Source: a bacterium CG10_46_32 | GTDB lineage: Bacteria; Patescibacteriota; Patescibacteriia; UBA2169 | Assembly: GCA_001889965.1 (NCBI GenBank) | Contig: MOEI01000012.1 | Coordinates: forward strand, 1,170-65,169 | Direction of reading: 5' to 3' | DNA length: 64,000 nucleotides | Part shown: in pieces, positions 1 to 64,000 of the stretch | Layout of the letters: each line of letters starts with the position of its first letter | Position numbering within the stretch: position 1 is the first letter of the stretch | Notes under the pieces: generated by a model | The model's input: only the letters and a program-made list of their open reading frames with translations | The model's database searches: none | What the model was told of the DNA's origin: nothing | Translations under genes and position numbers: made by a program

Positions 1-506
1 CCAAGGGTCTGCAAAGAAGCAACAGTATTGTACTGTTCCTGATTCGCGAAAATCGCGTCAATGTATGTCCAAAACGCGTCATTGCCTCCCAGTTCTCCAG
101 CGCACTCTGCAGCTTCAGCCCGCGCTACTGCGCTTGGATGAATGGAAGTAAGTGGAAAATGGCGATACACCCAATTCACGTCATCGGGATACTCGGAAAC
201 AAGCTGCTTCACTGTAGGATGGAAGCTTGAGCAATAAGGACATTCAAGGTCCGAAAATTCAACTAGGGTAATTGGAGCATCTGGGTTGCCATACACCCAA
301 TCATCGCCGGTAACCGGCGCAAGCGAAACTTCTGGCGTTTGGACTTGAGGCGTTGTATCACCGGCAACAGCAGCGGATGTTGCCGCGCTTTTGGAACCAT
401 CATTCTTTAATACCATGCCCAAGAGCACAAAAAAACCAACTATAAAAAAAACAGCAAGCGCGGCTCCTGCTCCGGCGAGAAAACTTTGTTTAGTGGAAAG
501 TGCCAT
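1..506 (-). CDS. DsbA-like thioredoxin-fold thiol:disulfide oxidoreductase, membrane anchored (C-terminus runs off the window)
   Basis: Own translation of the minus strand from the ATG at 504-506 gives MALSTKQSFLAGAGAALAVFFIVGFFVLLG (signal anchor), then LVEFSDLECPYCSSFHP (CPYC redox motif). The frame stays open to position 1, and the ORF is missing from the track because it is truncated. Confidence 0.75.
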   Translation of the reverse strand, partial: MALSTKQSFLAGAGAALAVFFIVGFFVLLGMVLKNDGSKSAATSAAVAGDTTPQVQTPEVSLAPVTGDDWVYGNPDAPITLVEFSDLECPYCSSFHPTVKQLVSEYPDDVNWVYRHFPLTSIHPSAVARAEAAECAGELGGNDAFWTYIDAIFANQEQYNTVASLQTL

Positions 507-571
507 ACAATTATTATAATTACTGATCAAATGTGATAGTAAGATTACCAATGCCCCAGAGTGATGTCAAG

Positions 572-1114
572 CTACAAGGCGCACACCAGAGGATGCTCAA
601 TTCTCTTGGCAAGAATAGATATGGAAAAACCCAACGCACACAGGCCCAATACTCCAAACTCAATCCCGCCAAACGGCAAAAAACCCAAAAAAGAGCCAGC
701 AAGTCCAATGCCAAACACAGAAGTAAGAATAACTGATCCACATGCAGCGCACCCTACGCCAAGCAATCCAACCATCGTTCCCACAACACCAACGCCAATT
801 CTCCGGTCCATGGCAATGCGGTGTGCTACATAATACCAGAGTAGAGCGATATTGATGCCAGAGAGCGCAATAACCATACTATCTACTATAGCGCGAGCAG
901 GGGTTTCGTTCGCAAGAAAAAATCCATAGCTTTGCGCAATCAATCCCCAAAATGGCACCACGTCCGAGGAAAGCGAAAACAAAAGCAAGCTTCGGTTGGG
1001 CAACCAAGTTACCATCAAAAATAACATAATTGAAATACCTATTGCAAGGAGTAGGTATTGAGGCCTAAAAAATACTGTTTTCAGTGCAGCTATCATACGA
1101 GTAGTATACCACAA
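572..1114 (-). CDS. polytopic membrane protein with membrane-embedded CxxC (CAAC) motif
   Basis: 180-aa ORF with several hydrophobic segments and the motif GLLGVGCAACGSV. It lies directly upstream of the DsbA-like gene on the same strand. Confidence 0.6.
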   Translation of the reverse strand: MWYTTRMIAALKTVFFRPQYLLLAIGISIMLFLMVTWLPNRSLLLFSLSSDVVPFWGLIAQSYGFFLANETPARAIVDSMVIALSGINIALLWYYVAHRIAMDRRIGVGVVGTMVGLLGVGCAACGSVILTSVFGIGLAGSFLGFLPFGGIEFGVLGLCALGFSISILAKRIEHPLVCAL

Positions 1115-1232
1115 CTACATCCTCGCACGTGTGATAGACAAACGCATTGTGCTACGATGACCACATCACTCGGAGGGCGCATTGTGCTGCCCTTTTAAAA
1201 TACACAAAACTGATGAAAAACATCACCGCACC

Positions 1233-1280
1233 AAAAAACCCGTCCCGGACAACTTGTCTGGGGCGGGTTTTCTTTTTTTA
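1233..1280. terminator. bidirectional intrinsic terminator between the membrane-protein gene and rny
   Basis: GC-rich hairpin cccgtccc...ggggcggg flanked by an A-run on the left and a T-run on the right. Confidence 0.6.
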
Positions 1281-1290
1281 CTATAACGAT

Positions 1291-2814
1291 TTATCGTGCG
1301 TACTCAATCACGCGGGTCTCGCGGATCACGTTGACTTTGATCTCGCCTGGATATTTGAGTTCAGCTTCAATACGGTTCGCGATTTCGCGGGCAAGCTCAT
1401 GAGCGCGGAAATCATCCACTTTGTTCGGAGTCACGAACACACGGATTTCGCGTCCAGCTTGGATGGCGTATGCTTTCTCAATTCCGTCAAAGCTGGTTGC
1501 AATATCTTCCAATTCTCCTAAGCGTTGGAGGTACTGTTCGTAGGTATCTTTGCGTGCGCCAGGCCGTGCGCCAGAAAGCGCGTCTGCAACTTTTACAATC
1601 ACGGTCTCAAGCTGTTCAGGGTGGTCATCATGGTGCGTTAAGCAGATCTGCGCTACTTCTTCTGATAAACCAAATTTTTTGCAGATATCATACCCGATCT
1701 TTGGGTGTCCGCCTTCGATCTCGTGGTCAACTGCTTTTCCAATATCATGCAACAGTCCGCCCTTGCGCGCAAGCTCAACGTTTCCACCAAGCTCTTCGGC
1801 AAGCAGTACGGAAAGGTGCGAAATTTCAACAGAGTGGGAAAGCACGTTTTGGCCGTAGCTGGTGCGGTATTTCATTCTGCCTAAAATCTGAACAAGCTTC
1901 GGGTGCAATCCTGCAACCCCTGCGTCATAGGCAGCTTCTTCCCCAGCTTTTTTCATGTCCAAGGCAATTTCCTTTTTTGCCTGGTCCACGGTTTCTTCAA
2001 TACGGCCAGGATGGATGCGGCCATCAACCATTAAGCGCTCAAGCGCTTTTTTGGCTAAGTGCCTGCGGATCGGGCTAAAACCGGAAATCATAAGCGTAAG
2101 CGGCGTTTCATCGATAATCACCTCAACGCCGGTAAGTTGTTCTAAGGTTTTAATGTTGCGGCCTTCTTTTCCAATGATGCGGCCTTTCATTTCGTCTGAT
2201 GTCAGCGTGAGTGAAGTGGTGGTGGTCTCAACCGCATGGTTGGATGCGCACCGCTCCATTGCCAAAGAAAGCAAGTGACGCGCTTTTTCGTCCCACTCAT
2301 GAGATGCGATGTCATCAAGCTTGCGCAAGCGCGTAAGCAGATCATCCTTTGATCGAATTTCCATGTTATCAAGCAACACCTTTTTTGCAGCTTCCTGCGT
2401 GAGCCCTGCAACCTTTTCCAATTTTTCAAGCTGCTGCAGTTTGATTGTCTGGATTGATTCACGGACAGTGTCCAGTTCTTTGCTTTTTTCAGCAAGGCTG
2501 GTCTGTTTGTTTTCCAAATCCAAAAGCTTTTGGTCGAAAAGGCTTTCACGCTTTTCCAAGCGATCCTGCATGGACGAAAGCTCGCGCCTTCGCGCCTCTT
2601 CTTCGCGCTTTGCCTCTTCCATAAGAGCAAGCGCACGGTCTTTGGCATCAAGAAGCGTTTCTTTTTCTTTTGATTTTGCTTCGTGGATAATCTGCTCTGC
2701 TTTAGCTTCAGCCGAAGACACGCTCCGTGTAGCTATAAGTTTTCGCACGATATATCCCAATAAAAAACCACCTGCGGATCCCGCAATGATGGTAATTAGG
2801 ATGGTTAAATTCAT
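1291..2814 (-). CDS. rny: ribonuclease Y
   Basis: 507 aa with an N-terminal TM helix, a coiled-coil, a KH domain (GRIIGKEGRNIKTLE) and an HD domain (LLHDIGKAVDHE). Confidence 0.95.
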   Translation of the reverse strand: MNLTILITIIAGSAGGFLLGYIVRKLIATRSVSSAEAKAEQIIHEAKSKEKETLLDAKDRALALMEEAKREEEARRRELSSMQDRLEKRESLFDQKLLDLENKQTSLAEKSKELDTVRESIQTIKLQQLEKLEKVAGLTQEAAKKVLLDNMEIRSKDDLLTRLRKLDDIASHEWDEKARHLLSLAMERCASNHAVETTTTSLTLTSDEMKGRIIGKEGRNIKTLEQLTGVEVIIDETPLTLMISGFSPIRRHLAKKALERLMVDGRIHPGRIEETVDQAKKEIALDMKKAGEEAAYDAGVAGLHPKLVQILGRMKYRTSYGQNVLSHSVEISHLSVLLAEELGGNVELARKGGLLHDIGKAVDHEIEGGHPKIGYDICKKFGLSEEVAQICLTHHDDHPEQLETVIVKVADALSGARPGARKDTYEQYLQRLGELEDIATSFDGIEKAYAIQAGREIRVFVTPNKVDDFRAHELAREIANRIEAELKYPGEIKVNVIRETRVIEYAR

Positions 2815-3170
2815 ATACTATCTCTCAAATCGCAGCCTACGCGAGACAGTACAGACAAAAGATGAATTGCTAGAAATCACTAAAAATAAACGTTCACAGT
2901 ATGCGATTATATAAGCATTTTTCAGGCAAACGCCATGAACATGATTTCTATTTCTTTTAATGTTTTAGTAAAACCTAAGGGTTCTCTAATAGCAATTCTA
3001 TCCAATACTGTACAAATTTCGGTATGACTGCGTAATTAATAATTACGTACGCACAGCTTACCATAAATGATTTTTAAAGTCAAGATAGCAAAAAAGTGAC
3101 AAAAAACAAGTTCTGTGGTATACCAATAATAATTCATTGAGCCTTGTTCTTTTAAACCACGGGGGTAGAC

Positions 3171-3347
3171 ATGCAACGACTTTCCTTATGGTGGCAGTGT
3201 CTAGCGGCTTTTGCGCTACTGCTTGCTTCCCGCACCAGCGAGACAATCCACGACATCGTGCGAACAATCGGCCCAATCGCACTCACCGCGCTTTTTATTC
3301 TCGCGGTCGCCAGCGTCATTGCCAGTCGAATCAACGACCGGCAATAG
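3171..3347 (+). CDS. possible small (58 aa) two-TM membrane protein
   Basis: Own translation gives MQRLSLWWQCLAAFALLLASRTSETIHDIVRTIGPIALTALFILAVASVIASRINDRQ. A G-rich stretch lies 4 nt upstream of the ATG and a terminator follows. It is below the 60-aa cutoff of the ORF track. Confidence 0.35.
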   Translation: MQRLSLWWQCLAAFALLLASRTSETIHDIVRTIGPIALTALFILAVASVIASRINDRQ

Positions 3348-3385
3348 AGAGGAGAAAAGTGATAGGCAGGAACATACACATACAA

Positions 3386-3427
3386 AGCAGGGACGGACCA
3401 CATTGATCCGCCCCTGCTCTTTTTTTA
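3386..3427 (+). terminator. intrinsic terminator
   Basis: Hairpin agcaggg...ccctgct followed by a T-run. Confidence 0.55.
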
Positions 3428-3428
3428 T

Positions 3429-4025
3429 CTACTGTATAATCTTATCAATCAACCCGTACTCTTTTGCCTCTTGTGCGTTCATAAAAAAGTCGCGGTCCGT
3501 GTCTTTTTCGATCTGGCCAACCTCCTTGCCCGTGTGCTTGGCAAGAATCTGGTTCAAGCGCGCATGGAGCTTTAGGATGTGCTCGGCGCGGATCTTAATG
3601 TCTGATGCCTGTCCCTCGGCCCCGCCCATTACCTGGTGCAACATCACCTCGGAATTTGGAAGCGCAAGCCGCTTGCCAGGAGCCCCAGAGGCGAGCAGCG
3701 TTGCTGCCATGGATGCGGAGATACCAATGGAAATGGTTGAGACATCGGACTTTACGTACTGCATGGTATCGTAAATTGCCAAGCCTGCTGTCACCGATCC
3801 TCCCGGGGAATTAATATAAATCTTAATATCCTTTTCCTGAGACTGTGAATCTAAAAACAAAAGTTGAGCAATGATGGTGTTGGCAACATCATCATCAATC
3901 GGAGAACCCAAAAAGATAATGCGCTCCTTGAGGAGGCGTGAATAAATGTCATAGGCGCGCTCTCCCATGTGGGATTTTTCGATGACCGTTGGGATGAGAT
4001 GAAAATTGTGTGGTTCTTGTTGCAT
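3429..4025 (-). CDS. clpP: ATP-dependent Clp protease proteolytic subunit
   Basis: 198 aa with [24 protein letters not shown], the catalytic-Ser context GISASMAA and MLHQVMGG. Confidence 0.95.
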
Positions 4026-4029
4026 AGTG

Positions 4030-4980
4030 TTACTTAATTATTTTCCAACCGTGTTCTGTTTCCGTAATATGTCCTTGTACGGTGAATCCAGCTGCTTTGG
4101 CATGGCCTCCGCCGCCCATCAGTTTAGCAACTTGGGACACATCAATCAATTCATTGGTGGTGCGCAGTGATCCTTTTACCAAACCACCTGGAAGCTCGCG
4201 CAACAGCATGGACATTTTTACATCTGCAAGATGATTGAGGAGCGATGCAACGCCCTCTGCATCATCTGGGCTGGCATTGCACTCGCTAAAATCAGAATGC
4301 TTAAGCACGGTGACGGCAATCCCCTTGTGCGTGTCCAGTCGCAGGCGCTCCAGCGCGCGGCCCCATAGCTTAAGCGATGCAATGGATTTGTTACGCATGG
4401 TTGATGCGGTGATCTCTTTAAAATTCGCGCCAAGCCGCAACAGCTCCGAGGAGGCAGACAAGGATTCGGGTGTGGTACCAAGGTTGGTGTATGCGTCCGT
4501 GTCCGTATAAATACCGCACAACAGGTTGGTTGCCATTGATTTGGTGATTGCAAATCCATCCCAGGTAAAGTATCGGTACAAAATTTCCGCAGTCGCAGAA
4601 GACGCGCGATCAATAATGTTTGCTGATCCGTATTCTGGATTACTGATATGATGGTCAACACAAAATAGCGTCCGGCCCTGCAACAGCGCGCGGTCTACGC
4701 CGGCCATGGATATATCTCCACAATCAACCAGAATAACCACAGAAGCGCTGTTCCAAAATTCGTCTGTTGGTTTTGCAATAGCGGAAGCCCCAGGCAAAAA
4801 GCGTAACATCGGTGATTCATCAACGCAGTAGGAGCGTACTGTTTTTCCCAAGGTCGCTAGATACTCCTCCAATGCCAACAGAGAGCCAAAGGCGTCTCCG
4901 TCTGGGCGTTTGTGCGTAATAAGCGCGACTGTTGCATGTGTCTCGAGCGCTTGTTTAAATTTGGAAAACTCGTTTTGCAT
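4030..4980 (-). CDS. DHH-family phosphoesterase (NrnA-like oligoribonuclease/pAp phosphatase)
   Basis: Motifs [24 protein letters not shown] and [10 protein letters not shown] (DHHA1). The start is taken at the internal ATG (MQNEFSKF) rather than the upstream alternative start. Confidence 0.85.
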
Positions 4981-5019
4981 AGCCAAACACCTTACCACAG
5001 CCCACCAAACCAAGCAAGC

Positions 5020-7023
5020 TTACGAAATGATCCGTTCTTCTTCGAGGTAGCACTTCAAAATATCCCCCTCGCGGAACCCGCGCATGCCCGAAACCTTCAT
5101 GCCGCCTTCAATGCCTTCTTTTAAGGACTTCATGGTCTGCTTGTTCTGCTGGAGTTCAACAATTTTTCCTTCGTCAATGGGCTCTCCGTCGCGAAGCACG
5201 CGGAACTTTGATGCAGCGGCAATAGGAGCGGCTTTGACACGGCCTCCAATAATGGATTCGTTCTTGGAATCCTTAAATACTTTGAGTACTTCAAAATCTC
5301 CTTGTGTCACTTCCACAATCTCTGTACGAACGAACTTCTTTAAGCGAACTACTGCGTCGTCCAGAAGTTCGTAAATAATTTTAGAAAGTTTTATCTCGGA
5401 CTTGCGGTTGTAGCTTAGACGCTGAGCCTCTTGCGAGAGCCGCACGTTGAAGCCATACACCACTGCATTCTCGTCTTCTGCAAGTTGGACATCGGATTCC
5501 GTAATATTGCCCAAACCCTGCTTTAGGATAGAAATTTTCACTTGCGGCTTTTCTAGTTTTTTGAGAGATGCAATAAACGCCTCCAAAGAGCCCAATGCAT
5601 CTGCTTTTACAATCACCAAAAACTCCGGAATTTTCTCAGCCTCCTCCTCGCCCTTTTCCTCGGTTTTGGATTCCTTGGCTTTGTGCATTTCTCCGGTATC
5701 AACCAATCGATACTGCTTCACGTTTTTTTTGCGCATGGAGCGATCAATTTTTTCCACTTTCAAAATTTCACCAACCGAAGGCGTGCTCTTTAATCCCAAA
5801 ATTTTAACTGGCATAGAAGGTCCTGCTTCGGAAACATCCTCGCCTTTCCAATCCTTTAATGCTTTTACTTTTCCAAAGGTCGATCCAATCACCACTTCTT
5901 CGCCCACGCGCAAGGTTCCCTCGTGCACCAGCACTGTTGCGACGGGACCTTCGCCCGAATCCACGTGGGATTCAATAATAACGCCTTGGCCTGGCTTATG
6001 AGGATCTGCAATAAATTTTTCCAAATCAGAAACCAAAAGCACCATTTCCAAGAGCTCATGGATGCCTTCGCCCTTTTTGGCGGACACGGGAGTACAAATT
6101 ACCTTGCCGCCCCAATCCTCTGGATTGAGATTGATTTCAGTGAGTTCTTTTTTAACACGATCAATATCTGCGCCAGGCTTGTCCATTTTATTAATGGCAA
6201 CCACAAACGGCAGATTCTCTTTTTGGATCACGTTGATGGATTCAAGGGTTTGGGGTTTGAGCCCATCATCAGCAGCAACAACCAAAATAGCCACGTCAGC
6301 AACTTGGCCGCCGCGCTCGCGCATGGCTTTAAATGCTTCGTGCCCCGGCGTATCAAGAAACGTAATGAGCCGGCCTTTTTCCTCAACTTGGTAGGCGCCG
6401 ATATGCTGGGTGATGCCGCCTGATTCGCCTGCTACCACATTGGTTTTTCGGATCGCATCCAAGAGCGTGGTTTTGCCGTGGTCAACATGGCCCATGACCA
6501 CTACAACCGGAGGCCGCACAATGCCATCCACATCTTGCGAGCGCGTTGCTTTAATCTCGCGCAAGGCTTTGGAGCTTACGGCGTGCGAATCTTCGCGAAC
6601 AGCGCCATCCCCGCGAGTCGCCTTAAACCCGTAATCTTCGGCCACCACTGACGCGGTTTCAAAATCAATCTGTTCATTAAGGCTTGCCATGATGCCATTC
6701 TTCATCAAGTAGCCGATAAAGTGCGTTACCGGAGTTCCTAAATGCTGGGCAAGATCATTCACCGAAATCTTGTCTGGAATGGCTATTTCCTTGGAGAGCG
6801 ATTCCTTGTTTTCGGCTTTTTCGTGCGCCGCAACAGAACGGGCCATTTGCTCGCGCAAACGATCCTTGCGCCCGGATTCGCCCCATGCGCGCTTAATGCT
6901 CTCCGCAACCCTATTATCAATCTTAATGGCGCGCAATCCAATATCAAATCCAAGCTCAGGAAGTTTTTCCAAAAGCTCTGCTCTGGTGGTTCTGAGTTGT
7001 CGTGCCAGTTCGGTAACGTTCAT
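5020..7023 (-). CDS. infB: translation initiation factor IF-2
   Basis: G-domain motifs GHVDHGKTTLLD, DTPGH and NKMD, plus the IF-2 C-terminal domains. The start is set at MNVTELARQL. Confidence 0.95.
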   Translation of the reverse strand: MNVTELARQLRTTRAELLEKLPELGFDIGLRAIKIDNRVAESIKRAWGESGRKDRLREQMARSVAAHEKAENKESLSKEIAIPDKISVNDLAQHLGTPVTHFIGYLMKNGIMASLNEQIDFETASVVAEDYGFKATRGDGAVREDSHAVSSKALREIKATRSQDVDGIVRPPVVVVMGHVDHGKTTLLDAIRKTNVVAGESGGITQHIGAYQVEEKGRLITFLDTPGHEAFKAMRERGGQVADVAILVVAADDGLKPQTLESINVIQKENLPFVVAINKMDKPGADIDRVKKELTEINLNPEDWGGKVICTPVSAKKGEGIHELLEMVLLVSDLEKFIADPHKPGQGVIIESHVDSGEGPVATVLVHEGTLRVGEEVVIGSTFGKVKALKDWKGEDVSEAGPSMPVKILGLKSTPSVGEILKVEKIDRSMRKKNVKQYRLVDTGEMHKAKESKTEEKGEEEAEKIPEFLVIVKADALGSLEAFIASLKKLEKPQVKISILKQGLGNITESDVQLAEDENAVVYGFNVRLSQEAQRLSYNRKSEIKLSKIIYELLDDAVVRLKKFVRTEIVEVTQGDFEVLKVFKDSKNESIIGGRVKAAPIAAASKFRVLRDGEPIDEGKIVELQQNKQTMKSLKEGIEGGMKVSGMRGFREGDILKCYLEEERIIS

Positions 7024-7103
7024 GACGATTAGTCTACCGAAAATTAAGCATTTCGTCAATGTTTATATACATGCTCGTATTGTTTCAAAACCTGCTAACG
7101 ATC

Positions 7104-7838
7104 TTAGTCTTGAATAACCACCTTAATTCCGATACCGCCGTTTTCAGAATCTTTCAGTATATCAAAAAGCTCAATAACATTTTCATCAGACAGCGCCACG
7201 CACCCCTCCACCCATTCATGATACAGGGAAAATCCACCGCCATGGATGCCTACGCCGCGCAACATATTCTGACTGGGGTGCAATTGGTTGAATTGCCGAA
7301 TTTTTTTATCCGAATCCAGCGCTCCGTAATGCGCCTCAAATGAGTTAATCAGCTGGATGCCATCGGTGTATGCATCGCTATACAGCGCGCGCGCCTTTTC
7401 CATAGTGTTAAGGCGTATCCATCTGCTCCAAGGAGGATCGCTGACTTTGTCCATAGTTTCTATGTAAAAAATACCTTCCGGCGTTTGCCCATCCTCCCAT
7501 ACTTTTCTGTCTTCAAGCTCGCGACGTACGTTTACATCGTACTCTTTTACTAATTCGTTATTCCGAAACAGCTTCAGTTTGTGCTGATCTTTATATACCG
7601 CAATCAAATAGCCGCTCTCTTGCGGAAGCGGGATCACCGTCTTTGAAAAATCATCATGGTTATTTTTCTCGTAAATGGTAAGTTCGGTCGGTGTATTAAG
7701 CCAGACAGTCAGCGCGGCTTTCTTCATGGCAGGAACGATGTGAAATTTTCCCACATACGCACCGAGACCCAACAAAAACAGCAATACTATAGCAGTCAAT
7801 TTCTTGGAAAGGGATAAATTTTTTATAACATTCCTCAT
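7104..7838 (-). CDS. L,D-transpeptidase family protein (YkuD/YafK-like) with N-terminal anchor
   Basis: Catalytic motif GVGIHGGG...EGCVAL and an N-terminal hydrophobic helix. Confidence 0.8.
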   Translation of the reverse strand: MRNVIKNLSLSKKLTAIVLLFLLGLGAYVGKFHIVPAMKKAALTVWLNTPTELTIYEKNNHDDFSKTVIPLPQESGYLIAVYKDQHKLKLFRNNELVKEYDVNVRRELEDRKVWEDGQTPEGIFYIETMDKVSDPPWSRWIRLNTMEKARALYSDAYTDGIQLINSFEAHYGALDSDKKIRQFNQLHPSQNMLRGVGIHGGGFSLYHEWVEGCVALSDENVIELFDILKDSENGGIGIKVVIQD

Positions 7839-7885
7839 ATATTCCTATGTTGACAGACACAATATGCGTAGTATACCATAGGCAC

Positions 7886-8383
7886 CTATGCAACACTCAC
7901 CACGCGATATAGTGTTTCGCCTTTTTTGGTTTTGACAATTGCATCATCTCCGGCTACTTTGCCAATGAGAGCCATACCAATAGGTGACTGGTGCGAAATA
8001 ATCCCGGCCTCGGGTTTTGTTTCGGATGATCCTAATATGCGGAACGTCTTCTGCTGCCCGTTTACTTCCACCACAACCGCGCTTCCCATACGCACCATGC
8101 CACCAAACGAACCCGGCGCAATAATGGAAGCTTTGTTTAAGTGCGATTCAATTTCCAACATGCGTTGATTTAACCCGCGCAGTTTTCCTTTGGCAATCTG
8201 GTATTCCGCGTTCTCGGAAAAATCCCCGTTCTCCGCCAAGCGCGCCACTTCCTTTGCAAGTGCTGGCCGAGATTTTTTCATGCGGGAAAGTTGCGCCGAG
8301 AGCGCATCAAACTTCTCCTGTGTCATGTTTGGATCAACCGCCAGGTAGGTATATTTTTCTGATTTTCGGATTGGTACTCTCAT
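7886..8383 (-). CDS. greA: transcription elongation factor GreA
   Basis: Coiled-coil N-terminal domain with GDFSENAEY and a C-terminal FKBP-like domain (ISHQSPIGMALIGK). Confidence 0.95.
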   Translation of the reverse strand: MRVPIRKSEKYTYLAVDPNMTQEKFDALSAQLSRMKKSRPALAKEVARLAENGDFSENAEYQIAKGKLRGLNQRMLEIESHLNKASIIAPGSFGGMVRMGSAVVVEVNGQQKTFRILGSSETKPEAGIISHQSPIGMALIGKVAGDDAIVKTKKGETLYRVVSVA

Positions 8384-8622
8384 AATTGTATCAATGCAAG
8401 TTTTTCTTTTCTTGGTAACGCCTTAATCCTATACTCTTCTTTTAACGCCGTCGAGCGGGTGCGGAATTTTCGCGAATACACAAGCTTCACGGGCCGCCTG
8501 GCACGAGTATACTTTGCGCCGAGCTTACTGTTATTGTGTTCGGCAATGCGCTTTGCCAAATCAACGGCAATGCCGGTATAGAGTGTCTTGTCCGCGCACT
8601 TGAGGATATAGAGATGGTACAT
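8380..8622 (-). CDS. GIY-YIG nuclease family protein
   Basis: MYHLYILKCADKTLYTGIAVDLAKRIAEHN. There is a 4-nt ATGA overlap with the greA start. Confidence 0.85.
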   Translation of the reverse strand: MYHLYILKCADKTLYTGIAVDLAKRIAEHNNSKLGAKYTRARRPVKLVYSRKFRTRSTALKEEYRIKALPRKEKLALIQL

Positions 8623-8628
8623 ACCACG

Positions 8629-8790
8629 TCATTCTGAACTTGTTTCAGAATCTGCTTTTGCCTTGTTTGGCTCCTCCAGCTCATCACCTTTAATATGAAA
8701 CTCCTGCATCAAATCCAGCACGGCATCAGCAGTGTCGTGATCAATGTGCTTTGCGTCTTTGGGCTCTTCTTTTTCTTTGTCGTCTTGCAT
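8629..8790 (-). CDS. possible small acidic protein (53 aa)
   Basis: Own translation gives MQDDKEKEEPKDAKHIDHDTADAVLDLMQEFHIKGDELEEPNKAKADSETSSE. There is no recognisable family and its 3' end overlaps a hairpin repeat. Confidence 0.25.
   Translation of the reverse strand: MQDDKEKEEPKDAKHIDHDTADAVLDLMQEFHIKGDELEEPNKAKADSETSSE
8631..8651. repeat. 8-bp-stem hairpin ATTCTGAA-cttgt-TTCAGAAT (family copy 1)
   Basis: Perfect inverted repeat. A second copy at 38701-38721 has compensatory changes. Confidence 0.6.
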
Positions 8791-8931
8791 AGGTATATGA
8801 TTATTTAAATTGCACGAGGGAAAACGGTGTCAGGAATCATTTTTTTCGGGAATATGCTCCCCTGTGGGGGAGTATCATATAGTTTGTTTAATATTATTTT
8901 GAGCATACCAAAAAAGCCTCAAAATAGCGAG

Positions 8932-8963
8932 TTTCAATGGCTCAACCCCCTGAGCCGTTGAAT
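8932..8963. repeat. islet-boundary hairpin, left copy (degenerate)
   Basis: tttcaatggctca-accccc-tgagccgttgaat, with two stem mismatches relative to the right copy. Confidence 0.6.
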
Positions 8964-9080
8964 TACTTTAATCGATACTTCACAAACCTCCCCCTCTTCC
9001 TCAAGCTCACTAAGATATCTTGTTGCAGTTGCATCAAAAACTTTAATCAGTTTTTCTATGTTATTGTTTGCGGCTGGCAT
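8934..9080 (-). pseudogene. winged-helix DNA-binding domain fragment (48 codons)
   Basis: MPAANNNIEKLIKVFDATATRYLSELEEEGEVCEVS. This is paralogous to the fragment at 10410-10670, and the two share an identical 20-mer at 8974-8993 and 10504-10523. Confidence 0.35.
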
Positions 9081-9087
9081 ATTGTTT

Positions 9088-9446
9088 TTATTTTAACAAA
9101 TCAAAATGTTTCCGTAAATATTCTTTAATCTTATCTAAAGTAAAAGTGTCTATAATACCAATCCTATTAACCAGCCTAGAATAATCAAATGATATAATAT
9201 CATAAACTTTTACTACTGAATCATACATAAGCCTGTTTTGAGATGTTTTTTTTATAACAATATCATCTGCTAGCTTACTATTTAAATTACTTGTCAAAGG
9301 CAACACAGTAATCAAGTTGGATTTTTTAATGTGTATATTTGATTGAACAACTAAAGCAGGGCGGACACCTTGAAACTCAGCCCAACTGATGGATCAAATT
9401 TTACTAGCCAAATCTCTCCATTTTGCACACTCTTCCCTGTATTCAT
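9088..9446 (-). pseudogene. mazF: mazF/pemK-family toxin gene interrupted by a -1 frameshift
   Basis: The N-terminus MNTGKSVQNGEIWLVKFDPSVG is in one frame. The remainder (AEFQGVRPALVVQSN...ITVLPLTSN...) is in another. The two frames meet at a G3 run (plus-strand ccc at 9381-9383), and one extra G would restore the ORF. Confidence 0.7.
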
Positions 9447-10189
9447 AAGTTCTTGTAATACTCATATTCTTCTTTTGATTGAGGGCCTAAATCTTTTAGA
9501 ATATCGCGGCTACTTGCCTCGCGCATGGAGGAAAGTTCATCTGGCTGTTTCATAACGCGCATTACTGTCCCATTTATCAGATACCTATCAAAATCATCTT
9601 CGTGTATATATATTGGCGGATAATTTTGGCTTGATTCTGAATACAAAATAATTTGATGGTTTTCTTCATCTTTAAAAATCTTTTTGATGTTAGCAAGCCC
9701 ATCAATAATAGATAACACGTATTCATTGTTGTTTGGATGTATTTTACTTTTATCAATAATAACGTAATCTCCATCATCTATAGTATTTCCTTGGATATCT
9801 GCTCTGTTCATTGATTGCCCAAACGCGCGTAAAACAAATAAATTATTTGCTTGTTTTGAGGATATATTGCCGAGTAGCTTAGAAGATACTTTTAAATATC
9901 CTTCTTTTTGCTCGTCCGCAAAAATAACTGCTTCTCCACAGTTTGCGCTACCTAATATTGGTATTGATAGTAAGTTTGTTCCTGCTACTTTTCCTGATTT
10001 TATTTTCTCTATTTTTTTACTATTTTTATCAAACCGAATAAGCCCTCGTTTTGCTAGCTGGTTAAGATGGTGCTTTATCTTCTGTGGACTATCTAGCTCC
10101 CCTATCTTTTTACCTATTTCACGCAATGTTAAACCAGAGATGTCTTTTTTTTCTAATAACTTTATCAATTTTTCTTGTATTATATGCAT
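9443..10189 (-). CDS. LexA-like repressor (wHTH + S24 peptidase) with about 36-aa C-terminal extension
   Basis: N-terminal wHTH (LTLREIGKKIG...HLNQLAKRGLI), a cleavage-site region GSANCGEA, the Ser motif FGQSM and the Lys motif ANIKK. Its TGA overlaps the mazF ATG (ATGA). Confidence 0.8.
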   Translation of the reverse strand: MHIIQEKLIKLLEKKDISGLTLREIGKKIGELDSPQKIKHHLNQLAKRGLIRFDKNSKKIEKIKSGKVAGTNLLSIPILGSANCGEAVIFADEQKEGYLKVSSKLLGNISSKQANNLFVLRAFGQSMNRADIQGNTIDDGDYVIIDKSKIHPNNNEYVLSIIDGLANIKKIFKDEENHQIILYSESSQNYPPIYIHEDDFDRYLINGTVMRVMKQPDELSSMREASSRDILKDLGPQSKEEYEYYKNL

Positions 10190-10409
10190 ACATGCATTAT
10201 ATCACAGATATAATATTTTGTTAACAAGTTTTACACAGCGTAATTCTTGACAAGAGTACACTATTCTATAAAAAAAGCCCTTCGCCAAAAACTGACGAAG
10301 GGATGAACAGCAATAGTTCAGTACTTTCTACTGCTGATTATAAGAAAACCAATTACCTCCTCTCTATGGAGAATCGGCACAATACTGCTTGACCACGCAC
10401 CTTCCAGAG

Positions 10410-10670
10410 TCATAGTATCGTAAGCTCTTTTTTCAGCTTTGCGGTATAAATAGCTGGACCAGACATTTCTGTCTCCTTTTGCTTAAGGTGAATTACCGCA
10501 GTTGATACTTCACAAACCTCCCCTTCTCCCCCAATCTGCTCTATCTTGCCTTCTTGTTCCAATTCATCTAAATACCTTGTAGCACTCGCGTCCGAAACAT
10601 TGAGTAGATTTTCTATGTCGTTGTTTGTGGCCTCGGTATTTTCTTTGAGATATACATGGTTGGCATATTT
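10410..10670 (-). pseudogene. start-less winged-helix domain fragment
   Basis: Stop-to-stop frame encoding ..NTEATNNDIENLLNVSDASATRYLDELEQEGKIEQIGGEGEVCEVS.. with no start codon before the homologous part. Confidence 0.4.
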
Positions 10671-10678
10671 TTATGTTA

Positions 10679-11179
10679 TTAATCTTTTAAATACATCTTT
10701 TCCGAGAGCTCTTTTATATAATCCGCACGCATTACTTCCGATTTCCATGTTTCGGGTATACCATTGTACCCATAGTAACACCCGGATAATGCTCCGGCAA
10801 CTGCCGCAAACGTATCTGTATCCCCGCCCAATGTAATAACTTTTTTTATGCTGTCATAAAAAGTATCAGTAATCATTAAAGACCACAACGCGATCCGTAA
10901 TATATCAATGCAATACCCGGACACCGGAATACTATCCTTATTCAGCTTACTGTAATCTTCCACTAACACTCCCGCAACCTGTTCCGGCATATCTGAATAT
11001 ATACTAGACTTGTGGCCCGTGTTTAAGATGATAGCTAAGAGTTCCGCGTTGCGCAAAACATCCGGCCCCTCGCGCATGAGCCGCTCGCGCGGCCAGTCTT
11101 CCGTGGTCGGCTTGGATATGTCGTACCCTTTTTGTTGTGTTCCCTCCATATATGTTAATCGTACCTGCTGCATCAACAA
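10679..11179 (-). CDS. chimeric ORF: RadC-like N-terminal segment joined to the C-terminal half of an ADP-ribosylglycohydrolase
   Basis: WPRERLMREGPDVLRNAELLAIILNTG is RadC N-terminus-like. SGYCIDILRIALWSL...LGGDTDTFAAVAGALSGCYYGYNGIP is the ARH C-terminal half. The true start is uncertain (TTG 11179, ATG 11173 or ATG 11149). Confidence 0.55.
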   Translation of the reverse strand: MLMQQVRLTYMEGTQQKGYDISKPTTEDWPRERLMREGPDVLRNAELLAIILNTGHKSSIYSDMPEQVAGVLVEDYSKLNKDSIPVSGYCIDILRIALWSLMITDTFYDSIKKVITLGGDTDTFAAVAGALSGCYYGYNGIPETWKSEVMRADYIKELSEKMYLKD

Positions 11180-11213
11180 ATTTCAATGGCTCAACCGCCT
11201 GAGCCATTGAAAT
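11180..11213. repeat. islet-boundary hairpin, right copy (perfect 14-bp stem)
   Basis: atttcaatggctca-accgcc-tgagccattgaaat. Confidence 0.6.
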
Positions 11214-11254
11214 CACACATCACAATCTCGCCCCCCCATCCTCCAGTACAAATA

Positions 11255-11278
11255 AAAAAAGCCCTTGCGGGCTTTTTT
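11255..11278. terminator. bidirectional intrinsic terminator downstream of csp
   Basis: aaaaaagccc-ttgc-gggctttttt. Confidence 0.7.
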
Positions 11279-11297
11279 ATAGTATCAGTATCAAAGC

Positions 11298-11501
11298 TTA
11301 CGCTTTGCTTACTTTTACTGCGTTAGGACCTTTTGCGCCATCCTCAACTTCAAATGTCACGGAATCGCCCTCATGAAGTGAAGCGAAGTCAACATCTACC
11401 AGTTCGTTTGCATGAAAGAAAAGATCTTTTGCTTCTCCATCACGCTTGATGAAACCGAAATTTTTATCGGATACCAACTTAGTGATTATGCCTGTTTGCA
11501 T
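11298..11501 (-). CDS. cold-shock domain protein (CspA family)
   Basis: MQTGIITKLVSDKNFGFIKRDG...LFFHANEL contains the RNP1/RNP2-like motifs. The start is set at the internal ATG. Confidence 0.9.
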   Translation of the reverse strand: MQTGIITKLVSDKNFGFIKRDGEAKDLFFHANELVDVDFASLHEGDSVTFEVEDGAKGPNAVKVSKA

Positions 11502-11655
11502 GTGATTAGTGTTTAATTGAATAATGTTGCAGTTGCTATGCAACCGCTCTCAAAATCTTTCCAAGATTATCTCGACTAAGAAGTCTAAAAAAATATTTGA
11601 TACAGAGAGAATATTACATTAAGGTATTTTTGTCAATAGAAAAAGAAAATTCCTA

Positions 11656-12906
11656 TTAACTCCCCCCCACCTCCCTAAAAACCAAATCCATCTCCCCCAC
11701 CTCCGGATCTACCATAAAAGCTCTACGCGAGAATCCAGTCAAATTCAAAGTAGCGAGCGAACGCACACGAGAAAGCGCAACATATCCCATGCCATGGCCA
11801 AAGGTATTACCCAAATTAATCTCTGCAGTGTCTAATGTCATGCCCTGCGATTTATGAATGGTAATTGCCCAGGCTAACCTAAGAGGCACTTGGAATATAG
11901 AGGCAATAACAGAACTATCATGTTCCAAAGACCAGCTAGAAAACCCAACACTAATTCGCCTGCCGCTTTTTAATCTAACAACAGGGAGCAGTACACCTGC
12001 ATCATCATAAAAATCTACCACAACTCCCATGGTGCCGTTTACATAGCCATGTTCAAAATTATTTTTAGTAAACATCACCACAGCGCCAATCTTTAGCACT
12101 AACTCCTGTGGAATTTTGTTATACTCTTTTTTAAGTTGCAGAACCGCATCCCGCTTACCTTTGGAACGCATAGGATACACCTCTGCGTCTTGTTCTAGCT
12201 TTTCTAGCTCAAGCTCATTTACTGCATCTGCATCTTTGTTACGCGAAAATAATTTGGTTGTGTAGTTCTCTCCAGAAACAGGTTGCTTAAATCGCGATTG
12301 CAAAATCTCTTCTGTTTCGTAAGATGTTTTGCTCTGACGAATATCATTGAGTACTTGAGAGAATAAATCATCAGTATGCCTAAACTGCTCATCTAAATAA
12401 CAAACCCGCAGTTTTGCTTTGTTCCAGGATTCAGAGTGATACGCCAAAATCGGTTTTGTTTTATCGGTGCGAACCGGTGGCAGCTGAAAAAAATCACCGC
12501 ACAGAACAACTTGCAAACCACCAAAAGGTTGCGCGCTCCGCTTGACTGCTTTACATACCTCATCAACCAACTCTAAGGTACGCGCATCAACCATAGAAAT
12601 CTCATCAATAATCAAAACAGCGCATGCCAAAAACCTAGCTTGCATATGTTTGTTATCAGCAAGCTTTTGCAAATCACGGCCAGAGAGCTCCTCTTTTATA
12701 CCAATACCAGCCCACGAATGGAGGGTGGTGCCATCAATATGTGTTGCAGCAATACCCGTAGAGGCAGTTACTGCGTGCTTTTTGTTATTCTTTTTAAGGT
12801 ATTCAATAAACTCACGCAAAATATATGTCTTACCACTGCCGGCTGGGCCAGTGAGAAAAACATTGTTGCCTGATTTGAGTATGTTGAGCGCTTTTTTTTG
12901 GTCCAT
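11656..12906 (-). CDS. PIF1/RecD-like superfamily-1 DNA helicase
   Basis: Walker A LTGPAGSGKTY, IIDEISMV, GDFFQLPPV and C-terminal AITIHKSQGMT. Confidence 0.8.
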   Translation of the reverse strand: MDQKKALNILKSGNNVFLTGPAGSGKTYILREFIEYLKKNNKKHAVTASTGIAATHIDGTTLHSWAGIGIKEELSGRDLQKLADNKHMQARFLACAVLIIDEISMVDARTLELVDEVCKAVKRSAQPFGGLQVVLCGDFFQLPPVRTDKTKPILAYHSESWNKAKLRVCYLDEQFRHTDDLFSQVLNDIRQSKTSYETEEILQSRFKQPVSGENYTTKLFSRNKDADAVNELELEKLEQDAEVYPMRSKGKRDAVLQLKKEYNKIPQELVLKIGAVVMFTKNNFEHGYVNGTMGVVVDFYDDAGVLLPVVRLKSGRRISVGFSSWSLEHDSSVIASIFQVPLRLAWAITIHKSQGMTLDTAEINLGNTFGHGMGYVALSRVRSLATLNLTGFSRRAFMVDPEVGEMDLVFREVGGS

Positions 12907-12980
12907 GTGTATGTACGGTACGTTACTTACATTAAAAGAGCAATACAAAAAAACAACAGGCTACTTGAGTGAACCGTTGC

Positions 12981-13232
12981 CTAATACACTCCCTGCCGAT
13001 GCCCAAACTCAATCACCACAACCAATAGCTCGTTCTTATAAATCTTGTATACAATCCGGTATGGCCATACCCGAAAAGAATATTGCCCCTCGCGTTTTCC
13101 GTGAAGTTTTTTGCCCAAAAAAGGATTGGCTTCAATCTCGCCAAGAATTTGCAATACACGCATCTGGTACTGCTTTGGCAGTTTATGTATGTTTTTTTGC
13201 GCCCTTGGTTCTACGCGCAGTTTGAACACCAT
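12981..13232 (-). CDS. RelE/ParE-family type II toxin
   Basis: 83 aa: ...YSFRVWPYRIVYKIYKNELLVVVIEFGHRQGVY. Confidence 0.8.
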   Translation of the reverse strand: MVFKLRVEPRAQKNIHKLPKQYQMRVLQILGEIEANPFLGKKLHGKREGQYSFRVWPYRIVYKIYKNELLVVVIEFGHRQGVY

Positions 13233-13545
13233 ATTTTTTTGCAGATTTATCGGCTACAACAAAACCAAAATCTTTTTTAAGATCATCAAGCGTTGCCCAT
13301 TTTTTATACTCACCGCTTTTAACAGCCTTGTCAGTTTCGGCAACATGTTTATCTAAGTCTGGAAAATCTCGCAGCACCTCCAATGTTTCCGCCCAAGACT
13401 CAAATTCTTCGGCGGACATTAACACCGCCTTAGGACGGCCGTTTTCCGTGAGTGTGTAGTACCTACCCGGTTTTTGCACGTCACGAGTGATGGTAAAAAT
13501 ATCTTTACGCGCCTGGGTTGTAGAGATAGTATGTTGAGTATTCAT
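13183..13545 (-). CDS. Phd/YefM-family antitoxin with extended basic C-terminus
   Basis: ISTTQARKDIFTITRDVQKPGRYYTLTENGRPKAVLMSAEEFESWAETLEVL. It overlaps the toxin ORF by 50 nt. Confidence 0.8.
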   Translation of the reverse strand: MNTQHTISTTQARKDIFTITRDVQKPGRYYTLTENGRPKAVLMSAEEFESWAETLEVLRDFPDLDKHVAETDKAVKSGEYKKWATLDDLKKDFGFVVADKSAKKYGVQTARRTKGAKKHT

Positions 13546-13629
13546 ATATGTACATTATAGCGTACATTACAAAAAACACAAGATCTGCGCATGGATAGCG
13601 TATCCCCAGCTGCTCAATCGACTGAGCCG

Positions 13630-13899
13630 TTAAAGCTTTACATCAATCGCGCCCTCTGCGCCTTCCCCTATCTTGGCATCGCGAAACTCATAGTCTGCAT
13701 CGCGGAGCAAGGCGCGCACCGCATCACCTAGAACCGGGCCTTCTTTAGAATGGATACCGCGGCCCACGATAATGCGGACTAGGTTGTATCCCGCGTGTTC
13801 GCTCTCGCTTAAAAAAGCACGCACAGCAGCGCGCGCTTGATGTTGAGTGTGCTGATGCAGATCCAAAGTTGCCTGCGGTGTTTGGGCGTATTTGTTCAT
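13630..13899 (-). CDS. Smr-domain protein
   Basis: TLDLHQHTQHQARAAVRAFL...RIIVGRGIHSKEGPVLGDAV. The ATG at 13899 is preferred over the TTG at 13905. Confidence 0.8.
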   Translation of the reverse strand: MNKYAQTPQATLDLHQHTQHQARAAVRAFLSESEHAGYNLVRIIVGRGIHSKEGPVLGDAVRALLRDADYEFRDAKIGEGAEGAIDVKL

Positions 13900-14082
13900 A
13901 CCCAAACTGTACGCTTCTCATTACTAAAAATCAACACAAGTCAGCCGCTATTCCAAATTAACCCATAAACTTAGAATAGTATTCCACTTTATGCAAAGTT
14001 AGGACATAAATCTTGAATATAAAAACAACCGGATTAACCAGCTGTTTTTATACTTCTTTAAAACGTACAATAAAGACGAAAT

Positions 14083-14346
14083 TTAGCACGCGGCAAAATC
14101 GTGCAAACGCCATGTGCTCCCTTTTTTCCTTGCTTCTACAACCCTGCCTCTTTGTGGATTAATATTTTCGGCAAGAGCGCGGCTTTCCTTATTGAAAGCT
14201 TCGTCGCCTTCTACGGTAATAATAACCCATCCCTTATTTGGAATTCTATTCATCAAATCAGGCTTCCTAATAATATATCTATCAAACTCATTAGACAGTT
14301 TGATATTCTTTTTTATAAATGTTTTAGACATACTGTTACGTTGCAT
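14083..14346 (-). CDS. hypothetical protein, possible partner of the upstream gene
   Basis: 87-aa ORF with an 11-nt overlap with the upstream ORF. No motif recognised with confidence. Confidence 0.4.
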   Translation of the reverse strand: MQRNSMSKTFIKKNIKLSNEFDRYIIRKPDLMNRIPNKGWVIITVEGDEAFNKESRALAENINPQRGRVVEARKKGSTWRLHDFAAC

Positions 14347-14641
14347 ATAAATAATTTTCTTTTATTTTTTCGTAGCGCTGTGCAATATCACTCTTCATAC
14401 TGTCGAAAGCTGATTGACTATCCATATATATAGGAAATTTATATTCTTTCCCATTTTTATGATACACATGCTTATGCGGGGTTCCATACCAATTGTCTAC
14501 CCCAAGCACTGTCCTCCATCTGGATTGTATGAGGGCACGATACCGGATCGAAAATTGAACCAACTTGCCTCCCTTGGTCTCAAAGCTTATATGTAAAACA
14601 TCTATATCAGTCAAAGGATACTTATACTCTTTCTTAGGCAT
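14336..14641 (-). CDS. hypothetical protein, possibly TumE/DUF6516-like
   Basis: The central ...VLGVDNWYGTPHKHVYH... resembles, from memory, the DN..PH.H core of DUF6516/TumE proteins. This is a weak call. Confidence 0.4.
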   Translation of the reverse strand: MPKKEYKYPLTDIDVLHISFETKGGKLVQFSIRYRALIQSRWRTVLGVDNWYGTPHKHVYHKNGKEYKFPIYMDSQSAFDSMKSDIAQRYEKIKENYLYAT

Positions 14642-14679
14642 CTTACTTTATTATCTATAGTATACAACAAAAATCTATA

Positions 14680-14799
14680 TCATACAAATACGCGTTCGCT
14701 CCCACTCAAAAACGCGCGCACTGCGGCGCGCGCTTGATGTTGAGTGTGTTGGTGCAGATCCAATGTTGCCTGCGGTGTTTGCACTTGTTGGGCATACAT
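14680..14799 (-). pseudogene. duplicated 5' fragment of the smr gene (39 codons)
   Basis: MYAQQVQTPQATLDLHQHTQHQARAAVRAFLSGSERVFV* is near-identical to the first roughly 33 codons of smr (13899 downward). Confidence 0.65.
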
Positions 14800-14823
14800 T
14801 AGATGATGAGGAGAGCGGGTGAA

Positions 14824-14860
14824 TTAAAACTTTGTGAAACCACTAAACACGGAATAACTC
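14824..14860 (-). pseudogene. remnant 3' end of a small 3-TM cassette gene
   Basis: It encodes ..SYSVFSGFTKF*, matching the conserved C-terminal S.FTG[LF]* of the three intact small TM genes. Confidence 0.35.
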
Positions 14861-14908
14861 TCAATAAAGTACAATAAACAAATACCGGTGTTGCGTCAAC
14901 CATCTTCT

Positions 14909-15616
14909 TTATAAAAAACCGAACACTAGCATCATAATATTCAGAGCCAACAACACAAACACGATAACCCACATTGCTGCCAGAAAAAATTTATTCCAAA
15001 CCACTTTTTTTCTACGTAAAAACAAAAATATCAAATACCAAATTTCAAAAATAGATAGAGCGACAATACTGAATGCTGTTGAAAATTTTGCGATATAAAA
15101 CGAAGCGTCGTCGAACAACGCCATCATATAGCCCAGTCTTCGCGGAAACGCCAGACCGTCAAAAAGCATAATTACCGCAAATGATATAAGCAGTATCAAG
15201 GTAAGCCTCCGCCCGGAGTGACGATGTAGTTTCTGTATTCCGTTTTTAATAATTTCGCTTTTTCTTTTTTTCCTAAATTTTCTAATGACAATCGTTACAA
15301 CACAAGACAGCAGATACAAGTAGATAATCTCTATCGCCGCCATAATCCCAATCATCACACTCATCGGCCAGTCTAAATCGCCAAATACCATTTGCGGCAT
15401 GAGATAAATGAAATATGACGGAATAACTAATACCAGTCCTAGTACGCCAGCAATAAACGACGCAAAAGATACAGTGTCACAACCCAAGCTCATTATACAG
15501 CCGAACATAACCCCCATGATCAAAAAAATCGTTAGCGCGACCAAAACAACCAAAACTGCCATGACAATCAACTTCATCCGGGAAGGTTTAATAAATTTTA
15601 GTATTTTATCTTTCAT
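14909..15616 (-). CDS. polytopic membrane protein (235 aa), unknown function
   Basis: About 6 hydrophobic segments and a central basic loop RKFRKKRKSE. Confidence 0.55.
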   Translation of the reverse strand: MKDKILKFIKPSRMKLIVMAVLVVLVALTIFLIMGVMFGCIMSLGCDTVSFASFIAGVLGLVLVIPSYFIYLMPQMVFGDLDWPMSVMIGIMAAIEIIYLYLLSCVVTIVIRKFRKKRKSEIIKNGIQKLHRHSGRRLTLILLISFAVIMLFDGLAFPRRLGYMMALFDDASFYIAKFSTAFSIVALSIFEIWYLIFLFLRRKKVVWNKFFLAAMWVIVFVLLALNIMMLVFGFL

Positions 15617-15672
15617 TTTGAGTTAATGGAAATTCTGCGCCGCTTTTTAAAGCATCTTTTACATGTCTTGGT

Positions 15673-15987
15673 CTACAGCCCTGTATAGTTGCTCCAAAGA
15701 GAGAAAACTAGCAATGAATATAAAGAGTAAATTACTAATCCCAATCCTACAAGTATGAATATAGTTGATAATATCCTATTATGCTTAACTTTATATCGAA
15801 AACCTTGAATACCGCCTACAAATAAATAAACTCCAACCAAAATAGACAGAACAACAATAACATTAATAACAACTCCATTATCAGATACAAAATTTCTATC
15901 CTGAAAAATAAAAACAATCAATCGCGGTACAATAACAAACAAAAACAGTACTAATAAAATAGTATTTCTTTTAAATAAATTTCTCAT
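15673..15987 (-). CDS. small 3-TM protein, cassette partner 3
   Basis: 104 aa with three hydrophobic helices, ending SNYTGL. It starts 13 nt after the stop of orphan C-terminal cassette 3. Confidence 0.65.
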   Translation of the reverse strand: MRNLFKRNTILLVLFLFVIVPRLIVFIFQDRNFVSDNGVVINVIVVLSILVGVYLFVGGIQGFRYKVKHNRILSTIFILVGLGLVIYSLYSLLVFSLWSNYTGL

Positions 15988-16000
15988 ATGGTTCTATTTT

Positions 16001-16321
16001 TTAATAAACAAAACTTCTTAAAATATTCCAATCCAATGTAGAGTCGGGTAATCTGCCATAAACTTTGATAAAGCTGATTATACCCCGCTGTTCTGCGGAC
16101 ATATCTCTCACAGACGGCCGCAAGCCATATGCAATCATCATAACAGATTGATCGTTTTCTGCACCTGTGCTCTTTGCCTTTTGCTCGGCCTGCGCACTGC
16201 GGCGCGCGCTTGGTGTTGAGTGTGTTGATGCAGATCCAATGTTGCCTGCGGAGTTTGGGCGTATTTGTTGAGTATCAGGAAAGCTGGTCAAAAGATGAGG
16301 ATTAAAAACCCGTAAAGCCAC
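16001..16321 (-). CDS. orphan C-terminal half-domain cassette 3 (chimeric ORF: smr 5' fragment in an alternative frame + last repeat of the CT domain)
   Basis: The C-terminal 66 aa (RSAQAEQKAKSTGAENDQSVMMIAYGLRP...YGRLPDSTLDWNILRSFVY) are homologous to the ends of 16611-17063 and 17546-21217. The 5' part is smr-derived DNA (16190-16275). Confidence 0.5.
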   Translation of the reverse strand: MALRVFNPHLLTSFPDTQQIRPNSAGNIGSASTHSTPSARRSAQAEQKAKSTGAENDQSVMMIAYGLRPSVRDMSAEQRGIISFIKVYGRLPDSTLDWNILRSFVY

Positions 16322-16592
16322 TAAAAGCGAAGTAACCTAAAATAAAATAAATGAGAATGAGTGCAGGGGGAATGATAAATACTATTGAAACTTTTTGAGC
16401 ACTGTCTTTTAGTCGTATAGAAAATTTAACATTCATATAAACAAGATATACTGCCCCTAACAGCATAAAATAAATCAATGAATTTACATGTTTATCTGGC
16501 ATGCCTGGCTGATAAAAATTCTCATAAATAAACCAAGGTGACACAAGAAATATTATTATTAAAATAATATTTTTATAAACTAGTTTTTTCAT
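16302..16592 (-). CDS. small 3-TM protein, cassette partner 2
   Basis: 96 aa with three hydrophobic helices, ending SGFTGF. It starts 18 nt after the stop of orphan cassette 2. Confidence 0.65.
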   Translation of the reverse strand: MKKLVYKNIILIIIFLVSPWFIYENFYQPGMPDKHVNSLIYFMLLGAVYLVYMNVKFSIRLKDSAQKVSIVFIIPPALILIYFILGYFAFSGFTGF

Positions 16593-16610
16593 ATTTTTTA
16601 TTATATTCTT

Positions 16611-17063
16611 TTAATAAACAAAACTTCTTAAAATATTCCAATCGAATGTAAAGCTTGGTAATCTACCATAGGTTCTAACGAAATTCACGAGTCCTTTTTG
16701 CTCCAACCCCATATCTCGCTTTAGCGGCCGCAAGCCATATGCAATCATCATAACAGATTGATCGTTTTCTGCACCTGTGCTCTTTGCCTTTTGCTCGGCC
16801 TGCGCACTGCGCTGACTTGGTAGATTGTTGGTGGAAATTTGTATCACATCACTCCAATCAACAGTGCTTGTAGGTAATCTGCCGAACGCCTCCTTAAATG
16901 AGTACAATACTCCAGCGCGCTCGCCTTGTCCTAAAGCCTGCGTACTCTTGGTGCCATAGGCAATAAACGCTATTGCTCCCCGATCAAACGAGAGCCCTTT
17001 ACCATAACGCTCTGCTACTGCTTGCTCTAAAGCGCTGTCCCTCGCTCTATCTAAATACGCCAT
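16611..17063 (-). CDS. orphan C-terminal domain cassette 2 (5'-truncated copy of the large protein's C-terminal tandem-repeat domain)
   Basis: The 150 aa align with the last roughly 150 aa of the 1237-aa ORF. Homology (EDEILSALANADIETF) continues about 16 codons upstream of the first ATG in a frame that has no start codon. Confidence 0.6.
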   Translation of the reverse strand: MAYLDRARDSALEQAVAERYGKGLSFDRGAIAFIAYGTKSTQALGQGERAGVLYSFKEAFGRLPTSTVDWSDVIQISTNNLPSQRSAQAEQKAKSTGAENDQSVMMIAYGLRPLKRDMGLEQKGLVNFVRTYGRLPSFTFDWNILRSFVY

Positions 17064-17155
17064 GAATGTTTCGATATCTGCATTGGCAAGCGCGGATAAA
17101 ATTTCATCTTCTCTATGGATGCTTGCTGAATACGGGTTAAACGACGTAAATGGAA

Positions 17156-17230
17156 TTAGAAATCAGTAAAACCACTAAAAGCGAAGTATCCTAAAATAAA
17201 ATAAATGAGAATTAACACAGTAGGAATAAT
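17156..17230 (-). pseudogene. remnant 3' end of a cassette-partner-2-like small TM gene
   Basis: It encodes ..IPTVLILIYFILGYFAFSGFTDF* and is roughly 85% identical by eye to 16302-16380. Confidence 0.45.
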
Positions 17231-17236
17231 GTTGAA

Positions 17237-17533
17237 TTAGAGACCAGTAAAATTACTCAAAGCATAAATCATAACTAAAGCGTAAAGTGCGTACAACACC
17301 AACCCAAGACCCATAATAAAAAAAATAATTCGGCTCGTATTGCTCTCGAAATCAAAACGCTTTGCATTGATACGTACTAAATAAATTCCCGCCACCAGAA
17401 CAATAATAATCAAACCATATATAATTTTACTCCTAAGTTGAAAATCAAATATTCCAAATATGTACTTGTTAGCTAGATAAAGTACCACAACGAATAAGAC
17501 CGCGATTAAATTTTTATGTATCTTTTTTATCAT
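17237..17533 (-). CDS. small 3-TM protein, cassette partner 1
   Basis: 98 aa with three hydrophobic helices, ending SNFTGL. It starts 12 nt after the stop of the large protein. Confidence 0.65.
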   Translation of the reverse strand: MIKKIHKNLIAVLFVVVLYLANKYIFGIFDFQLRSKIIYGLIIIVLVAGIYLVRINAKRFDFESNTSRIIFFIMGLGLVLYALYALVMIYALSNFTGL

Positions 17534-17545
17534 AATCCAACTTAC

Positions 17546-20500
17546 TTAATAAACAAAACTTCTTAAAATATTCCAATCCAACGTAGAACATGGGAGCTTG
17601 CCGTAGATCTCAATAAATCGCTCTATCCCTTGTCGCTCGGCATCTAGATCCCGCTTATCCGGCCGCAGACCGTAGGCAACCGTTATAATAGATTTCTCAT
17701 CATTCATACCCACATCTTTTGCTTTTCGCTCGGCGGCACCGCTTCGCTGAATTGGCGCTTGGTTGGTTGCAATTCGAATCACGTCATTCCAGTCTTCGCT
17801 TGTTGTGGGGAGGATGCCAAATGCCGCTTTATAGGAATACAGTACTCCGGCGCGCTCTCCGGTTCCAAGTTTTTGCGTGCTCTTGGTGCCATATGTGATA
17901 AAGTTGATGCCTGCCTGGTTCAAGCGAAGTGATCGGCCGTATTTTTGAGCTGTTTCCTGCTCCGAAAAAAAATTCCGTTCCAAACTAAGATAATCCAATA
18001 ACGTTTCAATATCACCATCGTGGAGAGCAGCCAGAATATCATCTTGCGTATACTGCTCGCTCTGTGCACGCTCTATTTTTACGCCAAGCACTTCCGGAGT
18101 TGAGGCAGATCCTGAATCAAGTCCAGGATGACGATTTGGCTCTTGAGTATTCTCATCTTGCGATTTGCCGGCAGGCGCGGCAGGTGTCGGCACAATAATG
18201 ACAGCCGGAGAATAAACATTGATCGTTTGAGTGTGGTAATCTTCCAGATTCCCTACTCTGTCCTTTGACCGGTACAGTACTGTATTATCGCCTATAGTGG
18301 TAAGTATAACCTGATTTTCGTAAGCGTGCCACGTGCTCCCGTTATCAAGACTATATTCTGTTTTTAAAACTCCAGAATTATCATCACTTGCCAAAAGCTC
18401 AAACGCGGCGGAAGACGCTCCACCAGAAACACTGATAGTAGTGGTTGGTTTTGTTATGTCCCCAGCCTGTGTACTGTTGAGGACCGCTGCCGCAGTAACC
18501 GGCGCAAAACTTCCCGTACCATTCGTATCCACCTGTAACGTGGTTCCACTAACGTCCGATGACAACGCTACCTGTGCACTGGTTGATTGATTCACTGGAA
18601 CATCAGTGTAATACGCAGTTTCGATGACCTGGTTGTTCACAACCTTGGAAACATACAGGCTGAATGTACCACTTCCGGTGCCGTCATGTTGAATATTGTA
18701 AGATGTAGAATCCGTGTTCGGTATAAAGATAAATTTATTATCTCCAATCTGCTCATAGGTTGCGCCTGGGATATTCAATTCAATATCTCCATTTTCGTCT
18801 GGACCGACATGGTTGCCGTTTGCATCATACACGTTTAAATTGACCGGACTGTGCACAGATACGACCTGACCGTTGAATACACACTGGCTGATGTCTTGAG
18901 AAATATCCGGCAATGACGAAGTGTCTAGCGTGCCGGTGATGATCTCTGTAATTAACTGCTTAATACTTGACTGGCTCGGCATGGTTGCGTGTTCAACGCC
19001 AATTGCATAAAATGTTTTGTTTGCCTGTATATCAATAGCAGTCGCGCTATCCAACGGAACTGTTCCGTCGCCTGCTACAAACTCAACACCATATTCTACT
19101 TTAACAAGTTCCTGGTTCCGGATGATAATTTTGCCGAGAGTTGCAGTGTCGCACCCCACAATATTATAGGCATCCATTCCAGTAGTATTAAAATCGTCCA
19201 AAGCATTGCTATGAAGATCATCTGCGCTCTGAACAAGAGAAAAGTTTAAGCCCTGGTTGACCAGATAATTATTTACCTCGTCATAAGTGTGGCTTTTTGG
19301 AATAGCTAGATTATAAAAGTATTTTCCGATTTCAGATATATATAGACTACTAGGCAACAACTGGTAAACTGACGCCATATTCTTTGTGATGCTTTTTATT
19401 TCAAGTTGGTTCATTATTAGACCCATACCCAAATTATCACCATACAGTAATACCTTTGCTGATTTAGGTGACCCTAAATGTGGCGTACCGACAAAGATCA
19501 TTTTATTAACTCTCGACGAAGAATTATCAAGAATATATTGTTTCAAAACTAGACCACCCATACTATGGGCGACAATATCGACTTTCTGACTACCCGTCTG
19601 TTGTATAACACTATCAATCTTATCGACTAAAAATTGACTTATTGATTGAATATTCAAACGCCAATCATAAGGGAATAAAAATAAATCAGTATTCTCCTGA
19701 TACCCAGCAGACTCAAAATCATTAATCAAACCATCCAAGTAATCAAAAATAGTACCACCAAAAATTGATGCTTTCCTAAAAATATCATCAACATAAACAG
19801 AATTATCGCTTGGAGACCCATCTTCATTCATAGACAAAGGATCCATATAGGATTCGGCGACCGAAATTGCCGTCCAAAGAAAATTTGGCCATAAAGTAAT
19901 ATCTCCTAAACCACCAAAAACTTCCTGCTTCAAAATCGTCCCGGCTATCCCCGGCACCAGAATAACAGGTACATTACGCACCTCAAACATTAACTCCCCA
20001 GACGATGGCAAGCGGACAGCAGACAACCCATCCGAAGTCTCAAAGTGGTAGGAATAGGAACCCTTAGGGAACACGCCGGCATTTGGAGTAAACTCAAACA
20101 GGCCATTGGACGACGTTGCCATAGGATACGCGCTATTGCCAACCACCAAGCGAACATACTGCGCAGAATCGCCATCAGAATCAGTAAATAAAATGCGGAA
20201 CACCGGAACATCCTGCCCTACAAAACTAATATCAGGCGATGCGCCATCAGCAGTATACCCATCCAAATCTTGGTACGATAAAACCGGCGCTTGGTTGGCG
20301 GGATCTTGGTTTGTCCAGGGGCTATAGGTTACATTCCCCACAATCACATCCCCGGTTCCAGAAGGATTGGACGCAATGGTCGGGCCGGAAGAACTGCCCC
20401 ACCAATTGTTCGTCATATCCAACGGGTCGTCGCCGGAGTAGAAAACCGCACTTTCTGAATTATCGTAAAAACTGGAACCTACAATAGACACGTGCGCTGG

Positions 20501-21217
20501 CACTACCGCGCCGCCGACGGCCAGCATGCCAATTTTATTGCCATAGAACAGCGTATCAACTACCGTCGTAAATGCGTCATTCTGTAATCGAAAGCCGGTT
20601 TGGGCGTTATCCCGAACCACAGAGTCCGCGATTGAAATAGTACTGCCAGTTGTGATGTTTTTGATACCCTCCCACACACTCTGTTCAATCACTGAGTGGT
20701 TCAGCGTAACTTCGCCGCCGGTTACCAACAGCATGGGCCAATTTGACTTGCCTCCATACCGGATAATGACATACTCTGCGTCCAACCTACCACTGACTGA
20801 CATCCGAAACCAATCCCCAGGAGAAGGCAGGGTCTCATTGCCGTCACTATTAGTATCTCCGCCGTACTCGTCGTCTTTTATGGAAGTGAACACCACTGGA
20901 GCAGATTCAATTCCGGCAATAATGAGCGTGCCGTCAATAAAAATCTGGAACTGCAATCCGGTCGGCATCTTGATAACTACCCCGGGTTCAATAGTAACCG
21001 TTGTATTAGCTGCCACTTTGATGGTTGTTGTCTGCGCGATATAGGGGCTGTTTGCGGCAGTGAGCGTGTATCCGTCTGGAAACGTATTATTCGGAAACGC
21101 AAGCGTGGTAGCTGCATGCGCGGGCGCAACCCACGCCAACGCGCACACAAAAAACACAGCAACAAAAATAATACTGTGCTGGATTGGTTTGATGATGTCT
21201 ATACTATGTCCCTCCAT
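17546..21217 (-). CDS. large secreted multidomain protein: signal peptide, right-handed beta-helix, LCAT/PGAP1-like alpha/beta-hydrolase (lipase), Ig-like domains, C-terminal tandem-repeat domain
   Basis: The signal peptide IIFVAVFFVCALAWVAPAHA follows the ATG at 21217. Beta-helix-type repeats follow. Lipase motifs are VILVPGIAGT, FPYDWRL and IVAHSMGG (GxSxG). An OmpL47-like segment (DDNSGVLKTEYSLDNGSTW) follows. The C-terminus has two repeats of about 45 aa with YG..ER.G....F...[FY]G.LP....DW. Confidence 0.85.
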   Translation of the reverse strand: MEGHSIDIIKPIQHSIIFVAVFFVCALAWVAPAHAATTLAFPNNTFPDGYTLTAANSPYIAQTTTIKVAANTTVTIEPGVVIKMPTGLQFQIFIDGTLIIAGIESAPVVFTSIKDDEYGGDTNSDGNETLPSPGDWFRMSVSGRLDAEYVIIRYGGKSNWPMLLVTGGEVTLNHSVIEQSVWEGIKNITTGSTISIADSVVRDNAQTGFRLQNDAFTTVVDTLFYGNKIGMLAVGGAVVPAHVSIVGSSFYDNSESAVFYSGDDPLDMTNNWWGSSSGPTIASNPSGTGDVIVGNVTYSPWTNQDPANQAPVLSYQDLDGYTADGASPDISFVGQDVPVFRILFTDSDGDSAQYVRLVVGNSAYPMATSSNGLFEFTPNAGVFPKGSYSYHFETSDGLSAVRLPSSGELMFEVRNVPVILVPGIAGTILKQEVFGGLGDITLWPNFLWTAISVAESYMDPLSMNEDGSPSDNSVYVDDIFRKASIFGGTIFDYLDGLINDFESAGYQENTDLFLFPYDWRLNIQSISQFLVDKIDSVIQQTGSQKVDIVAHSMGGLVLKQYILDNSSSRVNKMIFVGTPHLGSPKSAKVLLYGDNLGMGLIMNQLEIKSITKNMASVYQLLPSSLYISEIGKYFYNLAIPKSHTYDEVNNYLVNQGLNFSLVQSADDLHSNALDDFNTTGMDAYNIVGCDTATLGKIIIRNQELVKVEYGVEFVAGDGTVPLDSATAIDIQANKTFYAIGVEHATMPSQSSIKQLITEIITGTLDTSSLPDISQDISQCVFNGQVVSVHSPVNLNVYDANGNHVGPDENGDIELNIPGATYEQIGDNKFIFIPNTDSTSYNIQHDGTGSGTFSLYVSKVVNNQVIETAYYTDVPVNQSTSAQVALSSDVSGTTLQVDTNGTGSFAPVTAAAVLNSTQAGDITKPTTTISVSGGASSAAFELLASDDNSGVLKTEYSLDNGSTWHAYENQVILTTIGDNTVLYRSKDRVGNLEDYHTQTINVYSPAVIIVPTPAAPAGKSQDENTQEPNRHPGLDSGSASTPEVLGVKIERAQSEQYTQDDILAALHDGDIETLLDYLSLERNFFSEQETAQKYGRSLRLNQAGINFITYGTKSTQKLGTGERAGVLYSYKAAFGILPTTSEDWNDVIRIATNQAPIQRSGAAERKAKDVGMNDEKSIITVAYGLRPDKRDLDAERQGIERFIEIYGKLPCSTLDWNILRSFVY

Positions 21218-21251
21218 AATATAGTTACTGTACGCCCATGCTCCTAAAAAA

Positions 21252-21294
21252 TCAAACAAAAAAACACCCCCGGCCGTTATGTGACGACCGGGGG
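21252..21294 (-). terminator. intrinsic terminator of the 21338-22150 gene
   Basis: On the minus strand: cccccggtcg-tcacataa-cggccggggg followed by tgtttttttgttt. Confidence 0.65.
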
Positions 21295-21337
21295 ATAAAA
21301 GTCATCGAGACCTTTCCTCCTTGTTGTGCGCTATGCA

Positions 21338-22150
21338 CTACCCCTCTGCATCCTCGCTTGATGCAACTCCAGACCACAGTACCAATTCATCTTCGACAAG
21401 CTGGCCGTAGTAGGGCTGGTGTGGCATATCCGGCACTACACTGAACAAGTAGCTACCCTCGCTACCGGAAACCGTCACGCAACCCCACATATCAGGACCA
21501 GGCGTGGCATCGTGAAAGATGATGTCCATCGGATCCACGTGTTCCTGCTCTATGATGGCAAGGACAATGGGTATACTGTCCTCCCACTGGTACCTGTTGC
21601 CAGCTGCAACCTTAGCAAACAAGCACGTGCCGTGATCCAGGAATGTATAGAGTGCAAAACTACAGTCATCATGCAAGTTGGAAGATGCGGGATCTTGATA
21701 CGCAACCTCACGAAACTCAATTGGCCGAGTAGAACCCTTGGAAACTTTGAGCTCCTCTTGTGCGCTGATCTTTTTGAGTAATCCCGCGAATGCCTCCTGA
21801 ATACGCAAGCTACACCGTTCCCACGTGAATCCAGAAACCACGAACGGCGTTTCTTCGTCCACATCGCAGTACACAGTGAGCATGCGGTACCACGATTCAT
21901 CTGGCGTGATTGTTTCGTGCACACGCCGCGTGCATAGTTCAAAAAACACCGTCTCGGAAACATCGAGCCCCTCAACTTGAGCGAGATTTTCCACCACAAT
22001 GGTGGGGTCGTATGAATTCTCCATCCAGCACTCAAGCACATACACACACTCGCCTCCCTGTGCAACATACCAACCGCTGCCCATTACTTCAACACAATAG
22101 TCAGGGCTTTCTGCGGCAAGTATCGTAAAATACTTTGGCCAGCCTTCCAT
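21338..22150 (-). CDS. acidic cytoplasmic hypothetical protein (270 aa)
   Basis: Strong SD (AAGGAGGG) 6 nt upstream of the ATG, and its own terminator. No recognisable motif. It is visibly GC-richer than the neighbouring array. Confidence 0.6.
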   Translation of the reverse strand: MEGWPKYFTILAAESPDYCVEVMGSGWYVAQGGECVYVLECWMENSYDPTIVVENLAQVEGLDVSETVFFELCTRRVHETITPDESWYRMLTVYCDVDEETPFVVSGFTWERCSLRIQEAFAGLLKKISAQEELKVSKGSTRPIEFREVAYQDPASSNLHDDCSFALYTFLDHGTCLFAKVAAGNRYQWEDSIPIVLAIIEQEHVDPMDIIFHDATPGPDMWGCVTVSGSEGSYLFSVVPDMPHQPYYGQLVEDELVLWSGVASSEDAEG

Positions 22151-22311
22151 AGCAACCCTCCTTAGTAATGGCGGTGGCAGTGCTATTAAAATAAAGGTAC
22201 TACTAGTACTATACGCTTTCCGCTCTAGGACGCAATTCCAAGTTACCCACTGCTTGGATTGACACCATCCCCCAATAGCAGTATGCTAACTCCTTACTAA
22301 AAAATAAACGC

Positions 22312-23445
22312 ATGCCCATCGACACTATCCAGCAGATCGTTAAAACGATTCAAGCGAAAAAACATATTTTAGTCACCACCAGAGCGAACCCAAGCGGCGA
22401 TGCCGTTGCCAGTGCTCTGGCTTTTTGTTTAATCGCAAAACGCATGGGAAAACGCGTGTCCATTGCAATTGATTGCCAAGAATTTGGCCTGCCCGGACAT
22501 CTGCATTTTTTACCGGGGTACGATTCCATAGAAACAATGCTTGCAAAACAATCCGAGATGGTTCTTGAGTTTGATTTGAACCACGATTCCATCCGCGGAC
22601 TAACCTACGAGGTGCGGAATAACAAACTCATGATTCGCATCTTTCCAACTCAAACAGGCATCACCTTAAGCGCGCCGCGCGCGCGCGAAGCACACTACCC
22701 GTACGATTTAATAGCAGTGGTTGATGCGTGTGATTTGGAATCTTTGGGAAGCATATACGAAGAGCACACGGAATTCTTTTACCATACCCCAATCATCAAC
22801 ATCGACCACCAACCCGAAAACGAATACTTTGGAGAACTTAACTTGGTTGAGATGACCGCAGTAGCCACCACGGAAATTTTGTTCTCGCTTGCGGAAAAGC
22901 TTGCATCCAATCCTTTGGATGCGCCGCTTGCCACGTGCTTACTTGCGGGAATCATCCACGAGAGCCGGAGCTTCCAAACTCAAAACATTACCCCACACAC
23001 CTTGGCGATTGCGAGCGAGCTTATGACCATGGGCGCGGACCGATCGCAAATCATCCAAAATCTTTTTTACAACAAACCAATATCCGCGCTCCAATTGTGG
23101 GGCCGTTTGCTTGCGAACATGGAAACAAGCGACAAACCAAGCATGGCATGGGCAGTGGTTACGCAGGAAGATTTTGAGCACACACATACCAATGAACATG
23201 ATTTGGTAAGCCTGCTTGATGACTTGCTCCAGCACGCACCCCAAACTGACGTGGTTGCCATTCTCTACCCGAGCCAAGATGCGTGGAAAGCTATTGTGCA
23301 CACGCACAAACCATCTATTGACCTGCGACACGCATTAGGAAGACTAGAACCTTCCGGAAGCAGGAAACTGGTAACACTGGAACTTATGGTCCGATCCGCA
23401 CATGAGGCCACTGAAATCATCAAACAATCTCTGTTGCAAAATTGA
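22312..23445 (+). CDS. DHH-family phosphoesterase (second NrnA-like paralog, divergent motifs)
   Basis: Overall DHH/DHHA1 layout, with NIDHQPEN in place of DHH and an N-terminal NPSGDAVASALA. Confidence 0.75.
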   Translation: MPIDTIQQIVKTIQAKKHILVTTRANPSGDAVASALAFCLIAKRMGKRVSIAIDCQEFGLPGHLHFLPGYDSIETMLAKQSEMVLEFDLNHDSIRGLTYEVRNNKLMIRIFPTQTGITLSAPRAREAHYPYDLIAVVDACDLESLGSIYEEHTEFFYHTPIINIDHQPENEYFGELNLVEMTAVATTEILFSLAEKLASNPLDAPLATCLLAGIIHESRSFQTQNITPHTLAIASELMTMGADRSQIIQNLFYNKPISALQLWGRLLANMETSDKPSMAWAVVTQEDFEHTHTNEHDLVSLLDDLLQHAPQTDVVAILYPSQDAWKAIVHTHKPSIDLRHALGRLEPSGSRKLVTLELMVRSAHEATEIIKQSLLQN

Positions 23446-23476
23446 TTTTTGAGCATAAGTGCGCTATGGTTTGATT

Positions 23477-23552
23477 GGGCCCGTAGCTCAGGGGTTAGAG
23501 CACCACTCTTATAAGGTGGCCGTCGGTGGTTCGATTCCACCCGGGCCTACCA
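23477..23552 (+). tRNA. tRNA-Ile with anticodon UAU (CCA encoded)
   Basis: Hand-folded cloverleaf: acceptor gggcccg/cgggcct, anticodon stem ccact/ggtgg, loop c-t-TAT-a-a, T-loop ttcgatt. The body closely resembles bacterial tRNA-Ile. Confidence 0.85.
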
Positions 23553-23694
23553 CGTCTTAGTCGGATTACAGTCTCCGTATCCGAGCAAAGCTCGGCTACT
23601 CCGGCTTCCATCCGCCTACTCCTTTCAGATTTTCTGTTAACTGAGCAATAGCTCAGCCCAACAGAAAATCTGTGAACGGCCCAAGAAAAAATCT
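23553..23694 (-). ncRNA. tRNA-adjacent conserved element, copy C (minus strand, 3' end abuts the 3' end of tRNA-Ile)
   Basis: It shares AGATTTTCT.TT(G)GG, AGGAGTAGGCGG, the hairpin CCGAG-ctttg-CTCGG and the terminal CCGACTAAGACG with the copies at 50162-50300 and 53417-53549. Confidence 0.4.
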
Positions 23695-23750
23695 AAAAAA
23701 TACAAAGGCCAGTCATACACTGGCTTTTATGATATACTAAACAAAAAGGT

Positions 23751-25250
23751 ATGAACCCTCAATTCCCAAAACTCACAGCTTTTCCAGCGCTTGCGTCTTT
23801 GGTTGAGGAATTCCCCAAAACCGAAGTATTTTTGGTTGGTGGCGCGGTTCGAGACACTTTGCTCGGCAAAAAAATCACTGATATCGACCTTTTGGTCAGA
23901 AACATTACCGGCGATGAGCTCGGGGATTTTTTGGCTCGCGTAGGAAGGGTGGTGTTCGCGGGAAAGCAATTCGGCGTGTGGAAGTTTAACGAAATAGGCC
24001 GCCCGCGCGAAGAAGTATATGACATTGCATTGCCGCGTACTGAATTTTCCATGCACAAGCAAGGCATCTACAAGGACTTTAAAGTGCGCACCAACCCGAG
24101 GCTACCTATTGAAGAGGATTTAAGCCGCCGCGACTTTACCATAAATGCCATGGCCTACAATTTGGTGGAAGAAAAACTGATTGATCCGCACCAAGGCCAG
24201 GAAGATTTAAAAAATAAACTAATCCGGACCGTAGGTTCGTCCAAGGAACGATTCCAGGAAGATTACTCCCGCATACTGCGCGCCATTCGATTCTCGGTTC
24301 AACTTGGGTTTGCTATTGAAAAACAAACCCTTGCAACTGCAACGCAGATGATGCCGCAGATCAACAACTCCATCGATGGAAAGCGCGTACTCCCCCATGA
24401 GGTGATCGCGGAAGAGTTTTTAAAATCCCTTGCAGCAAATCCGGCAAAAGCAATAATGCTCTGGGACAAAACCCACGCACTTAGAGAAACACTGCCCGAG
24501 ATTTTGGAAACAAAAGGCTGTGTGCAGCCCGATAACTGGCACACCGAAGGTGATGTATGGACACACACATTGATTGCGCTTTCCAAGCTTTCGAGTGAGG
24601 AGTTTAAAAAAGAGTTTAACAATGAAAAGCCGGACTTAGAACTGGTGCTTGCTGTTTTATTTCATGATGTTGGAAAGCCCTACACCATAAAGACTCCAGA
24701 AAAAGACGGGGCTGATAGAATACGGTTCGACGGACACGATGAAGTTGGCGCCAAAGTCACCAAAGAAGCGCTGGATCGGATACGCATCTCAGCTCCTCCG
24801 GGAGTAGGTGTTTCTGCGGATCACGTGGCATGGATGATCAGCCACCATATGCTCCTGGTGCATGGCAAGCCAGAAACATTGCGAGCAGACACCATTGAAA
24901 AATATTTTTTTAGCCATCGGTGGCCTTCGCGGAACTTTTTAAAACTCTTGTACGTGGATGGGATTGCAACCATTGGGCACGATGGCAATGGCATGACTAA
25001 TTTGTATGATACGCTCAAAGAGCGCATCACTGAGATAAAAAAGAAAACCGGAAGCCATGGCACAAAACTTGTTAAGCCACTGCTTACGGGCAAAGACGTA
25101 ATGGACACGCTCCACAGGGAACCAGGCCCTACCATAGGAACTATTCTACAAGAAATTCGCGCCAAGCAGCTTTCTGGAGACCTCACCTCTAAAGCTGATG
25201 CATTGGAGTACTTAAAAAACGTATCGCAACAAACAACGCCTAGAACTTGA
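23751..25250 (+). CDS. cca: CCA-adding tRNA nucleotidyltransferase / poly(A) polymerase family protein with HD domain
   Basis: VGGAVRDTLLGKKITDIDLLV, RRDFTINAM and the HD region LFHDVGKP. Confidence 0.85.
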   Translation: MNPQFPKLTAFPALASLVEEFPKTEVFLVGGAVRDTLLGKKITDIDLLVRNITGDELGDFLARVGRVVFAGKQFGVWKFNEIGRPREEVYDIALPRTEFSMHKQGIYKDFKVRTNPRLPIEEDLSRRDFTINAMAYNLVEEKLIDPHQGQEDLKNKLIRTVGSSKERFQEDYSRILRAIRFSVQLGFAIEKQTLATATQMMPQINNSIDGKRVLPHEVIAEEFLKSLAANPAKAIMLWDKTHALRETLPEILETKGCVQPDNWHTEGDVWTHTLIALSKLSSEEFKKEFNNEKPDLELVLAVLFHDVGKPYTIKTPEKDGADRIRFDGHDEVGAKVTKEALDRIRISAPPGVGVSADHVAWMISHHMLLVHGKPETLRADTIEKYFFSHRWPSRNFLKLLYVDGIATIGHDGNGMTNLYDTLKERITEIKKKTGSHGTKLVKPLLTGKDVMDTLHREPGPTIGTILQEIRAKQLSGDLTSKADALEYLKNVSQQTTPRT

Positions 25251-25284
25251 TTTGATGCGTGTTCTCCTGTATAACACATAGATT

Positions 25285-26196
25285 ATGAAACTTATTGTTG
25301 AATCAACTGACACGCTCGACCGCTTGGACAAATTTCTTTCGGCAAAACTCCCAGAGAGCACGCGCTCGTTTATCCAAAAGCAGATTAAAAGCGGCAGTGT
25401 AACTATAAACGGAGAGCCAGCAAGCCCCAACCAAAAGCCCAAAGCTGGCGATGTTATTGAAATTGAAAAACTAAAAGCCCTAGAGCCAGATATCTCACCT
25501 AACGCAGCTGTAACATTTACTGTGATTGATGAGACTCCGGAATATATGGTAATAGAAAAGCCCGCTGGATTAGTAGTGCACCCAGCACTTGGCATTCATG
25601 AACCCACCTTAGTAAATGGATTACTTGCCAAGTATCCGAAGCTTGTAGGAGTGGGCGAAGATCCATTGCGTCCGGGTATTGTGCATAGGCTTGATAGAGA
25701 TGTCTCGGGCTTGATGGTAATCGCGCGCGCACAAAAAATGTTTGAACACTTAAAACAGCAGTTCAAAGAACGCATCATGAGTAAAGGGTACATTGCCTTG
25801 GTGCATGGAGTGATTCATGAGGAAAATGGAGTCATTGATACCCCGATTGGACGCTCGCAAACAAAGACTGGTAAAATGGCCGCACACACGCAGATGCAAG
25901 AAGGTGACAGGGATGCAAAAACCGAGTACACTGTGGAAAAGCGCTTCACCCACAACACGCTGCTTTCCGTAAAAATCCACACTGGCCGCAGCCATCAAAT
26001 CCGTGTGCACCTTAATTCAATCGAACATCCCATTGTTGGGGATAGGCTCTACACCAACAAGCGCGTTAAACACAAGGATCTGGGCCGCATTTTTCTGCAC
26101 GCAGCGCAACTCGCATTTGAGGATTTAAACGGCGAACAACGCGAGTACGAATCCAAACTTCCAAAAGAACTTAATGACTTTGTATCATCACTATGA
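25285..26196 (+). CDS. RluA-family pseudouridine synthase (RluD-like, S4 domain + catalytic HRLDRDVSGLMV)
   Basis: The S4-like N-terminus and the motifs HRLDRDVSG and HTGRSHQIRVH. Confidence 0.9.
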   Translation: MKLIVESTDTLDRLDKFLSAKLPESTRSFIQKQIKSGSVTINGEPASPNQKPKAGDVIEIEKLKALEPDISPNAAVTFTVIDETPEYMVIEKPAGLVVHPALGIHEPTLVNGLLAKYPKLVGVGEDPLRPGIVHRLDRDVSGLMVIARAQKMFEHLKQQFKERIMSKGYIALVHGVIHEENGVIDTPIGRSQTKTGKMAAHTQMQEGDRDAKTEYTVEKRFTHNTLLSVKIHTGRSHQIRVHLNSIEHPIVGDRLYTNKRVKHKDLGRIFLHAAQLAFEDLNGEQREYESKLPKELNDFVSSL

Positions 26197-26777
26197 ACCA
26201 TACAACAAACTTGGTTATTATCTCCGGCCCATCGGGAGGCGGTGAAGACAGTGTTATTGAAAGCCTGATAAAACGAGGCTTGCCCATTGAGCGTGTCGTG
26301 ACCACGGTTGACCGGCCCATGCGGCCTGGAGAATCAGAAGGCCACCCCTACTATTTTAAATCCAGAAAAGAAATAGACAGCATGATTGCAAACGATGAAT
26401 TTGCAGAACGGGCCGAAGTGTACGGCTCTAAACGCGGCGCAACCAAAAAAGAATTGGAACGCGTAATGGCGCTTAAAAACAAAATTGGAATCTGGAAAAT
26501 GGATTGGAAAGGTTCACAAACCGCCAAAAAAGAATACCCAGACGCGCTTGCCATTTTCATCACTGCCGAAAATATCGACAAACTCATTGAGCGCCTCAAA
26601 AAACGCGGAGATGCACCAGAGTATATCCAATCCCGCATTGAGTACACCAAGGAGTACTACGACAATAAGGGTATTTACGACTACGAAGTGATCAACGAGG
26701 AAGGCAAACTCGAACAAACCGTGGATAAAGTGATTGCTATCCTTAAAAAAGAAAGCTATCTTGACAATAACATCTGA
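26193..26777 (+). CDS. guanylate kinase-like protein with non-canonical P-loop
   Basis: GK fold motifs (VTTVDRPMRPGESEGHPYYF and a laterally conserved YG..RGAT). The P-loop reads GPSGGGED instead of GxxGxGK[ST]. Confidence 0.7.
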   Translation: MNHTTNLVIISGPSGGGEDSVIESLIKRGLPIERVVTTVDRPMRPGESEGHPYYFKSRKEIDSMIANDEFAERAEVYGSKRGATKKELERVMALKNKIGIWKMDWKGSQTAKKEYPDALAIFITAENIDKLIERLKKRGDAPEYIQSRIEYTKEYYDNKGIYDYEVINEEGKLEQTVDKVIAILKKESYLDNNI

Positions 26778-34050: not shown

Positions 34051-34794
34051 CTTGCGCCGCAGTTCAAGCACGTGCTTGCCAATATCTCTGGCAATAGCAT
34101 CCGCAGACAAAAGAGCCCGCTTCCACTCAAGCGTGGGTGATGATTTTTTTTCTATGAGATTCAAAAGCGATTCACGCACGCGCTGTAAAAAAATTGCAGC
34201 CAAGCCATACGAGCGTATGCTAATTTCAATTTCCGTGCGAAACACGTGGGCACTCTCGTGTTCAAGCGCTTCTTCGTCTATGTCCAAGGCGTACGCTATT
34301 TTAGCGGAAACCAAAAGCGCGTTAATGGTTACCCGAAACACGTCGGAATCTTTTTCGCCACGATAATCATATAACGAGTGTCCAAGCTCGTGCAAATTAT
34401 TTGCCCACATAGTTGCGGATTGATACAGCGGATCATGTTCAAATGGAACAACCACTTCGTCATCAATAGCTTCAAGCTCTTCGCCATCTGAAAGTAATTC
34501 CGCAAGCTCGCTTGTATGTGGCAGTTCGGCGCCGCGGCCAAGAATCTCGGGGTGTTCAATTATTTTAAAGTATTCCTCAAAATCCCCGCTAAAAATCTCT
34601 TGCATGGTTTCATCGTGCTCAAAAAGCGTTTGGTGCTGTTCGCGCACAATATCCCGCTCGCTTTCCACTCCAAAACGCGAACGTTTTATTTGCGGCGCAA
34701 CCAAACGCTGCGCCGCAAACATATATGGATTGCGGGGCGATTGTGTGATGGATCGGATCAGTCGCTCAATGGGTTTTTGTGAGGGAGACGTCAT
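34030..34794 (-). CDS. hypothetical protein with HExxH motif (possible metallopeptidase-like)
   Basis: 254 aa with the motif NNLHELGHSLYDY. No other recognisable feature. Confidence 0.5.
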   Translation of the reverse strand: MTSPSQKPIERLIRSITQSPRNPYMFAAQRLVAPQIKRSRFGVESERDIVREQHQTLFEHDETMQEIFSGDFEEYFKIIEHPEILGRGAELPHTSELAELLSDGEELEAIDDEVVVPFEHDPLYQSATMWANNLHELGHSLYDYRGEKDSDVFRVTINALLVSAKIAYALDIDEEALEHESAHVFRTEIEISIRSYGLAAIFLQRVRESLLNLIEKKSSPTLEWKRALLSADAIARDIGKHVLELRRKLYPPRN

Positions 34795-35341
34795 AGAGTA
34801 TTTCCTCTAACCGCTTAAGATTGCGGCGGGCATCGTCTCGTTTTTGTCGCAATGCGCCACGCAAATTCATAGAAAGCAATACGCCGAATAATTCTTCGGT
34901 TGCATCACGATACTGTTTAATAGCTTTACGCTCACCACGCGTCACCTCGAGCGTTGCCGCGCGCACCAATTCTCCAGTAAGGTCAGAAAGTGCGGAAAGT
35001 TCTTCCTCTGCCCTTGTTTTAAATCCAGTTACAACGGACAGCGATTTTTTCTGCATCACGCGCAAAAGGTAGCTTGCTTCCAAAAATTCTTCCACAGCCG
35101 CTCCGAGCGTTGCCTCACCGCGCAACCCGGCTTTCTCGGCCACGTTGACCATGTGTTTGAGTTTGCGCCCAACTTCGGCCAAAGCCTTTTCTGCCTCCTT
35201 AATTTCGCCACGGTGCAACTTAAAAATAGCGTGCTTTGCCTCGCGCACCAGCGATCCAGTCTCCCGGATTATCCCCGCGCGCCCTGAATCCTGCTTTTCT
35301 ATCTGATTTTTGAGTTTTTTGATGAGTGATTGAGCTATCAT
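34766..35341 (-). CDS. helical hypothetical protein, possibly translin-like
   Basis: 191 aa from the ATG at 35341. All-helical, and LSDLTGELVRAAT resembles the translin DLTGEL motif. This is a tentative call. Confidence 0.45.
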   Translation of the reverse strand: MIAQSLIKKLKNQIEKQDSGRAGIIRETGSLVREAKHAIFKLHRGEIKEAEKALAEVGRKLKHMVNVAEKAGLRGEATLGAAVEEFLEASYLLRVMQKKSLSVVTGFKTRAEEELSALSDLTGELVRAATLEVTRGERKAIKQYRDATEELFGVLLSMNLRGALRQKRDDARRNLKRLEEILYDVSLTKTH

Positions 35342-35476
35342 ATAGGGACTATACCAGGCTTGTGATAAAACTTCAACCGCGCTATACTGGTTCACATTAT
35401 AGGCGACGTAAGGCGAGCGAAATACTATTGCCTTCAGTAATAGTATTTCCAAGCCAAGAAGCCAATATATACTAAT

Positions 35477-36535
35477 ATGTCATTCTCAATCGGAATCGTG
35501 GGCCTGCCCAATGTGGGCAAATCAACGCTGTTCAAAGCCTTGACCAAAAAGCAGGTTCCCGCTGAAAACTTCCCCTTCTGTACAATAGACCCCAATGTGG
35601 GTGTTGTTGCCGTTCCTGATGAGCGCCTAGAAAAGCTTGCTAAAATTTCCAACTCCGAAAAAATCCTTCCCACGACCATTGAGTTCGTGGATATTGCAGG
35701 ACTCGTAAAAGGCGCACACAAGGGTGAGGGTTTGGGTAATAAATTCCTGGCCAACATCCGCGAGACCGATGCTATTGCGCACGTGGTGCGCGATTTTAAA
35801 GATGGAAACGTAACACACGTAGAAAACCGAGTAGATCCGGAATCGGACGAAACAATCATCATGCTTGAACTTGCCATGGCAGATCTCTCCACAGTTGAAA
35901 AACGGATGAAAGATGCAGCAAGTCAAGCCAAGAGTGGAGACAAAGATGCAAAACATGCACTTGCCGCGCTTGAAAAAGTAAAAACAGAGTTAGACGCAGG
36001 CAAACCAGCACGAGGCGCTGACCTCACAAAGGACGAGCAGGAATCTATCCGCGAACTCCACTTGATTACTGCAAAACCCATGCTGCGCGTATTAAACGTA
36101 GATGAATCCGAAGCTACGCGCGAACCCGGGCAAGCGAACGAAGTCGTAATCTCCGCAAAAATAGAATCAGAACTTGCGGAACTTTCGTCGGAAGATGCCA
36201 AGGCGATGATGACAGACCTTGGCCTTAAAGCATCGGGGCTTGATAGGCTTATTACGGCATCCTATCGCTTGCTGAACCTCATCACCTTTCTTACCTCGGG
36301 CCCCATGGAAACAAGAGCTTGGACTGTTACCAATGGTGCAACCGCGCCACAAGCAGCCGGGGTCATCCACACTGATTTTGAAAAAGGCTTTATCCGCGCT
36401 GAAATAATTTCCTGCGAGGATTTTATTGAGTGCGCTGGAGAAACCGGCGCAAAAGAAAAAGGCAAAATGCACCTTGAAGGCAAGGAGTATATCATGAAAG
36501 ACGGGGATGTATGCTATTTTAGGCATAGCGGATGA
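35477..36535 (+). CDS. ychF: redox-regulated/ribosome-binding ATPase YchF
   Basis: [18 protein letters not shown], the TGS-like C-terminus [14 protein letters not shown] and [12 protein letters not shown]. Confidence 0.95.
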
Positions 36536-36626
36536 GATCCTTCGTTCCACTCAGGATGACGCTGCGCGTCAGTTGTCCACTATTGCAAGCTGTTCCAAAG
36601 TTCTATAGTATTAAAATATCACTTGG

Positions 36627-36646
36627 AGGGCAATTGCCCTTTTTGT
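36627..36646 (+). terminator. short hairpin + T-run after ychF
   Basis: agggc-aatt-gccct followed by ttttgt. Confidence 0.45.
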
Positions 36647-36654
36647 ATTCACCC

Positions 36655-36942
36655 ATCACCGTGGAGAAGTCATTCGTGAAGAATGGTCGGGATTTTCGTT
36701 CCAACCACCACTTGCGGAGACTGATTATGCGATCGATCTGGAAAGCACAGTCACACTACAGCGTACTGCTCGGCAAAAAGCTCTCAACCACACTCTCTCG
36801 TTAGGAAAGGGGGTGATCATTCACTTGGGGTGGGGCCAACACCCCCTAGGGCGCACGTAAGCGCCTAAAATCCCCTGAGGCGAAAGCCTCTACGTAGATC
36901 ATGGGCCGGCAGGTACGTATCACCTTCCGGCTCATTTTTTTT
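36655..36942 (+). ncRNA. candidate unclassified structured RNA in the ORF-poor gap between convergent ychF and the methyltransferase gene
   Basis: About 290 nt with no convincing ORF. It has several GC hairpins (ggggtg..cacccc, ggcgc-acgtaa-gcgcc, the GNRA hairpin gaggc-GAAA-gcctc) and a strong plus-strand terminator at 36903-36942. Confidence 0.3.
36903..36942 (+). terminator. strong intrinsic terminator (plus strand)
   Basis: ggccggcaggt-acgtatc-accttccggc followed by tcatttttttt (T8). Confidence 0.7.
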
Positions 36943-38131
36943 CCAGAATCAAAATCTCTCGAAACACATGCTGGCCCTCACGGCCGTACCGGAGCGTACC
37001 TCGCTTTGAAAGTGGGTACGCGGTTTGAAATTGGCTTGGGTATGGTTCAACAAATTTCCAGCCAAGATCTGCGAGCGAATCAAATGCGGAAACAAACAAA
37101 CCATGCTCTTTAAAATACGGCCACGCGATCACGGCGCGCCCTTTTGGCTTCAGCACAGATCCCATAGATGCAAGCGCATCTGCGTAAAACGCGCTTAAAC
37201 TGCGCTCAATGCTTAACACTTTTGCCTCGGATTCATCTCCTTGTAAAGGCGGTCCAAGATCCACTTCGGCAACAATTGCATCAATTGATTCTTTTTCTAT
37301 TGATTGATCCAGTGTGCGCACGTCCGCCATTTCGATGCGCGGCAACGTGAGCTCTTTGTTTTGTTCTGCAATAAGCCATTCAATATTTTTCTTGGTGTCC
37401 CGAATTGCTCCCTCGTCAATATCAGTTCCTATGGCGCGATGCCCGAGCAACAGCGCTTCTTGCAGTACGGTGCCAACCCCGCAAAATGGATCCAAAATCA
37501 AAGATTCTTTTGGCACGCCAGAAAGGTTAATCATAGCGCGTGCAAGCTTTGGGGGAAGCATGCCTGCGGCCGCGTTTCTGCCTGGCCGGCCATAGTCCCG
37601 CTCCGAATACGCTTCAAACGGCTGCACTGCCTGCGTTTTTCCAATTAAATATTTTCCGTTTGCCGCAAAAATACATAGCTCAACTCCTTTGTCTAAAAGT
37701 TTATTTTTTACCACATCAACCGAGGAAAGATTTCCGCTTCCGGATTCAACCAAACGAACGGATACGCCTTTTTGTTTTAGTATCTTTTTGATCTCAAGCC
37801 CCAGTGCCTTAAGGCGCTCTCTACTTAAACCTTGCCCCGAAATAGTGTACCAGCTCAATCCAAAATGAAACTTCTGATTTGGCACAATATATGTTTCAAG
37901 AATCACAGCAAGGCTGGAAGCGTTAAAACCCGCGCCATCTTTGATAATGGCTCCGGATTTAGGAATGCCACCCAAAAAAAGAGGAGCAGACTTGCCCAAT
38001 AATGCATCATCCACAATAACCGCGTTTGGACCACATAACGGCAAAATCGCCTGATTTCTGCCTAAAAACTGAAATATTTCCGCGAATGAAATACTTGGGT
38101 TACTGCCTAAAATTAAAAAAGATTGTTCCAT
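36932..38131 (-). CDS. SAM-dependent RNA methyltransferase (THUMP/Trm11-RlmL-like N-terminus + class I MTase)
   Basis: The SAM-binding motif ILDPFCGVGTVLQEALLLG and a downstream DLGPP-type (D/N-PPY-like) motif. The start is at MEQSFLILG. Confidence 0.7.
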   Translation of the reverse strand: MEQSFLILGSNPSISFAEIFQFLGRNQAILPLCGPNAVIVDDALLGKSAPLFLGGIPKSGAIIKDGAGFNASSLAVILETYIVPNQKFHFGLSWYTISGQGLSRERLKALGLEIKKILKQKGVSVRLVESGSGNLSSVDVVKNKLLDKGVELCIFAANGKYLIGKTQAVQPFEAYSERDYGRPGRNAAAGMLPPKLARAMINLSGVPKESLILDPFCGVGTVLQEALLLGHRAIGTDIDEGAIRDTKKNIEWLIAEQNKELTLPRIEMADVRTLDQSIEKESIDAIVAEVDLGPPLQGDESEAKVLSIERSLSAFYADALASMGSVLKPKGRAVIAWPYFKEHGLFVSAFDSLADLGWKFVEPYPSQFQTAYPLSKRGTLRYGREGQHVFREILILEKK

Positions 38132-38180
38132 ATACCTGGTATACTTGCACACTTTTTGAAGTTATGGTAGTGTTTCCACT

Positions 38181-38690
38181 ATGAAACCATACGAATTATG
38201 TGTACTATTCGCGGGAAGCATTGCACCCGCAGAACTCGCGGAGAACGTCAAAAAAGTAGAGCAGCTTCTTGCTGATGCCAAGATTGAGGTGTCATGTACC
38301 CATACTATCGGCCGCAAAAAACTCGCCTACACTATTGCCGGACAAACGCACGGTGAATACTTAGTGTGGCTCTTCCAGGCCGAACCCGCAGTAATCCCAC
38401 CGCTCAATGGAAAGCTTCGACTTGCTTCGTTTGTTGTCCGACACGCCATTGAGAAACTTGAATATGTAACCATAGAGGAACGAGTCCAGGGATTACAAGA
38501 TACAAAGGCTGGCAAGTCCGCGGCGCGCGATGAGGAAGAGGATGAAGTTGAGGAAGAAAAATCACCGGTGGCACACAGCTATACCAAAAAAACAGTTGAA
38601 CCAATAGAGCATAAAAAAGAAGAGAAAAAAGTGAGCCTAGAAGATCTCGATGAAAAGCTTGATGAAATACTGGAAAGTGATAAACTGTAA
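38181..38690 (+). CDS. rpsF: 30S ribosomal protein S6 with long acidic C-terminal tail
   Basis: MKPYELCVLF...GRKKLAYTIAGQTHGEYLVWLF, within the context rpsF-ssb-rpsR. Confidence 0.9.
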   Translation: MKPYELCVLFAGSIAPAELAENVKKVEQLLADAKIEVSCTHTIGRKKLAYTIAGQTHGEYLVWLFQAEPAVIPPLNGKLRLASFVVRHAIEKLEYVTIEERVQGLQDTKAGKSAARDEEEDEVEEEKSPVAHSYTKKTVEPIEHKKEEKKVSLEDLDEKLDEILESDKL

Positions 38691-38700
38691 ATAAGTCGTC

Positions 38701-38721
38701 ATGCTGAACTTGTTTCAGCAT
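38701..38721. repeat. 8-bp-stem hairpin ATGCTGAA-cttgt-TTCAGCAT (family copy 2)
   Basis: Same loop and stem as 8631-8651, with a compensatory T:A to G:C change. Confidence 0.6.
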
Positions 38722-38750
38722 CTGGCTGTTATCACTAACCGTCAAAACAT

Positions 38751-39194
38751 ATGGATTTAAATAAAGTCATGCTCATCGGCAATATTACCCAGGATCCAGA
38801 AGTGCGCACCACGCCAAGCGGTGTCTCAGTTACCAGCTTTGGACTTGCCACGAACCTTGTGTGGACTGACCAGCAAGGACAAAAACAAGAAAAAGCTGAA
38901 TTTCACAACATTGTCGCATGGAGAAAGCTTGCCGAAATCATGGGGCAGTACCTACATAAAGGATCGAAGGTCTATATCGAAGGAAGATTGCAAACAAGCT
39001 CCTGGGACGACCAATCCGGCAACAAGCGGTACCGCACCGAAGTAATCGCAGACAACATGATCATGTTGGATCGCAAAGGCCAGAGCCCAAGCCCAGCAAG
39101 TAGCGCGCCTGCGTATACTCCGCAAGAACCTCCAATCATACAGGTTCCCCAAAGCACCGAAGAAGAAATCAGCGTAGAAGATATTCCATTTTAA
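38751..39194 (+). CDS. ssb: single-stranded DNA-binding protein
   Basis: MDLNKVMLIGNITQDPEVRTTPSG...FHNIVAWRKLAE and the acidic tail EDIPF. Confidence 0.95.
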   Translation: MDLNKVMLIGNITQDPEVRTTPSGVSVTSFGLATNLVWTDQQGQKQEKAEFHNIVAWRKLAEIMGQYLHKGSKVYIEGRLQTSSWDDQSGNKRYRTEVIADNMIMLDRKGQSPSPASSAPAYTPQEPPIIQVPQSTEEEISVEDIPF

Positions 39195-39227
39195 ACCAAT
39201 TGATAGGAAACCATCGAAAGATTACCT

Positions 39228-39452
39228 ATGCCAACCCCACAAGCTACAAAGGAAAAAGGATGCTTTATCTGCAAGAATGCCGTAAAAAACGTCGACTACA
39301 AGGACGTTGATTTACTAAAGCGCTTTGCGAGCGCCCAAGGCAAAATTACCCCTAAAAAGCGTTCTGGTACCTGCACAAAGCACCAACGCGTTGTTGCGAA
39401 TGCCATCAAGAATTCACGCATCATGGGCTTTATGCCGTTTGTGGTTGAATAA
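39228..39452 (+). CDS. rpsR: 30S ribosomal protein S18
   Basis: CFICKNAVKNVDYKDVDLLKRFASAQGKITPKKRSGTCTKHQR. Confidence 0.95.
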   Translation: MPTPQATKEKGCFICKNAVKNVDYKDVDLLKRFASAQGKITPKKRSGTCTKHQRVVANAIKNSRIMGFMPFVVE

Positions 39453-39464
39453 TCTGACACTACT

Positions 39465-39497
39465 AAAAACCCCGCCTCACATGAGGCGGGGTTTTTT
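39465..39497. terminator. bidirectional intrinsic terminator between rpsR and recA
   Basis: aaaaaccccgcctc-acat-gaggcggggttttt. Confidence 0.8.
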
Positions 39498-39501
39498 AAA
39501 T

Positions 39502-40515
39502 CTATAATTCTTTCTCTTTCGCAAACGCCTCCCACACCTGCTTGCGCGCTTTTTCGTACACCTTAGGATTTTCACGAAGATAGGTTTTGGCAGTTTCACG
39601 GCCAACGCCTAATTTTTCCTCTTCGTAGGTATAGGAATTCCCATTCTTCCTGATTATTTCACGCGCCACGGCAACATCCAACAGATCGCCTTCTTTGGAA
39701 ATGCCTTGGTTGTACATAATATCAAACTCCGTGGTCTGGAACGGAGCAGCTACTTTGTTCTTGACGACCTTTGCCTTAACACGGTTGCCGATAATCTTAT
39801 CACCCTGCTTAATCTGCGCGGCTCTGCGGACTTCAATGCGCACGGACGAATAAAACTTCAACGCATTGCCGCCAGACGTTACCTCTGGGTTTCCGAACAT
39901 CACGCCAATTTTGTGCCGAATTTGGTTGATAAAAATCACGCACGTATGGCTCTTGGAAACAATTGAGGTAAGCTTGCGCAACGCCTGGGACATGAGCCTC
40001 GCCTGCAAGCCCATATGGTGGTCCCCCATTTCTCCTTCAATCTCAGCTTTGGGGGTAAGCGCGGCAACGCTATCTACCACTATCACGTCGATTGCGTTTG
40101 AGCGCACTAATGTCTCTACAATATCAAGCGCCTGCTCTCCATTGTCCGGCTGGCTGATAAGCAAATCATCCACCTTCACGCCAATTTTGCGCGCGTAATC
40201 CGGATCCAAGGCATGCTCCGCGTCAACAAATGCGGCAGTGCCACCCAGCTTTTGGAACTCAGCCACAATATGCTGAGAGAGCGTAGTCTTGCCCGAGGCC
40301 TCAGGCCCGAAAATTTCAATGACCCTTCCGCGCGGCACGCCACCCACGCCAAGAGCAATATCCAACGAAAGGCAACCCGTAGAAACAGCGTCCACATCCA
40401 TGTGGGTCGCCTCCCCGAACCGCATAATAATACCCTCGCCGAACCGTTCTTTTATTTGTTTTACCGCCTCATCAATCACTAGATTTTTTCCTGTTTGATC
40501 TTCTTTTGTTGGCAT
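39502..40515 (-). CDS. recA: recombinase RecA
   Basis: [31 protein letters not shown] and VVDSVAAL. Confidence 0.97.
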
Positions 40516-40548
40516 AGGATTTAATATTACAAAATTAGTATATTCTTA

Positions 40549-41253
40549 CTACAAATTATTATTCACCACTAAACCTTTTGGAGCGCGCCGTTGTACAAGT
40601 ACAGCGCGATACACCGTGTTTTCTTTTCCAGCACGACCCAACGCAGTAATGCGCAACACATGGTACCCTGGAGCCAGGCTAAGTGTTTCCAAAAATGATC
40701 CATCTTGTTCCATGGGCACAGATTCGCCATTCAGCAAAATAGATCGTGTACCACGAGCAGTGCCGCTGATAACCACTTTTGAATTTTGAGTTTCAGAGTA
40801 CTCGGTAGGGGAAGCAACCTCAAGATTAGGAGATCCAAGTACGCTCTTGCCAAATAACACGGCATACCAGGAAAACGCTAAAACCACAGAAAAGGCTGCA
40901 ATGCGGCCGATCCAACGTGCATTCGGTCGAGCAACGCGAGGATTTGTAAATAAACGCCATGCCTGCTCGTGCGGCTGGATAGTTTTGCGTTCTGCGCGGT
41001 ACAATCGGCTCGCCTTTTCTGGATCCATGCGCAGTGCCGTAGCATAGCGCTTAATAAACTCAAGGCAATAAATCTCGCCAGGAAGTTCGGCATATGATCC
41101 AGACTCAATTGCCTCTAAATATACCCGCTTAATACGCAAAAACTTCGAAAGAGAATCAAGCGAAAGCCCGGCGCCTTCACGCACCTTACCAAGCTGCTCT
41201 CCAATAGTTTGGGTTGAAATAATCTGTTTTGATACAAAAGAATTCATATGCAA
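40549..41253 (-). CDS. HTH (XRE-type) membrane protein, RodZ-like
   Basis: An N-terminal HTH (IGEQLGKVREGAGLSLDSLSKFLRI), a single TM helix and an extracellular beta-rich C-terminus. Confidence 0.7.
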   Translation of the reverse strand: MHMNSFVSKQIISTQTIGEQLGKVREGAGLSLDSLSKFLRIKRVYLEAIESGSYAELPGEIYCLEFIKRYATALRMDPEKASRLYRAERKTIQPHEQAWRLFTNPRVARPNARWIGRIAAFSVVLAFSWYAVLFGKSVLGSPNLEVASPTEYSETQNSKVVISGTARGTRSILLNGESVPMEQDGSFLETLSLAPGYHVLRITALGRAGKENTVYRAVLVQRRAPKGLVVNNNL

Positions 41254-41265
41254 AATAATGGAAAA

Positions 41266-43611
41266 TTAGTATCGGTCAGCAGGTGTTTCCTCTTCTTTGT
41301 CTGGCGCTTCTGTTTCTATTTCTTCTTCGTCAACCGCATCTGCGCCACCTACCTCCTCAGGATACTCTGCGTCTGGCGCACTAGGAGTACTGGAGGTAAT
41401 TAAAATTTCGCGTGGCCGAGCTCCATCTGCCGGACCGATAATGCCTTCTGCTTCAAGTAAATCCAAAATCCGAGCAGCGCGAGCATAACCAACGCGCAAT
41501 CGCCGTTGCAAAAGCGAAGCCGAAGCTTTGCCGGCTCGGACTACTTCATCACGCGCTTCATCATATAGATCATCTTCCCCGCTTGATCCAGAATCGCCCC
41601 CAAGCGTAGTAATACCACGCTGGCGCTCCACGATTTCGTCTTGGTACTCGACTTCTCCATCTTGCTCTTTAAGAAAATTCACCACGCGCTCAATTTCCGC
41701 ATCATCCAAAAACGGGCCTTGCAATCTTCGTGGTTTATTGGAGTCTGAGCCAGTGAACAACATGTCTCCTCTACCTAACAGTTTTTCCGCGCCCGCAACA
41801 TCTAAAATGGTGCGCGAGTCAATCTGCGATGGCACGGCAAACGCAATGCGCGAAGGGACGTTTGCTTTAATAAGCCCGGTGAGCACGTTTACTGAAGGGC
41901 GCTGAGTGGCAAGTACCAAGTGGATACCAACCGCACGCGCCATCTGCGCGAGCCGCACAATGGCGCCTTCAACCTCGTTTGCGGCAACTGCCATTAAATC
42001 TGCAAGCTCGTCGATCACAAATACAATAGTAGGAATGGTTTCGTTTTTATTAGCTTCGTTATAGGATTCTATGTTGCGTTTTCCACGATTCGAAAGCAGT
42101 TGATACCTGCGCTCCATTTCGCCCACCACCCACTTGAGAGCATTTACGGTTTTTTTAACATCCGTAATCACTGGAGTTAATAGGTAGGGGATATCATTAT
42201 ACATGGTGAGTTCTACTTTTTTCGGGTCAACCAACACGAACTTGAGGTCATCAGGAGAATTCTGGTACATAAGGCTCACAATAAGGGTATTGATGGCAAC
42301 GCTCTTGCCGGAACCTGTTGAGCCTGCAATCAAAAGGTGGGGCATTTTTGCCAAATCCGCGATCCATGCTTTCCCAGAAACGTCCTTGCCAAGACAAATA
42401 GAAAGGTTGTTGCTCCGTGTCTTAAATGCGGAAGAAAGCAGAATATCCTTGAGCTTTACTTTAGCTGCAGCTTTATTAGGAAGCTCAATGCCTACTAATG
42501 ACTTACCAGGAATCGGCGCCTCCATGCGCAACGGATGCGCAGCCAACGCAAGCGAAAGTTCGTTGGAAAGTCCAGTGATGCGGGAAAGTTTTACCCCAAC
42601 TGGTGGGCGCAATGTGTACTGAGTTACGGTTGGACCGACGTTTACTTCGCCCATTTCCACATTAATGCCAAACGTGGCAAACGTCTTCTCTATGTTCTCT
42701 CGGGTCGCATCAACATCAACTGCGCTTGGCTTTTCCAAGCTACTCTCAAGCAAATCAATAGGAATACTAATACGGTTTCTCCTTTTTTTAGCGACGACTG
42801 GCGCTTTCTCGGGCACTTCATCATCAGATACCGCTTCTTCGCTGGTAGTTTCTTCTTCGGCTTCCTCGGATTCTTCTTCGCCCTCTGTTTCTTGCTCTAA
42901 AGCACTGTCCCCGCCTGCAGGAACTTCATTGTATTCACGACGATACTTCCAGACGCGTAATTTTTCAAACAATCGGCTCAATAATCCGGATTGCGCCTCT
43001 ATGACTACTTCTTCTGATTCCGCTTCTTTTTCGGCATCTTCTTCGTCTTCTTCTGATTCGCCGAACAACAAGCTAGAAAGCGAGAGCACTAAACCAACAG
43101 CTGCAATAACTCCCAAAAACACCCATGCGCCCCAATAGCCTGCAATTAAGCTAAACGGGTACTGTAGGGCAAACCCTACATACCCGCCGCCAATACCTGA
43201 AGCTGCGGCGCTCAGGTTATCATCAAAATTCGCAGCATGATGCAAAATCCCGAGTAATGAGCCAAAAAATAAAAATACGCCTACAATCTGCCATCGATTC
43301 AGGCGATAACTGATTTCTTTAAGTAATAGCAGTGCGATAATGGTTAAAAAAATCGGAAATGCATACGCACCCCAGCCAAACGAACGCGCGAGCACTTCTT
43401 TGCCCTGAAGCCCGAATGGGCCAGCTAAATCAAAAAATGCGAGTATCGAAAGCATGCTAGCGGCAAGCAGAATAATTACCAAAATCGCGGTCTTTATGGC
43501 CGGCGAAATAACTGATTCTTCGTCTGTGTCATTGTACGATTTGGTACGCCGACGCTTTCTCTGATACTCTCGCTGGTAGGCTCTTTGTTTCGCTTTGTTG
43601 GTGAATGGCAT
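41266..43611 (-). CDS. ftsK: DNA translocase FtsK/SpoIIIE
   Basis: N-terminal TM helices, an acidic linker, Walker A AGSTGSGKSV, VIDELADLM and the gamma wHTH (ASASLLQRRLRVGYARAARILD). Confidence 0.95.
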   Translation of the reverse strand: MPFTNKAKQRAYQREYQRKRRRTKSYNDTDEESVISPAIKTAILVIILLAASMLSILAFFDLAGPFGLQGKEVLARSFGWGAYAFPIFLTIIALLLLKEISYRLNRWQIVGVFLFFGSLLGILHHAANFDDNLSAAASGIGGGYVGFALQYPFSLIAGYWGAWVFLGVIAAVGLVLSLSSLLFGESEEDEEDAEKEAESEEVVIEAQSGLLSRLFEKLRVWKYRREYNEVPAGGDSALEQETEGEEESEEAEEETTSEEAVSDDEVPEKAPVVAKKRRNRISIPIDLLESSLEKPSAVDVDATRENIEKTFATFGINVEMGEVNVGPTVTQYTLRPPVGVKLSRITGLSNELSLALAAHPLRMEAPIPGKSLVGIELPNKAAAKVKLKDILLSSAFKTRSNNLSICLGKDVSGKAWIADLAKMPHLLIAGSTGSGKSVAINTLIVSLMYQNSPDDLKFVLVDPKKVELTMYNDIPYLLTPVITDVKKTVNALKWVVGEMERRYQLLSNRGKRNIESYNEANKNETIPTIVFVIDELADLMAVAANEVEGAIVRLAQMARAVGIHLVLATQRPSVNVLTGLIKANVPSRIAFAVPSQIDSRTILDVAGAEKLLGRGDMLFTGSDSNKPRRLQGPFLDDAEIERVVNFLKEQDGEVEYQDEIVERQRGITTLGGDSGSSGEDDLYDEARDEVVRAGKASASLLQRRLRVGYARAARILDLLEAEGIIGPADGARPREILITSSTPSAPDAEYPEEVGGADAVDEEEIETEAPDKEEETPADRY

Positions 43612-43677
43612 GGACTTTATTATACCAAAAATACTACCCCTATAACAAGGATGGTACTGTCTTTAATATTTCTTTGA

Positions 43678-45471
43678 TTACATCTTTTCTGGAGCCTTGA
43701 TATTAAGAAGGCTCAGACCATTGCGCAATACGATCCGAACCGCGCTGATAAGCAGTAAGCGGCTGTGCTTGAGTTCTTCTGATTCTGCCTTTAAAACACT
43801 GTGTTCGTGATAAAAAGTATTAAAATTATGCGAAAGCTCAATCAAATAATTGCACACAGCACTTGGATTGTAATGCTCCGCTGCACCAGAAATCACGTCC
43901 ACATACTGAAGGAGCTTCAGCACCAGAGTTTTTTCTTCCGGCGTATTCAGTCGATCAAAATGGATGTTTCCTATTTCAAGAGGTGTCTCCTCAGAAAGAA
44001 TACTCGTAATACGTGCATGAGCATACTGCACATAGGGACCAGTTGAACCCTCAAATGCGATAGCCTCTTTTGGATTAAAATGGATTGACTGGGTCGGCGT
44101 TACTCGCAAAAGGAAAAATTTCAACGCGCCCGTGCCAATAGTTTCTGCTCGCTCTAAAATCTCGACATCCGTAAGCTCTGGAAATCTCTTTTTTACTTCT
44201 TCGGCTGCGAGGGATGTGACTTCAGCAATAATAGTGTCTGCATCAACCACTTTGCCTTCGCGGGATTTCATTTTGCCTTCCGGCAAAAACACCAATCCAT
44301 AGGAAAGGTGATGCAGCTGACTCGCCCACGCGTACCCAAGCTTTTTTAAAATCGCGAACAGTACCTTAAAGTGGTACTCCTGTTCGTGCCCGACAACATA
44401 CACCATACCATCAAAGCCAAACTCTTTTTGCCGAGCCACGGCCAAGCCAAAATCTTGAGTCACATACACGCTCGTTCCATCTGAACGCTGCACCAGCTTT
44501 TTATCCAAGCCAACGTCAGTAAGGTCCGCCCATAAAGCGCCGCCTTCTTCGTAAAATACACCCTTCTTAATTCCTTCATCAATAATTTTCTTGCCTAAAA
44601 GGTATGTATTGCTTTCAAAATAATCTTTATCAAATGTACTGCCAAGCTCTTGATAGGTTTCGTAAAACCCCGAATACACCCACTCATTCATTTGCTTCCA
44701 TAGCGCCATAACATCTTTGTCTGAGGATTCCCATTTTCTAAGCATCTCCTGCGCCTGCGCGCCAATTTCTGATTCCCCAAAAAACTCTTGCCTCCGTTTT
44801 GCGGCATCTTCTTTGGAAAGGCCAGGAACTTCAGGATTGTCTTTCAAAAATACCTGCCACTCACGCTCGAATTCCCGCTCAAACATCACGTAGAACTTTC
44901 CCACAAAGTGATCGCCCTTTTCTCCTGCTTCCTCAGGTGTGTGCCCGTGTCCCCATTTTTGGTAGGCAAGCATGGATTTAATAATGTGAATGCCTCGGTC
45001 ATTAATAATCTGAGTCTTGATCACCTGCGCGCCCTGGCTCGCGAGTAACTGTGCCAAAGACATTCCCAACACATTATTCCGTACATGCCCCAAATGCAAA
45101 GGCTTGTTGGTATTGGGAGATGAATATTCAAGCAATATTTTTTGCGTGTTTGTTGTTGATTCTCCATAGTGCCTATCTTGGTTGATGACATCAGAAAGCA
45201 CATCTTTTGCGAGCACACCGGCATCAACCGAAATATTTAAATGCCCCGCAACTGCGTGCGCGCGCATACTACCATCAGACGCAACCGCATCGGCGAGTTT
45301 TTGGGCGATTGCCTGGGGCGAGAGTTTTAGCTCCTGTGCATATTGATGACAAGAAACAGAAAAATCACCAAATTGCGGCTCAGGATTAGTGATGGAAATA
45401 TCGGTAGGCTGCCAATCAAACACAGCCTTGAATGTTTTTTGAATTTCTTTCCTAATGACATCGGTAATCAT
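43678..45471 (-). CDS. argS: arginine--tRNA ligase
   Basis: SSPNTNKPLHLGHVRN (HIGH-type), the class I fold and the DALR anticodon-binding C-terminus. The start is at MITDVIRK. Confidence 0.95.
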   Translation of the reverse strand: MITDVIRKEIQKTFKAVFDWQPTDISITNPEPQFGDFSVSCHQYAQELKLSPQAIAQKLADAVASDGSMRAHAVAGHLNISVDAGVLAKDVLSDVINQDRHYGESTTNTQKILLEYSSPNTNKPLHLGHVRNNVLGMSLAQLLASQGAQVIKTQIINDRGIHIIKSMLAYQKWGHGHTPEEAGEKGDHFVGKFYVMFEREFEREWQVFLKDNPEVPGLSKEDAAKRRQEFFGESEIGAQAQEMLRKWESSDKDVMALWKQMNEWVYSGFYETYQELGSTFDKDYFESNTYLLGKKIIDEGIKKGVFYEEGGALWADLTDVGLDKKLVQRSDGTSVYVTQDFGLAVARQKEFGFDGMVYVVGHEQEYHFKVLFAILKKLGYAWASQLHHLSYGLVFLPEGKMKSREGKVVDADTIIAEVTSLAAEEVKKRFPELTDVEILERAETIGTGALKFFLLRVTPTQSIHFNPKEAIAFEGSTGPYVQYAHARITSILSEETPLEIGNIHFDRLNTPEEKTLVLKLLQYVDVISGAAEHYNPSAVCNYLIELSHNFNTFYHEHSVLKAESEELKHSRLLLISAVRIVLRNGLSLLNIKAPEKM

Positions 45472-45549
45472 ACTAAAAAAGTACCACAAAATCGGAAAAA
45501 ATACGAGAGTATGGTATAATGCACGCTAATGATATATGCTAAAGTTCAC

Positions 45550-46839
45550 ATGCTAAATCAAATCCAAAATTCAAAAATTAAAAACCGCTTTACTAGTGTG
45601 GCAGGTGGCATATATTTTATAGGTGGACTTTGGATTTTGACAGGTGGGATGCTGCCGCTATCCGCGCGCGCGCAATCCAATGTTATTGTCTCGCAATGGA
45701 TATCCAGCGAAAAACTTGAAAACGGGTACACTGCAACAACCCAAGCACAGGATGTATCACTCACTGCGTCACTACATCGCGCTGCCTTTGTTGAGCTGGT
45801 TGCGCCGGACTACTATCCTGTAGTGCCGATGGATAAATCCCTCATTACTACGGTATACCACTATGCCCTGCTTCCGACAACCGAAAATAAATTATCCGGC
45901 ACTATTGCGATTGGCTTTACATACCCTCTGGACGAGGCACGATTCAAAGAAATCTTTATCTACAACGAAGAGCTTGGCAGGTGGACGCACTTGGCAGGCA
46001 GTATCGATGAGGCGCAACAAAAAATAACCGCGCGCACAAACTGGGCCAGCGGATTTATTGCCGTATTCGCGGACCATATAGAGAGAAGCGATCTCCTCAA
46101 AGAAAAGCTTAATGCCCCAAGCATCCTCGTTGTGGATGCCAAAACCGGAGAAATCCTCCTTGAACGAAATAGCGCAGTGGTGCGACCCATAGCAAGCCTC
46201 ACTAAACTTATGACTGCGGCCGAATTTTTGGAACACAGCCCCGGATGGAGCAAGCGCATTACTATGATTGGCACCGACGACACCATTCCCGCAAAAATCT
46301 ATGTAACGCCAGGCGATGTATTTACGACGCATGATTTATTTTATGCAACACTTTTGCCGAGCGCGAATAATGCGGCGCGCGCATTGGCCCGCGCAACCGG
46401 GCTTTCACGCGAATCATTTGTATCTGCTATGAATGAAAGGGCAAAAATCTTGGGCATGGATTCAACTGCCTACGTGGAACCAACGGGGCTTGCGGCGGAA
46501 AATGTTTCAACCGCACAAGATCTCTACAAACTCTCACGCTCTGTATTTGCAGATATGGAATTTCTCAAAGCAACCACCCCTAAAACATTCACCATAGAAA
46601 GCCTCAAGAACGGCAAGCAGCATGTGCTTACAAACACCAATAAAGCAATGAATGTACCCTATGTGGTCCTGGGATCAAAAACTGGCTACACAATAGAGGC
46701 TGGTCGGAACGTAATCATGAAAGCACGAAATAGCGCAGGGCGCGAAGTTATTGCAATTACGCTCGGAGGCACGTCTCCTGGCGCACAATGGGATGATATG
46801 CGAATACTCTTGGATGCGGCACTAGGAGAACAGCGCTGA
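45550..46839 (+). CDS. serine-type D-Ala-D-Ala carboxypeptidase (PBP5/S11-like) with long N-terminal region
   Basis: SxxK (ASLTKLMT), SxN (PSANN) and KTG (SKTGYT). The N-terminal anchor is paralogous to that of the next gene. Confidence 0.85.
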   Translation: MLNQIQNSKIKNRFTSVAGGIYFIGGLWILTGGMLPLSARAQSNVIVSQWISSEKLENGYTATTQAQDVSLTASLHRAAFVELVAPDYYPVVPMDKSLITTVYHYALLPTTENKLSGTIAIGFTYPLDEARFKEIFIYNEELGRWTHLAGSIDEAQQKITARTNWASGFIAVFADHIERSDLLKEKLNAPSILVVDAKTGEILLERNSAVVRPIASLTKLMTAAEFLEHSPGWSKRITMIGTDDTIPAKIYVTPGDVFTTHDLFYATLLPSANNAARALARATGLSRESFVSAMNERAKILGMDSTAYVEPTGLAAENVSTAQDLYKLSRSVFADMEFLKATTPKTFTIESLKNGKQHVLTNTNKAMNVPYVVLGSKTGYTIEAGRNVIMKARNSAGREVIAITLGGTSPGAQWDDMRILLDAALGEQR

Positions 46840-46862
46840 AAAATCCAAACGACAAAGCTTAA

Positions 46863-47972
46863 ATGACAAATCAAATCACAAATCACAAATCAAAAAACCG
46901 CTTTGATAGTGCGGCAGGTGGCATGTATTTGATATATGGACTTTGGATTTTGACATGTGTGATACTGCCAACGCCGGCTCGGGCAGGGCAACAAACATAC
47001 GCGTTCACCACAGACAATGGCACAACACTGTTGCTCCCCTACGACACCATCCAATCCATTATTCCTATTGATTTAGGCGGAGATGGCACCAGTGAACTAC
47101 TACTCGGCAGTCCGCCGGGGTTTGTAGGAATGGTATACCTCATCCGCCTTGACGGCTCCATCATCAACTCATGGAAAGCGTATGATGATGGATTTACAGG
47201 CGGAGTAAACGTGGCAGCTGGCGATTTAGACGGAGATGGAACTCCGGAAATTATTACAGCCCCGGCTGGAGGCGGAGGTCCGCATGTGCGTATTTTTGAT
47301 GGATATGGAAAGCCAAAAATTTCACTAGGATTTTTTGTGGGCGACCAATCGTACCGAGGTGATGTTGCAATAGCAGTCCAGCGCATGGATGCTACGGGGC
47401 CACTTGTTATCACGGCAATCACTACTACTAATTCCGCAAAAACGTTTAGCGCGTTTTCGGCACACGGTAAAGAAATAAAATCCTACGCCTTTGCAGATAC
47501 CCAAAACGAATCCAGCATAGAGCAGGTATCACTCACCATTCAAAAAAATCAGCAAAACAAAACACTGAACATTCCAAAAATAACGAAATCAATAGAACGC
47601 GACGGAAAGGCCATAATTATCGACACCTCGGATCAATCGCTCTCGTACTATGAAAACGGATACCGCCTTGCAACATTCAAAACCTCAACCGGCAAACCAG
47701 GCTACGCGACGCCTCTCGGAGAGTATCCTATCAATAACAAATCCAAACTTGCATACTCAAAAACCTATGGCTTGTACATGCCCTACTGGATGAGTTTTAT
47801 TGGCGGGCTCTATGGAATCCACGAGCTCCCCTACTGGCCAAACGGCTACCGTGAAGGCGAAGACCATTTAGGTATTGCAGTCTCGCATGGTTGCGTTCGC
47901 CTAGGGTTTGGATCGGCGCAGACGCTTTTTGAATGGGCGGAGGTTGGCACTCCTGTAATTATCCAGCAATGA
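46863..47972 (+). CDS. FG-GAP/VCBS-repeat + L,D-transpeptidase (YkuD) domain protein
   Basis: GDLDGDGTPEIITAPAGGGGPHVRIFDG, and the catalytic YGIHELP...SHGCVRL. Confidence 0.8.
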   Translation: MTNQITNHKSKNRFDSAAGGMYLIYGLWILTCVILPTPARAGQQTYAFTTDNGTTLLLPYDTIQSIIPIDLGGDGTSELLLGSPPGFVGMVYLIRLDGSIINSWKAYDDGFTGGVNVAAGDLDGDGTPEIITAPAGGGGPHVRIFDGYGKPKISLGFFVGDQSYRGDVAIAVQRMDATGPLVITAITTTNSAKTFSAFSAHGKEIKSYAFADTQNESSIEQVSLTIQKNQQNKTLNIPKITKSIERDGKAIIIDTSDQSLSYYENGYRLATFKTSTGKPGYATPLGEYPINNKSKLAYSKTYGLYMPYWMSFIGGLYGIHELPYWPNGYREGEDHLGIAVSHGCVRLGFGSAQTLFEWAEVGTPVIIQQ

Positions 47973-47988
47973 GTGATATAGTACTATC

Positions 47989-49068
47989 ATGCAAACAAAT
48001 ACAAAAATTACCAAACAAACTGGAAATGGATTGGATGTATTATTTAAAATTGCGGCAGAACAAAAAGCATCTGACTTGCACTTAGTGGCTGGACGACCGC
48101 CGATTATTCGCATTGACGGATCGCTTAAACCTATTGAAGGGTACACAGAATTTACACAAGAGCAACTACAAGAGCTCTTATTTGCCATTGTGAGCCCTGC
48201 GCAAAAAGAAACACTTATCACACAACGCGATTTGGACATGTCGTATGAAATTGATGGCCTCGCACGATTCCGCGTGAATATGCACTGGGAAAAAGGGAAC
48301 CTCGGGCTTGTGGCGCGCGTAGTCACGCACCATATTCCGACTATGGAAGAAATTGCCATGCCTAAAACAGCCTATAACTTAGCGCGGCTCAAAGATGGAC
48401 TCATACTGGTGACTGGGCCAACTGGATGCGGAAAATCAACCACCTTGGCAGCTATGATTAACCTCATTAATACCGAACGCAACGCGAATATCATAACACT
48501 CGAAGATCCAATTGAGTTTATCTTCGACCCTACTGACTCTATCATCGAGCAACGTGAACTGGGTAGCGATGTTCTCACCTTTGCTTCGGGACTTAAGCAC
48601 ACCCTGCGGCAGGATCCCGATGTAATCATGGTAGGCGAAATGCGTGACTTAGAAACTATTGCAGCCACCATGACCTTGGCTGAAACCGGGCACCTTGTGC
48701 TAGCGACCTTGCATACTATTAATGCCGCGCAGACTGTTGACCGTATTATTGACGTGTTCCCACCCTACCAGCAGGACCAAATTCGCGTACAGCTTTCCAT
48801 GTCCTTGCGCGGAGTTATTTCCCAGCGACTACTACTCAAGCAAGGCGGTGGGCGCATTGCTGCGCGAGAAATCCTCATTAATAATTCAGCGATTGCAAAC
48901 CTCATCCGAGAGAACAAAATTGCGCAAATCAAAACGGTAATCCAAACGTCCGCGGAACTTGGCATGATTACTATGGACCAAAATATCAAACAACTTTACG
49001 AAGAAGAAACAATATCCAAAGAGACCGCCATTAGCAACATGCTGGATCCGCACACCCTTTCGATCTGA
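47989..49068 (+). CDS. pilT: type IV pilus retraction ATPase PilT-like
   Basis: ASDLHLVAGRPPIIRIDG, Walker A GPTGCGKSTT, the Asp box, and GEMRDLETI...GHLVLATLHT. Confidence 0.9.
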   Translation: MQTNTKITKQTGNGLDVLFKIAAEQKASDLHLVAGRPPIIRIDGSLKPIEGYTEFTQEQLQELLFAIVSPAQKETLITQRDLDMSYEIDGLARFRVNMHWEKGNLGLVARVVTHHIPTMEEIAMPKTAYNLARLKDGLILVTGPTGCGKSTTLAAMINLINTERNANIITLEDPIEFIFDPTDSIIEQRELGSDVLTFASGLKHTLRQDPDVIMVGEMRDLETIAATMTLAETGHLVLATLHTINAAQTVDRIIDVFPPYQQDQIRVQLSMSLRGVISQRLLLKQGGGRIAAREILINNSAIANLIRENKIAQIKTVIQTSAELGMITMDQNIKQLYEEETISKETAISNMLDPHTLSI

Positions 49069-50021
49069 TGGAAATAAACGACCTACAATCAATTGCTTTA
49101 TTTTCTGATTTAGAAAATGAAGAGCTGGACATAGTGCGCACACTCATGTCGACCCAGCGCTATGCCATAGGCAAAACCATCTACGCTCCAAAAGAGCCGA
49201 GCGACAATTTGTATGTGGTGGCGCATGGCGGAGTTGTTGTTACTCATAAACTCGACGGAGACACTGTTACCTTGGCCCATTTGAGCCAAGGATATTTTTT
49301 TGGAGAAGCCGGACTCCTAAAAGAAAAACAAACACATCAATCAAAAGCTCAATCGGAAATTGATGACACTACACTGTTAGCTTTGAGCCGAAATAATTTT
49401 CTTAAACTTACTGAAAAACACCCAAAGCTCGCACTCGCATTGGTAACAAAAATAGCATCGGTACTGTCAGAACGCCTCACCGAAGACACAACCCGCATCG
49501 CTATTATTTCCGCCATCAGCGACCTTATTACAGACCCCAACCACCTTAATAATATCAAACTCTTGGCAAACGAAATCCTCACTATAACCTTGCGTGCTAT
49601 TCCCGCGGCTACCGGTTTTTTGGGTTTATATAAACGGCACGAACCAAGCCAACTCGAAATCGTCGCTTCAAGCAATATAAGCCCCAAACACCTACCCTAC
49701 ACGCTTCCCGTAGACAGCGACCCCTATGTGCATACACTACACACAGAAAACGACGAACTTGTAGTTCCTCGTATACAATACCAATCCCAAGAAAAAGTAT
49801 TTTACGCAAAACAAAACCTTTTAGGCAGATCTATACGTATTGAAGGGGAAAACATTGGCGTGCTCGTACTCGCGGACAAAACTCGCGGAGAGTTTTCAAA
49901 CCAGAATCGCCTGATGCTCGCCATTATCGCGAGCCAAATTTCATTTGCGCTTCAGGAAGCCCATGTTCGCCAAGAAAAAACCGCTCAAGAAGAGCTGAAA
50001 CGAAAATACGTGGGAATGTAG
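49068..50021 (+). CDS. cyclic-nucleotide-binding domain protein with GAF-like C-terminal domain
   Basis: cNMP-binding beta-roll (YVVAHGGVVV...GYFFGEAGLL) and a tentative GAF-like C-terminal half. Its start overlaps the pilT stop. Confidence 0.65.
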   Translation: MEINDLQSIALFSDLENEELDIVRTLMSTQRYAIGKTIYAPKEPSDNLYVVAHGGVVVTHKLDGDTVTLAHLSQGYFFGEAGLLKEKQTHQSKAQSEIDDTTLLALSRNNFLKLTEKHPKLALALVTKIASVLSERLTEDTTRIAIISAISDLITDPNHLNNIKLLANEILTITLRAIPAATGFLGLYKRHEPSQLEIVASSNISPKHLPYTLPVDSDPYVHTLHTENDELVVPRIQYQSQEKVFYAKQNLLGRSIRIEGENIGVLVLADKTRGEFSNQNRLMLAIIASQISFALQEAHVRQEKTAQEELKRKYVGM

Positions 50022-50066
50022 CTTGATTTTTTGATGAGCTATGCTACTCTATCCTACGCGCACTAT

Positions 50067-50143
50067 GCGCCCTTAGCTCAGCGGATTAGAGCGACTGGCT
50101 TCGGACCAGTAGGTCGGGGGTTCGAATCCCTCAGGGCGCACCA
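50067..50143 (+). tRNA. tRNA-Arg (anticodon UCG), CCA encoded
   Basis: Hand-folded: acceptor gcgccct/agggcgc, anticodon stem actgg/ccagt, loop c-t-TCG-g-a, T-loop ttcgaat. Confidence 0.9.
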
Positions 50144-50161
50144 TCCCTTTTTTCTTTCGTT

Positions 50162-50300
50162 GAAGATTTTCTCTTGGGCCGACACGTCGTACTCGGCGCG
50201 GAGGTTAAGAGAAAATCTTAAGAGGAGTAGGCGGATGGAGGGCGAAGCGGATTCCGTGTACTCACGGGATACGCACAGCCCGCAATGCCGACTACGACGC
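50162..50300 (+). ncRNA. tRNA-adjacent conserved element, copy A (fills the tRNA-Arg/tRNA-Lys spacer, ends at the tRNA-Lys 5' end)
   Basis: A 13-bp stem AAGATTTTCTCTT...AAGAGAAAATCTT, then AGGAGTAGGCGGATGGA, GGCGAAGCGG, the hairpin CCGTG-tact-CACGG, and CCGACTACGACG directly before tRNA-Lys. Confidence 0.4.
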
Positions 50301-50376
50301 GCGCCGTTAGCTCAGCTGGTAGAGCAGCTCCCTCTTAAGGAGACGGTCGGGGGTTCGATCCCCTCACGGCGCACCA
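50301..50376 (+). tRNA. tRNA-Lys (anticodon CUU), CCA encoded
   Basis: Hand-folded: acceptor gcgccgt/acggcgc, loop c-t-CTT-a-a, T-loop ttcgatc. Confidence 0.9.
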
Positions 50377-50378
50377 TT

Positions 50379-50411
50379 AAAAACATCCATCAGTTATTGA
50401 TGGATGTTTTT
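50379..50411. terminator. bidirectional terminator after tRNA-Lys / HU gene
   Basis: aaaaacatccatca-gttat-tgatggatgttttt. Confidence 0.75.
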
Positions 50412-50423
50412 AATGTTAAACTA

Positions 50424-50786
50424 TTACGCGGCGCGTGGTGTCGGCGGCAACGGCGAATGGTCGGGAACTACTGACTCACTGATATCAGGCGCTGCCTTGA
50501 GTGCGTCTTTAAGGGTCTTTCCCGCTTTGAACTTTGGGACAGTTACCGTTGGAATTTTAATACGTTCAGTTGGCTTTTGAGGGTTCACACCCATACGCGA
50601 CTCGCGTGTCCGCGCCACAAACGAACCAAAACCAGTAAGCACAGCTTCTTTACCAGCCTTCATGGAATCAATTACCACATGCACAAACGCATCCATTACA
50701 TCTTCTGCCTCTTTTCGCGAGACATTGGCACGGGACGCGATTTTTTCGAGTAGTTGATCTTTGTTGATTTTGTTTGGATTAGACAT
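50424..50786 (-). CDS. HU/IHF-family DNA-binding protein with proline-rich C-terminal tail
   Basis: From MSNPNKINKDQLLEKIA...: FGSFVARTRESRMGVNPQKPTERIKIPTVTVPKFKAGK. Confidence 0.85.
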   Translation of the reverse strand: MSNPNKINKDQLLEKIASRANVSRKEAEDVMDAFVHVVIDSMKAGKEAVLTGFGSFVARTRESRMGVNPQKPTERIKIPTVTVPKFKAGKTLKDALKAAPDISESVVPDHSPLPPTPRAA

Positions 50787-50838
50787 ACAGTATGCCTCCA
50801 TTGTATACCAACTTCAACGCTGTGGCAATATGCCCAAC

Positions 50839-51630
50839 CTACACTTCTACTTCGGCATACAAACGCTCAACTGAGGTGGTATTACCGGTTTTTGGGTCAA
50901 CAGTAACCATAACCGCATTCACTTGGGCAATGCCATGATCCTCAATCTCCGAAGAAACTGGAAGCTGGTTTAAAAACTGCTGAACGCGGCTTGCTCGGCC
51001 ATCGCCGATAACTGAATCGCGCATGCCGCACATTCCCACATCTGTCATAAATGCGGTTCCCTTTAATAACAGCCTCGCATCTGCGGTGGGCACGTGCGTG
51101 TGTGTTCCAAACACCGCGGAAACACGGCCATCCGCGTACCATCCAAAACCAGATTTCTCGCTCGTTGCTTCTCCATGAAAATCGACAATTTTAATTTTTA
51201 CTGAATCACCAATTTCATCCAAAATCCTATCAAACACATAAAACGGAGAATCAATCTGTTCGTGCATAAATAATTGGCCCATAAGATTGATGATGGCAAC
51301 TTTTATAGATCCAACTTCAATCACCCGAAACCCCTGGCCTGGCACATTGCCTACCCAGTTCGCGGGCCGGATGATAGGATACTTTTTGCCTGAAAATAGA
51401 ATCATGCCATTCTCCTTCCTGGCCCAATGATTGCCGCTCGTAAAAAAATCAACCCCAGCGCGCTGCACCTCTTCAAAGCCAGCCACCGTAAACCCGGAGC
51501 CATGCGCCATGTTCTCTCCATTTGCAATCACCAAATCCAAATCATTTTCTTTTTTCCAACCAGGCAAAATTGTTGCAATTGCCTTTCGTCCGGGCTTGCC
51601 GACAATATCGCCTAAAAACAGTATCTTCAT
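50839..51630 (-). CDS. YmdB-like metallophosphoesterase (TIGR00282 family)
   Basis: MKILFLGDIVGKPGR, ANGENMAHGSG and DFHGEATSEK. Confidence 0.85.
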   Translation of the reverse strand: MKILFLGDIVGKPGRKAIATILPGWKKENDLDLVIANGENMAHGSGFTVAGFEEVQRAGVDFFTSGNHWARKENGMILFSGKKYPIIRPANWVGNVPGQGFRVIEVGSIKVAIINLMGQLFMHEQIDSPFYVFDRILDEIGDSVKIKIVDFHGEATSEKSGFGWYADGRVSAVFGTHTHVPTADARLLLKGTAFMTDVGMCGMRDSVIGDGRASRVQQFLNQLPVSSEIEDHGIAQVNAVMVTVDPKTGNTTSVERLYAEVEV

Positions 51631-51683
51631 ATATAATTTTAACATATAAAAGCCTTTCGGAGTATACCAGATGCATAGCAATT

Positions 51684-53363
51684 ATGCTAGACTCGTATCA
51701 TATGAAATGGCTTCCTCCAATCGCACTCATTGCAATCTCCATTGCACTCTATGGCGCGACATTTTCAAGGACTATCTACCTCGAAGACAGCCCGGAATTT
51801 GTCGCGGCAAGCCACACACTATCAATACCTCACCCATCTGGATACCCAACCTACTTGATAACCACAAAACTCATTTCGCTGATTCCATTTTTACCTACTG
51901 AAGTTTCCCGAATCAACTTTGTTTCCGCACTGTGGACTATTGCTGCGGTAGTGCTTTTATATTTCGTACTGTTGCGATTATTCTCAAATAGGCTCATAGC
52001 GTTCTCACTCGCGTTCCTGTTTGCAATGAGCCCTATGGTTTGGCAACAAGCAACCTACGCGGAAGTATACTCCTTAAATACGTTCTTTTTTGTATTGCTC
52101 ATAGGGGCTGCTGCGTACTACTACACGCACAAAACCGACAAGCGGCTCTCTCTATTTTTCTTTATCTATGGCTTGAGTCTGACAAATCATTTTCTAGCGC
52201 TTGCGCTTGCCCCGCTCGTCGGAATATGGCTGCTGACAGAAAAGCCAATAATGAAAAACGCACGCTTCTATGGCAACGCTTTTCTATTCTTCCTCGCTGG
52301 CCTCGCGCCCTACCTCTATATCCCAATCCGAAACGCGGGGCGCCCTGCATTCTCCTGGTTTGGTGGAAGCGCGGAAAAAATCCTTACCTATAACATTGCT
52401 TATGGCTACCATGTATCCACAGCAACCATATCCTACTTCGCTGACGTATTTCACCAAATGCTCATAAGCTTTGGATGGTTTGGTGTGGTCGCGTTTCTCG
52501 CTGGCATCGGCGCACTCATCTACTGGAAACATCCCGGCCGCTGGCATATGCTTTCGTGCCTCGGGCTTCTGTCGATTGGATTAATAATTATGCTCACCAA
52601 CGGAAGGCCCTATAGTGAATTTGAAAGCCAATTTTACCAGACACTCTATGTGCCGTTCCTACTAGTGAGCCTCCTGCCAATTGGGTACCTCCTCCAAAAA
52701 ATGTCCAAAAGCCGCTATAAGCTTGTAATTTTCTACACATCGTTGCTTGCGATTCTGATCTGGCCTGCAACGGACATCGGAAATCGATTTTTAAATAATG
52801 ATCGGTCTGGGTATGTGCTCATGGAAAACTATACCAAAGGGTTGATGGAATCACTGCCCACTGATGCCACGCTTTTTGTGCACCACGACCATATTATAAA
52901 TGACACGCTGGTGTTCGGGCTCGCCTACCAGCGCTACGTTGCCGGAATCCGGCCGGATGTGAACCTCTACTCGCTGACGCCGGTATTCCCGCCACCGGAT
53001 GATTTCCAACTTGGTGAAGATCGGAAACAAAAATACACACTGCCGCTCAAGCAGTATCTCGACGAACAGTACGCGCCAGAAGCGGCGAGTGCCACATTTC
53101 CGCGGCCAGAGCACGGATTGCCCGCAACCGCGCCCCAAAACTACATTGCAGACAACCTCTATGTGCCGAGCGCAAACGACAACCTCTACCACCGATCATT
53201 GCTTGCCAAGTACTACTATGACCTTGCCATGCAATCTTACGCAAAAGGAAGCTTGAGCTCGGGCCAGCACTTCCTGATACAGGCAATTAATTATGATCCA
53301 GACCAATTCAGCGACTACTACTATCAAACTCTTTTTATGCGAAGCTACTACTTTGGGAATTGA
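51684..53363 (+). CDS. DUF2723/GT-C-type membrane glycosyltransferase-like protein with TPR-like tail
   Basis: An N-terminus typical of DUF2723 (YLEDSPEFVAASHTLSIPHPSGYPTY), more than 10 TM helices and a C-terminal soluble region. Confidence 0.7.
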   Translation: MLDSYHMKWLPPIALIAISIALYGATFSRTIYLEDSPEFVAASHTLSIPHPSGYPTYLITTKLISLIPFLPTEVSRINFVSALWTIAAVVLLYFVLLRLFSNRLIAFSLAFLFAMSPMVWQQATYAEVYSLNTFFFVLLIGAAAYYYTHKTDKRLSLFFFIYGLSLTNHFLALALAPLVGIWLLTEKPIMKNARFYGNAFLFFLAGLAPYLYIPIRNAGRPAFSWFGGSAEKILTYNIAYGYHVSTATISYFADVFHQMLISFGWFGVVAFLAGIGALIYWKHPGRWHMLSCLGLLSIGLIIMLTNGRPYSEFESQFYQTLYVPFLLVSLLPIGYLLQKMSKSRYKLVIFYTSLLAILIWPATDIGNRFLNNDRSGYVLMENYTKGLMESLPTDATLFVHHDHIINDTLVFGLAYQRYVAGIRPDVNLYSLTPVFPPPDDFQLGEDRKQKYTLPLKQYLDEQYAPEAASATFPRPEHGLPATAPQNYIADNLYVPSANDNLYHRSLLAKYYYDLAMQSYAKGSLSSGQHFLIQAINYDPDQFSDYYYQTLFMRSYYFGN

Positions 53364-53416
53364 CTAGATGGCAAGATGATACTAGAATAGTCCTGTATTG
53401 TATTACAGATTTTCTC

Positions 53417-53549
53417 TTCGCAACTCACTACTTGGGCCGAGGTACTCCGAGGTTAAGGAGTGAGTTGAAGAGGAGTAGGCGAGCGAAAGGCGAAGCGGCC
53501 TCCGAGTAATCTCGGATGACGCGTAGCCTGAAGCACGACTACGACGAGT
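53417..53549 (+). ncRNA. tRNA-adjacent conserved element, copy B (ends at the tRNA-Gly 5' end)
   Basis: AGATTTTCTCTTC..., GAGGAGTAGGCGAGCGAAAGGCGAAGCGG, the hairpin CCGAG-taat-CTCGG and ACGACTACGACG 2-3 nt before tRNA-Gly. Confidence 0.4.
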
Positions 53550-53624
53550 GCGGGTATCGTATAATGGTTATTATGTCAGGTTTCCAACCTGAAAATGGGG
53601 GTTCGATTCCCCCTACCCGCTCCA
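53550..53624 (+). tRNA. tRNA-Gly (anticodon UCC), CCA encoded
   Basis: Hand-folded: acceptor gcgggta/tacccgc, anticodon stem tcagg/cctga, loop t-t-TCC-a-a, T-arm ggggg-ttcgatt-ccccc. Confidence 0.9.
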
Positions 53625-53656
53625 AAAACACCCCGCCGATTCGGCGGGGTGTTTTT
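53625..53656. terminator. bidirectional terminator after tRNA-Gly / uppS
   Basis: aaaaacaccccgccg-attc-ggcggggtgttttt. Confidence 0.75.
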
Positions 53657-53680
53657 AATGTAAAAAAATACAATAAACAA

Positions 53681-54778
53681 CTACACCTTTTCCAAACCCG
53701 GATCAATCAGCTCGCCCGCGGCAATTCCCGCAACATCCTCCTGCGCCGTGCCGCCGAACCGGCGTACGCGGGACGCGTAATCCAAAATCGCGAGCCGAAA
53801 CTGCTCGCCGCCAAAATCCGGAAAATGCACACTCGTAAAATAGAGCTCCGCATACACGGACTGATACGCCATAATACCACTGGTACGCTGTTCGCCGGAT
53901 GTGCGAATGATCAAATCTGGATCAGGAATCCCATTGCTGTCCAGGTATGTTGAAATAACCTGTTCGTCCACCTTTGTGATGCCATCTTCTGCCATGCGAT
54001 TAAACGCACGAACCAAATCATCCCTGCCCCCGGAATCAAGGCAGAGTTGAAAATTGAGGTTGGTATACTTTTCTGCGTCAACTTCAAGTTGCTCGCAAAT
54101 CGCAATAATATCTTTTGGAAAACGGTCGCGCCTGCCAAAAAGCCGGAACCTGATTTTATCTTCGTGGAGATTTTTTGAAAGCGTTCCCACAAATTCTTTA
54201 AAGATACCAAACAAGTACTCAATTTCCTTTTTATCTCGGTTCCAATTTTCTGTAGAAAAACCCCATAAACTAAGGTACTGTATTCCTGATCGGCGACACT
54301 CTTTAAAAATTTCACGCATACGCTTGTTTTGCAGCGCGGCGCGGTGCCCAACCCATGGTTGCCACCCCTTGGCGCGCGCCCACCTACGATTGCCATCCGG
54401 AATAATCACCACGTGATGCGGAACCTGCGCTTTGTCAGTCCCTCGCAACAATGTTTTCCCTAACTGCACTAAACTACTGAACTCATCAGTCACAAACGAT
54501 TTCGTCCGCTTGATGGAAAAATCCGCATAGACTGCCTTAGGCACGTGCCATGCATAGCTTAAGGCTTCTACTTTTGCGGGAAAATATCCTTTTTGACACC
54601 AAGAAAGCAAGGCTTCCAAATGTGCACGCGTACCTTGAGCCACAACAAACACCGTGCCCTGTGCAGTATTTTGGACTTCCCCCATAAGGCCGTGTTTGCG
54701 CGCAAAAAGAGCGCATTGATTCCGAAAATTAACTCCCTGGACACGCCCTTTTACTTCGATATGAATTTCTTGATGCAT
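53681..54778 (-). CDS. uppS: acylphosphatase-like domain fused to undecaprenyl-diphosphate synthase (cis-prenyltransferase)
   Basis: N-terminal IHIEVKGRVQGVNFRNQ (the acylphosphatase signature V.G.VQGV.FR). This is followed by HVVIIPDGNRRWARAKG, TENWNR and IRTSGEQRTSG. Confidence 0.85.
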   Translation of the reverse strand: MHQEIHIEVKGRVQGVNFRNQCALFARKHGLMGEVQNTAQGTVFVVAQGTRAHLEALLSWCQKGYFPAKVEALSYAWHVPKAVYADFSIKRTKSFVTDEFSSLVQLGKTLLRGTDKAQVPHHVVIIPDGNRRWARAKGWQPWVGHRAALQNKRMREIFKECRRSGIQYLSLWGFSTENWNRDKKEIEYLFGIFKEFVGTLSKNLHEDKIRFRLFGRRDRFPKDIIAICEQLEVDAEKYTNLNFQLCLDSGGRDDLVRAFNRMAEDGITKVDEQVISTYLDSNGIPDPDLIIRTSGEQRTSGIMAYQSVYAELYFTSVHFPDFGGEQFRLAILDYASRVRRFGGTAQEDVAGIAAGELIDPGLEKV

Positions 54779-54879
54779 ATATATACCAGCTGATTACGTG
54801 ATATCGTACCATACTATCACCTCACGCACAAAAAAATAATTTCCAAAAAACAAAACATCTGTGCTATAGTAAAATTATT

Positions 54880-55632
54880 ATGTTCGCCTACGCAATCATC
54901 GCAACACTCAGCGTAAGCCTTATATCTTTTATTGGGATTCTTACGTTTTCAAAAGAAATACATACGCACAAATGGCTGCGCCGGCTTATCGGGCTTGCGG
55001 TTGGCACGTTGCTTGGGGCAGTATTTTTTGATCTGCTTCCGGAAACTATCAAGTCATTCGAAAACCCGAACACAGCTTCACTCGTCATTCTCGCTTCCAT
55101 TCTTGCATTCTTTGTTATTGAAAAAGCAATTCACTATCATCACTGTAGATGCGAAGGAAAAGAGCATACATATAAAAAAAACAACCTTATCATCAACAAT
55201 CTTATCGGCGACGGGATTCATAATTTTATTGATGGCACTATTATCGCGGGCGCATTCTTGGTTGATGTTAGGCTCGGCATTGGCACTACACTAGCAGTAG
55301 CATTGCACGAAATTCCACAGGAAGTTTCTGATTTCTCTATCTTGGTCTATGCTGGCCTCTCGCGATTCAAAGCCATACTCTACAATGTGCTCTTTGGACT
55401 CACGAGCGTTATTGGTGCGATTGTGGTGTTTGTATTTGCTCAATCCTTAGGAAATCTGATTCCAATACTTCTTGCAATTGCAACCGGAAACTTTATCTAC
55501 CTTGCAATGGCAGATTTAGTGCCTGAACTGAACCATGAAAATAATCCGAAACGCGTATGGGCACAACTTTTGTGGGTTGGCATGGGCATAACGCTTCTGT
55601 ATCTTGTTGGCATAGTTACTGGACACGAGTAG
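54880..55632 (+). CDS. ZIP-family metal (zinc) transporter
   Basis: 8 TM helices, the His-rich loop HYHHCRCEGKEH, and HEIPQEVSDF. Confidence 0.85.
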   Translation: MFAYAIIATLSVSLISFIGILTFSKEIHTHKWLRRLIGLAVGTLLGAVFFDLLPETIKSFENPNTASLVILASILAFFVIEKAIHYHHCRCEGKEHTYKKNNLIINNLIGDGIHNFIDGTIIAGAFLVDVRLGIGTTLAVALHEIPQEVSDFSILVYAGLSRFKAILYNVLFGLTSVIGAIVVFVFAQSLGNLIPILLAIATGNFIYLAMADLVPELNHENNPKRVWAQLLWVGMGITLLYLVGIVTGHE

Positions 55633-55682
55633 CTGCCGCATAATTCACCAAACAGTGTAGTTTATGGTATAATAGTTATACC

Positions 55683-57176
55683 ATGGCTATTTTTAATCCA
55701 ATACTATTCTTTGTATTAGATGTCTATCGTCAGCTATTAGCTGCGAATGATCCTTTTTATGCTATATTAATTTTGCTGGTGAATGGATTCTGGATTCCGA
55801 TTGCTTTCATCATATACAAAAATGCCGAAATCGCGTGGAAAGATTGGCGGCAAAGCCTCTATCATAATGCAAAAAGGAGATTTATCCTGCTTGCTATCGA
55901 CGTGCCGCGTTTAAACGAACAATCCCCGAAAGCCGTTGAAAGCATCTTTACGCAGCTACATGGCGCGCTTCCCGGACGGAACAATATATACGAAAATTGG
56001 TGGGTTGGAAAAAATGTAGATTACTTTAGCGTTGAACTAGTTTCTATCGAAGGCTATGTTCAATTCTTGGTGCATACGCAGGAGGAGTACCGAGACATGG
56101 TGGAAAGCGCATTTTACTCCCAATATCCAGATGCGGAAATCACGCAAGTGGAAGACTATGTGTACGGCCAAAATGGAGAATTTAAAGATCTTGTATTCCC
56201 CAACAAAGAGTACGATTTGTTTGGTTGTGAATTTGTGCTTGCGCGTTCAAACGCATACCCAATTCGGTTGCATATTGCTTTTGAGCACTCTCTCTCGCAA
56301 GAATTTAAAGATCCTATGGCAAGCCTGCTTGAAAGCATGAACAAAATCGGCCCTGGCGAACAACTCTGGTTCCAATGGGTTATTACACCTGAATATGACG
56401 ACGACTGGCAAAGCAAATCAAACAAAGAGGCCATGAAAATTGCCGGCAAAAAAATAGAGTCATCAGAAAACATTGTTGATAGGGCAGTAAGCACGCTTAT
56501 TAATATGATTGATGCTATTGGCATTGCGGTTTTTCCTTTCTATAACCAAACCGAAGAATCAAAAAAAGATGACGAAATGCTGAGCCTTATGCTGCATCTA
56601 ACTCCAGCAGAACAAGGACGAATTGAAGGCATTCAAATGAAAGCTGATAAACACGGTTTTTGGACTAAATTCAGATACCTGTATATTGCGAAAAAAGCAG
56701 TAGCTTCCAAGGCGCGCGGATTAGCGCCAATTGTCGGAGCCCTGAAACAATTCAGCTCCTTAAATACGAACTCGCTTAAAACGCACAAATACACAAAAAC
56801 ATGGGGTCTTGATTATTTGATGGTGGAACAACGTATCGCAGCCAGACAAAATAAACTTCTCCGAGCATTTCAGGATCGCGGCCGCAGCGCAGGCTCCAAT
56901 GGAATCGTGTTAAACACAGAAGAACTTGCCACACTCTACCACTTCCCAACAGAAACCGTAAAAGCTCCGCTGGTTTCTAGAACTACCTCCAAACGCGGGT
57001 CAGCGCCAGTAAGCTTGCCAGTGGAAGGCGGGCCGCACACACTAGACACTTCGCTTGACGACCAGCCAGCGCAGCCCGCAGAACAAGCAGCCATGCAGCG
57101 CGCAACCGCGCAGGAGGCACAAGAAGCCCGAGCAGCTCATCAAAGTCAAGCGCCAACAAACTTGCCGTTTGTGTAA
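55683..57176 (+). CDS. hypothetical membrane-anchored protein (497 aa)
   Basis: Two N-terminal TM helices, a large soluble domain and a low-complexity Q/A-rich tail. The family was not recognised. Confidence 0.55.
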   Translation: MAIFNPILFFVLDVYRQLLAANDPFYAILILLVNGFWIPIAFIIYKNAEIAWKDWRQSLYHNAKRRFILLAIDVPRLNEQSPKAVESIFTQLHGALPGRNNIYENWWVGKNVDYFSVELVSIEGYVQFLVHTQEEYRDMVESAFYSQYPDAEITQVEDYVYGQNGEFKDLVFPNKEYDLFGCEFVLARSNAYPIRLHIAFEHSLSQEFKDPMASLLESMNKIGPGEQLWFQWVITPEYDDDWQSKSNKEAMKIAGKKIESSENIVDRAVSTLINMIDAIGIAVFPFYNQTEESKKDDEMLSLMLHLTPAEQGRIEGIQMKADKHGFWTKFRYLYIAKKAVASKARGLAPIVGALKQFSSLNTNSLKTHKYTKTWGLDYLMVEQRIAARQNKLLRAFQDRGRSAGSNGIVLNTEELATLYHFPTETVKAPLVSRTTSKRGSAPVSLPVEGGPHTLDTSLDDQPAQPAEQAAMQRATAQEAQEARAAHQSQAPTNLPFV

Positions 57177-57576
57177 TATTGCAAAAAAATATACGCTCCC
57201 CCATTGCTGGGGAGCGTATATGTAAGTACTCTTCTTTATGATGTATTATTCCGTGATAGCATATCATAATTTCTAATGAGTTGATGAAGGTAAAACTGCC
57301 TCATTTTTATCCAGAGGTAGTTTTGCTTTTTTTGTTTTTTTAAAGAACACAATTCTGTCCCCGGCTACTGTGCTCGGGGCATTATAATCATCTTATATTT
57401 TTTTGATTTTTTGCCTCATAGGGCGCAGATGATTGGTGTTTACTGCCTATGCTTAGGCTCTAGAATCCTAAGCATATAAAAAGACACTTCACGGGATGCG
57501 AAGTGCCTGGCAGGAAACGTACCTAAAGGTAGTATAGCATACCTTTAGACAAAAGTCAAGAATTTCGGTATTTGTG

Positions 57577-58008
57577 TTAAAAATATTTCTTCAAAAAATC
57601 CGATGGCTCCATAATCTCAATGGGTAGCTGCAGTTTGAGCAATGCCTCATTCCTTGAAAAGTGCCGCCGATCCAGTGTGAGCAGGACATCCGCGCGCGCG
57701 AGCACGGCTCCGACAAGAATCGGCACGTCTTTACCCGGCACATAGCGGGCCGCAATACTCGCCTCCGACGACACAAACTCAAAAGGATGTTGGATGATGT
57801 AATTACCTTGCAGGATGTTTTGATAGTGCGCAAAAAGTTCCCGCTCTCTAAACGATTGCCTGATGTTTCGCTCCGCTTCCCGGAGCACGTGTTCGGTTGT
57901 GATAACAGTTATCGAACCGGCTCTCGCCATGCGCAACACAAAACCAGATCCCCCGTGCGGGGACCTGGCTGCTGCAAAAAATACGTTTGCGTCCACAAAC
58001 ACGTTCAT
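57577..58008 (-). CDS. PIN-domain toxin (VapC-like)
   Basis: MNVFVDANVFFAAARSP...TTEHVLREAERNI...LLTLDRRHF, with acidic PIN residues at the expected spacing. Confidence 0.75.
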   Translation of the reverse strand: MNVFVDANVFFAAARSPHGGSGFVLRMARAGSITVITTEHVLREAERNIRQSFRERELFAHYQNILQGNYIIQHPFEFVSSEASIAARYVPGKDVPILVGAVLARADVLLTLDRRHFSRNEALLKLQLPIEIMEPSDFLKKYF

Positions 58009-58220
58009 GGCGCAGCTTCTAGAGTACGCAAAAGATTCTCTATTCGTTCTCTGGTCTCCAAATCAAGCTCATCCGCCTGCTCAAATTCCCGAATCCGTTC
58101 AGGTGTATATATCTCAATGCCTGCATCCGTCGCTTCTGAACGCTTAAAAATCTTCTCGTAGAGCGTTGCCTGTTGTTTTAATATTTCGTACTGATTTTTG
58201 GGGATGGTAACAGTATCCAT
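58005..58220 (-). CDS. putative antitoxin of the PIN toxin
   Basis: 71 aa from MDTVTIPKNQYEIL. It has a 4-nt overlap with the toxin start and starts 22 nt after the RT-2 stop. Confidence 0.5.
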   Translation of the reverse strand: MDTVTIPKNQYEILKQQATLYEKIFKRSEATDAGIEIYTPERIREFEQADELDLETRERIENLLRTLEAAP

Positions 58221-58242
58221 AATACCACCAGTATAGCAAAAA

Positions 58243-59268
58243 TTAAACCGCAAGGCAACCAAATGTATTCGTGCGGCGGCTCATAGTATTCACTGCCTGT
58301 GTTAATCCGAATGCATTCCCGTGTTGCAATAAACCAACATACGATTGGACTGATGCGTCCCGCGCCTCTTGAGAACCAAGCCTCATAAGCATTCTGCGTT
58401 TTGATGCGGTCCGTAACACGCAATGATCCGGAAAATGCACCCAGCCCAAAAAATCCACTCCGGAAGAAAGGGTTTTGATAAAAACTTTGTCCGGATGCAG
58501 CGCAAGGTTGAGTTCATGCTCTAAAAATTCCGATATTCTTAGAAGCTGATTACGAAGCCGTTCTTTGTCATGAGATAACATCACAAAATCATCAGCATAA
58601 CGAATGTAGTATTTGGCCTTGAGCTTGTGCTTCACAAATCGGTCAAACTTGTTCATATACACATTAACCAATAGCTGCGAGGTGAGATTGCCAAGAGGCA
58701 GTCCCGCGCCTTTTTTGGTTGAGTGGAAACTGGAGACAATTTGTGAAATGAGCCACCTAATATCGCGGTCCGGCAGGTAACCTTTAATAATCTCGATGAG
58801 AATGTTTTGGTCAATTGAAGCAAAAAACTTTCTAATGTCGCACTTAAGTACCCACACTGTCCGGGTATGATTGCGAGACGCCTTGCGGGCAAACGCCCGA
58901 AACCGGTTCATGGCTCTGTGCGTTCCTTTGCCTAACCGGCACGAGTACGAGTCCGCAATAAATGTCTTGTCAAAAAACGGATATAATACCCGGTATAACG
59001 CATGGTGCAGCAGCCGATCCCGCACGCTGGCTTTGTGAATGTTTCTCGGTTTTGGGTCTGAGATGTTAAAAGCGTAATAAGGCGCGTGCTGATAGGTTTT
59101 GTTTGCCAAATCACGGTGGAGCGCAAAGACATTGGTCATTAAATCGCGTTCAAATTCCTGCACATCCCGGCGGTTGCGCTTGCCGCGGATAAACTCCTGC
59201 CACGCGAGAAGCAGATTATCTACAGAGATGATATACTGGTAACTGCCATTAAAAATAACCTTGCCCAT
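58243..59268 (-). CDS. DGR-2 reverse transcriptase
   Basis: 341 aa with NIHKASVRDRLLHHAL, CDIRKFFASIDQ, LPLGNLTSQLLVNVYMNKFD (DGR-type GxxxSQ) and YIRYADDFVM (YxDD). There is no maturase or endonuclease domain. Confidence 0.9.
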   Translation of the reverse strand: MGKVIFNGSYQYIISVDNLLLAWQEFIRGKRNRRDVQEFERDLMTNVFALHRDLANKTYQHAPYYAFNISDPKPRNIHKASVRDRLLHHALYRVLYPFFDKTFIADSYSCRLGKGTHRAMNRFRAFARKASRNHTRTVWVLKCDIRKFFASIDQNILIEIIKGYLPDRDIRWLISQIVSSFHSTKKGAGLPLGNLTSQLLVNVYMNKFDRFVKHKLKAKYYIRYADDFVMLSHDKERLRNQLLRISEFLEHELNLALHPDKVFIKTLSSGVDFLGWVHFPDHCVLRTASKRRMLMRLGSQEARDASVQSYVGLLQHGNAFGLTQAVNTMSRRTNTFGCLAV

Positions 59269-59665
59269 ACTATGCCGTATTCTACCCCCCCCCCCGACAA
59301 TTTTGCCAGTATTGCAAAAGGTGAAAAGCGCGTATCTCTTGTGGTACGGCTTTTACCAAACGATTCCAAAGAATCACAGGCACTCGCTCGGCAAAAAAAT
59401 TGACACCTTGTTTGTGGAGATCGTTGAGGCGATCGCGACTGCTTGTTTTTTGGTGCGCGCCGAAAAAATCCCGTACGTCCGCAGGGCAATCCAAAAACTG
59501 GATACGCTAAAAATATTTTTAATGATCCTCTGGGAAACAAAATCTTTGGACAACAAAAAGTATGCCGCGCTTTCCGAGCCGCTGGATGAAATAGGCCGCA
59601 TGCTCGGCGGCTGGAACGGCCAGCTTGTAAAACAAAACTCCCCCGCAAAAGCGGGGGAGAAATGA
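59261..59665 (+). CDS. avd: DGR-2 accessory variability determinant (Avd-like); true start probably downstream of the poly-C tract
   Basis: Paralog of the avd at 29209-29562 (...LDNKKYAALSEPLDEIGRMLGGWNGQ). The track ORF starts at the TTG at 59261 and reads the C11 tract as PPPP. Alternative in-frame starts are TTG 59300/59309 and GTG 59318. Confidence 0.8.
   Translation: MPILCRILPPPPTILPVLQKVKSAYLLWYGFYQTIPKNHRHSLGKKIDTLFVEIVEAIATACFLVRAEKIPYVRRAIQKLDTLKIFLMILWETKSLDNKKYAALSEPLDEIGRMLGGWNGQLVKQNSPAKAGEK
59285..59295. repeat. homopolymeric C11 (G11 on minus strand) tract at the divergent RT-2 / avd-2 start region
   Basis: Plus strand reads tcta-ccccccccccc-gacaa. It lies 17 nt upstream of the RT-2 ATG (59268) and inside the longest avd-2 ORF. 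Confidence 0.9.
59629..59659 (-). terminator. terminator-like hairpin immediately 3' of TR2 (inside the avd-2 3' end)
   Basis: Minus strand: ctcccccgc-tttt-gcgggggag followed by ttttgtttt. Confidence 0.55.
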
Positions 59666-59671
59666 AGAGAG

Positions 59672-59795
59672 TTGCGAGGACGAGAGCGGGGTTGCTGGCA
59701 TTCCAGCCGTTGTCGAGCCAGTTGTAGTTCCAGTTCCACCTGTTGCCGTTCCAGTTGAGGTAACGGACATAGAGGTTGTCGTCCGGGTCGCGATT
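59672..59795 (-). repeat. DGR-2 template repeat (TR2)
   Basis: 124-nt gap-free alignment to 60148-60271. In the VR frame it is Asn-rich: NRDPDDNLYVRYLNWNGNRWNWNYNWLDNGWNASNPALVLA. Confidence 0.9.
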
Positions 59796-60027
59796 TGCAT
59801 AACGCGCCTCCTGTGCCACTGCCCCGCGAATACTCTTGGGGCTGTATCGTATTTGGCATCGCAATGCCCTAGCGCGCCATGCCAAGTATCTTCATTTTTT
59901 GAAGTTTCTGCATGCGCCGCGCTATTCCAAACTCTTGATCGGGAATACTCCGGACGCATGGATACTGGATTCGGCAGCGGCCAGCCGTAGCCAACCACAT
60001 ATTCGCCTAATACCGTTTCTATTGTAA

Positions 60028-60076
60028 CAAAAATAAGAGGCCCGCACCATTCGCTATGAACGAATGATGCGGGCCT
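60028..60076 (-). terminator. intrinsic terminator of DGR-2 target gene
   Basis: Minus strand: aggcccgcatcattcg-ttcatag-cgaatggtgcgggcct followed by cttattttt. Confidence 0.65.
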
Positions 60077-60142
60077 TGTCGCGCGAGTTCTAAGGGCTAA
60101 GGCCAAAGATCCAAAAGATCTAAGAACCTAAGCTCGAAGTAC

Positions 60143-60700
60143 TCAACTTGCGAGGACGAGAGCGGGGTTGCTGGCACGCCAGCCGTCGTCGAGCCAGTAG
60201 CAGCCCCAGCGCCACCCGTCGCCGCCCCAGTCGAGGCAACGGACATAGAGGTCGCCGCCCGGGCCGCGATAGATAGTGCCCCAGAAGAACACATACTTGC
60301 CCTTCCACGCCTCGGGAATGAGGTGCGGATTGGCGAGCAGGTAGTCCAGCACGTTCGCGTTGAGTACGTGCCGGGACTTGAGCTCCTCGCGGAGTTTGTC
60401 GCCCTTGATGGAGCCGCAATTTTGCTCCTCTGTGAGGTAAAGCGCGACCTTGGCGGGGTCCCACTCCAACTGGCCGCCCTTGACGTGCTGTTCCACGCTC
60501 CAGCTCTCGGACAGGAACGGATCGGCGTCGCAGTCAATGACGTGCCTCTTGGGTACGATTTCGGCGCGGCCGTGAATCAGGTCCAGAATCCCGGGCCAGT
60601 TATTGAACTGGCCGAGAAGCGTCACGTCGTGAGGCGTGAGGAGCTCGGACTCCAACCTCTCCATCAACTGGTGGGTCTGACCTTCTGAATAAGAAGACAT
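60143..60700 (-). CDS. DGR-2 variable target protein (185 aa, no signal peptide, VR at extreme C-terminus)
   Basis: A GGAGAG SD lies upstream of the ATG at 60700. The C-terminus YRGPGGDLYVRCLDWGGDGWRWGCYWLDDGWRASNPALVLAS is the diversified copy of TR2. Confidence 0.85.
   Translation of the reverse strand: MSSYSEGQTHQLMERLESELLTPHDVTLLGQFNNWPGILDLIHGRAEIVPKRHVIDCDADPFLSESWSVEQHVKGGQLEWDPAKVALYLTEEQNCGSIKGDKLREELKSRHVLNANVLDYLLANPHLIPEAWKGKYVFFWGTIYRGPGGDLYVRCLDWGGDGWRWGCYWLDDGWRASNPALVLAS
60148..60271 (-). repeat. DGR-2 variable repeat (VR2)
   Basis: It covers the last roughly 41 codons of the target. The 20 mismatches to TR2 all correspond to TR minus-strand A. The 3'-terminal 29 nt are identical (an IMH-like region). 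Confidence 0.9.
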
Positions 60701-60918
60701 GTCTTCTCTCCGTTGTTTGGCACATGTGCCAGTTTGGACGCTAGCGGACTGCCTTATGCAGCCATAGCCAGAAACTACCCAAATTTGAGTTGTTTTTGGC
60801 TATGGCAACACGTTTTTGCGAGTAAAATAGGGGTAAAAAGAGCTAATACTATATTATATCATAACTACGTAATTTGTCAATAGTGCTACAAAAACAACAA
60901 ACAGCTACACTGTAACAT

Positions 60919-62343
60919 ATGTCAACCGCACATCGCATCGCCAAAAACACGCTTTACCTGGCTCTCGGCAAAATACTTTCAACAGGAATCGGGGTATTAA
61001 CGGTCGCTCTTCTGCTCCGATACCTCTCGGTTGAGGATTACGGAAGATATACCACAGTTCTGGCATTTATCCTGCTCTACGGAACTATTGTTGATTTTGG
61101 ACTGAATTTGACGACAACGCAGGACATCTCTTTGCCCGCCACTGATGTTCCTCGCACACTCTCCACAGTATTCACACTACGTCTTTTGGTAAACATAGTG
61201 CTTATACTTCTATTGCCGGTGATTCTACTTGCGTTCCCGTACGAACCAGCTGTTAAAAATGCGATACTTATCACATCAGTCTTGTTTTTTACATCATCTT
61301 TGTTTCAGGTACTGGCAAGCTACTTCCAAATGGCGCTTGAAGCCGGCAAAGTAGCTGCCGCAGAACTTGCAGGACGAGCCATACTGCTCGCAACAACCGG
61401 CATAGCCATTTTCTATGGATTCACATTCACGCAAATTATGCTCACGATTGTAGCAAGTTCATTAGTGCAGTTTTGGGTGCTGTTACGGTTTACTTCGGCC
61501 GCAATCCATCTGCGGCTGATAATTGATTACACAATAGGGAAACGGATCGCACGCAAAACATGGCCCATTGCCTTGTCGGTAATTTTTACGACCATCTATT
61601 TTAAGGGTGATGCGGTAATTCTCTCGTTGACGCGGCCCTACCAGGATGTAGGCATCTATGGAGCCGCATACAAAATTCTTGAGGTACTCATTACTCTGCC
61701 GATTCTGTTTATGGGATTAGTATTGCCTCATCTTTCACGGGCGCATAGCAAGGGCGATACTAAGCAGTTTAATGATATTATGCAAAAAACATGGGACGCG
61801 CTTGCTGTTGTAACTATGCCGTTGGTGGTTGGAACCCTTGTTCTTGCGCGGCCCATTATGGTGCTTATTGCAGGCAACGGCTACGAACCTGCGGAAAACG
61901 TACTTCGCATATTAATTATTGCGACGGGAATTATTTTTCTAGGAAGCTTGTTTAGCCATGCGGTGGTCGCCATTGGAAAACAGAAAAGCATGATACAATA
62001 CTATGCCGCAACCGCAATGCTTGCGGTGGTGCTCTATGTCGCATACATCCCAACCTACACCTACTACGCAGCCGCAGGTGTTACCGTGCTTTCAGAATTT
62101 TTAATCGCCATTGCAGCCGGGATTGTCGTATGGCGCGCTTCATCACTTACGCTTTCTACAAAAGGGTTCTGGGCCGCGCTTATAGCAAGCGCACTCATGG
62201 GTTTTGTATTGTATATTCTGCTTAGTCTAAATGTATTAGTTCTCGTACTCATTGGCGGATCACTCTACACACTCTTAATATATATGATGCGATCACAATT
62301 TTCATTTTTTTTACATGAAACTCCACTCAATCGGAACCACTAA
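60919..62343 (+). CDS. polysaccharide/oligosaccharide flippase (Wzx/MOP superfamily)
   Basis: 474 aa with about 12-14 TM helices and an N-terminus (IAKNTLYLALGKILSTGIGVL) typical of the family. Confidence 0.8.
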   Translation: MSTAHRIAKNTLYLALGKILSTGIGVLTVALLLRYLSVEDYGRYTTVLAFILLYGTIVDFGLNLTTTQDISLPATDVPRTLSTVFTLRLLVNIVLILLLPVILLAFPYEPAVKNAILITSVLFFTSSLFQVLASYFQMALEAGKVAAAELAGRAILLATTGIAIFYGFTFTQIMLTIVASSLVQFWVLLRFTSAAIHLRLIIDYTIGKRIARKTWPIALSVIFTTIYFKGDAVILSLTRPYQDVGIYGAAYKILEVLITLPILFMGLVLPHLSRAHSKGDTKQFNDIMQKTWDALAVVTMPLVVGTLVLARPIMVLIAGNGYEPAENVLRILIIATGIIFLGSLFSHAVVAIGKQKSMIQYYAATAMLAVVLYVAYIPTYTYYAAAGVTVLSEFLIAIAAGIVVWRASSLTLSTKGFWAALIASALMGFVLYILLSLNVLVLVLIGGSLYTLLIYMMRSQFSFFLHETPLNRNH

Positions 62344-63193
62344 GGATCCTTGGGCACAGGCGCTGCTTGCGCACATGCCGCGAGAAACCAATGCTAAAAC
62401 CATACTGATTGTTGGCGCGCAAATGCAAATTTTTGCCACATTCTTTTTTTGGCTTGCGCGGTTCCGAGTACTCTGGCTTGCCAGCCATAATGAATATAAT
62501 AATCAAACCAAAACTCTCATGAGAATCATGAGTCGTTTTGCAGAAACCATACTTGCCCCGAACCAAGCAACAGAAGCTCTCTATTTAAAAGCTGGGGTGC
62601 CAGGAAAAAAACTCGTCCTCATATATCCTTCCTGCAAATCAAAACTAGGTATACGCTCGCCGAATTCTGCATTTATTATTGGGTGTGATGGAGAAATTGG
62701 TATTGAGCACGGCTTAGGCATAATCCTTCGAAGCGTAAAAAATGCGCAAGATATTCTAGGAACTATCAAATTGATTATTAGTGGAAACGTAACAGAAAAA
62801 AACCAAATTGAATGGCTTAGTCAAGAACTTGGAATTTCAAACAGAGTGCAGGTCGCCCCATCAAAAGGCCAAGGATGGATGGCGCCGTGCCACTTGTTTT
62901 TGGTTATCCGTCAGCGCCCTTCCGCGCTTCCGCTTTCTCTGGCAGCCGCTCTTAGCCATGGCTTACCAATAGTCGCGAATGACATGCTCAACCATCGCGA
63001 ATTTATTCAGCACAACAAAAACGGCATTCTCTTAAAAGACATTAATAGCGACATACTTTCGCAAACTATTATCAACCTCAGCCGCAAACCTGAATGGATG
63101 GATGAACTGGGACGCGAATCCAGCCGCTTCGCCGAAGAGCGATTCAGCCCCGAAACAACTCAAGAAAAAATACAAGCGGTGTTCCTGCATTAG
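62315..63193 (+). CDS. glycosyltransferase (GT-B, family 1/4-like)
   Basis: C-terminal half: PLSLAAALSHGLPIVANDMLNHREFIQHNKNGILL (EX7E-type region). It overlaps the flippase gene by 29 nt. Confidence 0.7.
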   Translation: MKLHSIGTTKDPWAQALLAHMPRETNAKTILIVGAQMQIFATFFFWLARFRVLWLASHNEYNNQTKTLMRIMSRFAETILAPNQATEALYLKAGVPGKKLVLIYPSCKSKLGIRSPNSAFIIGCDGEIGIEHGLGIILRSVKNAQDILGTIKLIISGNVTEKNQIEWLSQELGISNRVQVAPSKGQGWMAPCHLFLVIRQRPSALPLSLAAALSHGLPIVANDMLNHREFIQHNKNGILLKDINSDILSQTIINLSRKPEWMDELGRESSRFAEERFSPETTQEKIQAVFLH

Positions 63194-63227
63194 GATAACC
63201 GCTCGTATTAGATTAGTTAGATTTAGA

Positions 63228-64000
63228 TTATTCTACTAACGATTCTTCGGTGTTTGCATCTGTGGCCGGTTCAACCGATTCTGCGGGAAGTGTTTCTTCG
63301 GCCACAGGCTGATCGAGTAAAATCGGACCACCGCTATTATCCCGCACTAAGAGTTCCTGAGCGAGCGGAATGATAATTGGCCGCTTTTGGTAGTAGGGAA
63401 CTTCTTTTGGCGCGGAAACTACTGGGAACGAAAGCGCAGGTACAAGCAATTCCTGGCTCACACCGCTCTGGTAATTCCATTGACGCATAAGGATGCGCTC
63501 CGGCGTACCTAGTTTAATTTCTAAGGCATTGCGGGCCGGTACCAAATACCCATACAAACCGCCGGATTCCGCAATTTTGATGATATAATCAGCATCGGTT
63601 TCCGCAGTATATGCCGAACTCTCATACTGCTGACTAAAAAGCCCCGATAAACCTACCACACGACTGAAGCGAATGTTCACATTTACAATCAACCCCGCGA
63701 CATCTCCGCCTTGCTCATACACAGCCTCACCATTCACCATGAGTGGATATTTAACTTGTAGCATATCTGGGATGTACAGCTCTGTTGCTTCGCCTTGGTC
63801 GTAGTACACGCGCCAGGTTTTATCCACAAATGGCTCTCCGTACACATCTGTTCCTATGCCATGGTCGCTCAAAAATGAATGTGCGATACGTATCAATTTT
63901 CCATCCTGCGGAATATCAGACTCGGAAAGCTTATACTTGTCGGAGCAAGCCTGGTCGCGACACTCTTCGCCCGGGTGCGGCCAACGCTGCCAGTTTTCAT
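63228..64000 (-). CDS. hypothetical protein, N-terminus outside the window
   Basis: The track ORF starts at the TTG at 63896, but the frame stays open upstream to position 64000 (..ENWQRWPHPGEECRDQACSDKYKLSESDIPQDGK-LIRIAHSF..). The gene therefore probably continues beyond the window. Confidence 0.5.
   Translation of the reverse strand, partial: ENWQRWPHPGEECRDQACSDKYKLSESDIPQDGKLIRIAHSFLSDHGIGTDVYGEPFVDKTWRVYYDQGEATELYIPDMLQVKYPLMVNGEAVYEQGGDVAGLIVNVNIRFSRVVGLSGLFSQQYESSAYTAETDADYIIKIAESGGLYGYLVPARNALEIKLGTPERILMRQWNYQSGVSQELLVPALSFPVVSAPKEVPYYQKRPIIIPLAQELLVRDNSGGPILLDQPVAEETLPAESVEPATDANTEESLVE

Follow-up and report, generated by a model that had tools for sequence, protein, structure and literature searches.

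In the bacterium CG10_46_32, the gene of a LexA-like protein runs directly into a broken mazF gene. Judging from the distribution of related sequences, this locus is likely to be a type II toxin-antitoxin (TA) operon of the Patescibacteria (CPR) in which a LexA-type repressor takes the part of the antitoxin. The repressor ends in a C-terminal tail, and it is probably this tail that acts as a portable MazF-neutralising element and thereby makes the LexA-like protein an antitoxin. In CG10_46_32 itself the locus is a recently decayed TA module: the toxin is dead, and the module therefore cannot work as a TA system here, but an orphan, still constrained repressor/antitoxin is left. The window, i.e., the whole stretch of DNA that was analysed, comprises 64,000 nt of contig MOEI01000012.1 (positions 1,170-65,169 of the forward strand; assembly GCA_001889965.1), and the two genes contain the following features, numbered from the first letter of the window.

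9443..10189, minus strand: gene of the LexA-like repressor and putative antitoxin (248 aa), with wHTH, cleavage site, S24 autopeptidase/dimerisation domain and tail
9935..9940, minus strand: codons of Cys84-Gly85, the predicted autocleavage bond in GSANCGEA, aligned to Ala84-Gly85 of E. coli LexA
9812..9814, minus strand: codon of the catalytic Ser126 (GQSM motif), aligned to Ser119 of LexA
9683..9685, minus strand: codon of the catalytic Lys169, aligned to Lys156 of LexA
9446..9547, minus strand: C-terminal tail Q215-L248, QPDELSSMREASSRDILKDLGPQSKEEYEYYKNL, the proposed MazF-neutralising element
9443..9446, minus strand: ATGA, in which the mazF start lies over the stop of the lexA-like gene (translational coupling); 17 of 21 intact loci share this 4-nt overlap
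9088..9446, minus strand: mazF/pemK pseudogene, 119 aa once repaired, split into the ORFs 9351..9446 and 9088..9315
9379..9380, minus strand: site of a 1-nt deletion, GGGC^TGAG, as seen when the window is aligned with two other assemblies of the same population and three intact relatives

All sequence and fold criteria tried assign the 248-aa protein to the S24/LexA-like family, but it is not a lexA equivalog. Pfam recognises a Peptidase_S24 domain (PF00717; 58.4 bits, cutoff 23.3) and a LexA_DNA_bind domain (PF01726; 25.0 bits, cutoff 23.7), the latter corresponding to a LexA-type winged helix, and the score of 74.7 bits in the lexA equivalog model (NCBIfam TIGR00498) lies below the cut-off of 110.95. 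No MazE, AbrB or RHH match and no SocA_Panacea (DUF4065) domain was obtained in Pfam. The database entry BK004_01880 (“bacterium CG10_46_32”, a CPR/Patescibacteria MAG) is 100% identical to the protein. The residues of the predicted cleavage bond and of the catalytic dyad were placed by pairwise HMMER alignment with E. coli LexA, and all four, Cys84, Gly85, Ser126 and Lys169, are invariant in 58 homologues. Cys-Gly is a cleavage site of the UmuD type. The AlphaFold2 (AF2) model, built on 58 homologues, has a mean pLDDT of 84.9, and in Foldseek searches the protein matches full-length LexA and complexes of LexA with DNA best (E=3e-11). The gene evolves under constraint (dN/dS of 0.10 against the related locus L001). 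The Pfam matches and the LexA alignment thus agree with the preliminary description of the locus, which, made from the sequence by itself, had recognised a 248-aa LexA-like protein with wHTH, cleavage region and Ser/Lys motifs.

Where the protein departs from LexA is its C-terminus. The alignment with LexA stops at residue 214, about 5 residues short of the natural LexA C-terminus, and the extra sequence accordingly amounts to roughly 30-34 residues; the additional tail proposed at the outset does exist, but its length of about 36 aa was slightly overestimated. It is net-acidic with an acidic/aromatic character, carries the motif …D.LK.LGP.SKEE.DYY.NL, and is predicted by AF2 to form two helices (residues 220-234 and 239-246) with pLDDT values of 76-80. 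A dN/dS of 0.05-0.08 indicates strong purifying selection on this segment, and full-length proteins equipped with the tail form at least 120 homologue clusters at 90% identity. When a profile of the tail was run against the PDB (E<=10), no solved antitoxin was retrieved, the matches being chance ones only (a cytochrome b5-like protein and an integrase); similarity to the solved tails of MazE, PemI and EndoAI was not detected in this search.

In this protein family, the tail and MazF go together. Loci were collected from GTDB genomes and JGI metagenomes (99 loci), with two more from the window's own population and another two via MazF look-ups, and were sorted by the presence of the tail (…YY.NL) and by the downstream gene. 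A MazF gene or a MazF remnant lies directly downstream in all 28 non-redundant loci with a tail-bearing LexA-like protein, whereas none of the 71 tail-less relatives is followed by MazF. The latter are proteins of 205-230 aa that share the same MHIIQEKL… N-terminus and have as neighbours mscL, DNA methyltransferase or R-M genes, and others. A Fisher test of tail versus MazF gives p=4e-24, which overstates the independence of the loci because the tail-bearing set is nearly one clade: a neighbour-joining tree built from the core domain contains 26 tail-bearing sequences, of which 25 group together. Inside the LexA-like family the association therefore largely represents one ancient event that was faithfully kept, and it could reflect shared descent.

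Intact pairs, which the preliminary description had recommended to look for in other genomes, are found in 21 of the 28 tail-bearing loci, with MazF proteins of 109-119 aa; two further mazF genes run off the end of their contig and five are damaged. Apart from the window, with its 1-nt deletion, the damaged loci are L027, where nearly all of mazF is deleted and “…KIHFDL*” is left, L030, which keeps the last ~45 aa of MazF, L031, which keeps the first 28 aa (the sister locus L038, which shares its genomic context, is intact), and L043, where the mazF start codon has changed from ATG to ATA. In 5 of 28 loci, then, the toxin has decayed first and the antitoxin has been kept, as is typical of TA systems. 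The genes that flank the tail-bearing loci are unrelated, save between close sister loci. Moreover, clustering of all ORFs of at least 45 aa within flanks of up to 1.5 kb around 26 tail-bearing loci revealed neither a conserved third gene nor an ORF, or space, for a MazE, and at the window locus there is no MazE-like ORF, so the earlier remark that a separate mazE gene is lacking is borne out on both levels. As for carriage by phages, IMG/VR holds only tail-less relatives, with 37-45% identity.

The tail is not confined to LexA-like proteins. A MazF with 51% identity to that of the window is preceded, with a 4-nt overlap, by a 285-aa protein made of HTH_3 and SocA_Panacea domains whose C-terminus, …FIQTGASDVHDSLRPLSKEEFDYYIRL, is the same tail as that of the LexA-like protein. 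A profile of the 34-aa tail finds 138 matches (E<=1e-3) among 1.84 billion (1.84e9) representative proteins, nearly all with the tail in C-terminal position. They include the HTH_3-Panacea proteins P0245, P0304, P0308, P0313, P0316 and P0320, the RelB-family protein P0210, the HTH_3-only (XRE) protein P0277 and many proteins of 40-100 aa without a Pfam match. Downstream sequence could be read for eight of the non-LexA loci, and in six of these a PemK/MazF gene follows immediately, with overlapping stop and start codons: Panacea (L106-109), RelB (L114), HTH_3 (L133/134), P0215 (L136), P0324 (L118) and P0212 (L122/123). Five of the six MazF genes are intact and one, that of L122/123, is frameshifted. 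The remaining two of the eight loci, those of the small tail-bearing proteins P0223 and P0196, have no adjoining MazF.

The MazF proteins linked to these other scaffolds are 46-65% identical to the LexA-linked ones, and the divergence of the toxin parallels that of the tail. Over 25 pairs, tail identity correlates with MazF identity (Spearman 0.50, Mantel p=0.0005). The LexA-linked locus L047 has the closest counterparts of the Panacea-linked pair, for the tail as well as for MazF, and the LexA-linked locus L110 has those of the RelB-linked pair. This co-variation argues that tail and toxin are transferred and diverge as a unit, with exchange of the N-terminal scaffold. Both the distribution and the co-variation form the pattern that would be expected of a toxin-binding module. 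The initial suggestion that the repressor doubles as the antitoxin has thus gained considerably, from the strict association within the LexA-like family and from the occurrence of the tail on other scaffolds in front of MazF.

In the window, the toxin gene is interrupted. The ATG within the ATGA at 9443-9446, which is present as first described, opens an ORF of only 31 aa (9351..9446, minus strand), and the remainder of PemK/MazF is encoded in another frame (9088..9315, minus strand). Once a single base is restored, a 119-aa protein results that matches PemK_toxin (PF02452) from end to end (E=7e-23), retains the Arg29 and Thr52 positions and is 73-76% identical to the intact MazF of the related loci L001 and L002; among proteins of solved structure, M. 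tuberculosis MazF9 and B. subtilis EndoA are closest to it. The GGGC-TGAG of the window corresponds to GGG CAT/CAC GAG (Gly-His-Glu) in intact relatives. What was lost, between 9380 and 9379, is therefore the A in the codon of a conserved His. The site adjoins a G3 run (9381-9383) but lies outside any homopolymer, so that one base is indeed missing, as had been noticed, but from a site beside the G3 run rather than within it. The identical deletion occurs in an ENA re-assembly (L020) and in a JGI assembly (L021), the locus being present on eight contigs, and according to the alignment no relative has a frameshift at this point.

With the missing base restored, mazF has a dN/dS of 0.24-0.25 against L001 and L002, compared with 0.20 between those two intact copies, which indicates that the inactivation is recent. 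This is a genuine lesion of recent date, and selection still acts on the LexA-like gene upstream. Decay, sequencing error and slippage had all been envisaged as causes of the frameshift. Real decay is the straightforward reading since four other loci carry independent toxin-inactivating lesions; error and slippage find no footing in a site without a homopolymer, at which the same deletion recurs in other assemblies.

How the protein relates to MazF can be read in other ways. The LexA-like protein could be a damage-responsive repressor and nothing else, with MazF left unneutralised or neutralised otherwise, in which case the tail might be a degron, an oligomerisation element or a pseudo-substrate of the S24 active site. 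Indeed, the HTH and an upstream TGTCAA box are common to tail-less paralogues that stand beside R-M genes, mscL and others, and regulation is thus clearly an ancestral role. We nevertheless regard a purely regulatory function as unlikely: within the family the tail occurs solely where MazF follows, Panacea, RelB and XRE scaffolds bear the same tail before the same MazF subfamily, the tail co-varies with the toxin, and a bare MazF without an antitoxin would be lethal as soon as it was derepressed. Still less can be said for the idea that the protein serves the organism as its housekeeping SOS LexA and is located next to a decayed toxin gene by chance. Despite its full LexA architecture and the fact that its top structure and sequence matches are LexA, the score below the lexA equivalog cut-off, the joint travel of the pair through unrelated genomic contexts and the existence of a tail-less class of 208-211 aa beside mscL, which is a better candidate for this function, make such a coincidence highly improbable.

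A different objection concerns the toxin, which would be functional in CG10_46_32 if the frameshift in mazF were programmed or had been introduced by sequencing or assembly. In favour of this, the rest of the mazF frame is intact and its dN/dS is barely above that of intact copies. However, the deletion is shared by the ENA re-assembly and the JGI assembly, it falls outside a homopolymer at a position where no relative is frameshifted, and independent lesions in L027, L030, L031, L043 and L122 document that toxin decay is common in these modules, all of which renders a functional toxin very unlikely. An antitoxin role for the tailed repressor, beside a toxin gene that has decayed in this genome, thus remains the reading that we prefer.

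The regulatory region and the boundaries of the unit are marked by a further set of features.

10196..10224, minus strand: sigma-70-type promoter TTAACA-17 nt-TG-n-TATAAT (11 of 12 matches, extended -10), the best promoter-like site between 8800 and 10700
10247..10253, minus strand: TTGTCAA box (self-palindromic TTG-T-CAA), candidate operator, about 25 nt upstream of the promoter
10278..10302, minus strand: terminator-like hairpin of the upstream gene (11-bp stem and T-run), 5' boundary of the unit
8933..8962, no strand assigned: palindromic hairpin downstream of the unit, beyond a 48-aa remnant (8934-9080), with a second copy at 11182-11211

The close relatives L001 and L002 have the same promoter geometry. 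Only 6 nt separate the end of the -10 box from the ATG, which makes a leaderless transcript probable. A search for a palindrome upstream of 10189, which had been advised, yielded the TTGTCAA box as a candidate. In 75 of 96 family loci (22 of 26 tail-bearing and 53 of 70 tail-less ones), its core TGTCAA is found in the 130 nt that precede the start codon, against a background of 4.1% of 130-nt windows, and TTGACA, the complement of TGTCAA, commonly coincides with the -35 box. This makes the TTGTCAA box a plausible family operator. Across the whole window the box shows no enrichment, with 8 copies found versus 13 expected, and an SOS-like regulon in the window was dismissed on this ground and since there is no second LexA-like gene within it. 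A divergent promoter as the cause of the box was likewise discarded, by inspection only, given that the opposite strand has no consistently spaced -10 and that the upstream genes vary in orientation.

If the LexA-like protein is an antitoxin, it could operate as follows. The S24 domain would dimerise the protein, as in LexA, so that each dimer would offer two tails. Each tail would lie in the groove in which a MazF dimer binds RNA, and the complex would have the form MazF2-A2-MazF2, as with MazE. At the same time, the wHTH would bind TTGWCAA boxes at and upstream of the -35 box and autorepress the probably leaderless transcript. More speculatively, self-cleavage at C84-G85, RecA*-stimulated or spontaneous, might detach the DNA-binding domain and derepress the operon; the S24-tail fragment might then be degraded and MazF be freed, so that RNA would be cut in response to DNA damage or phage attack. 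In E. coli, Lon and ClpXP degrade the fragments of LexA.

It should be stressed that the predicted bond, C84-G85, has the wHTH on one side and both the S24 domain and the tail on the other; it does not divide the S24 domain from the tail. Cleavage alone need not release MazF, because the tail would stay on a dimeric S24 fragment, and by analogy release would require a further step such as degradation of this fragment. A damage-triggered release of MazF, although plausible from the sequence, is for this reason a tentative proposal. The same caution applies to the complete scheme, doubtful as it still is, in which RecA*, formed upon damage or phage replication, would induce self-cleavage of the antitoxin, derepression, destabilisation of the S24-tail fragment and liberation of MazF, with the tail as a plug-in used across at least four scaffolds.

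In many respects the module resembles MazEF, PemIK and EndoAI-EndoA. It is bicistronic with the antitoxin gene first, the genes are translationally coupled, the toxin is a PemK/MazF-fold endoribonuclease, the antitoxin joins a DNA-binding dimerising part to a C-terminal acidic/aromatic segment that would bind the toxin, and it is the toxin that decays first. What sets it apart is that the antitoxin consists of a wHTH and an S24 autopeptidase domain and has no AbrB/SpoVT or RHH domain of the MazE type. With LexA, UmuD and lambda CI, the protein shares the wHTH, a flexible linker with the cleavage bond (Cys-Gly as in UmuD) and the S24 Ser-Lys domain. However, it carries a two-helix tail of ~34 aa, scores below the lexA equivalog cut-off and is part of a mobile two-gene toxin unit rather than the regulator of a repair regulon.

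The closest precedent for the tail is Phd-C on PanA, a portable two-helix C-terminal neutralising element that occurs on unrelated antitoxin scaffolds (Kurata 2022, PMC8832971; Ernits 2023, PMC10440598). Here, as there, a large non-neutralising scaffold ends in two helices that are predicted to neutralise, and the HTH_3-Panacea proteins described above even bear the exact tail of the LexA-like protein in front of the same MazF subfamily. The differences are that the scaffold in the window is an S24 autopeptidase repressor and that the element would be specific to MazF and not to Doc. Antitoxins with a protease domain are also on record (ImmA/RmrA; PMC10440598), and proteolysis of a repressor has been proposed as the trigger by which DNA damage or phage attack activates an effector (PMC10440598, PMC2701414). 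RosmerTA (RmrA: HTH + ImmA metalloprotease), CapH/CapP and ImmR/ImmA resemble the present module in combining a protease domain with an HTH, but there an ImmA/IrrE zinc metalloprotease acts on its HTH partner, whereas the S24 Ser-Lys domain would cut its own chain. Makarova et al. (2009) drew no more than an analogy between COG2856-Xre proteins and LexA (PMC2701414).

A link between LexA cleavage and toxins is well represented by the LexA-regulated TA loci tisB/istR, symER, dinJ-yafQ, yafNO and Caulobacter higBA, where it couples damage to toxin expression. In these cases, however, LexA acts in trans and a separate antitoxin is present, while here the LexA-like protein encoded in the operon appears to be the antitoxin itself. 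In a TAfinder-based study of Campylobacter, an “S24-LexA-like” protein was listed as a predicted HipA antitoxin, which its authors called a prediction only (PMC7826846). Full-text literature searches, whose coverage is incomplete and whose silence is no proof of absence, returned no description of an S24/LexA-type MazF antitoxin. A LexA-type S24 antitoxin for MazF is thus a type II TA variant for which no published description was found.

How type II toxins are activated physiologically has long been disputed. An antitoxin that is a LexA-type autoprotease offers a concrete trigger, i.e., RecA*-induced self-cleavage, which would join the SOS signal to the toxin within one polypeptide. If such a self-destructing sensor exists, the system would have a defined activation signal built in, and targeting of the intact antitoxin by Lon or Clp would not be needed. 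Moreover, the occurrence of a proposed MazF-neutralising module of ~34 aa on LexA-like, Panacea, RelB and XRE scaffolds would amount to a natural case of modular antitoxin evolution, and the tail peptide could be a handle for engineering the control of MazF. The results further indicate a sizeable class of antitoxins among the many genes of the Patescibacteria that are annotated as “S24 family peptidase” or “hypothetical”. As a side observation, the region of the window locus shows further gene remnants, including the 48-aa remnant at 8934-9080.

The lexA-like/mazF unit lies in the window between two pairs of direct repeats, and its surroundings contain a palindrome and several gene remnants:

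8959-9007 and 10489-10537: direct repeat of 49 nt, 82% identity
9072-9096 and 10658-10682: direct repeat of 25 nt
8933-8962 and 11182-11211: palindrome of 30 nt, TTCAATGGCTCAACC(C/G)CCTGAGCC(G/A)TTGAA
8934-9080, minus strand: 48-aa ORF downstream of mazF, C-terminal remnant of a TM and winged-helix gene
10410-10562, minus strand: second fragment related to the TM and winged-helix gene ('EGKIEQIGGEGEVCEVS'), upstream of the unit
10679-11179, minus strand: chimeric 166-aa ORF with matches to the RadC N-terminal domain and ADP-ribosylglycohydrolase

The palindrome has no further copies in the window. Together with the repeats it may be the trace of an insertion or recombination event that moved the module. 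Intact copies of the TM and winged-helix gene follow mazF in the close relatives L002 (2109-2414, 101 aa) and L001. The 166-aa ORF matches the RadC N-terminal domain (UPF0758_N) over residues 25-68 and the C-terminal end of ADP-ribosylglycohydrolase over residues 61-143, and probably consists of two fused gene remnants.

The mazF gene of the window is not the only damaged toxin gene of its kind. In L122/L123 (1501-2090), the MazF is likewise frameshifted; the protein encoded ahead of it measures 79 aa and bears the tail seen on the LexA-like protein. These loci stem from the same Crystal Geyser-type metagenome (JGI 3300004208) as L021, a further assembly of the window's population, and toxin decay is recurrent in this community.

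Another toxin-antitoxin pair is located 3 kb from the unit (12981-13545, minus strand) and is followed by two further genes:

13183-13545, minus strand: Phd/YefM-type antitoxin
12981-13232, minus strand: ParE/RelE-type toxin
11656-12948: PIF1-family helicase, after the pair
11298-11543: cold-shock protein, after the pair

The predicted lexA-like mRNA is likely to be leaderless, since only 6 nt separate the end of the -10 hexamer from the ATG (10189-10201, minus strand). A Shine-Dalgarno sequence is absent. The same -10/ATG geometry recurs in L001 and L002; more distant lexA-like relatives have leaders of at least 30 nt.

Among 1.84e9 representative proteins, none that the profile of the tail alone matched is a LexA-like protein of full length (245-256 aa); its LexA-like matches are exclusively C-terminal fragments (P0187, P0190, P0197, P0199, P0201, P0293). 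The probable cause is the clustering at 50%, which would have grouped the full-length proteins under representatives that are partial or lack the tail. Many matches measure 40-60 aa, with hardly any sequence beyond the tail; these may be either minimal antitoxins or fragments produced by gene calling.

Tail-less LexA-like paralogues fall into classes (loci L004-L014, L097, L099; L045-L049, L054-L055, L060-L064, L067, L075-L077), all sharing the upstream TGTCAA box, a candidate operator. The 205-aa class, encoded immediately 5' of DNA methyltransferase or R-M genes, may represent a C-protein-like, self-cleaving R-M controller, and the 208-211-aa class, whose gene adjoins mscL, is likely the housekeeping CPR LexA.

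The LexA-like scaffold also carries C-terminal extensions other than the MazF-type tail (L053, L057, L059, L066, L071, L080, L081, L085, L089, L101; L086, L098). One is a basic tail ('KKPKTAWSKFKKFVYRD…') on proteins of about 229 aa, which have no obvious conserved partner gene. In L086 and L098 the MazF-type tail is half-degenerate ('DFPDSSANEVLKYSKP…'), and the gene that follows is not MazF and, judged by eye, looks DinD/BRO-N-like.

Follow-up and report, generated by a model that had tools for sequence, protein, structure and literature searches.

What does an array do in which the gene for a giant secreted lipase is followed by displaced pieces of its own 3′ end, each with a small membrane-protein gene of its own? 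The initial annotation of the window (the whole 64-kb stretch of DNA analysed here, from the uncultured Patescibacteria (CPR) bacterium CG10_46_32) drew a formal parallel to the orphan arrays of polymorphic toxin systems and proposed a cassette-switching locus, the displaced domains being either toxin-like or variable surface anchors with cognate membrane receptors.

Anatomy of the array

The window contains one full and two 5′-truncated copies of a C-terminal domain of about 170 residues (CT), each followed after 12–18 nt by a paralogous gene for a three-TM protein of about 100 residues (TM), together with two 3′ remnants of TM genes. All array features lie on the minus strand, and an ORF check returned the coordinates of the initial annotation:

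21217 to 17546, minus: main gene, 1223 aa (ORF)
17549 to 18061, minus: CT1, all-alpha C-terminal domain of the main protein, about 170 aa (CT profile, E 6e-60)
17533 to 17237, minus: TM1, 98-aa three-TM protein of divergent type B, GLGLVLYALYAL...SNFTGL-stop (ORF, TM profile); starts 12 nt past the main stop, in the frame of the main gene
17155 to 17230, minus: canonical-type TM 3′ remnant, 24 codons plus stop, IIPTVLILIYFILGYFAFSGFTDF-stop (repeat, translation, TM profile); 84% nucleotide identity to the TM2 3′ end
16611 to 17153 (open frame), minus: orphan CT2, nearly full CT domain (ORF, CT profile)
16592 to 16302, minus: TM2, 96-aa three-TM protein of canonical type, MKKL.YKNI...LPW...IPP...FSGFTGF-stop (ORF, TM profile); starts 18 nt past CT2
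about 16192 to 16257, minus: 5′ end fragment of an Smr gene, NKYAQTPQATLDLHQHTQHQARAAV (DNA repeat, translation)
16001 to 16201, minus: CT3, last ~63 codons of the CT domain (repeats, CT profile)
15987 to 15673, minus: TM3, 104-aa three-TM protein of type B (ORF, TM profile); starts 13 nt past CT3
15616 to 14909, minus: 235-aa ORF, about six TM segments (ORF)
14824 to 14883, minus: second TM 3′ remnant, ...YFIESYSVFSGFTKF-stop (repeat, translation, TM profile E 2e-3)
14691 to 14781, minus: second Smr 5′ fragment, 88% nucleotide identity to the real gene (repeat, translation)
14083 to 14641: inserted DUF7718/DUF5647 gene pair (Pfam DUF7718 7e-13, DUF5647 6e-15)
13630 to 13905, minus: intact Smr-domain gene, source of both 5′ fragments (Pfam Smr 2e-15)

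Profile searches and DNA repeat analysis agree on this layout. In particular, the CT profile matches the window at exactly three positions (17549–18034, E 6e-60; 16614–17096, 4e-58; 16004–16183, 2e-20), while the TM profile detects TM1–TM3 at E 4e-21 to 2e-39 and recovers both remnants (17159–17230, E 1e-6; 14827–14883, E 2e-3). Coordinates, spacing and E-values thus bear out the earlier description of CT copies each paired with a small three-TM gene, and of two TM 3′ remnants. The two Smr fragments, the fusion of one of them to CT3, an 87-nt repeat and the 235-aa six-TM ORF had been overlooked. From the main stop to the 235-aa ORF, no terminator-like site was found; inside the second Smr fragment, a GC-rich hairpin with a T-run behind it (14714–14733) could terminate transcription.

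The main protein, annotated as "hypothetical protein BK004_01955, bacterium CG10_46_32", comprises a Sec-type signal peptide, a right-handed beta-helix (Pfam Beta_helix), an alpha/beta-hydrolase lipase of the LCAT/phospholipase-A2 type (Pfam LCAT, 1e-24, residues 494–630; PDB sequence matches to LCAT and group XV PLA2), an OmpL47-type beta-barrel domain (NCBIfam barrel_OmpL47, 1.7e-15, residues 935–1001), and the CT. Its 90%-identity cluster has a single member, and neither in the protein nor in the surrounding sequence, to a distance of about 10 kb, did delivery machinery or a pre-toxin motif turn up.

The array carries scars of recombination. The Smr fragment is fused to CT3 at a 10-nt microhomology, GCGCACTGCG, which marks a duplication joint, and the inserted gene pair separates the intact Smr gene from its two 5′ fragments. 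An exact 87-nt direct repeat, 16725–16811 in CT2 and 16115–16201 in CT3, recurs 610 bp apart; past these identical 87 nt, CT2 and CT3 drop to 44–56% identity and the helix-9 region is diverged. Compared with the corresponding part of CT2, CT3 is 78% identical. A similar mosaic is present in the related contig L056, where main and orphan CTs are 96–100% identical at the 5′ end and 33–60% identical at the 3′ end. The mosaic CTs indicate gene conversion, and the Smr fragments and the microhomology joint identify the CT copies as products of duplication and replacement.

CT2 has an ORF from 17063 to 16611 within a frame open from 17153, and its homology to CT1 begins upstream of the ATG at 17063, in a stretch with no start codon, as expected of the 5′-truncated orphan described earlier; no signal peptide is present. 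CT2 retains 19 of 19 family-invariant residues. Its divergence from CT1 (52–54% identity) matches that of orthologs from other species, and the ~180-codon frame is nonetheless open, so an old unselected relic is unexpected, and recent acquisition, gene conversion or a selected role is required. Near-full-length orphan CTs also occur in several other lineages (P0001, L056). Most likely the truncated CT copies go untranslated and are carried along as homology arms.

The C-terminal domain and the small membrane proteins

The CT belongs to a large, unnamed, CPR-wide family of all-alpha C-terminal domains, comprising 1183 representative clusters at 50% identity (E ≤ 1e-3). Almost without exception, members form the very C-terminal end of their proteins (150–3508 aa), behind subtilase, Ig-like, cadherin-like, cohesin, dockerin and fn3 domains of surface proteins, and most end in IAYSGA[TK]R. 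CT1 ends in DWNILRSFVY and lacks the usual SGATR tail. An AF2 model of CT1 (pLDDT 96.8, pTM 0.90) consists of ten helices, and no structural relative was found among solved structures. The initial annotation had recognised neither family, and no Pfam, NCBIfam, PHROGs or PADLOC model matches either CT or TM. Its suggestion that the CT could be toxin-like is not supported: a conserved, generic family on ordinary surface proteins, with invariant residues kept even in CT2, leads us to reject the CT as a variable or polymorphic toxin module. Nor was sequence or fold similarity found to known cell-wall or S-layer modules (SLH, cell-wall-binding repeats, LysM, GW). The CT resembles those anchors of Gram-positive surface proteins in being built of repeats and in forming the very end of many unrelated secreted enzymes and adhesins of a single lineage. 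It differs from them in being restricted to CPR and in having a subfamily whose conserved tail is lost and which has acquired a membrane-protein gene as its neighbour.

TM1, TM2 and TM3 share size (96–104 aa) and topology (three hydrophobic helices each), as noted previously, with mutual identities of 27–38% and alignment scores 5.7–10.8 standard deviations above shuffles. In the AF2 model of TM2 (pLDDT 84.7), helices 2–26, 33–60 and 64–90 leave outside the bilayer only a loop and a tail of ~6 residues each; the conserved aromatic-Gly-hydrophobic C-terminal tail is predicted to face outward. TM3 has an ortholog in the related contig L017 (68% identity) with a dN/dS of 0.275, similar to that of neighbouring housekeeping genes, indicating that TM3 is under purifying selection; both persist without a functional CT upstream. 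The 235-aa ORF (dN/dS 0.26 against its L017 ortholog; no match in Pfam or other family searches) travels with TM3, the order TM3–235aa–Smr being also present in L017.

Pairing, replacement and recurrence

At all of the about 40 tail-less, lipase-type CT loci with enough downstream sequence, the CT is followed by a three-TM ORF of 93–115 aa, at a spacing of −11 to +25 nt with two exceptions (+41 and +97), and none of about 30 SGATR-type CTs of the general family adjoins one. The TM neighbour is therefore limited to the lipase-linked subfamily without the usual YSGATR tail. The association does not extend to matched alleles. Specifically, 43 distinct CT–TM pairs represent at least five TM classes, and identity over the last 60 CT residues correlates with TM identity at r = 0.21; one CT C-terminal allele, with near-identical ends, occurs beside four TM classes, and one TM class adjoins differing CT ends. 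The cognate CT–TM pairing proposed earlier is thus not supported, and the polymorphic part is the TM gene, not the CT. The similarity of TM proteins follows that of the beta-helix/lipase region of the main protein (Mantel r 0.41–0.50, p 2e-4) and not that of the adjacent CT (Mantel r 0.04). This could reflect functional, immunity-like coupling with the enzyme, or perhaps mere shared background, because the N-terminal beta-helix correlates as strongly as the lipase.

In two pairs of related contigs the flanks are conserved but the TM core between them has been replaced: L049 and L042 share 98.5% identity upstream and 93.8% downstream of a TM core that cannot be aligned, and L040 and L035 show the same pattern. 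About eight other lineages (L026+L001, L055, L056, L036, L033, L060, L017/L084 and L023) harbour orphan modules, in which a 5′-truncated, 3′-intact CT is followed by a small TM gene that is intact. Comparison of related genomes therefore reveals cassette replacement and recurrent modules, but most carry a single CT–TM pair.

Among contigs of this organism, the independently assembled L003–L008 match the window at 100% identity throughout their overlaps with it, and L003 and L004 each span the entire array. In two contigs from other samples, L107 and L108, precisely the 610 bp that separate the copies of the 87-nt repeat are missing, possibly as a deletion or recombination allele between CT2 and CT3, although repeat collapse at low coverage could give the same result. 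Short-read assemblies are disturbed by this repeat, three metagenome contigs ending inside it. The chance that the array itself is a fortuitous resemblance or an assembly artefact is negligible, and we reject it, given E-values down to 1e-60, the identity of L003 and L004, and the same architecture in unrelated samples and lineages.

Readings of the locus

The formal parallel to CdiA-CT/CdiI and Rhs-CT/RhsI arrays holds: a large secreted protein is followed by 5′-truncated C-terminal copies with the 3′ end kept and a small gene after each, the sequence is mosaic (upstream conserved, downstream diverged, most clearly in L056), and the downstream gene is replaced between close relatives. By analogy with such arrays and with T6SS lipase loci, the surface lipase, with or without CT, might attack the membranes of neighbours, the small TM protein being its immunity factor and orphan TM genes being kept as an immunity repertoire. 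The recurrence of orphan arrays, the swapping of a highly polymorphic TM slot, the intactness of displaced TM genes beside truncated CTs, selection on TM3, and the correlation of TM with the lipase region rather than the CT would all fit. Small polytopic membrane proteins serve as immunity factors for membrane-acting toxins such as pore-forming colicins and the CdiA-CT of E. coli EC93. The TM proteins resemble the immunity proteins of pore-forming colicins, EC93 CdiI and class II bacteriocin immunity proteins in their length of about 100 aa, in their three TM helices with very short loops, in the position of their genes directly behind that of a secreted protein, and in their wide differences between strains. 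We nevertheless regard this reading as unlikely. No homology of the TM family to such proteins was detected, PADLOC and Pfam giving no immunity match; the adjacent domain is hydrophilic, not a pore former, and is conserved and generic rather than a toxin tip. Moreover, the lipase carries an ordinary Sec signal, no VENN/PT-type demarcation motif or Rhs, CdiB, T6 or T7 component was found here, and the small genes are mostly paralogous and do not covary with the CT. What varies is the TM gene and, as a separate unit, a C-terminal block of ~370 aa; the equally strong beta-helix correlation and the single pair in most genomes also count against it.

A surface anchor in which each tail-less CT docks specifically on its adjacent TM protein, with matched alleles, would explain the strict association of tail loss with the TM gene, the tight coupling of the two genes (10–25 nt apart) and the conserved outward-facing tail. 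We consider it quite improbable, since CT and TM do not covary, near-identical CT ends stand beside four unrelated TM classes, the exposed loop and tail offer little surface for allele-specific recognition, and TM3 persists without a functional CT. Still harder to sustain, and in our judgement highly improbable, is programmed switching akin to antigenic variation, in which the promoterless truncated CTs would be silent donors converting the helix-9 patch of the expressed gene. Truncated copies near an expressed gene, conserved flanks around a variable patch, gene conversion and the possible 610-bp recombination product recall pilE/pilS and vlsE. However, there are only one or two donor copies, which bring their own intact downstream genes; no dedicated recombinase is adjacent, no recombinant main gene is on record, and the expressed gene is invariant within the population data, the contigs being identical except for the 610-bp variant. 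Of the switching proposal, what stands is that a TM gene is replaceable between conserved flanks; for a programmed process there is no sign.

The explanation we favour, and consider reasonably probable, is that the locus is the 3′ end of a conserved Patescibacteria operon in which the CT–TM junction is a recombination hotspot, the TM cassette is swapped, and the CT is a generic envelope domain. The operon encodes a Sec-secreted giant beta-helix/LCAT-type lipase and a tightly coupled, tiny three-helix membrane protein. The coding sequence for DWNILRS.VY, the first TM codons (MKKLIYKN) and the last TM codons (F[ST]G[FL]) are conserved and would serve as homology arms; lineages would exchange the TM core that these arms enclose. 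Tandem duplication, together with illegitimate joining at microhomology, would add further units of a CT 3′ piece plus a TM gene. The order in the window would be the outcome of at least two duplications and at least two replacements: main–CT1–TM1 / TM remnant / CT2–TM2 / Smr′::CT3–TM3–235aa / TM remnant–Smr′ / inserted gene pair / Smr. Throughout, the TM genes accompanying truncated CTs would remain intact and selected. Judged from its position and passenger domains, the CT probably functions in retention at the cell envelope. Diversity in the TM slot is probably selected rather than neutral, and the lipase would have its membrane partner in the TM protein, which would either shield the cell's own membrane or hold the enzyme in position.

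Anatomy of the array and its recombination scars

The initial annotation had described a giant secreted lipase/beta-helix protein (the main protein) whose C-terminal domain (CT1) recurs downstream in truncated form (CT2 and CT3), each copy being followed by a gene for a small three-transmembrane protein (TM1, TM2, and TM3, respectively). All of the listed features were found, on the minus strand and at the coordinates assigned to them; they are given here together with the intact Smr gene downstream:

21217 to 17546, minus strand: main ORF, 1223 aa, with a typical Sec signal peptide at its start and the end ...DWNILRSFVY*
Starting 12 nt past the main stop codon, minus strand: TM1, 98 aa
17063 to 16611, minus strand: orphan CT2 ORF, followed after 18 nt by TM2 (96 aa)
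Ending at 16001, minus strand: CT3 fragment, followed after 13 nt by TM3 (104 aa)
13630 to 13905, minus strand: intact Smr gene, downstream of the array

Searched with a CT profile, the 64-kb window gives exactly three hits (CT1, E 6e-60; CT2, 4e-58; CT3, 2e-20), and a TM profile recovers the three TM genes and both TM remnants (17159-17230 and 14827-14883). CT2 is indeed a 5′-truncated orphan: its homology to the main protein starts 5′ of the first ATG, in a frame that is open from 17153 and lacks a start codon, and it retains 19 of 19 family-invariant residues. The similarity among the three small TM proteins, previously judged weak by eye, reflects true paralogy (27-38% identity; alignment scores 5.7-10.8 sd over shuffles). 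Each has three hydrophobic helices, placed by an AlphaFold2 model of TM2 at residues 2-26, 33-60, and 64-90. Alignment separates a canonical type (TM2 and every TM protein in orthologous loci) from a divergent type (TM1 and TM3); an initial two-type sorting by C-terminal motif was dropped once the proteins were aligned. The 235-aa six-TM ORF that follows TM3 was considered as a fusion of two TM units, which was ruled out, the similarity not being significant. In the deposited record, the array genes are annotated as hypothetical proteins BK004_01925-01955 ('bacterium CG10_46_32'). Immediately upstream of the lipase gene, and beside it in all contigs of this organism, is a gene for a 270-aa acidic protein (21338-22150, minus strand) without a Pfam match.

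Several scars record past rearrangement. In particular, the first ~25-35 codons of the Smr gene are copied twice within the array, at 14691-14781 and ~16192-16257, and the latter fragment is joined directly to CT3 through a 10-nt microhomology, GCGCACTGCG, located within a GC-rich palindrome of the Smr 5′ region. Such a joint is what a tandem duplication of a segment running from mid-CT through a TM gene to the Smr 5′ end would be expected to leave. Both TM remnants are 3′ ends of canonical-type TM genes that lost their 5′ parts to overwriting, in one case by CT1-TM1, in the other by TM3 and the 235-aa ORF. CT2 and CT3 have in common an exact 87-nt repeat (16725-16811 and 16115-16201, respectively), past which they diverge sharply, with 14 of 27 residues different around helix 9, before near-identity returns in the last 10 codons. 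Together, the TM remnants, Smr fragments, joint, and repeat indicate a locus history of at least two duplications and two replacements.

The palindrome of the Smr 5′ region (copies of the region at 13794-13884, 14691-14781, and 16192-16257), GCGCGCGCCGCAGTGCGCGC, is also the site where the fragment copies meet foreign sequence, and it may be a preferred breakpoint for illegitimate recombination. Between a Smr 5′ fragment and the intact Smr gene lie two genes that overlap at their ends, DUF7718 (101 aa) and DUF5647 (87 aa) (14083-14641, minus strand). The pair has the look of a module, possibly toxin-antitoxin-like, that duplicated the Smr 5′ end when it was inserted. Just downstream of the array are a Phd/YefM-ParE toxin-antitoxin pair (12981-13545, minus strand) and a Pif1-family helicase gene (11656-12948, minus strand). 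In L017, a locus found via its TM proteins, the Pif1 gene is on the opposite side of the TM3/Smr block, indicating that the neighbourhood has been rearranged between close relatives. A 658-aa ORF elsewhere in the window (27242-29218, minus strand) has the unusual combination of an RVT_1 reverse transcriptase domain and DNA_pol3_delta_C (Pfam).

Two contigs, L003 and L004, cover the array from end to end and match the window there at 100% identity. Among contigs L003-L008, which are identical to the window over all overlaps, and in the main-protein cluster, which has one member, no expressed-gene variation derived from silent copies was seen, short-read contigs being a weak test; three contigs of this organism break off within the CT2/CT3 repeat. 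L107 and L108, two short contigs from other samples, correspond to the window minus exactly 610 bp between the 87-nt repeats, resulting in a CT2-CT3 fusion in which a chimeric 150-aa CT is followed by TM3 and TM2 is gone. The variant is either a genuine recombination allele or a repeat collapse by the assembler at low coverage; because assemblers can collapse an exact 87-nt repeat at low coverage, these contigs are not proof of cassette loss. A further contig from another sample (L106, corresponding to window 16656-14658) differs by 1 base in 1999, a Ser-to-Arg change within the conserved C-terminal motif of TM2 (FSGFTGF to FRGFTGF).

The CT domain family

CT1, CT2, and CT3 are members of an unnamed, CPR-wide C-terminal domain family (...DW.I.RAIAYSGA[TK]R*) with a two-repeat all-alpha fold. 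An exhaustive profile search yielded 1183 representative clusters, 977 with E<=1e-10; this search was required, a word-indexed search with a single CT sequence giving two relatives only. The source records are Patescibacteria/CPR genomes, and the match is almost always at the extreme C-terminus, in proteins of 150-3508 aa that mostly end ...IAYSGA[TK]R*. Passengers in ten sampled members comprise subtilase, surface Ig-like, cadherin-like, cohesin, dockerin, fn3, and beta-helix domains. The CPR-wide spread, C-terminal position, and varied passengers indicate that CT is a generic surface-protein module, not a toxin tip. Judged by position and passengers, its role would be envelope retention, and it probably tells CPR cells where secreted proteins are kept. 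The terminal SGA[TK]R tail is missing from the lipase subfamily, which stops at ...VY* and thus constitutes a tail-less sub-branch.

The AlphaFold2 model of CT (31-sequence alignment) is all-alpha, with ten helices, a pLDDT of 96.8, and a pTM of 0.90. CT has no model in Pfam or NCBIfam, no relative among solved structures in the best matches listed by a fold search, and no relatives in the viral contigs scanned. The possibility, raised at the outset, that CT is a known cell-wall or S-layer module (SLH, LysM, CWB, PG_binding, PMBR) is not borne out: Pfam gave a sub-threshold PMBR match alone (E 0.21), and structures of such modules are absent from the best fold-search matches listed. In P0031, a 686-aa cohesin-domain protein of the family, the CT building unit, a ~45-aa helix-loop-helix (..FG.LP...DW......AY..), occurs nine times in tandem, indicating that CT is built from a repeat also able to form long arrays.

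The main protein itself matches PF02450, an LCAT/phospholipase-A2-type alpha/beta-hydrolase, at 87.8 bits against a Pfam cut-off of 21, and its PDB matches include LCAT and group XV PLA2, identifying it as a putative lipase.

Small membrane partners across loci

We compared orthologous lipase loci from species-representative genomes (L009-L013), loci found via their TM proteins (L017, L020, and L023), and 80 metagenome loci. Tail-less CTs (...DWN[IV][LF]R..[IV]Y*) with downstream room are followed by a three-TM ORF of 93-115 aa in ~40/40 loci, at -11 to +25 nt with two exceptions (+41 and +97). A CT subtype ending ...LSYSNINK* has a 121-123-aa four-TM ORF as its next gene, and a small three-TM neighbour was found for 0 of ~30 CTs with the SGATR tail. 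The TM partner is confined to one CT sub-branch, the tail-less one. Comparison of the TM proteins with Pfam, NCBIfam, and PADLOC, including holins and small membrane immunity families, gave nothing above threshold; the best match was phrog_1527 (holin), at E 0.002 and for TM3 only.

In five loci (L014, L083, L088, L091, and L098), the next ORF after a general-family CT gene, at a distance of +64 to +129 nt, is 172-190 aa long and has four hydrophobic segments; it may represent another class of membrane protein associated with CT. In four of these, the CT ends ...AYSGV[SG][LF]* or ...GGIDI* and the ORF ends REKKA... or EKKAA...; L014 has an ORF alike in size and hydrophobic segments, but an SGATR tail and another ORF end. 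The genome records of L009 and L012, which carry the CPR-type lipase/CT/TM locus, are titled 'uncultured Gammaproteobacteria bacterium', and these bins are probably mislabelled or contaminated.

The polymorphic element is the TM gene rather than CT, and TM does not covary with CT. Specifically, 43 distinct CT-TM pairs include at least five TM classes; TM identity correlates with identity of the last 60 CT residues at r = 0.21, and a Mantel test against the adjacent CT gives r 0.04; a single CT C-terminal allele (AYGLRPIVRD.EKEKQGLKEF.KIY.RVP.STFDWNILR.ISY) stands beside four TM classes (L033, L056, L040, and L035); and the 'NPIPFGI' TM class is found beside unrelated CT ends. The suggested cognate matching of CT and TM is not supported. 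In loci L049 and L042, DNA identity is 98.5% across the 956 nt upstream and 93.8% downstream of a point 10 nt ahead of the TM stop codon, with an unalignable TM core of ~220 nt in between; L040 and L035 behave likewise. Both pairs exemplify replacement of a cassette whose flanks are conserved.

The main protein is a mosaic. TM similarity follows its beta-helix/lipase two-thirds (Mantel r 0.41-0.50, p 2e-4; 0.2-0.46 along the N-terminal 850 residues) and not the OmpL47-like+CT block (r ~0), which is tightly linked within itself (r 0.88), in 14-20 sequences without an independent species marker. The correlation is suggestive only, and would fit either functional TM-enzyme coupling or exchange of the C-terminal block against a background that the loci share.

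Orphan modules, each a 5′-truncated CT plus a small gene, were found, as first noted for the window, there and in about eight other lineages. Downstream arrangements were as follows:

L026 and L001: lipase, TM112, orphan CT P0001, TM96
L055, L056, L036, L060, and L017/L084: extra CT piece and TM gene
L033: CT remnant past the TM gene, cut by the contig end
L023: second TM gene further downstream, without an extra CT piece

Extra CT pieces always retain the 3′ end and are cut 5′ at profile positions 12-18, 83, 139, 139, 160, 178, or 179. In L056, identity between main and orphan CTs is 96-100% for the first ~200 nt and falls to 33-60% beyond, and their TM classes differ. L017 has the order TM3 ortholog, 234-aa ORF, Smr; all that remains of CT upstream is a degenerate end of ~25 nt. 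The dN/dS between TM3 and its L017 ortholog is 0.275, with similar values for the 235-aa ORF (0.26) and Pif1, indicating that 'orphan' TM genes are maintained genes.

Readings of the locus and significance

The initial annotation had likened the array to CdiA-CT/CdiI and Rhs-CT orphan arrays. The likeness stands for the orphan 5′-truncated CT and small-gene modules downstream and for the adjacency of the small gene. It does not extend to a variable toxin: CDI and Rhs CTs are hypervariable toxins separated by a pre-toxin motif from a conserved N-terminal region, whereas CT here is conserved (46-69% identity among orthologs and orphans), we found no toxin fold or activity for it, and the main protein has no Pfam match to PT, VENN, Rhs, or HINT. 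A CDI/Rhs immunity gene is, moreover, matched to its CT, whereas the small gene here does not co-vary with it. No dedicated delivery apparatus (CdiB, T6SS, T7SS, and the like) lies within about 10 kb on each side of the locus, where the genes encode DHH, CCA-adding enzyme, Smr, Phd/ParE, Pif1, and CSD proteins.

An effector-immunity system, for which the persistence of displaced TM genes and the tracking of the enzyme part of the main protein by TM similarity speak, is unlikely, with delivery machinery, toxin tip, and CT-TM matching all absent. The lack of covariation between CT and TM, together with the very small exposed surface of the TM protein, makes a cognate anchor-receptor pair improbable. 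Programmed switching is more improbable still: donors and variation are both lacking, whereas in silent-cassette antigenic variation the expressed gene varies within the population. We prefer, as reasonably probable, a recombination hotspot at the 3′ end of the lipase/TM operon, in which truncated CTs are relics of homology arms and the TM gene is a cassette that can be exchanged and is under selection. The hotspot reading is weakest in accounting for CT2 and several other orphans, which show no decay though they are deeply diverged from the main copies. We also entertain, as a tentative and rather doubtful proposal, a Patescibacteria-specific polymorphic surface system in which recombination shuffles the giant lipase's C-terminal block and its tiny three-TM partner, the lipase being host- or competitor-directed and the displaced TM genes a compatibility or immunity repertoire.

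3′-end replacement with orphan accumulation is a dynamic of known kind; the combination, in CPR, of a CT that is generic and conserved with a tiny TM partner that varies is new as far as the searched libraries and literature show. Literature searches on CPR lipases, polymorphic toxins in CPR, and genome CG10_46_32 found nothing relevant.

CPR bacteria (Patescibacteria) account for a large fraction of bacterial diversity. They live attached to host cells and are unable to make their own lipids; to our knowledge, almost nothing is known of how their surface enzymes are positioned or controlled. The locus highlights a very common, unnamed C-terminal domain without a solved structural relative, and a giant surface lipase always accompanied by a tiny membrane protein. 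Cassette replacement, orphan accumulation, and gene conversion are clear population-genetic signs of unusual evolutionary pressure on the small TM protein or the adjoining C-terminal block. Should the small TM proteins direct the lipase or guard against it, no effector-partner system of such a type would have been described in CPR before. If the polymorphic surface system is real, it would be a new effector/self-protection or kin-discrimination system of episymbiotic CPR bacteria, and the CT family would be a new lineage-wide envelope-targeting domain, with the membrane partner functionally substituting for the tail that is missing.

Follow-up and report, generated by a model that had tools for sequence, protein, structure and literature searches.

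Polymorphic toxin loci reportedly contain orphan cdiA-CT/cdiI and rhs-CT/rhsI modules, 5'-truncated 3' ends stacked behind a full gene, each with a small gene of its own, which are said to have been born by displacement when new 3' ends arrived and to retain a conserved stretch that permits homologous recombination. The locus described here, situated between the gene of a secreted lipase and an Smr-domain gene in a 64-kb stretch of DNA from a groundwater bacterium of the Patescibacteria (the window, by which we mean the whole stretch analysed), has the same build and may have the same kind of origin. It differs from these loci in that its 3' end encodes a conserved, widespread, non-toxin helical domain with only 27 variable residues, in that the downstream gene does not co-vary with it, and in that a Sec signal peptide is found instead of a T5, T6 or T7 context.

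In naturally transformable bacteria, homology-facilitated illegitimate recombination is said to insert foreign DNA by means of a homologous anchor on one side and a microhomology join on the other. The same combination can be read from the scars here, the join being 10 nt long, GC-rich and palindromic, but here the anchor is partly duplicated and no recipient DNA has been deleted. A third group of systems is silent-cassette antigenic variation as in Neisseria pilE/pilS, Mycoplasma genitalium MgPar and Borrelia vlsE, with which the locus shares promoterless partial copies, conserved flanks around variable segments and mosaic identity.

Layout of the locus

The array consists of one complete gene end and two truncated copies of it (about 172 and 67 codons), each of the three followed 12-18 nt on by a different 3-TM gene; it also carries the 3' scars of two TM genes and, in two places, a stray Smr 5' piece. 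The features of the array, all on the minus strand, are listed from the lipase gene to the Smr gene:

17546..21259, minus: lipase gene (the "expressed" copy; ORF call), encoding a secreted protein of 1237 aa
about 18061-17546, minus: cassette 1, the two-repeat C-terminal domain of about 170 aa that ends the lipase gene
17546..17578, minus: 33-nt tail of cassette 1, encoding DWNILRSFVY and the stop (last helix, H8)
17237..17533, minus: TM1, 98 aa, 3-TM, family B; start codon 12 nt past the stop of cassette 1
17157..17236, minus: scar left by a family-A TM gene, namely its last 26 codons (IIPTVLILIYFILGYFAFSGFTDF and stop; repeat family D5)
16611..17127, minus: orphan cassette 2, a 5'-truncated domain copy with both repeats, about 172 codons, delimited by homology
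16725..16811, minus: 87-nt block in the copy of cassette 2, encoding RSAQAEQKAKSTGAENDQSVMMIAYGLRP (inter-repeat linker, helices H5-H6)
16644..16724, minus: variable core of cassette 2, encoding LKRDMGLEQKGLVNFVRTYGRLPSFTF (helix H7 and flanking loops)
16611..16643, minus: 33-nt tail of cassette 2
16302..16592, minus: TM2, 96 aa, 3-TM, family A
16192..16269, minus: codons 2 to about 27 of an Smr gene, an out-of-frame copy behind TM2
16192..16201, minus: junction microhomology CGCAGTGCGC, found both in the Smr 5' piece and where the 87-nt block starts
16001..16201, minus: orphan cassette 3, second repeat only (block 16115-16201, core 16034-16114, tail 16001-16033)
15673..15987, minus: TM3, 104 aa, 3-TM, family B
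14909..15616, minus: TM4, 235 aa, about six TM helices
14827..14889, minus: second 3' scar of a family-A TM gene (YFIESYSVFSGFTKF and stop; repeat family D3)
14714..14821, minus: second stray Smr 5' end, a 39-codon ORF
14083-14641: DUF7718/DUF5647 gene pair, between the intact Smr gene and the array
13630..13905, minus: intact Smr-domain gene, which bounds the proposed hotspot on its right-hand side

The 1237-aa protein is composed of an LCAT/PGAP1-like lipase domain (Pfam LCAT, E = 1e-24), a beta-helix (Pfam Beta_helix) and Ig-like regions, and is preceded by a predicted Sec-type signal peptide, read from the sequence. The ORF of cassette 2 was called from an ATG at 17063 and has no signal peptide; its homology to the lipase gene begins already at 17127, which is aligned with 18061. 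TM4 has a homologue at the same position in a locus from Komeilibacteria (L024). Among the genes within about ±10 kb there is no integrase, recombinase or reverse transcriptase, and an Rfam search of the array found nothing. A scan for sigma-70 promoters gave no excess of sites over expectation, with none of them in the tails, so that reading the 33-nt tail as a promoter (TTGGAA-N19-TATTAA) is only a speculation. A weak tblastn match of the C-terminal domain at 40.8 kb runs antisense to a genuine gene and was discarded as noise.

The C-terminal domain

The repeated gene end ("CT") is not a variable module of the toxin type. It is an eight-helix C-terminal domain, unannotated and widespread among the exoproteins of Patescibacteria, and the copies in the array belong to this two-repeat helical family, which is unnamed and defined here. 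A profile search found the domain in 1251 representative clusters; of the 150 best of these matches nearly all end 0-6 residues before the protein end, and the carriers (more than 1000 clusters) include subtilases, Ig-like proteins, cohesin proteins and lipases, of which a single genome encodes several. The domain has about 150 aa at the extreme C-terminus, is built of two repeats of 55-75 residues each, and is recognised by the motifs YGTxST..GERAGV...P....W and AYGLRP..R...E......F.....P....W..R...Y. Its AF2 model has eight helices (pLDDT 93.5) and is devoid of a hydrophobic helical hairpin. Searches of Pfam, NCBIfam, PADLOC and PHROGs gave no meaningful match for the domain or for the TM proteins, structure comparison of the domain revealed no fold match, no solved structural relative and no toxin fold, and a literature search found no description of this domain or type of locus.

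Within this conserved fold the variable part comprises 27 residues (helix H7), and the generic members of the family vary at the same positions; the "variable core" is the least constrained helix of the domain. The tail encodes the residues W142 and Y150, which are invariant in the wider family, and R146, which is nearly so.

SLH, CWB2 and GW repeats are C-terminal modules that anchor exoproteins of Gram-positive bacteria to the envelope. The domain has in common with them that it is built of repeats and forms the very C-terminus of extracellular enzymes and adhesins of many unrelated kinds, although it has no sequence or fold match to them; by this analogy it may bind to the cell envelope.

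Mosaic identity between the cassettes

The patchwork of identity from which the analysis started proved to be real. The exact 33-mer of the tail occurs at 16001-16033, 16611-16643 and 17546-17578 and nowhere else in the window, where no match is expected by chance; the 87-nt blocks at 16115-16201 and 16725-16811 agree without a mismatch when aligned in register; and the roughly 80 nt between the identical stretches, said to be strongly diverged, form a core of 81 nt with about 54% identity. The peptides quoted for these segments agree with the translation. Cassettes 2 and 3 are thus identical at 87/87 positions of the block, 44/81 of the core and 33/33 of the tail; for third codon positions the corresponding figures are 29/29, 11/27 and 11/11. 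The maximum chi-square test puts the breakpoint precisely at nt 87, where the AYGLRP codons end (permutation p about 1e-4), and the identical run of 87 nt has p = 1e-5. In the block cassettes 2 and 3 agree against cassette 1 at 33 sites and no other pattern occurs, while the patterns in the core are star-like (15/14/15). Neither uniform divergence nor selection alone explains such a mosaic, which means that recombination was involved, as had been proposed. The same mosaic is found between the two copies in a second genome (L005), and in comparisons between genomes the AYGLRP boundary and the 33-nt tail recur as module boundaries.

The two identical flanks are, however, not the equivalent recombination handles for which they had been taken. 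Between genomes the 87-nt block, which encodes the linker, is the least conserved segment of the domain (median nucleotide identity 49%; 85% to the nearest relative, L015), and its identity between cassettes 2 and 3 therefore reflects a recent event; the block of cassette 1 shares no more than 62-66% identity with those of the orphans. Nor are both edges of the block mosaic breakpoints: upstream of 16201 cassette 3 has no homology to the gene, so this edge is a truncation junction. Taken together, the sequences indicate that the 87-nt identity stems from a recent duplication or conversion abutting an illegitimate junction.

The identity of the tails is largely a matter of DNA conservation throughout the subfamily. 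Between genomes the tail has a median DNA identity of 85%, often 97-100%; its arginine codons are AGA in 14/14 cases, vs 27/143 in the gene body, its leucine codons TTA in 14/15, vs 29/135, and its GC3 is 0.12 vs 0.40. The tail is thus under constraint at the DNA level across the whole subfamily. Its conservation could be that of an expression signal for the TM gene or could be the outcome of frequent recombination.

Independent assemblies

The mosaic is not the product of a collapse of repeats during assembly. Over 7.9 kb, contigs from ENA ERZ27293400 and JGI 3300025142 match the window at 100% identity; the former assembly was made with MEGAHIT at k=141, which exceeds the length of both repeats. 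In all, the array is covered from end to end, at 100% identity, by MEGAHIT k=141 contigs and by JGI contigs from at least five samples, and the 3' end of the expressed lipase gene is 100% identical in five assemblies from different samples (L110-L114).

Two contigs from other samples, L108 (JGI 3300025034) and L109 (ENA ERZ17912254), show another order: first repeat of cassette 2, block, core of cassette 3, tail, TM3. Their flanks overlap by exactly 87 nt and they thus are contigs without a 610-nt unit that in the window comprises the core of cassette 2, its tail, TM2 and the Smr 5' piece. Both are short, L109 having about 2x coverage according to its name, and the hybrid protein (P0229, from L109) is found on two contigs, both of them short. 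Either could owe its order to the way in which the assembler passed through the 87-nt repeat; should they be real, they could have arisen by deletion from the window arrangement instead of being ancestral to it.

Junctions and scars

The upstream edge of cassette 3, where the 87-nt block meets the stray Smr 5' end, is an illegitimate join at a microhomology of 10 nt inside a GC-rich palindrome/hairpin. A short microhomology (16192-16201) thus lies beside 87 nt of perfect homology, as in homology-facilitated illegitimate recombination. The Smr piece at 16192..16269 is about 89-91% identical to the resident Smr gene (13630-13905), from which it differs at about 7 of 78 positions; this argues that the unit came from another strain and not from simple internal duplication. 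The arrangement presumed for the donor, TM2 followed directly by an intact Smr gene, was not found among TM2-carrying contigs, all of which show the arrangement of the window.

Of the other scars, that at 17157..17236 directly adjoins the stop codon of TM1 and has 84% DNA identity to the 3' end of TM2, and the Smr copy at 14714..14821 closes with the hairpin GCGCGCGCCGCAGTGCGCGC and a T-run after it, a terminator-like arrangement. Orphans of variable length are also present in relatives, namely tails of 17-19 codons in L006/L020 and L019, an orphan consisting of repeat 2 only in L017 and one of 160 aa in L004/L005. The junctions are heterogeneous and based on microhomology. For the replacement of cassette 1 no breakpoint of the left crossover is visible when the lipase gene is compared with its relatives, since even the nearest of these share at most 70% DNA identity over long stretches of the gene body.

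Assortment of cores and TM genes

A further proposal, that the core is exchanged together with the downstream TM gene, found no support. In 15 cassettes from 12 loci the similarities of core and TM protein are uncorrelated (Mantel r = -0.09, p = 0.77); near-identical cores precede unrelated TM families, and the reverse is also seen. The tail is the boundary at which domain core and TM gene reassort independently. The 3-TM neighbour itself is specific for the subfamily, being present at 6/6 of its loci vs 0/74 loci with generic members. The TM genes are intact and co-oriented, with gaps between successive ORFs of at most 173 nt, and for this reason are likely to be the cargo under selection. 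The pieces of the domain in the orphans are likely to be by-products.

Pore-forming colicins of the E1/Ia type have immunity proteins of about 110 aa with three TM helices. The small proteins encoded here right after a C-terminal helical domain resemble them in size and topology, but homology and co-variation are both lacking, and the C-terminal domain is free of a hydrophobic helical hairpin.

Alternative explanations

A polymorphic toxin-immunity locus of the CDI/Rhs type, in which the core is the toxin or specificity determinant and the 3-TM proteins are the cognate immunity proteins kept after displacement, would account for a good deal of the architecture: a large secreted protein, here with a lipase domain, a small gene 12-21 nt downstream, and 5'-truncated orphans each with its own small gene, which are found likewise in L004-L006, L017 and L019. 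The restriction of the 3-TM neighbour to the subfamily is in its favour, too, and 3-TM immunity proteins exist for membrane-acting toxins such as the pore-forming colicins. We nevertheless regard this explanation as unlikely, because all copies share one fold instead of differing in a non-homologous, demarcated toxin domain, because that fold is a conserved module on more than 1000 clusters without a match in Pfam, NCBIfam or PADLOC, whose few variable residues vary in generic members as well, and because a small 3-TM gene follows but does not co-vary with the core. Such immunity may be directed at the lipase itself and not at the core. Even less probable, in our view, is programmed segmental gene conversion as in pilE/pilS, by which silent donor orphans would copy their cores into the lipase gene via conserved flanks and so vary an exposed surface of the domain. 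The orphans are indeed partial copies that lack a promoter and in which conserved flanks enclose a variable helix; between genomes, AYGLRP and the tail recur as boundaries, and a hybrid of two silent copies may exist in the population (L108/L109). Unlike the silent-cassette systems, however, the locus has only two such copies, unequal in length and with scars typical of accidental displacement; each bears an intact, unrelated membrane-protein gene that conversion leaves unexplained; the diverged block of cassette 1 is a poor substrate; and the expressed 3' end is invariant in five assemblies, the only possible hybrid joining two silent copies.

Purifying selection on the AYGLRP and DWNILRSFVY motifs around a less constrained helix, with no recent recombination at all, is largely adequate for the 33-nt tail, which is kept throughout the subfamily (97% identity to the tails of other genomes) and encodes the invariant or near-invariant residues named above, even if selection on the protein does not predict the uniformity of its codons. 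For the block it is refuted, since this is mostly variable linker and yet agrees at every third position next to a saturated core, and as an explanation of the whole we hold it to be very improbable. That a collapsed or chimeric assembly of strain variants produced the pattern can hardly be credited: contigs do break inside the repeats (L103 at 16174, L104 at 16028, L112 at 16752), the short contig L003 is an inverted chimera and L108/L109 follow a different path, but against this stand the contigs with k above the repeat lengths and those from JGI that span the array in at least five samples. Just as little can be said for site-specific or templated diversification, whether of the integron or shufflon kind using the 33-nt tail or by a diversity-generating retroelement acting on the core. 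A conserved element under DNA-level constraint at every cassette boundary is what such a system would have, but the enzymes are missing from the surroundings (about ±10 kb), the tail has no inverted-repeat structure and all its copies are direct, the junctions are heterogeneous, and the differences between cores involve all four bases without adenine specificity, which largely refutes both forms of the idea.

Proposed history

We therefore favour, with moderate confidence, serial displacement of 3' ends and capture of cassettes at a hotspot, by homologous together with microhomology-mediated recombination. The region between the lipase and Smr genes would be the hotspot. DNA arriving there would time and again have replaced or lengthened the lipase gene at its 3' end, together with its downstream gene of a small membrane protein, and older 3' ends would have been pushed downstream to become promoterless, 5'-truncated orphans. 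The 610-nt unit may have come from a related strain in which TM2 lay directly before Smr, and may have been captured into an orphan that was already displaced, by homologous pairing in the block at one end and the microhomology join at the other. Such a capture, either by homology-facilitated illegitimate recombination or by single-crossover integration of a circularised fragment, would have duplicated the 87-nt block, the downstream limit of which would be the point where homology ends at the diverged core. Alternatively, the blocks may have become identical by short-tract gene conversion between the copies; on present data a duplication generated by insertion and a later gene conversion are indistinguishable.

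A bolder reading, which we consider doubtful, would make the 33-nt tail and the AYGLRP-coding boundary the inbuilt joints of a modular cassette system of Patescibacteria that works without a recombinase and by which domain body, H7 core and 3-TM gene are reshuffled and stockpiled behind a secreted lipase, with the 3-TM proteins as a new class of polymorphic self-protection or docking partners of this lipase. If true, this would be a new kind of effector-partner locus in episymbiotic bacteria.

Meaning for Patescibacteria

Patescibacteria are mostly uncultivated episymbionts, which presumably make contact with the host cell through their surface and secreted proteins. The identity patchwork is a real recombination scar, and nothing found marks it as a device for swapping toxins. 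With the history proposed above, exoprotein genes of Patescibacteria would undergo 3'-end displacement and cassette stockpiling as in polymorphic toxin loci, with the difference that the repeated 3' end is a widespread, still unnamed domain without a solved structural relative. The locus would offer a concrete, datable case of microhomology-mediated capture of foreign DNA in a genome of the candidate phyla, and the subfamily-specific pairing of the domain with highly polymorphic 3-TM proteins may bear on the self-protection or anchoring of the lipase.

Organization of the locus

All elements from the lipase gene to the Smr gene have the same orientation, and no gap between consecutive open reading frames exceeds 173 nt. 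The 3' end of the lipase gene occurs three times, in the expressed gene itself (cassette 1) and in two orphans (cassettes 2 and 3), each followed by a gene for a protein with three transmembrane helices (TM1 to TM3).

Features of the cassette array
21259-17546, minus: gene of a secreted protein of 1237 aa with signal peptide, beta-helix and LCAT/PGAP1-like lipase domain
3' end of the 1237-aa gene, minus: cassette 1, a C-terminal domain of about 170 aa
17533-17237, minus: TM1
17236-17157, minus: 80-nt scar, the 3' end of a TM2-like gene, 84% identical to the TM2 end
17127-16611, minus: orphan cassette 2; homology to the expressed gene starts at 17127
16592-16302, minus: TM2
16269-16192, minus: Smr piece, out-of-frame codons 2 to about 27
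16201-16001, minus: orphan cassette 3, second repeat only
15987-15673, minus: TM3
15616-14909, minus: TM4, about six transmembrane helices
14889-14827, minus: second scar, the 3' end of a TM gene
14821-14714, minus: second Smr 5' fragment
14083-14641, minus: DUF7718/DUF5647 gene pair, between the stray Smr fragment and the intact Smr gene
13905-13630, minus: intact Smr gene

The DUF7718/DUF5647 pair lies between stray and intact Smr sequence, which indicates that the insertion of the pair also created a second copy of about 100 nt from the 5' end of Smr. Genes of the toxin-antitoxin type (Phd/ParE, PemK) abound in the wider region, as they typically do in variable islands. A sub-threshold Rfam match to NsiR1 at 21259-21310, immediately ahead of the lipase gene, scores 27.4 bits (gathering score 39) and is probably due to chance.

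Mosaic pattern of the cassettes

Pattern search and alignment bore out the original prediction of three identical gene ends, a shared block and a diverged core, and its peptides agree with our translation. A 33-mer (the tail) is present in three exact copies (16001-16033, 16611-16643 and 17546-17578), none being expected by chance in 64 kb, and 16115-16201 matches 16725-16811 without a mismatch (the 87-nt block). All repeat copies are on the minus strand; in gene orientation each reads ...AYGLRP, 27 variable residues (the core), DWNILRSFVY and stop, and forms the 3' end of a coding segment.

Cassettes 2 and 3 agree at 87 of 87 nucleotides of the block, 44 of 81 of the core and 33 of 33 of the tail, with 29/29, 11/27 and 11/11 third codon positions identical. 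The maximum chi-square test places the breakpoint precisely between AYGLRP and the core (permutation p = 1e-4), and the 87-nt run of identity has p = 1e-5. At all 33 variable sites of the block, cassettes 2 and 3 agree and cassette 1 differs; in the core all cassettes are equally distant from one another (site counts 15/14/15). Divergence is not uniform, and recombination is well founded as a general inference.

Assemblies and strain variants

Over 7.9 kb, contigs of ENA ERZ27293400 (MEGAHIT, k=141) and JGI 3300025142 match the window at 100% identity, and the array is covered by other assemblies as well. The pattern is therefore not due to assembly collapse of the identical blocks, which had been named as a possible artefact.

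Two short contigs from other samples, L108 (JGI 3300025034) and L109 (ENA ERZ17912254), run from the first repeat through block, core 3 and tail to TM3, the hybrid product of L109 (150 aa) being recorded on two contigs. In L108 and L109 the two flanks share an overlap of precisely these 87 nt, so that the 610-nt unit (core 2, tail, TM2 and Smr piece) is missing there. If the contigs are real, they represent either the state before insertion or a deletion between direct repeats, and under either history the block would be an active recombination substrate; the arrangement may also be an assembler's path through the repeat.

A contig of 1008 nt (L003, ENA ERZ27293362) carries 17263-16594 (cassette 2) inverted and fused to 17313-17661 through an inverted, A/T-rich microhomology of 11 nt and is probably an artefactual chimera. 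In ERZ27293414 and JGI 3300025850, from different samples, one contig stops at 16979 and another begins at 16981, a possible sign of a strain-level branch point, or of polymorphism, within the first repeat of cassette 2.

Origin of the 87-nt block

Across genomes the block is the least conserved segment (median nucleotide identity 49%; 85% to the nearest relative), yet in the window it is identical at all synonymous sites, which must reflect a recent event. Short-tract gene conversion would give the same identity picture. The upstream end of the block is not a breakpoint between homologous sequences but the junction of cassette 3 with the Smr piece, located within CGCAGTGCGC, 10 nt common to the Smr piece and the domain gene. 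As judged from its sequence, this junction fits a homology-facilitated, microhomology-mediated illegitimate recombination.

CGCAGTGCGC is part of a GC-rich palindrome, GCGCGCGCCGCAGTGCGCGC, found at 14714-14733 and 16191-16208 inside the 5' part of Smr-type coding sequence, in otherwise AT-rich surroundings. At 14733-14714 it is terminator-like, the only strong hairpin of this kind on the minus strand outside intact genes. At cassette 3 it falls on the illegitimate junction, so that breaks or template switching may occur preferentially at GCGCGCGCCGCAGTGCGCGC.

Compared with the resident Smr gene, the Smr piece has about 7 mismatches in 78 positions; compared with the other stray fragment, it has about 3 in 66. 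The mismatches to the resident gene indicate that the unit probably came from another strain, one with Smr immediately behind TM2.

The simplest history is displacement followed by capture. The original 3' end (first repeat, block, core 3, tail) and TM3 would have been displaced by the arrival of cassette 1, itself a much more divergent 3' end, and of TM1. Later, a fragment with core 2, tail, TM2 and the Smr piece would have been captured into the silent orphan by homologous pairing in the block and sealing at the microhomology, duplicating the block; the downstream limit of identity would then be the end of homology.

Conservation of the 33-nt tail

The tail is conserved at the DNA level. Its median nucleotide identity between genomes of the subfamily is 85%, and the window tail is 1 nt off those of three other loci (L008, L015 and L017), where the adjoining core is only about 50-60% identical. 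Arginine is encoded by AGA in 14/14 cases (27/143 in the gene body) and leucine by TTA in 14/15 (29/135); GC3 is 0.12 in the tail and 0.40 in the gene body. Identity of the three tails is therefore weak evidence of recent conversion. Of the two identical flanks originally proposed, the block stands as a recent event, and the tail mostly reflects subfamily-wide conservation. A TTT (Phe) codon is common to all three window tails and absent from those of the other genomes compared.

In relatives, minimal orphans before a TM gene retain the last 17-19 codons only (L006/L020 and L019), and TM genes start 12-21 nt downstream of the tail. The tail is therefore needed in cis by the TM gene, is a preferred crossover site, or both. 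A cis role could be that of an AT-rich initiation region or of a promoter; a promoter scan of the tail gave no match above background and Rfam no family there.

Core and TM gene do not travel together

The flanks had been proposed as handles by which the core and the TM gene behind it are exchanged as one. This is unsupported by 15 cassettes from 12 loci, in which core and TM identity are not correlated (Spearman rho = -0.05; Mantel r = -0.09, p = 0.77). Cores are 89% identical in L005a/L019a and L006a/L022 with TM proteins only 18% and 26% identical, and L004 and L019 share 37% in the core and 73% in TM. Both this joint exchange and a cognate toxin-immunity pairing of core and TM are contradicted by these data.

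The core and the part of the domain upstream of it have likewise reassorted (L006/L022: block 55%, core 86%; window cassettes 2/3: block 100%, core 54%). In a second genome (L005) two copies are near-identical in the first repeat, diverge, and are near-identical again in tail and intergenic spacer. On the sequences compared, mosaicism with boundaries at the tail and close to AYGLRP thus characterises the subfamily as a whole.

Additional 3' remnants of TM genes, and domain remnants consisting of the tail only, in L076 (5347-5487) and L019 (reverse strand, about 3270-3349) show that such scars are common in this locus type. In L007/L014 (292-1420) the beta-helix N-terminal part is fused, frame-shifted, almost directly to the C-terminal domain without the lipase region, possibly a deletion derivative of the large gene. 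Some relatives' arrays contain a restriction enzyme of the MvaI/BcnI type together with a methyltransferase to which a LexA/S24 peptidase domain is fused. In L004, where no lipase gene is close by, this system has an orphan domain fragment with its TM gene beside it, which points to joint movement.

Restriction-modification genes in related arrays
L004, 7311-9886
L005, 1269-3844
L006, 858-3421

The C-terminal domain and its membrane partners

The C-terminal domain matches no family in Pfam or NCBIfam. A profile built from seven close relatives was run against 1.84 billion representative proteins and matched 1251 clusters (1002 with E <= 1e-10); among the best 150 of the 1251 matches nearly all end within a few residues of the protein C-terminus. 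The proteins are about 100 to 3500 aa long and, where sampled, carry LCAT lipase, subtilase, Ig-like, cohesin or CarboxypepD_reg-like domains. Genome matches are overwhelmingly to Patescibacteria MAGs, often several per genome, and close homologues of the window proteins carry the name 'Patescibacteria group bacterium'. In the structure model the block forms the inter-repeat linker and helices H5-H6, the core H7 with flanking loops, and the tail H8; generic members end in ...DWDxVRAIAYSGATR and vary at the same H7 positions. The domain is a conserved C-terminal module of diverse extracellular proteins and not a variable domain of the toxin type; envelope attachment is the most economical guess at its role.

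All six loci nearest the query (45-60% identity, of 80 genome loci) have a 3-TM open reading frame of 95-123 aa starting -10 to +26 nt from the stop codon, and none of the remaining 74 has such a neighbour; the 3-TM neighbour is specific to the query's subfamily. The domain is encoded to the very end of the protein in all six and in most generic loci. The same pairing occurs in metagenome loci found by the 33-nt pattern or by protein look-up, and in a Komeilibacteria locus a TM4 homologue follows the 3-TM gene. The 3-TM proteins form at least four poorly related families (A including TM2, B including TM1 and TM3), on which PADLOC and PHROGs searches gave nothing useful. They could serve in self-protection against the lipase or in docking of the C-terminal domain.

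Comparison with known systems

The closest architecture is that of orphan CT/immunity modules of CDI/Rhs systems, but two of their defining features, a non-homologous toxin-type C-terminus and a downstream gene co-varying with it, fail here. The orphan copies resemble pilS-type silent cassettes; unlike in these, the expression site is invariant in five assemblies, only two copies are present and the junctions are accidental-looking scars. No recombinase or reverse transcriptase was found among nearby genes, and differences in the core are not confined to adenines, which excludes integron, shufflon and DGR mechanisms. Mechanistically this is ordinary recombination.

The most fitting description of the locus is a hotspot of 3'-end displacement and cassette capture, a known kind of process, whose participants are a widespread uncharacterised C-terminal domain of Patescibacteria and polymorphic small membrane proteins. 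We found no description in the literature of the domain family, its subfamily-specific membrane partners or the DNA-level conservation of the gene end, and these, as far as we found, are what is new here.

What the first reader, a model, noticed from the sequence alone, without database searches (positions are those of the whole stretch)
50162..50300. Three copies of a conserved element of about 135 nt, apparently structured, abutting tRNA genes
Copy A (50162-50300) fills the tRNA-Arg/tRNA-Lys spacer, and copy B (53417-53549) ends 0-3 nt before tRNA-Gly. Copy C (23553-23694) is on the minus strand, with its 3' end touching the 3' end of tRNA-Ile. The shared blocks, in order, are: AGATTTTCT[C/G]TT; TTGGGCCG; (A)GGAGTAGGCG[G/A]; GGCGAAGCGG (diverged in C); a 5-bp hairpin with different sequences (CCGTG-tact-CACGG in A, CCGAG-taat-CTCGG in B, CCGAG-ctttg-CTCGG in C); GAT[A/G]ACGC; and a terminal [C/A]CGACTA[C/A]GACG. 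In A and C the 5' block pairs with a downstream AA[G/C]AGAAAATCT to form a 12-13 bp stem. GTAGGCGG can pair with CCGACTAC to close the 3' domain. I did not find hammerhead (CUGAUGA..GAAA), RNase P, tmRNA or SRP signatures. Possible interpretations are a lineage-specific pre-tRNA leader or processing element, a small ncRNA family, or a structured MITE with tRNA-proximal insertion preference.
Basis: seen in the sequence. Interest (0 to 1): 0.6.

Follow-up and report, generated by a model that had tools for sequence, protein, structure and literature searches.

The report
Structured mobile leader RNA on tRNAs
A previously undescribed folded RNA of about 140 nt sits directly in front of many tRNA genes in a clade of ultra-small groundwater bacteria (Patescibacteria); it is most likely cut off by the tRNA-processing enzyme RNase P, and it has spread from gene to gene like a mobile cassette.

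Summary
The window holds exactly three copies, scoring 134, 118 and 110 bits with a covariance model; the next best match scores 17 bits. No Rfam 15 family matches them.

I found 50 copies in all across related Patescibacteria contigs. The 42 that were aligned share a two-hairpin fold with very strong covariation: 95% of cells are paired, and 32 of 36 pairs show changes on both sides.

The 3' end (…CGACUACGACG) lies 1-4 nt before a tRNA 5' end in about 35 copies. It also precedes a tmRNA once and an SD-less AUG twice (rpsT and a small membrane ORF). In five cases it lies inverted against a tRNA's CCA end, like window copy C.

An element-bearing contig encodes RnpA, so the element does not replace RNase P.

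Orthologous loci show two behaviours:
- **Long retention.** The promoter-element-tRNA-Gly unit (copy B) is kept in four genomes.
- **Precise presence/absence.** Copy A is a 157-nt block exactly between tRNA-Arg CCA and tRNA-Lys +1. In a close relative these two tRNAs abut with no spacer.

Best reading: an RNase P-released, RNA-level structured leader cassette that multiplies by insertion at the 5' ends of RNAs. Its biochemical role is unknown. The window also encodes two DGR reverse transcriptases.

The parts
50067..50143 (+). tRNA-Arg(tcg). Its CCA end is the left boundary of the copy A insertion.
   Evidence: ARAGORN; Rfam; comparison with L053
50144..50162 (+). Copy A: C/U-rich 5' flank (TCCCTTTTTTCTTTCGTTG). 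It belongs to the inserted unit.
   Evidence: It is absent from L053, where the two tRNAs abut. A similar flank (TCTCTCCTTTCTCTTTAA) follows the CCA in L048.
50163..50219 (+). Copy A: hairpin P1. The lower stem is variable; the mid-stem motif cUUGGGC...GUUAAg, with two G-U pairs, is conserved.
   Evidence: Fold; covariation
50224..50299 (+). Copy A: 3' rod domain P2-P5. The core GGAGUAGGCGG...CCGACUACGACG carries G.A mismatches.
50300..50300 (+). Copy A: 1-nt spacer before tRNA-Lys +1.
50301..50376 (+). tRNA-Lys(ctt). Its 5' end is the presumed RNase P site that frees copy A.
50379..50412 (+). Hairpin plus T-run after tRNA-Lys; likely the operon terminator.
   Evidence: Read directly from the sequence. 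The consensus scan did not call it.
53360..53388 (+). Sigma-70-type promoter TTGACT-17-TAGAAT of the copy B / tRNA-Gly unit.
   Evidence: Scan; conserved in L054, L056 and L057 (alignment A4)
53408..53419 (+). Remnant of an older copy's P1 5' strand (AGATTTTCTCTT).
   Evidence: Analogous truncated upstream copies appear.
53421..53467 (+). Copy B: hairpin P1 (CAACTCACT.../...AGTGAGTTG).
53472..53546 (+). Copy B: 3' rod domain.
53547..53624 (+). 3-nt spacer (AGT), then tRNA-Gly(tcc) at 53550-53624.
53625..53656 (+). Hairpin plus T-run after tRNA-Gly; likely terminator.
   Evidence: Read directly from the sequence
23477..23552 (+). tRNA-Ile(tat). Its CCA end abuts the 3' end of copy C. Its promoter TTGATT-17-TATGGT ends 6 nt before +1.
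   Evidence: The antisense strand folds as a mirror cloverleaf.
23553..23622 (-). Copy C: 3' rod domain (core GGAGUAGGCGG...CCGACUAAGACG).
23626..23672 (-). Copy C: hairpin P1.
23677..23694 (-). Remnant of an older copy (AGATTTTTTCTTGGGCCG) upstream of copy C.

Best explanation
The element (called E here) is a family of non-coding RNA cassettes of about 140-160 nt, specific to a Parcubacteria-like clade of Patescibacteria.

Each cassette is transcribed on its own strand, either from a promoter just upstream or from within an operon, as the 5' leader of the next RNA. It folds into two rods:
- P1, with a conserved UUGGGC/GUUAA wobble motif.
- A long P2-P5 hairpin with conserved purine-purine mismatches.

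It ends in ...CUAC-GACG, 1-4 nt before the mature 5' end of a tRNA or tmRNA. RNase P, which these organisms have, would cut at that tRNA 5' end and release E as a discrete, highly structured RNA (inferred, not shown).

The family multiplies by inserting new copies precisely at such boundaries. Older copies are pushed upstream and decay. The constraint acts on the RNA, so the copying most simply goes through, or is selected on, the RNA form.

What the released RNA does is unknown. It could bind a protein or the ribosome, or it could simply be a tolerated selfish passenger. Where it has landed in front of SD-less mRNAs, its conserved AGGAG at the base of the rod sits 7 nt (in effective spacing) from the AUG and could serve as a split Shine-Dalgarno.
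For: **Real RNA structure.**
- On a MAFFT alignment of 13 copies, 22 of 36 pairs show compensatory changes.
- On 42 copies, 95% of cells pair, against 73% in shuffles and 31-38% with slid partners. 32 of 36 pairs change on both sides, and 0 of 500 shuffles reach this.
- Mutual information recovers the helices.
- Two G-U pairs are almost invariant, which ties the structure to this strand.

**Position.**
- About 35 copies end 1-4 nt before a tRNA of many identities; the mode is 1 nt.
- One copy ends 1 nt before a tmRNA.

**Transcription.** The promoter TTGAC(T/G)-17-TA(G/A)AAT, then E, then tRNA-Gly and a terminator-like hairpin in the window, is conserved in four genomes.

**RNase P is present.** RnpA (PF00825, 70.6 bits) lies with yidD and yidC on a contig carrying three E-tRNA units.

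**Discrete cassette behaviour.**
- Relative to L053, where ...CACCA|GCGCC abut, window copy A is a 157-nt block exactly between CCA and tRNA-Lys.
- Copy C is absent from the closest relative L049, at exactly the CCA boundary.
- An rpsT-proximal copy occurs only in L051.
- Upstream copies in tandem pairs keep P1 but have a broken 3' domain.
- Subfamilies do not follow orthology, and copies within CAZTBF are near-identical.

**Structure is kept over deep divergence.** This holds at two orthologous loci whose flanking proteins are 49-70% identical.
Against: - No transcript or cleavage data exist, so RNase P release is inferred from position alone.
- The two copies in front of AUG codons (L034, L051) have no tRNA-like structure downstream, so RNase P cannot define their 3' ends.
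- Copy C has no detectable promoter on its own strand and sits just after a terminator-like hairpin, yet it is structurally almost intact.
- No insertion machinery has been identified. There are no target duplications or terminal repeats, and no transposase among the window ORFs that were scanned with Pfam.
- Long retention at some loci could equally reflect host benefit rather than turnover.
Confidence: 0.5

Rival explanations
1. E is a host-beneficial trans-acting RNA gene family. The released two-rod RNA is the product, for example a scaffold or decoy for a protein or for the 30S subunit. It is made in quantity by riding on strong tRNA promoters, with RNase P used only to form its 3' end. 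Movement between loci is rare and incidental.
For: - Non-Watson-Crick motifs are conserved: tandem G-U plus a bulged G in P1, and G.A pairs and purine loops in P2-P4. They covary isosterically, for example G.A<->A.G at columns 156/199.
- The structure is intact in antisense-placed copies whose core sequences are altered but still paired.
- E is retained in situ at the Gly and ORF-E-Arg loci over 49-70% protein identity.
- The linker GAAAGGAG is complementary to the 16S 3' end CUCCUUUC.
Against: - There are many diverged copies per genome rather than one or a few.
- Closest relatives differ in presence or absence at the same site.
- Upstream tandem copies decay.
- Complementarity to the 16S 3' end is weaker in the GGAAGAGG and GGAAAAGG variants.
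Confidence: 0.2
2. E is a cis-acting leader or punctuation module kept for the benefit of the flanking genes. On this view it insulates tRNA folding, offers an RNase III-type site in P1 and an RNase P-friendly leader (GACG-N), caps upstream mRNAs with a protective 3' structure after cleavage, and supplies a split Shine-Dalgarno to mRNAs.
For: - E starts at the stop codon of an orthologous membrane-protein gene in four genomes.
- It lies between tRNAs, and between 16S rRNA and tRNA-Phe.
- Both mRNA cases have the identical junction GACG-AU-AUG. That puts AGGAG 7 nt from the AUG once the rod is folded out.
- The organism otherwise lacks SD sequences: only 5 of 40 genes have one.
- The base at position -1 is never G.
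Against: - Relatives manage with zero-spacer tRNA-tRNA junctions and with promoters ending 6 nt before tRNA +1, so the module is dispensable.
- Inserting E after tRNA-Arg makes that tRNA's 3' maturation harder, not easier.
- Copies placed antisense cannot serve the tRNA in cis.
Confidence: 0.15
3. E is a DNA transposon of the MITE or PATE type. Its hairpins would be recognised as single-stranded or cruciform DNA by a transposase encoded elsewhere, and it would target the cloverleaf DNA of tRNA genes on either strand.
For: - Presence/absence is precise.
- Both orientations occur relative to tRNAs, always with the same end of E facing the tRNA.
- The antisense tRNA folds as a mirror cloverleaf.
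Against: - There are no terminal inverted repeats or target duplications.
- Conserved G-U pairs would be A-C mismatches on the other strand.
- The tRNA targets share no sequence.
- Two insertions lie at AUG codons with no cloverleaf.
- No transposase was found among the window ORFs scanned with Pfam.
- There are no hits in viral contigs.
Confidence: 0.08
4. E is a self-cleaving ribozyme, or a cis-acting substitute for RNase P, that generates the 5' end of the downstream RNA.
For: E has a compact conserved structure placed immediately 5' of mature RNA ends, including two AUG codons in an organism that uses leaderless mRNAs.
Against: - The spacer to tRNA +1 varies from 1 to 6 nt, so a cut at fixed distance cannot give exact ends.
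- RnpA is present in an E-bearing contig.
- No ribozyme family matches even at E<=10.
- No pseudoknot or tertiary covariation was seen.
- Many tRNAs lack E.
Confidence: 0.03

Closest known systems
MALAT1 / MEN-beta with mascRNA: a non-coding RNA whose 3' end is made by RNase P at an adjacent tRNA-like structure (own knowledge; Rfam RF01684 is the mascRNA family)
   Same: A structured non-coding RNA lies immediately 5' of a tRNA or tRNA-like fold. The RNase P cut that frees the tRNA 5' end would at the same time create the upstream RNA's 3' end.
   Different: E is bacterial, about 140 nt and multi-copy, and it uses genuine tRNAs and a tmRNA. It has no triple-helix 3' end. Cleavage has not been shown here.
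Dicistronic tRNA-linked small RNAs: plant tRNA-snoRNA genes and murine gammaherpesvirus 68 tRNA-miRNA units (own knowledge)
   Same: A small structured RNA is co-transcribed with a tRNA and separated from it by tRNA-processing enzymes.
   Different: In those cases the small RNA lies downstream of the tRNA and RNase Z does the cutting. E lies upstream and its function is unknown.
Bacterial repeated structured extragenic elements: Correia/CREE, ERIC, REP/BIME, BOX (own knowledge)
   Same: They are short, multi-copy and non-coding, are co-transcribed with neighbouring genes, form strong hairpins, and vary in presence between relatives.
   Different: Those are DNA palindromes or TIR elements with sequence-defined targets. 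E has two distinct hairpins with conserved G-U and G.A pairs, no TIR, and a junction precise to the nucleotide with the 5' ends of RNAs.
SINE-type retroposons, and tRNA capture by the Mauriceville retroplasmid reverse transcriptase (PMC9925561 citing Chiang & Lambowitz 1997); end-to-end template switching by group II intron RTs (bioRxiv 10.1101/792986, abstract)
   Same: The non-coding element is constrained at the RNA level. Its 3' junction is precise and its 5' side variable. The junctions coincide with mature RNA termini: tRNA +1, the CCA 3' end in inverse orientation, and the 5' end of a leaderless mRNA. They carry 0-4 extra nucleotides.
   Different: No partner RT is shown to act on E, and there is no poly(A) or target duplication. 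The only RTs seen are two DGR enzymes, which are not known to mobilise other RNAs.
Leaderless tRNA genes of Nanoarchaeum equitans (PMC3491384, PMC10100707)
   Same: In this clade some tRNA promoters end 6 nt before tRNA +1, so transcription would start at the mature 5' end.
   Different: Here RNase P is present. E-bearing tRNAs have the opposite arrangement: a leader of 150-200 nt.
Split Shine-Dalgarno with an intervening hairpin, as in phage T4 genes 38 and 25 (own knowledge)
   Same: In the two mRNA cases AGGAG and the AUG are separated by a long hairpin that would bring them within about 7 nt of each other.
   Different: There are only two cases and translation has not been tested. Most copies precede tRNAs.

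Membership tests
Any Rfam 15 family (including hammerhead, HDV-like, twister, pistol, hatchet, hairpin ribozymes, T-box, 6S, SRP, RNase P, tmRNA, Y RNA) | A score at or above the family's gathering threshold | tested here: not met
   The gathering scan of the whole window returned only the 4 tRNAs. An E<=10 scan of 50000-50450 returned nothing credible on the element.
RNase P-matured upstream ncRNA (MALAT1/mascRNA-like logic) | The 3' end lies immediately 5' of a tRNA or tRNA-like structure | tested here: met
   About 35 copies lie 1-4 nt before tRNAs and one lies before a tmRNA. Copies placed antisense face a mirror cloverleaf. Two copies face an AUG instead.
RNase P-matured upstream ncRNA (MALAT1/mascRNA-like logic) | RNase P is present in the organism | tested here: met
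   RnpA (PF00825, 70.6 bits) lies next to yidD and yidC on contig L031, which carries three E-tRNA units. rnpB itself was not found in the sequence held.
RNase P-matured upstream ncRNA (MALAT1/mascRNA-like logic) | Cleavage at the junction is demonstrated and the upstream RNA accumulates | not testable with these tools
   This needs RNA-seq or end mapping, or an in vitro RNase P assay.
MITE / DNA transposon derivative | Terminal inverted repeats and target-site duplication | tested here: not met
   The ends (TCCC.../AGATTTT... and ...CGACTACGACG) are not inverted repeats. The empty-versus-filled comparisons show no duplication.
MITE / DNA transposon derivative | Presence/absence polymorphism at orthologous sites | tested here: met
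   Compare window A with L053-L055, window C with L049, and L051 rpsT with L049/L050/L052/window.
SINE-like retroposon | Constraint at the RNA level and a strand-specific structure | tested here: met
   G-U pairs are conserved at two positions (36 and 31 of 38 sequences with letters), and compensatory changes occur throughout.
SINE-like retroposon | A precise 3' junction with a variable or truncated 5' side | tested here: inconclusive
   The 3' junction is precise everywhere. Older copies upstream are truncated at their 3' side by newer ones. In one subfamily the 5' end also looks defined.
SINE-like retroposon | A partner reverse transcriptase that recognises the element's 3' end | tested here: inconclusive
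   Two RTs are encoded in the window, but both are DGR enzymes with TR/VR pairs. The DGR regions share no sequence with E.
Self-cleaving ribozyme / RNase P substitute | A fixed cleavage geometry that gives the exact mature 5' end | tested here: not met
   The spacer to tRNA +1 is 1, 3, 4 or 6 nt, and RnpA is present.
Small protein-coding gene | A conserved ORF | tested here: not met
   The internal ATG (GGCGGATGG) is replaced by GGCGGGCGG, GGCGAGCGA and similar, and covaries as part of a stem.

The most novel reading that the evidence does not exclude
E is a bacterial SINE-like retroposon. On this reading, a reverse transcriptase begins copying E RNA at its conserved 3' rod and GACG tail, using as primer whatever 3' end is at hand.

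- If it is primed by the CCA-3'OH of a mature tRNA, the product is tRNA-CCA followed by antisense E. This is the arrangement of window copy C and four other loci.
- If it is reached by end-to-end template switching from a cDNA that has just run to the 5' end of a mature tRNA, a tmRNA or a leaderless mRNA, the product is E plus 1-4 extra nt plus that RNA. This is the arrangement of copies A and B, the tmRNA copy and the two AUG copies.

Recombination through the tRNA or mRNA body would then place the fusion in the chromosome. That would make E the first non-autonomous retroposon family described in bacteria, and a record of RNA ends written into DNA.
Probability: 0.2. Interest if true: 0.9.

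Novelty: new variant of a known kind. Interest (0 to 1): 0.7.

Why it matters
Three points would matter if this holds.

- **A new RNA class.** It adds a well-supported structured RNA family from the candidate phyla radiation, where very few non-coding RNAs are known. It comes ready with an alignment, a covariance model and a testable processing prediction: RNase P makes its 3' end.
- **Its junctions.** They coincide to the nucleotide with mature RNA termini: tRNA and tmRNA +1, the CCA end in inverse orientation, and the start codon of SD-less mRNAs. Close relatives differ in presence or absence at these sites. That pattern is hard to produce with DNA-level transposition. It opens the possibility of RNA-mediated gene-to-gene spread in bacteria that also carry reverse transcriptases.
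- **tRNA expression in ultra-small bacteria.** It bears on how these bacteria organise tRNA genes. The same genomes show zero-spacer tRNA pairs, promoters ending 6 nt before tRNA +1, and mostly leaderless mRNAs, alongside leaders of 150-200 nt on other tRNAs.

Tried and rejected
- **Rfam.** The gathering scan of the window and the E<=10 scan on copy A found no family.
- **Hammerhead-type motifs.** CUGA and GAAA near the linker are not conserved across copies.
- **Coding potential.** The internal ATG is not conserved.
- **Pseudoknot or tertiary pairs.** Mutual information found only the secondary structure and an extension of P5.
- **K-turn reading of the GGA/GAC base.** The strand topology does not fit; this is my own inspection.
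- **Phage origin.** There were 0 hits in viral contigs.
- **Promoter for copy C on its own strand.** None was found, only a terminator-like hairpin just upstream.
- **E as a replacement for RNase P.** Rejected, because RnpA is present.
- **P1 sequence tracking the identity of the adjacent tRNA.** I saw no correlation on inspecting.
- **Pairing of the C/U-rich 5' flank with the purine linker (an extended P1).** It is present in B, L048 and L003 but not conserved at the Gly orthologues.
- **Orthologue of the L034 small ORF.** None was found in the sequence held, so conservation of that E-ORF junction could not be tested.
- **High-GC hits from the pattern scans.** Actinobacteria, Chloroflexi and similar, plus L033, L044 and L047, are chance matches inside ORFs and were discarded.
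- **Literature.** Five keyword searches found no description of the element.

Full report

Yes. The three stretches read as described. ARAGORN and Rfam place tRNA-Arg(tcg) at 50067-50143, tRNA-Lys(ctt) at 50301-50376, tRNA-Gly(tcc) at 53550-53624 and tRNA-Ile(tat) at 23477-23552.

- Copy A fills the Arg/Lys spacer.
- Copy B ends 3 nt before tRNA-Gly.
- Copy C lies on the minus strand, and its last base touches the CCA end of tRNA-Ile.

The two-block pattern GGAGTAGGCG-N30-60-CGACTAMGACG occurs three times against none in 100 shuffles. Each copy folds far better than its shuffles (z = -5.1 to -6.8). A covariance model scored at every position of the window finds these three at 134, 118 and 110 bits, and nothing else above 17 bits.

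**2. Source organism**

The window is a normal chromosome segment of 'bacterium CG10_46_32', a Patescibacteria MAG; the best protein hits are named Parcubacteria or Patescibacteria group. It carries housekeeping genes: IF-2, GreA, RecA, FtsK, ArgRS, Pol I, RNase Y, the CCA-adding enzyme and UppS.

**3. A conserved RNA family**

One scan of species-representative genomes and one of metagenomes, both with the conserved pattern, returned 48 loci. About half were chance hits inside high-GC ORFs. The rest carry the full element. Further copies came from contigs fetched through flanking proteins.

The hosts are Komeilibacteria, 'Parcubacteria group' and unnamed MAGs. Several are labelled Gammaproteobacteria, but their proteins are 58-59% identical to the window's and syntenic with it. 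Viral contigs gave no hit.

The covariation is strong:
- A MAFFT alignment of 13 copies gives an RNAalifold structure in which 22 of 36 pairs have compensatory double changes.
- On 42 model-aligned copies, 95% of cells pair, against 73% after shuffling and 31-38% when partners are slid.
- 32 of 36 pairs change on both sides, and no shuffle in 500 reaches the observed values. That alignment is fitted to the model, so it leans towards the structure. The independent MAFFT result and a mutual-information scan agree with it.

**4. Anatomy**

From 5' to 3':
- A C/U-rich flank.
- P1, a hairpin of about 22 bp. Its lower stem differs in almost every copy. Its middle carries the conserved c-UU-GG-(G)-C ... 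G-UU-AA-g motif, with two near-invariant G-U pairs.
- A purine linker, consensus GAAA.
- A long irregular rod, P2 to P5.

The base of the rod reads G-C, G.A, A.G, GUAG/CUAC, G.A, CG/CG. Two 3x3 purine loops follow, and they covary non-canonically.

Even the most conserved helix shows compensatory variants: GUAG/CUAC becomes AGAG/CUCU or AAAG/CUUU. The conserved G-U pairs tie the fold to this strand, that is, to RNA.

There is no ORF, because the internal ATG covaries as part of a stem. No Rfam family matches, and five literature searches found no description.

**5. Position rule**

The tail ...CUAC-GACG is followed after 1-4 nt (mode 1, never G) by the 5' end of a tRNA in about 35 copies. The tRNA identities include Lys, Gly, Asp, Ala, Val, Arg, Leu, Ser, Met, Pro, Phe and Ile.

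Other placements:
- In L001 it is followed after 1 nt by a tmRNA (Rfam, 60 bits).
- In L036 it lies between 16S rRNA and tRNA-Phe.
- In five loci the element is inverted, and its 3' end meets the CCA end of a tRNA on the other strand. These are window copy C, L027, L039 and L045, plus L037, where only a tRNA 3' fragment is present.
- In two loci it is followed by AU and then the start codon of a protein gene: a small membrane ORF in L034 and rpsT in L051.

When two copies lie in tandem, the upstream one keeps P1 (17/17 pairs in three of the four) but has lost much of the 3' domain (5-13 of 19 pairs).

**6. Transcription and processing**

Copy B has a sigma-70-type promoter, TTGACT-17-TAGAAT. 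After tRNA-Gly comes a hairpin with a T-run. The promoter, the element and tRNA-Gly are conserved in the same order in three other genomes whose YmdB is 57-70% identical to the window's. So the element is part of the primary tRNA-Gly transcript.

Copy A is internal to an Arg-E-Lys operon.

A contig with three element-tRNA units also encodes RnpA next to yidD and yidC (PF00825, 70.6 bits). RNase P is therefore available, and the element is not a substitute for it.

RNase P cleavage at tRNA or tmRNA +1 would release the element with a 3' tail of GACG-N. This step is inferred. The antisense of tRNA-Ile folds as a mirror cloverleaf, so the same could hold for inverted copies. That is untested, and copy C has no recognisable promoter and sits just after a terminator-like hairpin.

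**7. Evolutionary behaviour**

Two patterns coexist.

*Long retention.*
- At the Gly locus the four orthologous elements differ throughout, including P1 and the core variant, yet all fold.
- At another locus the element starts at the stop codon of an orthologous membrane-protein gene in four genomes with 49-58% protein identity. The downstream tRNA has been swapped in one of them.

*Precise gain or loss.*
- In L053, whose YmdB is 76% identical to the window's, tRNA-Arg and tRNA-Lys abut with no spacer (...GCGCACCA|GCGCCGTTAGC). L054 and L055 have 1 nt. The window has 157 nt exactly there.
- L056 and L057 also have an element between Arg and Lys, but with a different 5' flank. On the YmdB identity matrix this needs at least one precise gain or two precise losses.
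- At the DHH - tRNA-Ile - CCA-enzyme locus, copy C is absent from the closest relative L049, exactly at the CCA boundary. L051 has a sense copy, and L050 and L052 have none.
- The rpsT copy is unique to L051.

Two further observations fit turnover. Subfamilies defined by the 3' domain do not follow orthology: copy B resembles copies before tRNA-Ser, tRNA-Arg and the tmRNA in other genomes. And the four copies in CAZTBF share an almost identical 3' domain.

Together with the truncated upstream remnants, including those at 53408-53419 and 23677-23694 in the window, this is the behaviour of a cassette that repeatedly inserts next to the same kind of boundary.

**8. What defines the boundary?**

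The tRNA targets share no sequence. The window's genes mostly lack Shine-Dalgarno sequences (5 of 40) and have a TATAAT-like box 6-9 nt before the ATG. The tRNA-Ile promoter ends 6 nt before tRNA +1. In this lineage, therefore, transcripts tend to start at the functional 5' end.

The common denominator of all junctions is then an RNA terminus:
- tRNA and tmRNA +1.
- The 5' end of a leaderless-type mRNA.
- In inverse orientation, the CCA 3' end.

Such junctions, with 0-4 extra nucleotides, are what reverse transcription of E RNA would leave if it were primed by a tRNA 3' end or reached by end-to-end template switching. Both are known RT properties (PMC9925561, citing Chiang & Lambowitz 1997; bioRxiv 10.1101/792986).

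The window does encode two reverse transcriptases, but both belong to classical DGRs. Their TR/VR pairs show 16/17 and 19/19 mismatches at template adenines, and nothing links them to the element. I therefore keep retroposition as the most novel reading that is not excluded (about 0.2), not as the main claim.

**9. The two mRNA cases**

Both have the junction GACG-AU-AUG. With the rod folded, the conserved AGGAG at its base lies about 7 nt from the AUG. In L051 it reads GGAGGAG. The linker GAAAGGAG is complementary to the 16S 3' end CUCCUUUC read in L036. This suggests that the element can supply a split Shine-Dalgarno to genes that were leaderless. Translation has not been tested, and there are only two cases.

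**10. Verdict**

The finding is a genuine RNA family that I could not find described. It is best described as an RNase P-released structured leader cassette on tRNA and tmRNA genes, with mobile-element dynamics. Its biochemical role is open.

It resembles known tRNA-linked non-coding RNAs in its processing logic, and repeated extragenic elements in its dynamics. It is a member of neither group.

Noticed in passing
window 27242-30688 (RT part of ORF 27242-29218 on the minus strand; TR 29577-29694; VR 29961-30078 in ORF 29957-30688 on the minus strand): This is a diversity-generating retroelement. An RVT_1 domain (52 bits) sits next to a 118-nt repeat pair in which 16 of 17 mismatches fall at template adenines. 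The RT reading frame runs without a stop into holA (DNA pol III delta), giving one 658-aa mechanical ORF.
   Followed up: partly
window 58243-60700 (RT 58243-59268 on the minus strand; TR 59672-59794; VR 60148-60270 at the 3' end of ORF 60143-60700 on the minus strand): This is a second diversity-generating retroelement. It has an RVT_1 domain (80 bits) and a 123-nt repeat pair in which 19 of 19 mismatches fall at template adenines.
   Followed up: partly
whole window, for example 9443-10189(-), 41266-43611(-), 45529-46839(+), 47989-49068(+), 55683-57176(+): Only 5 of 40 genes have an SD-like motif. Many have a TATAAT-like box 6-9 nt before the ATG, so leaderless mRNAs appear to be the rule in this organism.
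   Followed up: partly
window 23434-23552; L049 270-387; L050 2850-2965: The tRNA-Ile promoter (TTGATT-17-TATGGT or similar) ends 6 nt before tRNA +1. Transcription would therefore start at the mature 5' end, making this a leaderless tRNA as in Nanoarchaeum.
   Followed up: partly
window 23477-23552; L049-L052: The tRNA-Ile has the unusual bacterial anticodon UAU. It is conserved at the same locus in four relatives.
   Followed up: no
window 23434-23552 compared with L050/L051/L052; L056 6328-6656 compared with window 50067-50376: Whole tRNA cassettes are inverted in place between related genomes while the flanking genes keep their orientation. This applies to promoter plus tRNA-Ile, and to Arg-E-Lys.
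   Followed up: partly
L053 3080-3232; L048 6502-6654; L032 1045-1196; L039 6274-6437: Adjacent tRNA genes abut with zero spacer. A single cut at the downstream tRNA's 5' end would also make the upstream tRNA's CCA end.
   Followed up: no
L048 6796-7083 (-): A tRNA is interrupted by a group I intron (Rfam RF00028, 85 bits). It lies directly upstream of an element copy.
   Followed up: no
L022 2190-2600 (-): The 5' half of tRNA-Ser(tga) is duplicated, with about 300 nt of unrelated sequence between the partial and the full copy. This looks like the footprint of an insertion into the tRNA gene.
   Followed up: no
L051 1553-2532: An HTH / Peptidase_M78 gene pair (ImmA/IrrE-like) is inserted between DHH and tRNA-Ile in CAZTBF only.
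   Followed up: no
window 8000-20000: This stretch has lower G+C (about 0.40 against 0.47). It contains LexA-like, PIF1-helicase and ADP-ribosylglycohydrolase genes and a 1237-aa LCAT/beta-helix protein, and may be an island.
   Followed up: no
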